A DNA stretch of 21,823 nt, taken from contig JAVZLK010000025.1 in the NCBI GenBank assembly GCA_038883795.1, forward strand, positions 1-21,823. The letters run 5' to 3'. How positions within the stretch are numbered: position 1 is the first letter of the stretch; every line of letters starts with the position of its first letter. Below, in pieces: positions 1 through 21,823 of this stretch. Source of the stretch: Candidatus Bathyarchaeia archaeon. GTDB taxonomy: Archaea; Thermoproteota; Bathyarchaeia; Bathyarchaeales; Bathycorpusculaceae. A program made the position numbers and the translations under genes. The notes below the pieces were generated by a model. The model was given only the letters and a program-made list of their open reading frames with translations, was not told the origin of the DNA and did not search any database.

Positions 1-2
1 AA

Positions 3-188
3 AATTCCCTTGAAACTCGGACAAGGAGGTCCGGAGGTATAGTTGGTTGCTATTTTTTGTCGAATTTTTTAGGCGGCTTCCTATCAGAGCTGCTTAGCAG
101 AAATATTGCTGTGAAAGAGCGGAAATGCGCCTCTCTTGAGGGTAAAACATGCGAGTTTGAGTTTCAACCATCTCAGAGCGGGGAATAA
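3..188 (+). CDS. C-terminal part of a V4R (4-vinyl reductase) domain protein, truncated by the window edge
   Basis: Not in the ORF track. Frame +3 reads NSLETRTRRSGGIVGCYFLSNFLGGFLSELLSRNIAVKERKCASLEGKTCEFEFQPSQSGE*, matching the V4R pattern C..(G)..G...E..C......CEF. Stop is 5 bp before the next ATG. Confidence 0.8.
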   Translation, partial: NSLETRTRRSGGIVGCYFLSNFLGGFLSELLSRNIAVKERKCASLEGKTCEFEFQPSQSGE

Positions 189-193
189 CGGCA

Positions 194-1153
194 ATGAATT
201 TTAGCGACCCGCTTAATGATAGGCGTGTTCAAGCCCTTCTCAACAAATTTATGAGCGGGAAGGTTAAAGCCCTAACTCCACTTTTTGATTTGAAAAAGGT
301 GCTTGTTTATCCAGAGGTTGAAGAAATAGTCGGGGATTCGGAAAGCGCGGAACAGTTTTTATCAAAGCTTCATGAATGCGGAATTTTGAAGCGGGAGCTT
401 TACGATAAGATCGTATGTTGTCCAAAATGTGAATCCGTAAATGTTTCCATTCTCTACTCCTGCCCTTTCTGCGGGTCTTTTGATATTGAGAGAAGCTCCC
501 TTATTGAACATGTTAAGTGCGGATACATGGATGTTGAAGAGAAATTCCGCAACAAGGATGGGCTTATCTGCCCTAAATGTGGGCGCAAATTAGCTGAGAT
601 AGATGTTGACTTCAGAAGAGCGGGTGTCTGGTGCACATGCAACAAATGCGGGAAAAGCTTTGACATACCAGTTCCAAGACACTTCTGCAGAAACTGCCAA
701 ACAAAATTCACATTTGAAGACGCCAAACTAAAAGATGCCTACACATACAGCCTAAACGAGGACGTGGTCAAAACCGTGGCAATGGACTGGGCTATTTTAG
801 CCCCTATTGGAAAACTGTTGGAAGACAGAGGCTTCAAAGTGGAGATTCCAGGATTTGTTGAAGGCCGCTCCGGAGTTAGACACATGTTCGACATGATTGC
901 CTACAACAATGGAAGAAAACCCTACAAAGTAGCCATCAACATCTCAACATCAACAGACGAGAAACCACTCCAAGAACAGGCCATAATAGACATGTTCGCA
1001 AAAGCCTACGACTCAAACATCGAAAAGACGATCCTAATAGCCATGCCAAAAATAGGCGAAAACGGGAAAAGACTCGCAAACCTATACAAAATCCGCATAG
1101 TAGAAGCCAAAAACCCAGAAGAAGCATTAGAAAAAGTAAAAGACTCACTATAA
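194..1153 (+). CDS. TackOD1 (Thaumarchaeal output domain 1)-type multi-Zn-ribbon protein with C-terminal restriction-endonuclease-like (Mrr-like) domain
   Basis: CPKC, CPFC, HVKCG, CPKC, CNKC, CRNC Zn ligands in TackOD1 spacing. C-terminal 'GRSGVRHMFDMIA...IIDMFAKAYD...ILIAMP' resembles Mrr-like folds. Confidence 0.8.
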   Translation: MNFSDPLNDRRVQALLNKFMSGKVKALTPLFDLKKVLVYPEVEEIVGDSESAEQFLSKLHECGILKRELYDKIVCCPKCESVNVSILYSCPFCGSFDIERSSLIEHVKCGYMDVEEKFRNKDGLICPKCGRKLAEIDVDFRRAGVWCTCNKCGKSFDIPVPRHFCRNCQTKFTFEDAKLKDAYTYSLNEDVVKTVAMDWAILAPIGKLLEDRGFKVEIPGFVEGRSGVRHMFDMIAYNNGRKPYKVAINISTSTDEKPLQEQAIIDMFAKAYDSNIEKTILIAMPKIGENGKRLANLYKIRIVEAKNPEEALEKVKDSL

Positions 1154-1165
1154 CCTTACATAACG

Positions 1166-1336
1166 CTAAATGGATCCCTTCTTCACAATAGCATAACAAG
1201 ATTTACACAAATAATAATCAACAACAGACTTCAACTCACCAGCCTCACGATCCAAAACCTACTTATAAACGGGAACAGCCTCACCCTCAGAAAGCTCTCT
1301 ACCACACATAAAACAAACCCTCTTCTTCACTACCAT
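1166..1336 (-). pseudogene. Small CxxC..CxxC zinc-finger gene with an in-frame amber stop; paralog of 6827..7000
   Basis: MVVKKRVCFMCGRELSEGEAVPVYK*VLDREAGELKSVVDYYLCKSCYAIVKKGSI. TAG at 1259-1261 where the paralog has GAG (Glu). GAGGGG SD upstream. 41/51 aligned residues identical to the paralog. Confidence 0.85.
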
Positions 1337-1492
1337 TCTAATGCTCCCCTCAGGATAAACCCGTATTTGAAATTTTAAAAGAATCACCATCTAATAAAAC
1401 CTACCAATTCCCTTCTACATCTCCTTTAAAAATCCAATGGACACATTTGTCAAGACAAACTTTATTGTTCTGTTAGTGAGACTAAAAGAACT
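1178..1492 (+). repeat. Diverged direct-repeat copy of 6845..7157 (Zn-finger gene, upstream region and recombination site)
   Basis: Shared blocks include CCACACATAAAACAAACCCT, CTAATAAAACCTACCAAT, AACTTTATTGTTCT and GACTAAAAGAA. Similarity stops right after the site's right arm. Confidence 0.9.
1466..1492 (+). repeat. dif/lox-like site, degenerate (5-bp spacer)
   Basis: TGTTCTGTTAG-TGAGA-CTAAAAGAACT; positional counterpart of the site at 7130, with 1 bp lost from the spacer. Confidence 0.75.
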
Positions 1493-1910
1493 AATTAAGC
1501 AAAACATTTAGGATTAGCTTCTCAATCCCCCTTTCTATAAAGTAGGTAACTTTGGTTTGCACGTGGAAGCCTCAGACTTTGATTATATGGATCTTCCAAA
1601 GTTGGGTTTGTGACATTTTCGTTTTGACATATTTCGATGGCGGTAATAAATATCTTATACAATACTCTTTCAGGTAGCACCATGGAAAAGGATAAAAAGA
1701 ATCATGTATTCCCGGTCGAGAAGAAGTTAGCTGACCTTGAACACAGCCTGAAATTGCTGAATGCGTCAGTAACAGTTACTCATACTCCATTGCGGACCCT
1801 AAAAAGCATGGTTAAAGGCAATATGGTTCAACCTATAATAGAAAAAATAGTGACAATCTCTAGATTGTAGGTTAGTTTGTAGTATTCACCGATTATTTTG
1901 TTTGTTCTTT

Positions 1911-3638
1911 TTATCTGTGAGCCTTTCTGTGAAGTGCGATTATGGCGTAGGCCACAGTTATTATGGCTGCCACAATTATCGTCATTAGTAGTAAGAATCC
2001 TGCCGTCGTCCATATTGCCGGTGGGAAGTTTGTTAAAATTAGATTCTTTGAAGTTGATGCAGATACGGTGGCTGATGCTGTGACGCTTGATTTAATTGTC
2101 GTTAGCCAATAGTCAGCTGCATAGTAGGCTTCTATTCTGTATGTTCCAGATGGCAACTTAAAGATGGCTCTTCCTGCTGAGTCTGTTATGTTAAGGCCGT
2201 ATCCTACCCCTGACTGGGTGTAGACGATGACGTATGCTCCGCGAATAGGTGAACCGTCGTTCCCAAAAACATTAACTGTTAACTGGAAAACTTGGGTGCT
2301 TATTGTGTATGGTCCATTTGAATCAACATAAATTGTTGTTTGCTTAACTATCAGGTCCTTCCATAAGATTGTAAATCCATAGTTCCCAGCTGGAACCTGC
2401 GTTAGGTTGATAAACCCTTCAATTGTGGTGTAACGGGGCAGAATGTCTGTTGTGCCGTTTCTCCATGTGATGTAAACTTGTGCGTTGGGCAATGGTTCGC
2501 CAACATCATCTGTTATTAAAAATGCGGGATCATAATATACGATGATTCCCATGGTAAATATGTGCGTTTCTTCTTCGATAAATGGATAGTATGTTCCACT
2601 CTCATTAAAGTGGTGATATCCATTGTTATCGATGACCGATACGATGACCGTGTAGTTGCCTAAAGAGGCTGTCGTTGGGTAAGACCAGTTCATTTCAAAA
2701 ACATTAGAATATTTTATGAACCATATGTCATCTGACACTCTTGTCATATCATCGTTATCTATGACATGGTTTCCTTCGGGGTCAACTATGGTTAAGTTCA
2801 CCTTGTGTATGTCGTATCCTCCGAATGGATCAGTAACATTGGCACGAACTATTACTATGCGCTCACTTTCGCTTGCATTGTAGTAGAATAGGTTTGTTTC
2901 AGAGTTATCTACAGAGTAGGTTTTAATCCATGCTGGTCTTGCGTAGTCCTCAGCTGGTAGAATAACCTTGCTCGGGAATAGGGGTGAATCATACCATATT
3001 CTTGTGTCGGCTGAAGAACCGGCGTTAACCTCAACCTCAACAAGGAGCGTTGAGTCAGGGCTAAAAGTGTGGGCAAGCGACGTAGATAAGTTGTAGCAGT
3101 ATGTGGGAACATCTACATAGGCGCCTATGCTGCTTACCACAAAAGGGTTTATGACTCCTGAGTCCCACAGAACATCCCCGCCGACAGTTATCTCTTTAAA
3201 CTCGAGCGTGAAGGTTGCTGGTTTGTAGGCTGAAGCATTCGCCCAAATAAACACTTGCCATGAACCATTAAACGTCACTGACCCTGCCAAGTTCGGATAT
3301 AGGTAGAAGTCGACGTCTATTTTTGGCAACCCTATAGGCTTATAGAAAGAATTGGCATAGGCTTCTTGAAGCGTTAAAAAGCTAAAAAGCCTCGTCGTAT
3401 TAATGACATATTTCGTCTGCAAACCCGCAACGGAAACAGGGGCATCGCTGTAATGAAGGTAGAATTCCATAGGCTTAGCTGCGCCGGAATATGTCGCCCC
3501 GCCGATCGGAACCATACTAAAGAGGATCATGGCTGATAGAATCAATTCAACGGCAATTAACAGAGAGCATATGCTTCTAAATCTGATTCCGAGCCTCAAT
3601 AAATAACACCATTTGCAAGAAATGCATATAACCGGCAA
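1911..3638 (-). CDS. Cell-surface/secreted glycoprotein with carboxypeptidase-regulatory-like beta-sandwich repeats and a C-terminal membrane anchor
   Basis: Hydrophobic N-terminal signal (true start probably ~13-40 codons downstream), many N-x-S/T sequons, two 'D..G.P..gA.V.....T...G.....lP.G.Y' repeats, C-terminal TM helix plus basic tail HRKAHR. Confidence 0.75.
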   Translation of the reverse strand: MPVICISCKWCYLLRLGIRFRSICSLLIAVELILSAMILFSMVPIGGATYSGAAKPMEFYLHYSDAPVSVAGLQTKYVINTTRLFSFLTLQEAYANSFYKPIGLPKIDVDFYLYPNLAGSVTFNGSWQVFIWANASAYKPATFTLEFKEITVGGDVLWDSGVINPFVVSSIGAYVDVPTYCYNLSTSLAHTFSPDSTLLVEVEVNAGSSADTRIWYDSPLFPSKVILPAEDYARPAWIKTYSVDNSETNLFYYNASESERIVIVRANVTDPFGGYDIHKVNLTIVDPEGNHVIDNDDMTRVSDDIWFIKYSNVFEMNWSYPTTASLGNYTVIVSVIDNNGYHHFNESGTYYPFIEEETHIFTMGIIVYYDPAFLITDDVGEPLPNAQVYITWRNGTTDILPRYTTIEGFINLTQVPAGNYGFTILWKDLIVKQTTIYVDSNGPYTISTQVFQLTVNVFGNDGSPIRGAYVIVYTQSGVGYGLNITDSAGRAIFKLPSGTYRIEAYYAADYWLTTIKSSVTASATVSASTSKNLILTNFPPAIWTTAGFLLLMTIIVAAIITVAYAIIALHRKAHR

Positions 3639-3800
3639 TTAAACATTGTTAACTGCTAATATGAATTGATGATTCACATTCTTCTCCGTTATTTCTGAAA
3701 CGCTTCCTTTAAGCATATATCGTCACGGAACTGATTGAGTATATGAATTGTGACTCTGCAACGCTTAACTATTTCAATTAAGGAAATTTAAAAGACCAAA

Positions 3801-5006
3801 ATGTTAGGTTGCACCAGAGCTCTTATAACTTTAACAGCGCTCTTGTTGATATGTGTATTTCTCACCAGAGGACTAGTCGCTTTCGCCGTGGATACGCTTA
3901 ATGATCCTTTAGTTATGTATCAGTGGGGTTGGCTGAGAATCCATTGCGATCAGGCATATGAAACTGGTTGGCATGGATCAAGTGTCATCGTTGCCGTGCT
4001 TGATACGGGAGTGGACACCGAGCACCCTGATCTTAAGGATAATTTGGTTGAAGGCTATAATTTTGTTGATAAAAATAACGATGTAACTGATTTGGATGGA
4101 CATGGGACCATGGTGGCTGGCATAATTGCTGCCGTAGCCAACAATAGTATGGGCATTGTGGGGGTGGCGCCACAAGTGAAGATAATGCCATTAAAAGTGT
4201 TGACAAGCGAAGGGGGCAACTGGGTTGACCTTGATTTGGCAATACTGTATGCGGCTAACCATGGCGCAAAAATAATCACAATGAGCCTTGGAGGAAAATA
4301 CTCGCTCCTTGGAGCCGCTACCGAAGCGGCTATAAAATACGTCTACCAGCAAGGCTGTGTATTAATTGCTGCAGCGGGAAACGACAACAGCAGCGATCCC
4401 TTTTATCCAGCAGCCTACGACGAAGTCATAGCAGTTTCAGCCATCGACCAAAACGATACAAAAGCCTCATTTAGCAATTACGGCAACTACATTGACCTAT
4501 GCGCTCCTGGAGTAAACATCATCTCAACTGCATTAAATGGAACATATGCTTATGGAAGCGGGACATCATTCGCTGCACCATTCGTCGCTGGCGTCGCCGC
4601 ATTGCTGCTCTCTAAAAATCCTGACCAGACGCCGCAAAATGTTGCAGAAACCCTATACAACCAAGCAGAAGACCTAGGCGAGAACAGCTGGGATCCATAT
4701 TACGGATGGGGATTAGTTGACGCCTATTCAGCAGTTTCGCAGCCGCCTATTCCGGAATTTCCAAACCTATTCTTTTTCATTCCTGTTTTAATCCTCATAA
4801 TTATTGTAACAGAGCAAGCCAAGCAAAAAATGCCCCTACGTTTATCAGACACACGGTTTACTTCCCTCTTTGACTCCCGCCTTCTGTGGCTACATTTAGG
4901 AAAAACATCAAAAATGCGCCTATTATGCCTTTTAATCTTCTTAGGTATAGGACGAGAACACACTTCGGACAAAAATTTCATGTGTGGACGCACCGCTCTT
5001 GTTTAA
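3801..5006 (+). CDS. S8 subtilisin-family serine protease with PEF-CTERM-like sorting signal
   Basis: Catalytic motifs VLDTGVD, HGTMVAG, AAAGND, GTSFAAP. N-terminal signal peptide. IPEFP followed by a hydrophobic helix near the C-terminus. Confidence 0.93.
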   Translation: MLGCTRALITLTALLLICVFLTRGLVAFAVDTLNDPLVMYQWGWLRIHCDQAYETGWHGSSVIVAVLDTGVDTEHPDLKDNLVEGYNFVDKNNDVTDLDGHGTMVAGIIAAVANNSMGIVGVAPQVKIMPLKVLTSEGGNWVDLDLAILYAANHGAKIITMSLGGKYSLLGAATEAAIKYVYQQGCVLIAAAGNDNSSDPFYPAAYDEVIAVSAIDQNDTKASFSNYGNYIDLCAPGVNIISTALNGTYAYGSGTSFAAPFVAGVAALLLSKNPDQTPQNVAETLYNQAEDLGENSWDPYYGWGLVDAYSAVSQPPIPEFPNLFFFIPVLILIIIVTEQAKQKMPLRLSDTRFTSLFDSRLLWLHLGKTSKMRLLCLLIFLGIGREHTSDKNFMCGRTALV

Positions 5007-5095
5007 CACCTATTATTATTGGATTTATCTCCAAAACTCTTTTGTGTGCAGAATAAAGGATATATGTGTCAAAATATTGTGGTTTATTGGTGTTT

Positions 5096-5341
5096 ATGAT
5101 GGTGGAGGCTTTTGTGCTTGTTCGTGTGGGTTCAAGTGAAGCGCTGAATTTCATGAAGACTGTTAAGGAGGAGGTTCGCAAAATTGAAGGTGTGAAAGAA
5201 ATTTTCGGAGTTTTCGGTCGCTATGACTTTGTTGTTAGGGTTGAAGCTAGGACGCTTGAAGAATTAGGCAATCTTGTTACGGACAAGATAAGGGGCATTA
5301 ACGGAGTATTAACTACGGAGACCCTCGTAATAGGCTTCTGA
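5096..5341 (+). CDS. Stand-alone Lrp/AsnC ligand-binding (RAM) domain protein
   Basis: MVEAFVLVRV...GVKEIFGVFGRYDFVVRVEA..LEELGNLVTDKIRGINGVLTTETLV is the typical stand-alone AsnC-family pattern. Start placed at ATG 5096/5099. Confidence 0.9.
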   Translation: MMVEAFVLVRVGSSEALNFMKTVKEEVRKIEGVKEIFGVFGRYDFVVRVEARTLEELGNLVTDKIRGINGVLTTETLVIGF

Positions 5342-5433
5342 AAATACAATTATTGACCCAAACAATCACCCATGATCTTCTAATATTCTGGGATCTGGAT
5401 TGCTGTTTTCCGTAAGCCACTTTTTCTTAGATA

Positions 5434-5924
5434 TCAGCTGATAGGTTGCTCGCCTGACATTCCTTGTTTGTTTAGAAGTCGTGTTCTTTGTGCCAGTTCT
5501 TTGTCTCCTAGGAATTCAAACCATTTTTCAAAGTCTCCTCTTAAAAAGTGAAATCTGACGGATTGCTTGTCGATTGTTTTTATTTTTTCGCAGAAATCCT
5601 GTAGGCTGATTGCAGAGGTGCCAGTATAGTTTCCTATTCCTGTGAAAAAGTGGAAGGCTTTTTCCAATGGCAGAGGCGAAACGATCTTTTGCGCTAGCTG
5701 GATAGTTAACAGCGGGAACCCTAGCAGTTCCCTGCCGGACTGTGTTATACTGTAATAACCTTTCCGTTTAGATTCAACATAACCCATCTTTTCCAATTCG
5801 TTGATATGCATCGCTATAACTTGATATTTTAAATTCAGCTTTTTGAAATGTCTGCAGCTTGAATGGGAGCAGCCTCCTTCCACAACTCCTCTAGAATATC
5901 CTTCTTAACCCTACTCAACGACAT
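5434..5924 (-). pseudogene. Winged-helix + DUF5752-like protein, frameshifted
   Basis: ATG 5924 reads MSLSRVKKDILEELWKEAAPIQAADISK then stops. Adding one A to the A5 run (5840-5844) joins it to KLNLKYQVIAMHINELEKMGYV (wHTH) and AFHF..G..A.SLQDF..FHFLRGDFEKW..LGD.ELA (DUF5752). The C-terminus also looks shifted near 5445. Confidence 0.75.
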
Positions 5925-6034
5925 GAAACAAGCCTCTAGAAGATTCTTCTAGTGTTCAAACTATTTTAGCCTTATTTTTCCGAGGGATAAATTAAAGATG
6001 GTTGACGCTATTCTGTTTGTGAGGGAGGCAAGGC

Positions 6035-6774
6035 ATGACAAAAGTTGTCGGGATAATTGGATGCGGTGCGATTGGCACGGTGATTGCAAAAGCAATAGAC
6101 AACAAAATCGTGAACTGCGATAGACTTGTTCTATATGATGTTGTAAATGAGAAGGCTGAAAGGCTTGGAAAGTCGCTGTCCCTTGAAACTGTTATTGTCA
6201 AAAGCGTTGACGAGATGATTGGGCTTAATCCTAGAGTCATAGTTAAAGCAGCCTCTCAACAAGCCGTTCGCGAATATGCAAATAAAATCCTAAACAGTAA
6301 TATTCACCTCATCGTCTTAAGCGTAGGCGCACTGTTAAATCTGAATTTGAAAAGCAGCAAAATTCACATACCCTCAGGCGCCATAGGAGGCTTAGATGCA
6401 ATTTCAGCTGCTCCTTGGCTGGAATAAGCGAAGCTATTTTAATTACGAGAAAGAATCCGCGTTCGCTTGGAAGAAGCGACAAAAGTGAAAAAATTGTTTA
6501 CGAAGGCTCTGCAGAAGAAGCGGTAAAACTTTATCCAGAGAACATTAATGTGGCCGCCACACTAGGCCTAGCAGTGCAGCCAGCAAAACTGAAAGTCAGA
6601 ATAATCTCTGACCCAAAAGTTACAAGAAATGTTCACGAAATTGAAATCATATGGAGGCATGGCGAAATGCGCTTCAAATTTGTAAATGAAACGCATCCAG
6701 AGAATCCAAAAACAAGTGCCCTCGCAGCATGGTCAGCCATAAACACGCTAAAGAATCTGCTGAAAGAAAACTAA
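6035..6774 (+). pseudogene. nadX: L-aspartate dehydrogenase split by a 1-bp frameshift
   Basis: GIIGCGAIG Rossmann motif, LSVGAL, PSGAIGGLDA, TRKNP, YPENINVAATL, NVHEI, NPKTSALAA. Frames 6035..6427 and 6415..6774 join if one T is restored at ~6412 (AAS-LAGI). Confidence 0.9.
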
Positions 6775-6826
6775 TTGCTTCAACTATTCTTAACGTTATT
6801 GCAAATCAATGCTGCTCTATAATGAA

Positions 6827-7000
6827 TCAACTGAGGCTTTTTGTCTTCTTCATGATAGCATAACATGATTTGCAAAGGTAATGTTCTACAACAGGCTTCA
6901 ACTCGCCTGTTTCACGGTCTAAGACCTCCTTATAAACAGGGTTAGCTTCACCCTCCGGAATTTCCTTCCCACACATAAAACAAACCCTTTTCTTCACCAT
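6827..7000 (-). CDS. Small zinc-finger protein (CFMC...CKSC), 57 aa
   Basis: MVKKRVCFMCGKEIPEGEANPVYKEVLDRETGELKPVVEHYLCKSCYAIMKKTKSLS. Start set at ATG 7000 by comparison with the paralog at 1336. Confidence 0.8.
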   Translation of the reverse strand: MVKKRVCFMCGKEIPEGEANPVYKEVLDRETGELKPVVEHYLCKSCYAIMKKTKSLS

Positions 7001-7129
7001 TCCACCACATTCCTCAGCATAAACCCATTTAAAATTTAAAAAGAAACACCAACTAATAAAACCTACCAATCCTTCTCTATATTCCGTTAAAAGAAATTTA
7101 AAGGGCGTATCTGCTATGTCGAACTTTAT

Positions 7130-7157
7130 TGTTCTCTTAACGATGACTAAAAGAATA
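7130..7157 (+). repeat. dif/lox-like site, spacer CGATGA
   Basis: TGTTCTCTTAA-CGATGA-CTAAAAGAATA. Confidence 0.85.
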
Positions 7158-7194
7158 TTTATTTTTTGACTGAACTTATATTAAGAGGGACAAG

Positions 7195-7494
7195 ATGGAT
7201 TTATTGTTGCTACTTTGCATACTTCTGTTTATCGCCTTCTCGTTCCTTTATGTCGCTTATCATCGTCTTAAAAAATATGCCAAAAATTGCGAGGAACAAA
7301 TTAGGAGGAGAGACGAGGTCATACGGGAAAATGATAGAAAGTTAAAAATTATGGAAAGAAAGTTAAAAGAAAAGGAGAAGCTGGTTAAACAATATCAACC
7401 TTATTATTTGAAGTATCTTGAAGAGGAAGAGCGACGGGAAGAGGAGGAATATAGAAGGCGCATACAGCGTGTTAGGGATGCCGAGGTGTTGTAA
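7195..7494 (+). CDS. Hypothetical membrane-anchored coiled-coil protein
   Basis: N-terminal TM helix followed by an E/K/R-rich helical tail. GAGGG SD upstream. Confidence 0.75.
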   Translation: MDLLLLLCILLFIAFSFLYVAYHRLKKYAKNCEEQIRRRDEVIRENDRKLKIMERKLKEKEKLVKQYQPYYLKYLEEEERREEEEYRRRIQRVRDAEVL

Positions 7495-7522
7495 TCTTTG
7501 GTGGATTTGTGTTTGTCCGTAA

Positions 7523-7888
7523 TTGATATGGTTTAAAGGTGAAAGGTCGGAATGGGCAGAGGAAGCTATTGTGGCTTGGGAAGAAAAGAGAAGAAAAGCT
7601 TTGGTCAATGCGACTCTGTTTTATGCTGTTTCTGGTGTTCAAAATGGAGCCATAAAAGCGGCGGACCATGTGAATGGTTGCGCTTTTTTGTCTGAAGGGT
7701 GGGAATGGAAAATTTGCGATTTGCGCTGTAAAAAATCCGGAGTTACCATGAAGAAGAGCCCTTTAGAGTGTGCCCATTTGAACACAATTCTAATTCCCAT
7801 TTTTAATGTGAGGGGGGAGCCTCGCAGAGTTGTTAAAAAATGCGTTGAATGTGGCGAAATATTGGAAACTGAGAGTATTGGTCGCTGA
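7523..7888 (+). CDS. Hypothetical protein, possible Zn-binding C-terminus (CAH...CVEC)
   Basis: 121-aa ORF co-directional with the previous gene; Cys/His pairs. Confidence 0.6.
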   Translation: MIWFKGERSEWAEEAIVAWEEKRRKALVNATLFYAVSGVQNGAIKAADHVNGCAFLSEGWEWKICDLRCKKSGVTMKKSPLECAHLNTILIPIFNVRGEPRRVVKKCVECGEILETESIGR

Positions 7889-7920
7889 AAGTAAAACTTG
7901 TAGAATTTAATCTTAATAAA

Positions 7921-8451
7921 TTACTCTTTCTTATTAAGCACAACTAAGCCTTTCTTTTTAGCTATGAAGATTAAACGGGATTCTATATTCTTAAGCTCCT
8001 TTTTTGATGAACTTTGTTGAAGTGAAAAAGATATAATAACTGGCTCCTTCATTTTGATCACGAAGTTTGGTCCAGATCGTTGATGTTGAAAAGGCTCAAA
8101 CCATGCATTAACCCATAAGCTATGATCTTGATCATCATATCGTTTTGTGCCTAATATTTCACATGCCAAGCCTCTTAGGTGATAAGCATGAGACCTTTTC
8201 CATCTACCACCCACCTGTTTTGAAATTCCAAAATAAAAGTAATTTTCAGATATGCGTCTGGCAACGTAAATGTGAGGCGAATTTTTGACTAGATCATACG
8301 CTTCTTTAGCCCTTTCAGAAAGAAAGAATCCTTTCTCATCAAAAATAGCGAGAAGAGGCTGCTCTGGTAAAGTCTTGAAAAGAGGAACAGGATTTGCCAA
8401 AGCTAACTTCCATAATTGAACATCATTAATCTTGAACAATTTCCCTTGCAT
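7921..8451 (-). CDS. Putative GIY-YIG superfamily nuclease
   Basis: HIYVARR..YFYFGIS...RWKRSH...IESRLI...LNK matches the GIY-YIG motif order (IY, YxG, R, H, E, N). The ORF could start at 8475. Confidence 0.6.
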   Translation of the reverse strand: MQGKLFKINDVQLWKLALANPVPLFKTLPEQPLLAIFDEKGFFLSERAKEAYDLVKNSPHIYVARRISENYFYFGISKQVGGRWKRSHAYHLRGLACEILGTKRYDDQDHSLWVNAWFEPFQHQRSGPNFVIKMKEPVIISFSLQQSSSKKELKNIESRLIFIAKKKGLVVLNKKE

Positions 8452-8527
8452 ACAGGTCGCATAGAACAAAAACATGGTGATTATTATAACGTTTATTATT
8501 ATGAATCTCTACACGGCTTAGTAGAGA

Positions 8528-8554
8528 TGTTCTGTTAGAAACATTAATGGAATA
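8528..8554 (+). repeat. dif/lox-like site, GA(A)ACA-class spacer, 1 bp short
   Basis: TGTTCTGTTAG-AAACA-TTAATGGAATA. Confidence 0.75.
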
Positions 8555-8627
8555 GCACATTTATATGGCGGAACATTTTTACAAAAAAGTTTTATGAGTA
8601 AACTTAGCTTTAATTTTGGGATAAATT

Positions 8628-9743
8628 ATGCCGTTATACGTTGCAAATGATGAGACAATAAATATGATAAGATATGCTCTTGGTGTCTTTAAGTATAGAG
8701 ATTATCTGAGCGGCTTTAGTGAATTGTCTGCTTATCTAGCGTCTCTAAGTTTTGAAAGAACGATTCTTCAAACTGGGGTCAAGTTTGGATTAGACAGAGA
8801 ATTTGGAGCGTTTAGGTATGAAATTACAGATGTAATCAATTTTCTTAGAAAAAAGCAGTTAATAGACGAAAGTGAGTATAAGAAACTTGTATTTTGTAGG
8901 GATTTTCGGAATAATGTAATGCATAAAGGTGCAACCACAACGGAGATACAAGAAACCAAAAAAATATTAAAGACATTATGTGAGATGATTGGACTTGCTT
9001 TAGATGAGGAGTTAGAAAAAAGAGAATTTGAAGACATTTTATCATTCGGTAAAAGACCAACTGTTAAGCGTGAGTTTTCCATTATTCAAGATTCGGACTT
9101 TGATAATTTTATTATACTTTATGAAAAAGCATTAGCGTTGCATTTTAATTTAGAGAAACCACTCTCTTTGCTTGGCTTGAAGCCGGAAGAAGTTTCGGAG
9201 TTTGTTCCAAATAGCGGTGGAATTTGGCTTCCGTGGGTGTTAGGAGAATCCGGAGGAAGATCTCACATAAGAAGAGCCACTTTAGGCATAACATTCACTC
9301 CAAACAGCATAAGAGTCGGAATTGATTTTGGAAGCAAAGCTTACAAGGCAAAACAACAGTATTATTCTCTTCTACTCGAAAACAAAATAGATGAAGTGCT
9401 TTCCAAGTTAACTGAGTCAAATTATCTATTTTACGACACTTATTGGTATTATCACATCCGAAATCTAAGAGCTATTCAAAAATACTTTGATTCATCACAA
9501 GAAATCAAGCATGAGCTTCATATAACATTAGAAGAAGTCAACGAAACTCTTAACCGCCTTAAGCCAATGGCTGGACATAAATTTCTAATTGGGAAAATTT
9601 TCCAAAGAAACACCGCAGAGTTTACCAAAGTAATTGAAAGCTTGCCCAACACAATCAGCAACATTTTTAATGATTTACGACCCTTACTAAAAAAGATAGA
9701 GAATTTCAAAATGTCAACCTATCAGCTACGATACTCTCCATAA
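8628..9743 (+). CDS. Putative HEPN-domain protein with an uncharacterised C-terminal domain
   Basis: Helical N-terminus with SFERTI and RDFRNNVMH (RxxxxH HEPN RNase motif). Confidence 0.6.
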   Translation: MPLYVANDETINMIRYALGVFKYRDYLSGFSELSAYLASLSFERTILQTGVKFGLDREFGAFRYEITDVINFLRKKQLIDESEYKKLVFCRDFRNNVMHKGATTTEIQETKKILKTLCEMIGLALDEELEKREFEDILSFGKRPTVKREFSIIQDSDFDNFIILYEKALALHFNLEKPLSLLGLKPEEVSEFVPNSGGIWLPWVLGESGGRSHIRRATLGITFTPNSIRVGIDFGSKAYKAKQQYYSLLLENKIDEVLSKLTESNYLFYDTYWYYHIRNLRAIQKYFDSSQEIKHELHITLEEVNETLNRLKPMAGHKFLIGKIFQRNTAEFTKVIESLPNTISNIFNDLRPLLKKIENFKMSTYQLRYSP

Positions 9744-9785
9744 CCTCTTTCCTATTCGCCAAAGGCCTTCTCGTATTATTGATGA

Positions 9786-9813
9786 TTTTCCGATAACGGT
9801 GATTAATAGAACA
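9786..9813 (+). repeat. dif/lox-like site, spacer CGGTGA, between two convergent genes
   Basis: TTTTCCGATAA-CGGTGA-TTAATAGAACA; ends 1 bp from the stop codon of the next gene. Confidence 0.8.
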
Positions 9814-9814
9814 G

Positions 9815-10513
9815 CTATGAGCTGCGAACTCTTTCCGTTAACTTCCTAATATACTCCGTAAGTTTTGTCCAACTCTTAAGGAGACCCTCTGCTTCTTCTA
9901 AGTCTAAGTATAAGTTAATGTCTGCTTTCCTAGCTTGACTTGTCAATTCCTCAAGTTTCTTTGAATCTTTGGATTTGAAGGCTTTCATCATATCGGTTGC
10001 CAAATTGAGTTTATGTTTAAGTTTTTCTGCTCTTCTTGCAAACTCCTCATTAATGCTTGTAAGAAACTTCTCTTCCGTCAATAGTGCTTCCCTAGATAAA
10101 AGATGTTGTAACGTTTCAATGTTCTCCTCTCTTGCTAAGTCTCTCCTATACATTTTACATAAGGGCACATCGACGGAACATACATATATCCTAAACTCAT
10201 CACCGTTAGTTATCATTCCAAGCAAGACTTGCGATTCTTCCATATATCGCTTCAGTTGTGGTAAATGCCTCTCTAAGTTTTCACCTAATTTCTTAGTTTC
10301 TACAATTATGCATGTTTCTCTGGAGGGGCCTCTGATAAAAATGTCCCTTCCAGAATGTTCAAAACTAAGGTCAGTAAGACCATGACCAAGGCATTGTAAA
10401 ATGGGTAGAACCACTTTAATTTTAACATCCTCTTCCAGAAATCCTACATCTTTAGGAGTGTAATTGGCAATTTCTTGAAATACCTTCTCTTTATTACCGT
10501 TTGAATGTGACAT
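9815..10513 (-). CDS. Type I restriction enzyme HsdR N-terminal-like (HSDR_N) nuclease-domain protein, stand-alone
   Basis: EEDVKIKVVLPILQCLGH...DIFI...IIVETKK...QLKRY...GMITNGDEFRIY. No helicase domain follows, only a helical tail. Confidence 0.8.
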   Translation of the reverse strand: MSHSNGNKEKVFQEIANYTPKDVGFLEEDVKIKVVLPILQCLGHGLTDLSFEHSGRDIFIRGPSRETCIIVETKKLGENLERHLPQLKRYMEESQVLLGMITNGDEFRIYVCSVDVPLCKMYRRDLAREENIETLQHLLSREALLTEEKFLTSINEEFARRAEKLKHKLNLATDMMKAFKSKDSKKLEELTSQARKADINLYLDLEEAEGLLKSWTKLTEYIRKLTERVRSS

Positions 10514-10716
10514 AATTTTACTTTCCTAATGAAAATAATCTTGACAGTTAAAATAATTTTTGGGTCTTATGCACTTATAAACGGAGAAAATCAATTACTT
10601 CGATTAAGAGAGTATTGATTTTGAGTCTCGGCTGTCTCGTAAGGCATTTTCTCCATTTTGCGCAATACTTTATTGCAATAATGTTCGACATTTTTTGGCT
10701 CGACTGCAGATGTTCT

Positions 10717-10744
10717 GATTCTGTTAAGAGACACTAATAGTATG
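10717..10744 (+). repeat. dif/lox-like site, spacer GAGACA
   Basis: GATTCTGTTAA-GAGACA-CTAATAGTATG. Confidence 0.85.
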
Positions 10745-10853
10745 TTCTCATCTGAAAAGGGCTTTCGCATCGCTTTGAAATCGCTTTGAATAATAAAAAA
10801 TGGGCACTTATATAGGATACATGAAACAAGTATAATGTGGTGGAGATGATGGA

Positions 10854-11363
10854 ATGTCGCGGGGAAGAATTCCCACAGTCGCTGGAAAGAAAGCTGAGAT
10901 GCGGTTTGTTTCGGCTTTGATAGAAAGAGATTTTATTCCTTTTATTCCGGTGGTCGATTTAGGAATTGATGTAATTGCGGAGAAATTCTCAGAAGGTCAA
11001 CCACCCAAATATTTTGCTTTTCAAGTGAAAACTTCGTCGTTTAGTAGTAAAAATGCTTGCTGGTATTGGTATATAAATAAATACAGCTTTAGATGCGCCA
11101 AAAACGTTTTCTACGTGCTTGTGTTTGAAGATGCTGAAAACTTCCCTGAAAATGTTAAAGCGGATCCTCAGTTCAACACATGTATAATTCCATCTAAGGA
11201 AATCTGCACATCTGGTCATTGGACTACTTATAAAGGAGGGCAGAGTTTTGACGTGACGATTACAGTCAACATGTTGAAACACATCCGAAGGTTTTCTAAG
11301 AAAGCAACAAATAGTGGAATAGCATTGCGTCACTTTAATAGGTGGTCTAATCTGAATCATTAG
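10854..11363 (+). CDS. PD-(D/E)XK endonuclease-fold protein
   Basis: GKKAEMRF..ALIER...PVVDLGIDVIA...FQVKTS (E...D...QxK). Confidence 0.8.
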   Translation: MSRGRIPTVAGKKAEMRFVSALIERDFIPFIPVVDLGIDVIAEKFSEGQPPKYFAFQVKTSSFSSKNACWYWYINKYSFRCAKNVFYVLVFEDAENFPENVKADPQFNTCIIPSKEICTSGHWTTYKGGQSFDVTITVNMLKHIRRFSKKATNSGIALRHFNRWSNLNH

Positions 11364-11528
11364 ATTGTTTTTCATCTTCAATCAATTAGGAATTGTTAAA
11401 GAAACCACTGTCCAATACCTAATCTTGGAAATGTTCCAGTTGATAGGGCATCCCATACAAAAATTACCTTTCTTCAAGTAAAGAGCTTGTTTCGAAACGC
11501 TTATCTCCTAATATCCCCCCATTCAACG

Positions 11529-11556
11529 ATTCTTGTTAGCGGTGACTAATAGGAGT
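11529..11556 (+). repeat. dif/lox-like site, spacer CGGTGA
   Basis: ATTCTTGTTAG-CGGTGA-CTAATAGGAGT. Confidence 0.8.
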
Positions 11557-11639
11557 GATATTTTATTTCGTGTAGTCGGATGCGTTTGGATGGTTTGAAG
11601 GAGAAATTTATTTTGATGTTTTTATGATTAGTATAAGGG

Positions 11640-12125
11640 GTGGGGCGGATGGAGGTTTCGGGTGAGGTTTCAGCTTTGGCTAATTATCAACGAAAGATGG
11701 AGGAATTTTATAATGATCTGTTGGATGTTTGGTTTAGGGGATGTTTTGGACTTTACACGGACGTTTTTTGTGAAGAGGAACCGTATGTTCTGCATCCTGA
11801 CATAGAATTGGTGTTTTTTGAGGATGTTTTAAATGTGGATCCGAATGATCCTGAGCAGCCAATGTTGAGGCTTCTCGGAAGTCTTGTTAAGAGGGGGTGG
11901 CAAATTAAGATGAATTTTATGGCTCGAAACTGCCTGTTAGGCAATGTGGTTGTGAAGATTGGTGATAAGTGGTTTGCTTTTGGGCAGTGCAGAAGGGATG
12001 ATTATGGAGAACCATATGTGGCGGAGATATGGCCTTTAAAATATGTTTTGCCGAGGATTGAAAAAATGGAGGTTAAATTAAAATATGCTAAAGCTATAAG
12101 AGAGGAGGCCCTAATTCCGCCTTAA
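11640..12125 (+). CDS. Hypothetical protein
   Basis: 161-aa ORF with a G-rich SD region (ATG at 11649 is an alternative start); no motif recognised. Confidence 0.7.
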   Translation: MGRMEVSGEVSALANYQRKMEEFYNDLLDVWFRGCFGLYTDVFCEEEPYVLHPDIELVFFEDVLNVDPNDPEQPMLRLLGSLVKRGWQIKMNFMARNCLLGNVVVKIGDKWFAFGQCRRDDYGEPYVAEIWPLKYVLPRIEKMEVKLKYAKAIREEALIPP

Positions 12126-12417
12126 ACTCTTGACATTCACTTTCAGTATGTTTTAGCCTTTCATGCATTGATTGCTTTTTGGTTTGAACTTTAACGGTTA
12201 TGAGTTTCCTCTTGTTTTTGAAATCTTCGTCATATTCTAGGAGGTTGATTTTTAATATCACCCAATAAGGCTCTTTTCTCCAATGAACATTTAAATATGA
12301 ACAGGTCATGGGTTCGCCAATTTTGACTAAACTATCGATTTCCTCTTTAGTAACGCCAGCAAAAGACAAAGACTCTAACAACTTCTGCTTAACAGTTTCC
12401 AAAGCTTCAACCATCAA
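12094..12417 (-). CDS. Hypothetical protein
   Basis: 107-aa ORF with GGGTG SD-like upstream sequence; its 3' end overlaps the convergent ORF by 32 bp. Confidence 0.6.
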   Translation of the reverse strand: MMVEALETVKQKLLESLSFAGVTKEEIDSLVKIGEPMTCSYLNVHWRKEPYWVILKINLLEYDEDFKNKRKLITVKVQTKKQSMHERLKHTESECQEFKAELGPPLL

Positions 12418-12758
12418 ACCACACCCAAAGCCACAAATGGGGAGCCATTAGCACTTAAGAATTTTCCAAAAATTCAAATAAACAACGAAGATAAAAAAGC
12501 CCCAAAAAACCAAAAATTAAATAAAAAAGGAAGCATGTCCAAAACTTCGATGAAAATCGGTAATTTTTGAGAGAAAACGAACAGAAGCGAACAGAATAAA
12601 TATTTATAAGCGGTTTGGTTAAATGCATATAACCATGCCAAAGCTAATTTGCGCTTTTGGAGAATACCTAACTGTTTAATTCGTCTGCTGAAAGTATTTG
12701 CAGAAGTTTTCCAGAAATTATAACATCTTTCGTTGAAGCAGAATTACTAGATAGGAAT

Positions 12759-13320
12759 ATGCTCCAAGACTATAGGAAGATGAACCTATCACTCCATAGT
12801 CTGTTGGTTTTCGCTCTCGTGGTGGCTGGCTTCAGCTCCAATTTACTATCAGCTATTGAGCCTCGCATACCCTTGTCTACGCCCCTAAATCCATCTAATT
12901 ACGGCGTGGTTTCAAGGAGAGGAATACCAAGGTTGCACCATCAAATAAAATTCGACGTGTGTCTTTACCGAAACAAATCTCATGACACTTTTGCTGAAGT
13001 TAATACCATTGATACGGCTTTGGGATACGAGAGTTCCAAGGAAAGAGTTTCTAACAAAGAGAGACATTTATAAGCACTTCGGTAAACAAGCAGAACAAAA
13101 GTATGGATTTATTATCTGCATTACCTTGCCACGTAACGTTATATATCGACCGCCATGGCCTGACCAAAGATATTTAAATGCAATTTACTACGCAACGCTT
13201 GAGCCAAAATGGAGAGAACTGAGAACCGAATTGAATGAATACTTGGATGCACATTTGATAGTGATAGAAGAAAACGGCATACACATTAATGGTGTCCATT
13301 TTCCTATCCATTTTCCTTGA
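12759..13320 (+). pseudogene. Probable frameshifted/decayed gene, possibly nuclease-like
   Basis: Two overlapping ORFs in different frames (12759..13073, 12982..13320). IKFDVCLY...FAEV in the first looks as if it should continue into RKEFLTKRDIY...FIICITLP in the second. Confidence 0.4.
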
Positions 13321-13527
13321 CAAATGAATTTGAATATCCTAACAGCTTCTTTTTCTTTTGAAAGTTAAGATACTACATTATTATTTTCAGGGAAAAGTAA
13401 ACTTTTGTCTGCGTTGGGAATTCACAGCCCTTGATCAAGTTCGCAAGGTTTTGGGCTTGCCTTCCTATCACTCTGGCCTAAGCTTCCTTTTCTCTCAAAG
13501 AGAATTGCTTTAACTTGTTTTTGGCGA

Positions 13528-14067
13528 CTATCTTTTTAACTGAATGTCCATCATCTTTTCAACTAAGTGCAACAGCCACAGTCCATCTGGTAGCGTTGTT
13601 GTTCCTTTTGTCTTAGGCTTAAATGGAGGTTTTTCTTTCCAATCGTCAATTGCCGGAATGACATCCTCTTTTATGAAAGAATCTAAATGTTTTATGTTAA
13701 TGTTGTTCTTTTTAGTGGCTTCAATAGTTTCCTTGCTTACATACGTTGCAATATAGAGATTTTCGTAAGACGCTTTTCCATCAAAACCAAGTTTTTTGCG
13801 ACAATATTCCTCAATAGCTTTTTGATTAACGCTACTGAACTTCTTCTGAATATGTTGAATGTTTTTTTCGGTGCCTCCTGGTAGACTGCCAACTTCTACA
13901 TGCATTATTTCCAGAACCCTGTCTCTAATCCTAATCCCTAAAACATCGGCTTCAGGTCTTCCTCCAGGCTCTGCGGTTCTTATTGGAACAGAGATCTCAA
14001 CGAAATAGCCCTTTAACTGTAACCATTCCGCTATTAATTCTTCACTCCATGTTCTGGTATAAGGCAT
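13528..14067 (-). CDS. Restriction-endonuclease-like PD-(D/E)XK-fold protein
   Basis: WSEELIAEWLQLKGYFV...EADVLGI...HVEVG. GGTGA SD upstream of ATG 14067. Confidence 0.7.
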   Translation of the reverse strand: MPYTRTWSEELIAEWLQLKGYFVEISVPIRTAEPGGRPEADVLGIRIRDRVLEIMHVEVGSLPGGTEKNIQHIQKKFSSVNQKAIEEYCRKKLGFDGKASYENLYIATYVSKETIEATKKNNINIKHLDSFIKEDVIPAIDDWKEKPPFKPKTKGTTTLPDGLWLLHLVEKMMDIQLKR

Positions 14068-14366
14068 TTTTAACTTCACCGTGAAGAAAAGATGAACTTT
14101 AAACATATTAACTTATTCAACTCTTTATAATGTTGAATGCGCGTTATCAGAAGACTTTGGAATGGTTAAATAGATTAAAAGAGAACAATTAAGTGAAGTG
14201 CAACTTCAAAAGCACAATAACGATTCATGACCAATGGGAAACTTTAACGAGGAAATATAAAAGTAATTCAATTTTTATCTTGAAACCTGTGAACTTTGTG
14301 TGAAGGAAATAGAATTTTACGATATTAAAGAAAAAGGGGGTAACGATTTTAATTTCAATGTTGAAC

Positions 14367-14525
14367 TTATACTGCCTTTATTCTCTTGACTATTGGCGAT
14401 CGCACCTTGCGTGCAACTTTATAGAGACAGTTTGGGCACTTCCAGTTTAGTATCTCCCACTTCTCCGCCGAACACCTAAGACCGCACCTTACACACTCAT
14501 AAATAATTTCGCCTGAGTTGGACAT
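14367..14525 (-). CDS. rpoP: DNA-directed RNA polymerase subunit P (Rpo12)-like protein, 52 aa
   Basis: Below the ORF-track cutoff. MSNSGEIIYECVRCGLRCSAEKWEILNWKCPNCLYKVARKVRSPIVKRIKAV has the Rpo12 pattern Y.C.RCG...CP.C.Y(K/R)...K.R...vK.iKA. Strong SD GAGGTG. Confidence 0.85.
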   Translation of the reverse strand: MSNSGEIIYECVRCGLRCSAEKWEILNWKCPNCLYKVARKVRSPIVKRIKAV

Positions 14526-14694
14526 GCGCATCACCTCAAAAGAAAGAGCATTTGGTTATACACGCGCACACATCAGAACAAAACAATGAAAATTCGTCAC
14601 ATTCCTCTTATTTAGCTTTTTCTGACAAATATTCTAAAGGTTACTGCTGGCATCAAAGAACACCTCCACTCACACGGTGCTCCGTTTTCTCAAA

Positions 14695-14722
14695 CATTCT
14701 GTTAGCGATGATTAATGGAACT
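14695..14722 (+). repeat. dif/lox-like site, spacer CGATGA
   Basis: CATTCTGTTAG-CGATGA-TTAATGGAACT. Confidence 0.88.
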
Positions 14723-14761
14723 TTAAAATTTTAAATATAATTCTAATGAAAAGACTGTATA

Positions 14762-15202
14762 GTGCACGATATGAGCAATCGTCAAATATCTGGCATGTCT
14801 GGTGTTTATTATGTGGCTGCAGAATTGTCCAAGCTGGGTTACATAGCCCTCGTAACGACCCGCAACACGAAGGCTGCTGACATTATTGCTATGAATGATG
14901 AAACAGGTGTGAGCGTGGCTATAGAAGTAAAAACATGTGGCATCTCTACTTCGGATAGCTTCTGGCTCCTCAGTGCGAGAGACCGTCAAAAGAAGCCACA
15001 TAATTTTATCTACGTGTTCGTCAAACTTAATAGAGATAAAGCTCACGATTTTTATATAGTGCCAGCTCAGTTTGTTGCGAAGAACGTTGAGAAACAAAAG
15101 GCTAAGACAGGAAGCGTATGGTATTACATATCAAAAGATCGAATAGCTTCATTTAAGCAAAAATGGGATTTAATACAGCATGTTACAACCAAAAAATCTT
15201 GA
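14762..15202 (+). CDS. PD-(D/E)XK endonuclease-fold protein
   Basis: GMSGVYYVAAELSKLGY...RNTKAADIIA...IEVKT. ATG 14771 is the likely start. Confidence 0.8.
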   Translation: MHDMSNRQISGMSGVYYVAAELSKLGYIALVTTRNTKAADIIAMNDETGVSVAIEVKTCGISTSDSFWLLSARDRQKKPHNFIYVFVKLNRDKAHDFYIVPAQFVAKNVEKQKAKTGSVWYYISKDRIASFKQKWDLIQHVTTKKS

Positions 15203-15223
15203 AGATTTTCGTAACGACTATTT

Positions 15224-15718
15224 TTATAACTCAAGTAGCTGTTTCCACTTAAGGGCTTCATCTGTTCCAAAGGTGGATAAAACATCCTCTATACGAACAA
15301 TTTCGCGTAAGGCATCCTTTCCAAACTCTTCTAGGTAAAGGCTAACTATTTCACCTGGACCAATATTCTTATGTTTGGCTAATTCTAAGAATGCTCCGAA
15401 TATCAATTTTTCTCTCTCTAGGGCATATTCTCTTAGCTCATCGTGGTCGGTGTGGCGACGAATTTCCTCTATTCTTTGTAAGCAACTTAGAACTCCCTCA
15501 AGGTCGTCCAGACCTATTTTATCTGATCTCAAATCGTAGTATCTGATAATGGACATTGCCTCTACAGCTGATGTTAGTAAAACCATCGATTCTTTAATTT
15601 CTCTTTCAGACTTATGTTCTTGCTCCTCTAAACTCTTAACAATGGTATTTATTCGGGAGCCTATTTGCTCAATTGCGTCTTCTATTCTCTTAATCCGCTG
15701 TTCAATATCGTCTCCCAA
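15224..15718 (-). CDS. Hypothetical helical/coiled-coil protein
   Basis: 164-aa ORF, TTG start with GGTGA SD, N-terminal heptad pattern. Confidence 0.7.
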   Translation of the reverse strand: MGDDIEQRIKRIEDAIEQIGSRINTIVKSLEEQEHKSEREIKESMVLLTSAVEAMSIIRYYDLRSDKIGLDDLEGVLSCLQRIEEIRRHTDHDELREYALEREKLIFGAFLELAKHKNIGPGEIVSLYLEEFGKDALREIVRIEDVLSTFGTDEALKWKQLLEL

Positions 15719-15775
15719 AATTTCACCGCACTTTTTGATTAAAAATTTCTAGCAAGCCCTTTAAAATTTTTGGGT

Positions 15776-15803
15776 AATGCTGTTAAGATCTTCGAAAGGT
15801 ATC
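15776..15803 (+). repeat. Degenerate dif/lox-like site (candidate)
   Basis: AATGCTGTTAA-GATCTT-CGAAAGGTATC; good left arm, weak right arm, intergenic. Confidence 0.45.
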
Positions 15804-15873
15804 CATAAAATTCGCTTGCAGTTTACTTAATGAAAGACATATAATATTTTTGTGTTAAATACACTATAGAGGT

Positions 15874-16773
15874 GTGCTCTTGTCCCAAAGGAAAATGCTT
15901 TACGCTGAGGCCGAGGGAAGCTATACAGATATCCTTTACCTGCACATATTAAGCGAGAAAGTTTTTCCTGAAAATGATGGTGTTGTTAAAGAAGTTCAGG
16001 TTGGTGGGAAGAAAAGTTTTGTTAGAGTTGACTTGGTTTCACGCTATGGACAGCCGGAAAGATATTTTGGAATTGAGGTAAAATACTGGCCTGGAGCTTT
16101 CGAGCAAGGTTTTAAGCAAGCTGATAGAATAAAAGGTAATGTTCATGCGGTTTTCTTAGGCATTCCAGCTGAAGATGTGCCAGTCGCCCAGGAAGTTAGG
16201 GGGAGGAGGTTTAGAGATATTGGTGTTTTACCAGTTTCACGAATTTTTCCAACAAAAGTTGCTGCAGTTAAAGCTAGCCTAAACGCTAATCCTGATCAAA
16301 ATGCACTCAATCAACTCTCCAAACATTTTGATGATCTACTTTATGGGAAAGAATATTCGGAAACTTATTATAGCAAGATTTGGGATGTCATAAAAAGCAA
16401 ATTGACAAAAAGGAGAAAATTTGCATTTTTTATTCTTTTCCTTTCACAAACTGAAGTCTACTCTAAACAGAAATTTTTGTCGCAGCAAAAAGTCAGAGAA
16501 TTTGGAATTAAATTATCCGAAGCGCTTAACCTGCAAATCAAGCATCCAGATTGGGCTTGCTGGGAATTATATCATTTAGGTATTGTAGAATACGTTCGAA
16601 TAGGTGTCCGAAACAACTTTTTTAGGCTTAATCCCTGGCTAATCGTGACCGTTAAGGATACGATTAAAGATTATTTCAAGAATGAAATTATTCAATCTCA
16701 AAATGTCGTTCAACAAATTCACAGAGAGATAATAGATAAAAGATCTAACGTTATCCATGATTACATCGGTTGA
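15874..16773 (+). CDS. PD-(D/E)XK nuclease-fold N-terminus with possible C-terminal winged helix
   Basis: KEVQV...RVDLVSR...GIEVK...GFKQA. C-terminal ACWELYHLGIVEY...FFRLN is wHTH-like. GAGGTG SD. Confidence 0.7.
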   Translation: MLLSQRKMLYAEAEGSYTDILYLHILSEKVFPENDGVVKEVQVGGKKSFVRVDLVSRYGQPERYFGIEVKYWPGAFEQGFKQADRIKGNVHAVFLGIPAEDVPVAQEVRGRRFRDIGVLPVSRIFPTKVAAVKASLNANPDQNALNQLSKHFDDLLYGKEYSETYYSKIWDVIKSKLTKRRKFAFFILFLSQTEVYSKQKFLSQQKVREFGIKLSEALNLQIKHPDWACWELYHLGIVEYVRIGVRNNFFRLNPWLIVTVKDTIKDYFKNEIIQSQNVVQQIHREIIDKRSNVIHDYIG

Positions 16774-16782
16774 TTTTAAACA

Positions 16783-16810
16783 TATTCTGTTAGGAGACAC
16801 TAACAGAATA
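16783..16810 (+). repeat. dif/lox-like site, perfect inverted arms, spacer GAGACA, between convergent genes
   Basis: TATTCTGTTAG-GAGACA-CTAACAGAATA; the arms are perfectly complementary and extend to 12 bp. Confidence 0.92.
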
Positions 16811-16850
16811 TATGAAGAGAGTCTGCTTAAACATTGCCTAATTTCATTGG

Positions 16851-17921
16851 CTACTTAATTTGCGTCTTTAACCAGTAAACGGTGTTTTTGAATTTTTCGC
16901 GGTTTTCTGGTTCAATTAGTGCGTTAATTTTTACTGAGGGCCACTTTGAAAAATCAGCTGGAATTTGCTGTAGAGAGGGTATTTCATGTATCATTTTGTG
17001 AAATTGTTCGAGAATTTCTTTGGGTAATTGCGCTTTCATCCAGCCGTAATTTAATGTGAGTTTCCCGTTTGTGTAGACGGTGAATACTGATATAGTCTTG
17101 CCTTCCTTTATAAAATGAAAGGTAAAGGACCCCACTTCTCTACCAGTCCCAAACCACACTCTATCAGCCGTCCTTGAACTCCACTCATACAGATCCTTAA
17201 CTAAATCAACAATATCAGACTCGTTTTTCTCTTCTAAAACAGCAAAGAATTCCTCTTTTGACCATTGGCCTCTTTCTTTTGAAATTGATGGCTTCATAGA
17301 AACACCATACAAATGTGGCACTAGTATTTCAAGTTGGTCGACTTGAAACCTTTTCATTTCCAAGGCATGTAAAGAAAAAGCGGATTTGCTACACTCGTTT
17401 AAGTATCTTATTATTCGTCTTAATTCCTCATTTATGGTGTCCACAACTATTATGAGAATAAAAGAGCCTGTCTCCAATGTTCGTTTAACGCCTTCTCGAA
17501 ATTGTTCTTCATCCCATTCTCCAGCTACGCCTTCCGCAACAAGATCTGCAAGGCTTTTTCCCTTCAACTTTTGAATTCGAGCATCAATTTCTTCATAACT
17601 CATTCCCCAAAGATATGCTGCATACTCCAAAATCTGGCCAATAACTTTACGTTTGACTTCCGGGTTTGCAGCAAGTTTGCACTCTATTATTGCAATGTCG
17701 CCTTGCGAGCTAAAGGCTAAAACATCTGAAGCTCCAGAGCCAGGTAAACCAAATTCGCTTACAGCAAATATAAGTGGTGAGGCGCCTTCTCTTATTTCGT
17801 CAATCGTTATAAGGGATGGAGATTCAACAAGCAATTTTTGAAGCTCAGACTCAGCCTTGGCTATAATAGTTTCTGCAAACTTCCATTTTTTCGATCCAAT
17901 ATCGCGAATTAGTATTTTCAT
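16851..17921 (-). CDS. NucS/EndoMS-like PD-(D/E)XK nuclease-domain protein with a C-terminal accessory domain
   Basis: ESELQKLL..SP...EF...G.SDVL...G.IAIIECKL..N.E.KRKVIGQILEYA. Confidence 0.75.
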   Translation of the reverse strand: MKILIRDIGSKKWKFAETIIAKAESELQKLLVESPSLITIDEIREGASPLIFAVSEFGLPGSGASDVLAFSSQGDIAIIECKLAANPEVKRKVIGQILEYAAYLWGMSYEEIDARIQKLKGKSLADLVAEGVAGEWDEEQFREGVKRTLETGSFILIIVVDTINEELRRIIRYLNECSKSAFSLHALEMKRFQVDQLEILVPHLYGVSMKPSISKERGQWSKEEFFAVLEEKNESDIVDLVKDLYEWSSRTADRVWFGTGREVGSFTFHFIKEGKTISVFTVYTNGKLTLNYGWMKAQLPKEILEQFHKMIHEIPSLQQIPADFSKWPSVKINALIEPENREKFKNTVYWLKTQIK

Positions 17922-18027
17922 AACGCCATCACAAACAAAGATTAAAATTCAAGTGCAATATTTTAATTTCTGTGCAGAATTTAAAGGAGTTGCCATGGCT
18001 TCACAAGTAGTAACCAGAAACTTAATA

Positions 18028-18720
18028 TCAAAGTGTGCTATCGCTAATAATCTCTGCCATACTTTTAACTAACATTACTGCTGTATCTACTTCACATTGA
18101 TCGACGAGATGGAATATCCCCCGTTCAATATCTACCGCTATAACATTCGCATTCTTAAAATAAGTTTTTGCAGTTTCTCTGCAGAGTTTGCTCCAAAAGT
18201 GGTATAGTTCACAATTTTGTTTTGTTATTGGAATATAAGTCGGATATTCTTTTATAAAATGGAAAAACGTCTTAATCTTGCTCTTTTTAAGTTTAAGCAA
18301 TTTTCTATCGAGTGCTACGTAATTGCAAGGATCTAAAAACATTCTAAGCTTTGATGAAAAAGACATATTAGAAAATTGGGGAAGACTCAATTTCTTTATT
18401 TCTAGGAGACCATCACCCTCAATTTTTGAGAAGAGAGTTGTTGCCTTTCGAATTTGTTCCAAAGTGATTTCATCCAAGAATTTTTGGACTCTACGCCAGC
18501 AATATCCTGCCGTTAAATTCCCCCAATAAACGACGTTAGCTAAACCAAATTTAATTTCTAATGGTTTTTTTGACAATAATTTCTTCCTTAGGTAATTCTC
18601 AAGCTCTCGCATCGTTTCAAACATAATCTCTTGTTTTTGCTCAAAATCGTAAAGTCGAGCTGGATAATTGTAGCCTCTTACCGCTTCATACAGGATCTTA
18701 ATCTGCTCATCCGTTAACAA
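18028..18720 (-). CDS. Hypothetical protein, possibly HhH/OGG-like DNA glycosylase fold
   Basis: VVYWG...LPQFSNMSFSSKLRMFLDP..YVALD...AVDIERGIF resembles OGG-like helix-hairpin-helix families. GAGGG SD before the TTG start. Confidence 0.5.
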   Translation of the reverse strand: MLTDEQIKILYEAVRGYNYPARLYDFEQKQEIMFETMRELENYLRKKLLSKKPLEIKFGLANVVYWGNLTAGYCWRRVQKFLDEITLEQIRKATTLFSKIEGDGLLEIKKLSLPQFSNMSFSSKLRMFLDPCNYVALDRKLLKLKKSKIKTFFHFIKEYPTYIPITKQNCELYHFWSKLCRETAKTYFKNANVIAVDIERGIFHLVDQCEVDTAVMLVKSMAEIISDSTL

Positions 18721-18883
18721 TATGTGCCCTCTCCATATTATTATTTCATTAGTTTCATTATCCTCTAAACTACTACCTTTACACCTTTAGAATTCTCTAC
18801 ATTAGGCTAAAATTTAAAACAAACAAAAACATTTGTAGCTGCAAAAAAGTCGGAGAAAAATGCATCAAACGGTTTAAATGGGA

Positions 18884-18911
18884 TGTTCGGTTAATAACGT
18901 TTAATGGTTGT
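18884..18911 (+). repeat. dif/lox-like site at the backbone/array junction, overlapping the RHH gene stop
   Basis: TGTTCGGTTAA-TAACGT-TTAATGGTTGT. Confidence 0.65.
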
Positions 18912-19400
18912 TTGTTCTTGTTGTTTTGGTGGTGGGTATTTTTGTTTTCTTGTGTTTGTTAGTTTTTCTTGTTTTTCGCATAAGCGTTTAGCTGCTTCTA
19001 AGAAGTCTATGAAGAGGTGGAGTTTTTCTAAGGGTCCGTCGTATGCTGTTAGGAGTTTGGCGACAACCTCATCCATGTTTGCGAGCTTTTCAGTGTCTAA
19101 TCCTTGTTCTACTGCCAGGTTTAACAGTTCGTCTTCTGGATCTTCCTTCCTCATTTGGGCGTGGAGCCTTTCAAACTCGCGGAATAGGCGGCGATATTCC
19201 CTCTTCAAAAACTCGTAGTCTTCAGCCCATTCACCTGCTTCGCCTGCCTCACCAACCCATCTTTTAAGGAATTCTGTTACCACAGCGCTTAGAGAAGTGC
19301 CCCTTGACACACACAGCCTTTTAGCAGCCTCAGCCAAGTCAAGGGGAACCCAAAGATGCAAAGACACGCCCACTTTTCCGGCAAGCCTCTGCCTTGGCAT
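18891..19400 (-). CDS. Ribbon-helix-helix (CopG/Arc-like) DNA-binding protein with a coiled-coil C-terminus
   Basis: VSLHLWVPLDLAEAAKRLCVSRGTSLSAVVTEFLKRWV is a beta-helix-helix RHH pattern. Divergent from the recombinase. Confidence 0.8.
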   Translation of the reverse strand: MPRQRLAGKVGVSLHLWVPLDLAEAAKRLCVSRGTSLSAVVTEFLKRWVGEAGEAGEWAEDYEFLKREYRRLFREFERLHAQMRKEDPEDELLNLAVEQGLDTEKLANMDEVVAKLLTAYDGPLEKLHLFIDFLEAAKRLCEKQEKLTNTRKQKYPPPKQQEQTTIKRY

Positions 19401-19574
19401 AGAGGCATCCCTCTAAAAGAAAAATTGCGCACTTGAACATATGCTAGCCTTGCGCCTATCACTCCATTTATAACTATTATTATTTTAACTCTCTATTGCG
19501 CCGCCACTCAGCTCTTGGCTGGCGTTTTTATGCGCAGAAAACCCCACCCCAGCGTTTTCATGCATGGTAAATCC

Positions 19575-19602
19575 ATTGCTGTTAACACCTCTTAACAGAA
19601 AA
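19575..19602 (+). repeat. dif/lox-like site about 100 bp upstream of the recombinase gene
   Basis: ATTGCTGTTAA-CACCTC-TTAACAGAAAA. Additional half sites TCAACAGAAAA (19619-19629) and GCTTCCATTAA (19678-19688). Confidence 0.8.
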
Positions 19603-19701
19603 GCCCAAAACGCCTAACTCAACAGAAAATTTTCAAAAAGCCTTGAAAAGCGCCATAATATAAGGGTTTGTTGATAGGCTTCCATTAAATTTTTCTTCTG
19701 A

Positions 19702-20616
19702 ATGACATCGCCAGAAGTCGAGGAATTCCTCTTAGCCCTTAAGCCTGGAACACGCCACGTTTACGCTAGGGGCTTAGCCAAATTCCAAGAATTCTTATCT
19801 GGGCAGGGGCTTGATGCGGCTGGTTTCCTTAGGCTTGTCGAAGAAGACTTGCAAAAGCCTAGGCTTGAGAAAACACGGGTAGCCCGCAAAACCCTAAACG
19901 CCTTCATAGGCTATCTGCAGGCTGAAGGCTTTGCCCCCAAATCCATAAACACATATGTTGGAGCCGTCCAGTCCCTCGCAAAATACTACGACATTTCGTT
20001 GGGCATGCGGTATGTTAGCCGACCGCCAGCTACAGCTGTCCACAAAAAGCATCCATGGACCATTGAAGAGATAGCCAAATTCACAGCGTTGATGGAGAAC
20101 ACCCAATACCGTTGTATTGCAGCCTGCATAGTCCAAAGCGGACTAAGCATATCAGACCTTTTAAGCCTAAAATACGCAGACATCCAAAACGAGTTCGAGA
20201 AGGGTATATCGCCCCTCTGCCTGGACCATTCAAGAAAGAAGACCAACATACCCTTCCTAACATTTCTAGGCGGATGGGCTTTATCGCTTCTAAAACAGCA
20301 CTTAGAAGGCAGACGTCTAGAAGAAGATACACCAATATTTACGGTTACGGCAAGGGCTGTTGACAGTTACTTCGCAAGAATTGGCGCAAAATTCGGCGGA
20401 AAATTCAAAGGGCGAAATCCCTACAGCCCCCATTCGTTGCGGGCTGCTTTCCGCACAATCCTAAGCGATCATAAGGTTGACCCGCTTTACATAGAGTTTT
20501 GGATGGGACACAAAGTTCCAGAGCAACAAATTGTTTATGTCAGCAAAAGCCGAGAAGGCTGGAGAGAAGCGTATCGCACTTTGGCGGAGCCTTGGCTTAC
20601 TCCGATGAAGGCTTAA
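19702..20616 (+). CDS. Tyrosine recombinase/integrase (XerC/D-like architecture)
   Basis: N-terminal SAM-like domain (T...Y...L..F; KSINTY..AV.S...Y). RKKT(178-181), HSLR(244-247), MGH(270), Y279. Box I reads SGLS instead of the canonical GxR. Confidence 0.92.
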   Translation: MTSPEVEEFLLALKPGTRHVYARGLAKFQEFLSGQGLDAAGFLRLVEEDLQKPRLEKTRVARKTLNAFIGYLQAEGFAPKSINTYVGAVQSLAKYYDISLGMRYVSRPPATAVHKKHPWTIEEIAKFTALMENTQYRCIAACIVQSGLSISDLLSLKYADIQNEFEKGISPLCLDHSRKKTNIPFLTFLGGWALSLLKQHLEGRRLEEDTPIFTVTARAVDSYFARIGAKFGGKFKGRNPYSPHSLRAAFRTILSDHKVDPLYIEFWMGHKVPEQQIVYVSKSREGWREAYRTLAEPWLTPMKA

Positions 20617-21310
20617 CATTTTTAAGCTTGAATTTTTGAGTGGCTTCTTCGAACCATTCCACAAAATGCAAATCCTCATCCTTGGCGCTTAAAGCTTGAT
20701 TTTGTGAATCCATGTTTAGCTGTAGTTTGTTGAGGGCATGTTTTACTATGGCGTCTGCCCATCCTGTCGGAACTTTTAGGCGAGCAGCTAAAGCAAACGC
20801 AACAATTTTCCTTGCCAAATTGCCCGTGTAAGCGGCGATTTCGTGGTTTCCGCGGAACCCAAGCTTGTCCAGAAGCTGCGATATTCTGGAGAGGATTCTT
20901 CTAAGCTGCGGCGGATCCTCCATTTGGGCCATAATCTTTATTCTACGCGCTCTAAGCCCCAAATCCTCCCCGCCATTAGGCGCCTTAGCCAAAACCCGCA
21001 TCAAACCCTTTCCGCCATTATTTTCCAAAACCGGGTCGCCCAACCCCTTCAAAAAGCAGAGGCTGCTGCCAGGCTGCCAATGACCCTCAAAATGGCCGTT
21101 CAATCCTTCGCATTCGCCTTCTGGGAAAGGAACAGCCCATGAAACGTTTTCATCACTCCAAACCATACCGCATTTCATACATACGACCTCACCATCCGTG
21201 GCGACAATTGAGCCGCCACATTCCAAACACATGCCCAAAGCCAGACATAGCTCTTTAAGCTGCTCAAAAGAAAGCCTGCTACGCAGAAAATCAGCGCTAA
21301 TCAGCAGCAT
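20597..21310 (-). CDS. Divergent, truncated TFB/TFIIB-like protein (Zn ribbon plus probably one cyclin repeat)
   Basis: CLECGGSIVATDGEVVCMKCGMV is a TFIIB Zn ribbon. FLKGLG and LRRILSRISQLLDKLG...IAAYTGNLARK resemble the TFB B-reader and first cyclin helices. SD GGAGTGG before ATG 21310. Confidence 0.6.
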   Translation of the reverse strand: MLLISADFLRSRLSFEQLKELCLALGMCLECGGSIVATDGEVVCMKCGMVWSDENVSWAVPFPEGECEGLNGHFEGHWQPGSSLCFLKGLGDPVLENNGGKGLMRVLAKAPNGGEDLGLRARRIKIMAQMEDPPQLRRILSRISQLLDKLGFRGNHEIAAYTGNLARKIVAFALAARLKVPTGWADAIVKHALNKLQLNMDSQNQALSAKDEDLHFVEWFEEATQKFKLKNVKPSSE

Positions 21311-21394
21311 AAACCACTCCAAAGGAAAAATACCTTCAAAACGAGTCCGAAAACAGAAAAAGAGGGAATTTGCGGGAGAAATCTCCACGCTGTG

Positions 21395-21419
21395 GCGGGT
21401 TCAACTCCCACCCCCGGCT
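21395..21419 (+). tRNA. tRNA 3'-half fragment (T-arm plus acceptor 3' strand); probable att-site relic, possibly tRNA-Cys
   Basis: GCGGG-TTCAACT-CCCAC-CCCCGGC-T followed by a T-tract. No matching GCCGGGG 5' strand upstream, so not an intact tRNA. Confidence 0.65.
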
Positions 21420-21444
21420 TTTTCGCGCCACCCACAGACAGCCG

Positions 21445-21600
21445 CTAATTACGCTTTCTATAAAGGTGAAAATCATCAATAATATCAACGTACTCGAATC
21501 CAGCCTCTATCAGCTGCTTTGCCTCCTCAAAGGTCTTAGCAACCTTACAAATCCACTCGTCTTCCTTGAAGTCTGTAAGCTGTGTATAGACCCCATACAT
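21445..21600 (-). pseudogene. C-terminal remnant of a second tyrosine integrase
   Basis: Not in the ORF track. VYTQLTDFKEDEWICKVAKTFEEAKQLIEAGFEYVDIIDDFHLYRKRN* resembles the tail after the catalytic Tyr in archaeal (Bathyarchaeia-type) integrases, recognised from recall. It points at the tRNA fragment. Confidence 0.65.
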
Positions 21601-21823
21601 TCCCAAGAATCGACACACCCTTTAGATGCTTCGATGCCTCAGAGAGATCGAAGAACCATTTTCGGTCAATTTGTCTAAACGCCGCCTCCAGTCTCCGAAC
21701 AATATCTGCATAAGATGGATTAAAAGGCAATCCGCGCAAATCCAAAATAGCAAAAGGGTAACCACACTCAACTAGCGCAACATTGACAAAAGATGTCTTT
21801 CCAGTTCGACGCAGACCAGTGAC
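21545..21823 (-). pseudogene. N-terminal fragment of an archaeal ATPase (ATPase_2/AAA type), truncated before Walker B
   Basis: Open from the window edge: VTGLRRTGKTSFVNVAL...LDLRG. Walker A is present, but the frame ends ~85 aa later, inside the integrase remnant. Confidence 0.75.

Follow-up and report, generated by a model that had tools for sequence, protein, structure and literature searches.

The window analysed here, a stretch of 21,823 nucleotides from Candidatus Bathyarchaeia archaeon (GCA_038883795.1 JAVZLK010000025.1:1-21823), contains about ten copies of a 24-bp palindrome, TTCYRTTAR-N6-YTAAYRGAA, together with a series of gene modules, a gene for an RHH-like protein and a gene for a small tyrosine recombinase. 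The features are listed below, with the strand where one was assigned. Arm mismatches are to TTCTGTTA and TAACAGAA around an 8-nt gap, those of the site at 11531 being counted by eye from the printed sequence; gene calls come from a crude longest-ORF picker.

1178..1490: diverged copy (76%) of 6845-7155, a small gene and its site, with no open frame; both copies end at a site
1468..1490, plus strand: left-most site of the array region, 7-nt gap, spacer GTGAGAC, 1 arm mismatch; homology breakpoint
7132..7155, plus strand: S3-type site, spacer CGATGA, 2 arm mismatches
7195..8475: module of three ORFs (99, 121 and 184 aa), no family
8530..8552, plus strand: site variant with a 7-nt gap, GAAACAT, 2 mismatches
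8628..9743, plus strand: module, 371-aa ORF, no family
9788..9811, plus strand: S3-like site, spacer CGGTGA, 3 arm mismatches, between convergent gene ends
9815..10513, minus strand: module, 232-aa ORF with an HSDR_N_2 domain (E 9e-6)
10719..10742, plus strand: S4-type site, spacer GAGACA, 2 arm mismatches
10854..11363, plus strand: module, 169-aa ORF, no family
11531..11554, plus strand: degenerate S3-like site, spacer CGGTGA, 4 arm mismatches
11640..14534: module of several small ORFs, no family
14697..14720, plus strand: S3-type site, spacer CGATGA, 2 arm mismatches
14762..16773: module of three ORFs (146, 164 and 299 aa), with a weak half-site at 15778
16785..16808, plus strand: S4-type site, arms a perfect palindrome with 0 mismatches, between convergent gene ends
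16851..18720, minus strand: module of two ORFs (356 and 230 aa), the first matching candidate defence family PDC-S11
18886..18909, plus strand: S5-type site, spacer TAACGT, 3 arm mismatches
18891..19400, minus strand: RHH-like protein, 169 aa, beside the terminal site of arrays in several genera
19577..19600, minus strand: terminal S6-type site, spacer CACCTC/GAGGTG, 1 arm mismatch, between the divergent RHH-like and recombinase genes
19702..20616, plus strand: small XerA-like tyrosine recombinase, 304 aa, of a Bathyarchaeia-wide clade
20597..21388, minus strand: zinc-ribbon protein, 263 aa, after the recombinase in the close clade
21347..21423, plus strand: fragment resembling the 3' part of tRNA-Leu, conserved beside related loci

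ARAGORN detected no tRNA in the window, and the tRNA-Leu-like fragment may be the remnant of an old attachment site. Every motif position listed in a first-pass annotation of this DNA was recovered, the 24-bp core beginning 2 bases further on in each case, and the copy at 15776 that had been called weak has a left half-site only. Two copies (9786 and 16783, with cores at 9788 and 16785) do lie between the 3' ends of facing ORFs, as the annotation had noted, and the co-orientation that it had proposed is evident from the repeated spacers CGATGA, CGGTGA and GAGACA, which read the same way throughout the window. The array, which it had begun at 6827, starts further to the left: the site at 1468 is already a homology breakpoint relative to a same-genus genome, a same-genus contig aligns with positions 1-1496 at 92% identity, the alignment stopping 6 bp from this site.

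In the window, 16 strand-matches to the motif were found at up to 3 mismatches, compared with a mean of 0.49 and a largest value of 3 in 100 shuffles. This Bathyarchaeia genome holds 50 sites (8-nt gap, up to 2 mismatches), compared with 1 in a reversed-arm control, and genome-wide the 8-nt gap is the only one that exceeds this control. Across 176 distinct sites the conserved core is 9-6-9 (top-base frequency in the flanks 0.41-0.48), so that the 28-bp, 11-6-11 site originally described is reduced to 24 bp, the two outer bases on each side being unconserved. The arms vary independently, the left arm being the reverse complement of the right in 37 of the 176 sites compared with 39.6 after shuffling, which fits two protein half-sites rather than a hairpin. 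The sites share the geometry that PMC8371274 gives, where it describes Xer sites, as inverted repeats around a 6-nt spacer with cleavage at the spacer ends (canonically 11-6-11). Only 4 of 44 sites fall inside ORFs, although ORFs make up 84% of the contigs concerned. The motif is not scattered before housekeeping genes, a distribution that the annotation had named as counting against its reading; rather, contigs shorter than 40 kb carry 44 of the 50 genome sites, and of the remaining 6, 4 are no more than 3 kb from a contig end.

By their central spacers the sites sort into about five discrete types, with a further, variable type at the terminal position. The five types take in 38 of the 50 genome sites (chance 0.046 per site), and 8 of the other 12 are terminal sites. 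The order and orientation of the types (S1/S2, S3, S4, S5, S6) are common to many genera. In particular, 61 of 85 adjacent typed pairs were of the form 'next type, same orientation', compared with 11.7 on average and at most 23 in 2000 shuffles, in a set whose loci were mostly selected for holding sites, whose related members are not independent and in which three contigs are present twice. Orientation was mixed in only 3 of these pairs, the remaining 82 of 85 being co-oriented. The order also holds in a near-closed genome of another genus, in loci of other species and in metagenome loci. What lies between the sites is mostly distinct (21 different contents in 22 S3-S4 slots, 14 in 15 S2-S3 slots and 18 in 21 S4-S5 slots), and slots bounded by the same two types hardly ever contain the same DNA. 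A fixed order of unlike spacers argues against the free shuffling or excision of neighbouring modules, and slot-by-slot replacement fits better.

Comparisons between genomes place breakpoints at the sites. A site lay within 10 bp of 16 of 70 internal match ends (at least 85% identity), compared with 0.74 expected and a maximum of 5 in 1000; the remaining 54 breakpoints lie away from sites, which counts against a recombination platform. Contigs G000:C74 and G012:C2, which represent two genera, are 97.4% identical over 1041 bp, up to an S2 site, with 85.6% identity in the one stretch of syntenic core compared. Within the bin, contigs C45 and C65 (99.5%) and contigs C6 and C80 (98.8%) match up to a site and are unrelated past it. 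An empty slot in G012 has 99 bp between S5 and S6; in G000:C80 a 263-aa gene lies between S5 and S6, and at the far border of this filled slot the S5 spacer and right arm recur in degenerate form. Modules 95-99% identical occur on contigs from other hot-spring samples and diverge at S3 and S4. For example, contigs of three other runs match the window from 7143, in mid-spacer, onward and differ leftward; contigs of other samples carry the S4 site, then 10772-11469, then sequence unlike the window; in two other runs, contigs agree with 14696-15900 save for 10 letters, and the remainder of each record has no counterpart in the window; and several other-run contigs with differing continuations start or end at the 16785 site. 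No circle or junction read was seen in this material, which consisted of contigs, and this counts against the platform. The first-pass annotation held that the adjacent recombinase captures, excises and shuffles modules of 1-3 genes. The part of this proposal that stands is that the sites bound gene modules, and synteny breaks coincide with them; the fixed type order speaks against free shuffling and excision.

The structure nearest to the window's recombinase is that of P. abyssi XerA (4a8e). The protein matches Pfam Phage_integrase at 40.4 bits (cut-off 27.1), and its best NCBIfam match is the XerA equivalog model, at 50.7 bits compared with a cut-off of 220; no match above that cut-off was found in G000, G012, G001, G003 or G006, the best being 173.7 bits (G000:C21). 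The catalytic set R-K-H-R-H/W-Y is incomplete, the first Arg being replaced by Ser149 in the alignment to 4a8e, and among 111 homologues this residue is Ser in 108 and Gly in 3, a loss that weighs against the clade working the sites. K180, R247, H270 and Y279 are invariant in the clade, as is an extra Arg, R178, and H244 is present in 110 of 111. To assess linkage we used 80 metagenome loci picked solely for a homologue of this recombinase, 49 of which had at least 300 bp on both sides of the gene. In 33 of these 49 blind loci a site lay within 300 bp of the gene (background 0.04 per 630 bp), consistent with the annotation's expectation that homologues would adjoin the same kind of site; in the other 16, none was present over that distance even with up to 3 mismatches allowed, which weighs against the platform. 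The position of the site is clade-specific, being 117-199 bp upstream in 15 of 15 close homologues and about 20 to about 270 bp past the gene end in 18 of 34 distant ones; a site lies 19-28 bp past the stop codon in 15 loci, and several of the distant-homologue loci have an S3 site 2.2-5.3 kb further on in the same orientation. In the window, the gene is 101 bp from the terminal site. Adjacency of recombinase and array holds for the window and for these 33 loci, but many arrays have no such gene, which again counts against the platform: a homologue of at least 50% identity is found in only 3 of 10 motif-bearing relatives, and in 2 of those 3 it is broken or a remnant.

The RHH-like gene follows the terminal site and is conserved there in several genera, although only 4 of the 10 motif-bearing relatives yielded it. 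In eight loci it comes after the recombinase gene, with one site between the two (up to 3 mismatches) in six. Pfam matches of the protein were all below threshold (ParG, VAPB_antitox, FitA-like_RHH, DUF6364), its PDB match to a CopG chain is weak (E 0.41), and some sources label its homologues 'predicted CopG family antitoxin'. The monomer model has a disordered N-terminus followed by helices at 20-33 and 37-54 (mean pLDDT 70). The terminal site lies about 190 nt before the gene amid conserved AT-rich boxes, the conserved flanks in the window including the box at 19601-19640.

Taken together, these results make it reasonably likely that the arrays are a putative recombinase-run platform for cassette exchange, integron- or pdif-like in function and a member of neither family. 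The palindromes would be core-type tyrosine recombinase sites, with two 9-bp inverted arms and a 6-bp crossover spacer, that cut a genomic island into slots; the platform would comprise a small XerA-like recombinase gene at one end, the co-oriented sites S1/S2, S3, S4 and S5, and a terminal S6 site with the RHH-like gene. We infer that binding and cleavage of the sites fall to the small recombinase clade of the window, that partner choice would depend on the identity of the spacers, and that the RHH-like protein may regulate or assist. Recombination only between sites of identical spacer is an established rule for Cre and Flp. If it applies here, neighbouring sites, which differ, would not recombine with one another and the array would stay intact. 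Same-type sites of arrays on separate DNA molecules could recombine, a single crossover swapping everything distal to the site and two crossovers swapping one slot, and the S3-S4-S3-S4 pattern of the window could have arisen by integration of a circle carrying two site types. Against the slot model, it gives no account of how a module first enters, neighbouring spacers being unlike.

We also considered that the palindromes might be operators of the RHH-like protein, acting as a CopG-like repressor of an integrated plasmid-like element, and 'linkers' for homologous or microhomology-based module replacement, with a tRNA gene as the target at which the tyrosine recombinase simply inserts this element. 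Binding of the sites by a regulator was among the outcomes that the first-pass annotation had itself named as refuting its reading. In small archaeal plasmids, RHH repressors act on their own promoters, where they bind inverted repeats; the retention of the RHH-like gene beside the terminal site in several genera and the promoter-like AT-rich boxes around that site would suit an operator. In G012, moreover, a P4-family primase and a 446-aa integrase come after the RHH-like gene, an arrangement known from small integrative plasmids, and tRNA-like fragments adjoin several recombinase genes of the clade, which would be in keeping with an ordinary, tRNA-targeting element integrase. We nevertheless regard this explanation as unlikely: it leaves unpredicted that spacers come in discrete types whose order is shared across genera, that sites occur where 3' ends converge, that a half-site is duplicated at the filled slot and that a site lies 19-28 bp past the recombinase stop codon; the RHH-like gene was not found in most motif-bearing relatives, and the RHH fold is seen at sub-threshold level only. 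That the palindromes are structural repeats (REP- or MITE-like elements, transcription terminators or RNA hairpins accumulating in variable regions) we consider very improbable. They are short and intergenic, and some lie between convergent genes; however, their arms lack compensatory variation, they match no Rfam family, no T run follows them, their placement follows spacer type and is linked to two protein genes, and they are not spread over the large contigs.

It is also doubtful, though the missing first catalytic Arg speaks for it, that these are true recombination sites worked by another enzyme, either a larger integrase (about 420-490 aa) or a mobile-element enzyme, the small recombinase being inactive or having another target. 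The relative G012 (98% complete, 16 sites) has full arrays and no member of the small clade, together with 6-7 larger integrases, and for three of these a site is found about 5 kb away; Phage_integrase matches number 26 in G000, where C45 carries a 486-aa integrase at about 400 bp from an S1 site. The larger integrases, however, keep no fixed distance to a site, and at least one has a complete tRNA gene as its neighbour, in the manner of ordinary element integrases, whereas the small clade is position-linked to sites in 33 of the 49 blind loci and keeps K, H, R, H and Y with almost no exception over 111 sequences, which argues for an active enzyme.

A literature search found no published description of such a system. 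If our preferred reading, a recombinase-run exchange platform, is true, the arrays represent a previously undescribed way of exchanging genes between genomes, in a hot-spring archaeon. Among known systems, pdif sites of Acinetobacter alternate in orientation and are worked by the housekeeping XerC and XerD of the host; here the sites are co-oriented, with about five spacer types in fixed order, and come with a dedicated small recombinase and an RHH-like gene in an archaeal host. The likeness is that both consist of accessory modules of one to a few genes, in either orientation, bounded by Xer-type palindromic sites with a 6-nt spacer, and pdif modules, which are carried on plasmids, occur in varied contexts (PMC6449649, PMC13141974, PMC7399989).

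As in integrons, a recombinase gene stands beside the first site at one end of a row of unrelated accessory cassettes, and arrays without a recombinase ('CALINs') are common among integrons, as the main text of PMC9668308 states; 'Bathyarchae' does not occur in the main text of that archaeal integron paper. Unlike integrons, the arrays have 24-bp duplex-type palindromes in a fixed type order, and their cassettes are not mostly co-oriented but point both ways, two sites lying between convergent ends. The absence of IntI and attC asserted in the first-pass annotation was upheld, in that an NCBIfam scan of the 19702-20616 product gave no TIGR02249 or PRK15417 match, and an inverted-repeat scan of 6800-19700 gave no recurrent long pair at module ends of the kind expected for attC-like hairpins (about 60-140 bp); among the 25 inverted-repeat pairs listed, the recurring motif appears only as site 16785.

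Xer/dif dimer resolution by archaeal XerA shares with the arrays a recombinase of about 300 aa and inverted arms around a 6-nt spacer, but there are here many sites per genome instead of one, the XerA model is matched far below its cut-off, and the first Arg is Ser. Tycheposons and other tRNA-targeting islands are likewise variable islands beside tRNA-derived repeats with tyrosine recombinases (10.1101/2020.12.28.424599), and tRNA-Leu-like fragments are found here too; such islands, however, grow by integration of whole elements at a tRNA and are not known to have an internal row of typed palindromic sites. Engineered cassette exchange with heterospecific lox or FRT sites differs in being a laboratory design, for which our literature searches found no natural counterpart, yet it is like the arrays in the logic we propose for them, in which sites with shared arms and differing spacers would allow a cassette to be swapped without touching its neighbours.

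The first-pass annotation had placed copies of a palindromic site throughout the window, and inspection position by position showed that the motif is present at each location it listed; its conserved length is 24 bp (two 9-bp inverted arms around a 6-bp spacer), and not the 28 bp proposed, the top base at flanking positions reaching a frequency of just 0.41–0.48. In the window, TTCTGTTAR-N6-YTAAYRGAA gave 16 strand-matches at no more than three mismatches; 100 dinucleotide shuffles averaged 0.49 and never exceeded 3. We then scored the whole source bin G000 (2.18 Mb in 81 contigs, 87% complete, the window being its entire 21.8-kb contig C25) for both 8-nt arms separated by gaps of 6 to 10 nt, with reversed arms as the control. 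An 8-nt gap alone exceeded the control, with 12, 18 and 20 sites at 0, 1 and 2 mismatches, respectively, versus 1 control match, and two window copies (1468 and 8530) have a 7-nt gap. Small contigs (under 40 kb) hold 44 of the 50 G000 sites; of the six on larger contigs, four are no more than 3 kb from a contig end. Just 4 of 44 sites fall wholly within an ORF, despite 84% ORF cover of those contigs (ORFs were called with our own longest-ORF picker and no gene finder). The G+C content is 0.34–0.39 in the array and 0.40–0.48 in both flanks. Identity of the sites as hairpins, RNA elements or tRNAs was rejected, there being no Rfam match, no tRNA in the window and no covariation between the arms.

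Most G000 spacers (38 of 50) are within one mismatch of one of five words, where 0.046 per site would be expected by chance:

S1: CTGCAA
S2: CAGCGA
S3: CGATGA
S4: GAGACA
S5: TAACGT

Eight of the 12 untyped sites are terminal sites (S6), with variable spacers of their own and conserved flanks. The five words are found again in other genera. In G012, a genome of another genus that is 98% complete in two contigs, one array reads S1-S2-S3-S4-S5-S6 and a second array is the same, reversed. The typed sites of all 100 loci that have them form 85 neighbouring pairs, of which 61 consist of a site followed by the next type in the same orientation (2000 label shuffles averaged 11.7, with at most 23), 10 jump one type and 3 are of mixed orientation; these counts omit the orientation of S5, include three contigs twice and draw on kin genomes that are non-independent. 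The slots between neighbouring site types, which range from ~0.3 to 6.3 kb, hold distinct contents in 21 of 22 cases for S3-S4, 14 of 15 for S2-S3 and 18 of 21 for S4-S5. The window array has an expanded form (S3, variant, S3', S4, S3', S3, S4, S5, S6) in which types recur, so that same-type sites there are direct repeats.

Most window ORFs between 7.1 and 19.4 kb have no Pfam match, and one has an HSDR_N_2 domain. On site-bearing contigs elsewhere in the bin, 9 of 10 large proteins scanned have domains commonly seen in secreted or surface proteins (including NosD/beta-helix, Laminin_G_3, CARDB, MG2, fn3, lectin and PQQ propeller), and the tenth is an Eco57I-type methylase. A 356-aa ORF at 16851–17921 scores 58 bits (E = 1.8e-16) against PDC-S11, a candidate family of PADLOC; this candidate and one weak match were all that PADLOC returned for 10 window ORFs, which is insufficient for a defence island. 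Just left of the first site, positions 194–1153 encode a protein with a TackOD1 output domain and zinc-ribbon motifs. Aspartate dehydrogenase appears to be divided between two overlapping ORFs, an NAD-binding part (6035–6427) and an Asp_DH_C part (6415–6774), a split that may reflect a frameshift or a pseudogene.

The first-pass annotation had made the position of synteny breaks in relatives a test of its proposal, and in an all-against-all comparison of 38 loci (409 kb; matches ≥85% identical and ≥150 bp long) breaks coincided with sites beyond chance: 16 of 70 distinct internal match ends were 10 bp or less from a site, where 0.74 would be expected at random (maximum 5 in 1000). Contig C74 of G000 and contig C2 of G012, which belong to different genera, share 1041 bp at 97.4% identity up to the edge of an S2 site; the single core-like syntenic stretch compared between these two genomes is 85.6% identical. 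The two G012 arrays have 774 bp in common (92.8%) up to an S3 site and are unlike beyond it, and within G000 the contig pairs C45/C65 (99.5%) and C6/C80 (98.8%) are alike up to a site and unrelated past it. Positions 1–1496 of the window match a same-genus contig at 92%, the match ending at the 1468 site, and agreement with C58 starts inside the 19577 site and runs rightwards. An empty slot was also found, S5 and S6 being 99 bp apart in G012, together with a filled counterpart on C80 of G000, where a 263-aa gene lies between them; the S5 spacer and right arm recur in degenerate form at the far end of the filled slot, and from there on the sequence is again homologous to the empty form.

Some of the window's modules are also present, at 95–99% identity, on contigs of three additional hot-spring runs; these contigs depart from the window halfway through an S3 site (7143), at 14696 and, with several unlike continuations, at 16785/16808. 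Four apparent joints (7156 to 16785, 7157 to 10719, 14721 to 16785 and 16808 to 18886) were rejected as joined forms, since the shorter side of each, 22–25 letters, is a site matching another site, and a joint leading from 7062 back to 1401 is the window's own diverged repeat. Gaps in cover were likewise set aside: runs X2 and X3 have no contigs over 8738–10071 and none or nearly none over 12740–14073, and missing cover proves nothing. On contig C8 of G000 (positions 994–1560 of the fetched locus), a 92%-identical copy of the recombinase ends after residue 168, fused to an O-methyltransferase-like module whose DNA is 84% identical to one in G012; we do not regard this fusion as site-driven, because its junction is a short microhomology within the gene and no site is there.

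The right end of the array comprises the following features of the window:

18891–19400, minus strand: RHH-like protein, 169 aa
19401–19576: leader between the S6 site and the RHH-like gene (also at 13181–13371 of the G012 locus L022, and in loci L114, L120, L125 and L132)
19577: terminal S6 site
19702–20616, plus strand: XerA-like tyrosine recombinase, 304 aa
20597–21388, minus strand: zinc-ribbon protein, 263 aa
21347–21423: tRNA-Leu 3'-like element (also L015, 1172–1249; L030, 2046–2116; L032, 3–81; L026, 6698–6767)

The recombinase matches Phage_integrase weakly, falls far under the cut-off of the archaeal XerA model and gave no match to integron-integrase models; the nearest solved structure is XerA of P. 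abyssi. Its 279 homologues at E ≤ 1e-10 are mostly named 'site-specific integrase' of Bathyarchaeia. To examine its linkage to the sites blind, we fetched 80 metagenome loci through the recombinase protein alone, 49 of which had at least 300 bp on both sides. In 33 of these 49 a site lies within 300 bp of the recombinase gene, against a background of 0.04 per 630 bp. Close homologues (at least 76% identity) have a terminal-type site 117–199 bp upstream in 15 of 15 cases, and distant homologues have a downstream site in 18 of 34, 15 of these being S1/S2-type sites 19–28 bp past the gene end; at several of the latter loci an S3 site follows 2.2–5.3 kb further on, in the same orientation.

Several observations speak against a simple platform. 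In full-length homologues the position of the first catalytic arginine is occupied by Ser (108 of 111) or Gly (3 of 111), so that catalysis by this clade is putative, K180, R247, H270, Y279 and R178 being invariant and H244 present in 110 of 111. Furthermore, many arrays have no recombinase gene: among 10 motif-bearing relatives it is intact only in G002, broken in G008 and a remnant in G007, and no clade member was found in G012, though arrays are present there. Fragments resembling tRNA-Leu or a T-arm adjoin several recombinase genes, including that of the window, which suggests that part of the clade may serve, or may once have served, as an ordinary element integrase. In four genomes the ~75-nt tRNA-Leu 3'-like element is conserved at 85–87% next to related loci; ARAGORN identified no tRNA in the window, and in G012 an intact tRNA-Leu and a tRNA-Leu-like fragment lie ~6.6 kb apart with a lone S2 site between them. 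The 2.18-Mb G000 bin has 26 Phage_integrase matches, many on contigs shorter than 15 kb; its recombinase load is unusually high, and so, probably, is its mobile-element load.

A protein of ~170 aa, whose RHH-like N-terminus is assigned from sub-threshold matches and a moderate structure model, adjoins the terminal site in the window, on C58, C79, C8 and C80, twice in G012 and in G007; its gene is present in 4 of the 10 motif-bearing relatives. The close-clade metagenome loci share the window's layout of RHH-like gene (leftward), S6, recombinase (rightward) and zinc-ribbon gene (leftward). At eight other loci the recombinase is followed by the RHH-like gene, in six of the eight with one intervening site at no more than three arm mismatches, an arrangement that looks like an empty platform. 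Co-occurrence counts across 41 relatives do not allow a choice between the recombinase and the RHH-like protein: the data are sparse and depend heavily on how complete the bins are. The 263-aa zinc-ribbon gene, which comes after the recombinase in the close clade, is confined to the genus among the same 41 relatives and was rejected as a universal platform gene; its structure model (mean pLDDT 53.5) was too poor for comparison of folds. Beyond a terminal site and RHH-like gene, G012 (L022 from 13372 to 18001 and beyond, C1 ~931–937 kb) encodes a P4-family primase (888 aa) and a 446-aa integrase, a region that looks like an integrated plasmid-like element, and this row of genes indicates that arrays abut such elements.

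The terminal site, flanked by conserved AT-rich boxes and ~190 nt ahead of the RHH-like gene, is plausibly positioned for an operator. (The conserved ~190-nt leader has a shared GAGAGTATAAGTAT-like box that precedes the start codon by ~80–100 nt, and immediately upstream of S6 lies an AT-rich box; these boxes could be promoters or further protein-binding sites.) To read all of the sites as operators or linkers would account for the terminal site, but not for the types, their order or the breakpoints, and we consider it unlikely; the two roles are nonetheless compatible. Structural repeats are a highly improbable explanation. Several findings together make it probable that the array is a cassette platform on which this recombinase clade carries out site-specific recombination at the sites: the sites are typed, ordered and co-oriented, breakpoints fall exactly at them, a half-site is duplicated at the filled slot, and the gene for the small Xer-like recombinase is linked to sites at specific positions. 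That the sites are real recombination sites worked by another enzyme, a reading under which arrays lacking the gene might be placed, we judge improbable.

Known tyrosine recombinases (Cre, Flp, Xer) require matching spacers. Under this rule, unlike neighbouring sites would not delete each other, and sites of the same type on two molecules would permit the exchange of distal parts or of single slots, which fits arrays in which every slot has its own content yet the frame of sites is conserved. A more specific proposal, which we advance tentatively, is a natural standardised cassette exchange comprising five heterospecific core sites with common arms in one fixed order, a Ser-for-Arg recombinase clade and an RHH-like partner. 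The fixed order would keep arrays in register, so that a module could be swapped for any same-slot module between arrays, strains or even genera with its neighbours kept; in effect this would be recombinase-mediated cassette exchange of archaeal invention.

The motif (no more than one mismatch) occurs in 71 of 301 sampled genomes of one archaeal order and in 33 of 98 genera, with 0–2 control matches per genome. Records with one exact site type are mostly titled Bathyarchaeia, from hot springs and sediments, the runs containing window DNA are hot-spring metagenomes, and the S2 pattern had no matches in viral contigs. In some families the arms are alike and the spacers differ (contig C14 of G074 and other genomes of its family have, for example, CGTAAT, CTTCTA and CTCTTT), and further lineages may each possess a set of site types of their own. 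An exact S4-type site in bins labelled Micrarchaeota, Methanomethylicia, Terraquivivens and 'bacterium' (L044, L064, L065 and L069) reflects either cross-phylum transfer or mis-binning.

We found no description of such arrays in the literature searched, including passages of PMC6563490, PMC8371274 and PMC9668308. The archaeal integrons reported in PMC9668308 are classical attC/IntI elements, and 'Bathyarchae' is absent from its main text. Nor, as far as literature searches reach, have typed sites in a fixed order been described from nature. If our reading is correct, such sites guard an array from internal deletion and still permit slot-wise exchange, which would account for the diversification of accessory genes, among them those for secreted and surface proteins, in uncultured archaea of hot springs, and for the occurrence of near-identical DNA in different genera. 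The naturally orthogonal set of 24-bp sites with one small recombinase would be of interest for genome engineering, and the clade offers a natural test of tyrosine-recombinase action without the first arginine.

To our knowledge, only two platforms that use site-specific recombination to mobilise single genes as cassettes are well known, integrons and pdif modules, both of bacterial origin; the arrays, if correctly read, would represent a third, independent design. The proposed system would work likewise but departs from defining features of both. In contrast to integrons, it has no IntI by model scan and no attC by inverted-repeat scan, and its genes are not co-oriented; in contrast to the pdif modules of Acinetobacter, its sites are co-oriented rather than alternating, and no host XerA scored above the cut-off in the genomes scanned.

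Follow-up and report, generated by a model that had tools for sequence, protein, structure and literature searches.

The window, by which we mean the whole stretch of 21,823 nucleotides that was analysed, carries a row of short inverted-repeat sites, all on one strand, that ends at the gene of a tyrosine recombinase. It is probably where a cassette array on the chromosome of a hot-spring Bathyarchaeia archaeon ends. The source genome is a MAG, 87% complete, with many short array contigs, and strains may be mixed in it. The array spans 1468 to 19600, beyond the interval 7130-16810 described in a sequence-only reading of this DNA; the sites at 1468, 18886 and 19577 lie outside that interval. The seven sites and spacer sequences given in that reading were all recovered when the arms were read again. 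Cores in the window were read with the arms TTCTGTTA/TAAnnGAA.

Sites and genes of the window

1178..1475, + strand: non-coding element of about 300 nt, directly 5' of the first site; second copy at 6845-7139
1468..1490, + strand: decayed A-type site with a 7-nt spacer, TTCTGTTA GTGAGAC TAAAAGAA
1491..7131, no strand: 5.6-kb module (genes annotated by Pfam)
1911-3638, - strand: surface protein, in this module
3801-5006, + strand: S8 protease, in this module
5066-5341, + strand: AsnC-type domain, in this module
5434-5883, - strand: wHTH protein, in this module
6035-6774, + strand: split aspartate dehydrogenase, in this module
7132..7155, + strand: class A site, TTCTCTTA ACGATGAC TAAAAGAA, core CGATGA at 7141
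8530..8552, + strand: site with a 7-nt spacer, TTCTGTTA GAAACAT TAATGGAA, spacer at 8538
9788..9811, + strand: class A variant, core CGGTGA (9797), three arm mismatches
10719..10742, + strand: class B site, TTCTGTTA AGAGACAC TAATAGTA, core GAGACA at 10728
11531..11554, + strand: class A variant, core CGGTGA (11540), four arm mismatches
14697..14720, + strand: class A site, TTCTGTTA GCGATGAT TAATGGAA, core CGATGA at 14706
16785..16808, + strand: class B site with perfect arms, TTCTGTTA GGAGACAC TAACAGAA, core GAGACA at 16794
18886..18909, + strand: degenerate class E site, five arm mismatches, TTCGGTTA ATAACGTT TAATGGTT
18891..19400, - strand: 169-aa protein with a weak, below-cutoff DUF6364 match, conserved by the terminal array site
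19577..19600, + strand: class I site, TGCTGTTA ACACCTCT TAACAGAA, 125 nt before the start of the integrase gene
19702..20616, + strand: tyrosine recombinase of 304 aa, distantly XerA-like (Pfam PF00589, E 3e-10)
20597..21388, - strand: TFIIB-type zinc ribbon protein, conserved by I and F sites
21451..21582, - strand: C-terminal fragment of 'IntZ' (zinc ribbon; E 2.7e-6), running off the contig end

The sites are 24 bp long, of tyrosine-recombinase type, and have the form TTCTGTTAR-N6-YTAACAGAA. With up to three mismatches allowed, the arm pattern is matched 6 times in the window where 0.17 matches are expected, and sites with a known core number 8 against 0.54 in shuffles. The whole source genome has 20 site matches per strand and the reversed control has 0. 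Matches are present in 65 of 301 genomes of the family, belonging to 25 of its 70 genera, while the control never gave more than one per genome. A gathering-threshold Rfam search of the window returned 0 matches. The two copies of the non-coding element, which is without an Rfam match, are 76–79% identical, and related stretches stand 5' of an A site in G003:C17 and of an H site in G029:C17.

Several sites of the window have decayed. Positions 1-1496 match, at 92% identity, the sequence that flanks a perfect A site (GCGATGAC) in G003:C17, from the same genus, and this homology stops 6 nt beyond the A site; the site at 1468 is the ortholog of that A site. The site at 8530 is doubtful as a member of class B, because its spacer is one base short, and is probably decayed as well. 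The CGGTGA variant occurs in this window only, in 2 of 19 A-class sites. The degenerate E site at 18886 stands between B and I, in agreement with the general order described below.

The recombinase of the window is the candidate enzyme for the sites. It scores 50.7 bits against the NCBIfam XerA model, for which the cutoff is 220, and matches PDB entry 4a8e with E 2e-9. Its NCBIfam matches at E ≤ 0.01 are XerA, XerD, XerC, XerS and GmtY, each below cutoff, and the integron integrase model TIGR02249 is absent from them. When the catalytic set R-K-H-R-H/W-Y was sought, the first Arg was found to be replaced by Ser in all 15 aligned family members. The activity of the enzyme is uncertain because of this Ser, and assignment as XerA proper (NF040815 equivalog) was rejected on both the bit score and the substitution. 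The XerA cutoff is passed by no protein in genomes G000, G012, G029, G033 and G007, the best score being 173.7 bits against 220.

Close homologues of this integrase have an I-type site 125–147 nt upstream in 8 of 9 loci, the ninth having just 48 nt of upstream sequence. For homologues of 55–69% identity, a D/H core with a right arm and a degenerate left arm lies 15–24 nt 3' of the gene in 10 of 11 loci. Among 61 relatives, the integrase is missing (E ≤ 1e-40) from 12 of the 15 site-bearing genomes; one that lacks it (G012, best E 8.8e-6) is 98% complete in 2 contigs and contains at least four arrays. IntZ represents a second tyrosine-recombinase family, which is multicopy and occurs in 13 of the 15 genomes with sites and in 32 of the 46 without. 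Behind both G sites examined in G012 stand an RHH-like gene, then a P4-family primase and an IntZ integrase. Homologues of the 169-aa protein adjoin I, F and G sites (C8, C58, C79 and G012), and those of the zinc ribbon protein are found in C20, C54, C79 and C58.

Core classes and their order

Each site consists of two 9-bp inverted arms (TTCTGTTAR / YTAACAGAA) around an asymmetric 6-bp core. All classes share the same arms. Of 95 sites, 91 have R at position 9 and all 95 have Y at position 16. Across Bathyarchaeia, these common arms carry at least eight discrete 6-nt cores, in the following classes.

H: CTGCAA
D: CAGCGA
A: CGATGA
B: GAGACA
E: TAACGT
G: CGTGAA
I: CACCTC
F: TAAATG or TGTTTG

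One of four cores is present in 60 of the 83 sites with at most two arm mismatches, and 33 of the 123 sites with at most three are unclassified. The mismatch rate is 1.1% in cores against 9.9% in arms, a comparison that is partly circular since the classes are themselves defined by pattern. Outside the 24 bp, the sequences next to D, A, B and E sites show no relation to one another. CGATGA and GAGACA differ at 5 of 6 positions and are not reverse complements of each other, as the sequence-only reading had stated for its two spacer types, CG(A/G)TGA and GA(G/A)ACA.

The classes follow one another in a fixed, co-oriented order, H-D-A-B-E-(G/I/F). Classes and ranks were defined on a first set made up of the source genome and the loci of 14 relatives, in which 53 of 60 neighbour pairs run forward, 3 run back and 4 join like classes, a result matched by 0 of 100000 shuffles. 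Only the second set is out of sample, and it is B-site seeded: 80 metagenome loci were fetched with the B-site pattern, of which 38 have at least two classified sites. With 33 unclassified sites left out of the count, 52 of its 57 neighbour pairs run forward, 3 back and 2 are equal, reached by 0 of 20000 shuffles. Taken together, 105 of 117 neighbour pairs obey the order, several differently flanked arrays of one near-complete genome among them. Co-orientation is seen in 37 of 38 metagenome loci and in all first-set arrays bar one H site, the core of which is near-palindromic and its strand ambiguous.

Neighbouring sites nearly always have unlike cores (56 of 60 pairs in the first set and 55 of 57 in the metagenome set). 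Same-class neighbours (AA, BB, DD) make up the other 4 and 2 pairs; such duplicates would also be compatible with simple single-site insertion. The sequence-only reading had proposed that two spacer classes alternate along the array. That neighbours are nearly always unlike holds, and the alternation itself is not supported. The series ABABAAB has unlike cores at 5 of 6 joints, a value reached by 7 of the 35 arrangements of four A and three B, and the two classes belong to a series of at least eight in fixed order. Over all arrays compared, A-B adjacency is found 13 times against a single B-A in the first set, the sole B-A being this window, and 35 times against one in the metagenome set. The window reads A, x, A', B, A', A, B, E*, I. 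Its A-B-A-B stretch is, on this comparison, an atypical tandem repeat of the A-B unit in which several sites have decayed, and not an alternation rule.

Module cargo and boundaries

Modules between sites are 0.3–8 kb long, hold genes in either orientation and carry mainly accessory genes and genes of unknown function. The cargo between a given pair of sites is nearly always unrelated: 48 A-B modules fall into 44 clusters, 23 D-A modules into 21 and 10 B-E modules into 10. A NosD/beta-helix family is found in different slots and on both strands. Homology breaks at the sites: of 105 internal blastn block ends, 24 lie no more than 10 nt from a site, where random placement gives 1.34, and two arrays of G012 have 774 nt in common, ending 3 nt beyond both A sites.

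The window was also compared with contigs of other samples. Runs X2-X4 contain modules 1491-7131 (at 90–99% identity), 10743-11530, 14721-16784 and 16809-19576, and nothing or almost nothing of 7203-10537. Contigs from these samples break at 7132, 7155, 14696 and 16785; the match to the window stops at 14696, and upstream divergence sets in at 16785. Between arrays, the alternative junctions seen fall at same-class sites. In the contigs of the other samples, joints with A abutting B have short sides of 22–25 nt, below the tool's caution limit of 30. Modules present or absent, with breaks at site edges, agree with the suggestion that single modules could be replaced between A and B sites. The companion suggestion, that modules move two at a time between same-class sites, finds no counterpart in these contigs, where the indels extend from A to B and not from A to A.

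Proposed exchange between arrays, and related systems

Unlike neighbours, discrete cores, unrelated cargo and breaks at site edges are what heterospecific sites with module replacement would give, and that earlier proposal is partly supported. We infer three things: recombination takes place at the sites, only equal cores take part in it, and the window integrase may carry it out. The reading we prefer, with a probability of roughly 0.55, is an ordered-core cassette array in which segments are swapped by pairs of same-core crossovers and neighbouring sites are mutually inert. One recombinase would bind every arm, and strand exchange would depend on a match between the cores, as it does for Cre, Flp, lambda Int, and XerCD at pdif. 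Between neighbours with unlike cores no exchange would then take place, and an array that holds each kind once would be stable in cis. A site with the same core on a second DNA molecule or array could cross over to give a cointegrate, and a further crossover at another core class would resolve it, swapping everything in between. Such slot-addressed exchange would resemble RMCE or dif-module replacement, and the common order would keep arrays interchangeable. A tandem A-B unit like that of the window would be the leftover expected from an unresolved cointegrate or an insertion.

Integrons offer one competing picture. Single-site circles would insert at a resident site, the core would not limit the choice of partner, and order would be an accident or a matter of descent. 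Like integrons, the arrays hold accessory cassettes beside a tyrosine recombinase, and the integrase adjoins a site with one degenerate arm, a possible counterpart of attI, in 10 of 11 loci. Single modules between same-class sites also occur (D-A-A-B in G002:C13, B-B in C32 and A-A-B in L126). This picture is nonetheless unlikely. Single-site insertion leads one to expect equal flanking classes, whereas 44 unrelated cargoes have A on the left and B on the right, and the order holds in 105 of 117 neighbour pairs from two data sets. A folded attC measures some 55–140 nt. The sites here are 24-bp, double-strand-type cores with conservation confined to the 24 bp and unrelated flanks, cassettes lie between two different kinds of site in fixed order with mixed gene orientation, and the integron-integrase model has no match to the window enzyme at E ≤ 0.01; we rejected integron membership by attC and by integrase type. 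Many array-bearing genomes have no integrase, as is the case for CALINs in the available text of PMC9668308, the study of archaeal integrons by Ghaly et al. (2022). The main text of that article, as distinct from its supplementary tables, has no mention of 'Bathyarchae'.

Each core could instead be the att site of a different mobile-element family, the array being a graveyard of remnants accreted in tandem at an integration hotspot. The primase and IntZ genes behind the G sites of G012 would suit this, as would the multicopy state of IntZ, the I site ahead of window-type integrases and the D/H site behind their 55–69% homologues. We consider it improbable. The arms are identical across classes, so one binding specificity serves all of them; the modules are small and without replication or integration genes; IntZ is not specific to site-bearing genomes (13/15 vs 32/46); and accretion does not predict one order over 25 genera. 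Least probable of the readings weighed is that the palindromes are vertically inherited regulatory-binding or structural boundary elements, with turnover by ordinary gain and loss or by homologous recombination. The 9-6-9 layout would also fit a dimeric DNA-binding protein, the conserved small protein and the TFIIB-like protein sit at array ends, and most array-bearing genomes are without the integrase. However, homology-block ends and contig breaks match site edges within a few nucleotides, the sites show close linkage to a tyrosine recombinase gene, and the cores form discrete classes and vary less than the arms, the opposite of an operator spacer. A shufflon or invertible-segment system was rejected, as the window sites are on one strand and the other arrays are co-oriented.

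For the preferred reading, the exchange of paired-core segments, engineered RMCE is one known parallel. Heterospecific lox or FRT sites used with Cre or Flp have identical arms and spacer variants that recombine only with their like, and a cassette flanked by two unlike sites cannot be excised but can be swapped by double crossover. That system is man-made and has two variants, against at least eight natural variants in series here. By sequence, the window integrase is closest to XerA of the archaeal XerA/dif system (NF040815; 4a8e), a recombinase whose target site is near-palindromic and has a short spacer; that system has one dif site against dozens of arrayed sites per genome here. In Acinetobacter plasmids, as described in the available part of PMC13141974, dif modules are accessory genes bounded by short XerC/XerD core sites with 6-bp spacers, and a single module is replaced through a cointegrate formed at one spacer-matched pair and resolved at a second, which is a precedent for the principle proposed here. 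According to the same text, several spacer kinds per replicon occur and most module sets lack a dedicated recombinase gene, as in our arrays. The pdif arms, however, are unlike (XerC and XerD sides, 11-6-11) where ours are near-palindromic 9-6-9, pdif sites have to point in alternating directions (C and D modules) where ours are co-oriented, and a fixed core order such as that found here over many genera is not described in that part of PMC13141974. The arrays here are archaeal and chromosomal, those of pdif bacterial and plasmid-borne. Membership in Xer-dependent dif modules was rejected on site layout (near-palindromic arms, 37 of 38 loci co-oriented).

More tentatively, and on comparative grounds, the arrays may reflect a Bathyarchaeia-wide standard for slot-addressed exchange: a fixed series of at least six mutually incompatible cores on common arms, forming a natural multi-site RMCE platform run by a tyrosine recombinase without the first catalytic arginine, with abutting-site 'empty' slots as landing pads. 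Incoming DNA with two cores would replace exactly the matching resident stretch, with no need for homology and no risk of deletion in cis. If true, this would be a third natural layout for site-specific exchange of accessory genes beside integrons and dif modules, the first case of array position being encoded by an ordered series of core variants, and a way for genes to move within a class of archaea that is abundant and uncultured. The spacer-homology rule could be tested on a natural set of at least eight orthogonal cores with one pair of arms, and the enzyme, if it works, would provide a thermophile-derived multi-orthogonal recombination toolkit. The site arrays would also explain assembly breaks at such loci in the Bathyarchaeia genomes that carry them.

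Sites and core classes

The window is a complete contig of 21.8 kb with 39.6% G+C, within an archaeal MAG that is 87% complete. Its sites are 24 bp long and of the tyrosine-recombinase type, with 9-bp inverted arms (TTCTGTTAR and YTAACAGAA) around a 6-nt core. The seven sites described by the sequence-only reading are all present, and all lie on the + strand. The span it assigned to the array is too short, as the sites at 1468, 18886 and 19577 also belong to it.

Sites of the window (start, strand where assigned, kind of site; left arm, core and right arm, with arms as 8 nt)
1468, decayed A site with a 7-nt spacer; its orthologue in a genome of the same genus is a perfect A site
7132, +, class A site, TTCTCTTA ACGATGAC TAAAAGAA
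8530, +, doubtful B site with 7 nt between the arms, TTCTGTTA GAAACAT TAATGGAA
9788, +, A' site (CGGTGA variant of A), TTCCGATA ACGGTGAT TAATAGAA
10719, +, class B site, TTCTGTTA AGAGACAC TAATAGTA
11531, +, A' site, TCTTGTTA GCGGTGAC TAATAGGA
14697, +, class A site, TTCTGTTA GCGATGAT TAATGGAA
16785, +, class B site, TTCTGTTA GGAGACAC TAACAGAA
18886, degenerate E site
19577, I site (ACACCTCT), 125 nt upstream of the tyrosine recombinase gene 19702-20616

With up to 3 mismatches, the arm pattern matches the window 6 times (0.17 expected). Of 95 classified sites, 91 have a purine at position 9 and all have a pyrimidine at position 16, so the arms are 9 bp and the core is 6 nt, in agreement with the earlier assignment. 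No further B site is seen between 11555 and 14696, either by eye (12420-12660) or by core scan. The window has no Rfam match at gathering scores. A non-coding element of about 300 nt lies just before two A-type sites (1178-1475 and 6845-7139; copies 76–79% identical) and has relatives upstream of an A site and of an H site in two other genomes (G003:C17 and G029:C17). The 1100-1500 repeat has no Rfam match at E≤1. This element could be an array leader.

About 25 contigs of the same genome carry these arms, in many cases no more than a few hundred bases from where the contig stops. Among 61 relatives, 15 have them; at family level they are found in 65 of 301 genomes, which represent 25 of 70 genera, and a reversed-pattern control gives at most one match per genome. 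The relatives recovered through the window integrase are Candidatus Bathyarchaeia, mostly from hot springs, and the metagenome runs that contain window sequence are hot-spring samples. An IMG/VR scan for viral carriers with exact arms returned only 7 single sites with unrelated spacers, which we take as chance matches.

Allowing no more than 2 arm mismatches leaves 83 sites, which carry 20 cores. Random spacers in other arrays, which would have spoken against heterospecific sites, are not what is found: the spacers are discrete, and four cores account for 60 sites (GAGACA 19, CGATGA 16, CAGCGA 15 and TAACGT 10). We name the classes H (CTGCAA), D (CAGCGA), A (CGATGA), B (GAGACA), E (TAACGT), G (CGTGAA), I (CACCTC) and F (TAAATG or TGTTTG); an additional class J (CGTCGA) is found twice. 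Any two class cores have at least 3 mismatches over the 6 positions, with 5 between A and B; the one exception is the pair D and H, with 2. Mismatches to the class consensus number 6 in 546 core positions and 144 in 1456 arm positions; since spacer patterns defined the classes, this comparison is circular in part.

Order of the site classes

The proposed alternation of two classes does not hold as a rule. The window arrangement ABABAAB has 5 of 6 unlike neighbours, which is equalled by 7 of 35 arrangements. In arrays of the same genome and its relatives, the succession A-B occurs 13 times and B-A only once, in the window itself; the counts in a second, metagenome set are 35 and 1. The core CGGTGA is seen only in the window (2 of 19 A-class sites). 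The underlying idea of heterospecific sites is supported and becomes broader, as an ordered series of discrete cores in the succession H-D-A-B-E-(G, I or F).

For the order counts, core strand set the orientation of each array, and unclassified sites were omitted (33 in the metagenome set). In the same genome together with 14 loci from relatives, the 60 neighbour pairs comprise 53 forward, 3 backward and 4 equal ones. Within-array shuffles, 100000 in all, give 41 forward pairs at most, and the set minus the window gives 50 forward, 2 back and 2 equal. Since rank and classes were derived from this set itself, metagenome loci served as an out-of-sample test. A scan with the B-site pattern gave more than 120 stretches, and 80 loci were analysed. 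At least two classified sites are present in 38 of the 80, and 37 of these 38 are co-oriented. Their neighbour pairs are forward in 52 of 57 cases, back in 3 and equal in 2, a result reached by 0 of 20000 shuffles. The backward pairs (B-D twice, B-A once) are the start of a further unit, in loci L109 (B-D-A-B), L126 (A-A-B-D-A) and L106 (B-A-B). Additional forward arrays among the matches listed are A-B on G157:C2 and C3, D-A on G157:C1 and H-A on G149:C32, in two further relatives. The near-complete relative G012 (2 contigs) has at least 4 arrays, two of them full series. The core genes beside these two differ (thermosome in one case, FrhB/CBS in the other), so the shared order is not merely that of one orthologous locus.

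The order in the window is A (decayed, 1468), A, the 8530 site, A', B, A', A, B, E (degenerate), I and integrase. The last four sites form the canonical array end, and contig C58 of the same genome likewise ends in B-E-I-integrase. In the upstream part the A-B unit is repeated and several sites are decayed, with 3–4 arm mismatches or 7-nt spacers. The repeated unit may be the remnant of one same-core crossover with a circle bearing A and B, before resolution.

Modules, breakpoints and proposed exchange

In Cre, Flp, lambda Int and XerCD, spacers must match for strand exchange. Matching spacers are also needed for exchange at pdif, according to PMC13141974. Given this rule, common arms with discrete cores would leave neighbouring sites inert towards one another. 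An array with one site per class could then not delete itself. Same-class sites on two molecules would cross over, and a second crossover at another class would swap the stretch between them. A shared order would keep arrays exchangeable, which would in turn preserve the order and the exact cores. We give a probability of about 0.55 to such ordered heterospecific sites, with modules swapped by paired same-core crossovers.

Three other explanations are less probable. Capture of cargo at a single site, as in integrons, appears improbable, and accretion of different elements, each bringing its own site, equally so. The array is not an integron. When modules (225 to 7702 nt) are clustered at 70% or more identity, with the match covering no less than half of the shorter one, the 48 A-B modules give 44 clusters, the 23 D-A modules 21 and the 10 B-E modules 10. 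Cargo between an identical pair of site kinds is thus almost always unrelated. Module contents of the window occur once in the genome, except for the integrase/TFIIB-like end and a protease paralogue, and conservation at D, A, B and E sites stops at the 24 bp. NosD/beta-helix surface proteins are found in A-B, B-E, D-B and B-B slots, on both strands. Other cargo outside the window includes a GNAT acetyltransferase, a pyridine-nucleotide oxidoreductase, HTH proteins and methyltransferases. Window cargo is mostly without family; it includes one HSDR_N-like nuclease domain and a 356-aa protein (16851-17921, -) that matches the candidate defence family PDC-S11 (PADLOC, E 1.8e-16). The aspartate dehydrogenase at 6035-6774 appears split into overlapping ORFs, an NAD-binding part (6035-6427) and Asp_DH_C (6415-6774), by a frameshift or sequencing error.

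That the sites are regulatory or boundary palindromes is the least probable explanation, and breakpoints bear on it. The comparison of modules between samples and relatives, proposed earlier as a check, places homology and contig breaks at site edges. Blastn blocks of at least 150 nt and at least 80% identity, taken from 34 array loci plus the window, have 105 internal ends; 24 of these fall inside a site or within 10 nt of one, versus 1.34 at random positions. Two G012 arrays with different A-B modules have 774 nt in common at 92.8%, ending 3 nt beyond both A sites. In the window's genome, C6 and C80 have common sequence only upstream of an E site, and C45 and C65 only downstream of an A site. 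Its 5.5-kb D-A-B contig C74 matches G012:C2, of another genus, at 97.4% over the D site and upstream flank, ending at the D inner edge; the B site and downstream flank match another G012:C2 array at 94.9% (loci compared: L025, L008 and L019). The two places in G012 are about 156 kb apart. This suggests a recent transfer, or a large rearrangement that would end at the D and B sites.

Contigs of four runs were compared over window positions 1200-21199. Run X1, possibly the source sample, contains 95% of sampled words; X2–X4, from another study, contain 20–27%. The latter cover 1491-7131, 10743-11530, 14721-16784 and 16809-19576 at 90–99% identity. Their depth is about 0–1 over 8537-10537 and 1–4 over 7203-8536, and since these are contig data, uncovered parts are no evidence of absence. 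Their contigs lose the match to the window at 7132, 7143, 7155, 14696 and 16785, and begin at 16794-16808. Some joints place a complete A directly before a complete B: 7157 to 10719 (X3 36.7, X4 28.2), 7156 to 16785 (X3, X4) and 14721 to 16785 (X1, 58.9). Another places B before the degenerate E site (16808 to 18886, X1). The short side of all these joints is 22–25 nt, under the caution limit, and they are a lead only. A x B excision would leave one hybrid site, so abutting complete sites ('empty slots') are not its products. Assembled 'empty slots', with consecutive-class sites 44–147 nt apart and no gene between, are observed at C32:8545-8612 of the same genome and as E-G pairs in G012 (L008 9268/9415, L018 8429/8552).

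Related systems and candidate enzymes

The heterospecific-module principle is already known from Acinetobacter dif modules, as described in PMC13141974. Here, in contrast, the arms are alike, the sites all point one way and no canonical XerA passes its cutoff in the five genomes searched. The ordered series of site classes appears to be new, and the system lies outside the dif-module family. Neither these sites nor a natural heterospecific series in fixed order turned up in our literature search; supplementary tables, outside the search, might list such loci. The main text of an archaeal integron paper (PMC9668308), as far as available, gives no account of these sites, nor do the accessible parts of a review of archaeal tyrosine recombinases, where 'cassette' occurs 0 times. 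Aloposons were considered as a likeness and set aside, being giant-gene transposons at tRNA sites according to PMC8813620.

The window integrase (304 aa, + strand) scores 50.7 bits against the XerA model (cutoff 220) and matches PDB 4a8e at E 2e-9; it is a distant XerA relative. The first catalytic Arg (XerA GLRVSE) is replaced by Ser (QSGLS-SD) in all 15 aligned family members (window; L026, L040-L054), and the RKKT, HxxR, WMGH and Tyr motifs are kept. For close homologues, 8 of the 9 loci have an I-type site 125–147 nt upstream of the gene; at the remaining locus the sequence extends just 48 nt upstream. For homologues of 55–69% identity, 10 of 11 loci have a D- or H-type core that starts 15–24 nt past the gene; its right arm is good and its left arm degenerate. 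One type is thus located at the array head and the other at the tail. At E≤1e-40, 3 of 61 genomes have both sites and integrase, 12 sites only, 3 integrase only and 43 neither, and the window-type integrase is not found in G012. The link is tight locally and weak at the genome level. A tRNA link of the 55–69% homologues was rejected: a tRNA-like 3' fragment is seen by eye, but ARAGORN finds no adjacent tRNA at any of 15 scanned loci. A site inside the integrase gene was rejected as well; a 30-aa remnant on G007:C52, in another relative, follows an ordinary I/F-position site, and the coding sequence has no site-like stretch.

A second family, IntZ, combines an IS1-like zinc ribbon with an integrase domain (430–486 aa) and is multicopy, with 11 matches in the same genome at E≤1e-40. 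Copies are located at window 21451-21582 (-), C45:9184-10644 of the same genome, and G012:C1:21889 and G012:C1:935887. In G012, IntZ with a P4-type primase lies about 5 kb past two G sites and looks like the core of an integrated element. As the specific enzyme IntZ was rejected, being in 45 of 61 relatives irrespective of sites. Canonical XerA above cutoff is not found in the five genomes searched.

At C8:1048-1548 of the window's genome, an integrase copy is shortened to its first 167 aa and joined to a 180-aa gene, with no recognisable junction site; this gene sits in an A-B slot in G012 (80% amino acid identity). In X1, summed contig depth over the integrase gene (19876-20542) is about 400, versus about 20 in neighbouring modules, which indicates many copies or strains of the gene in that sample.
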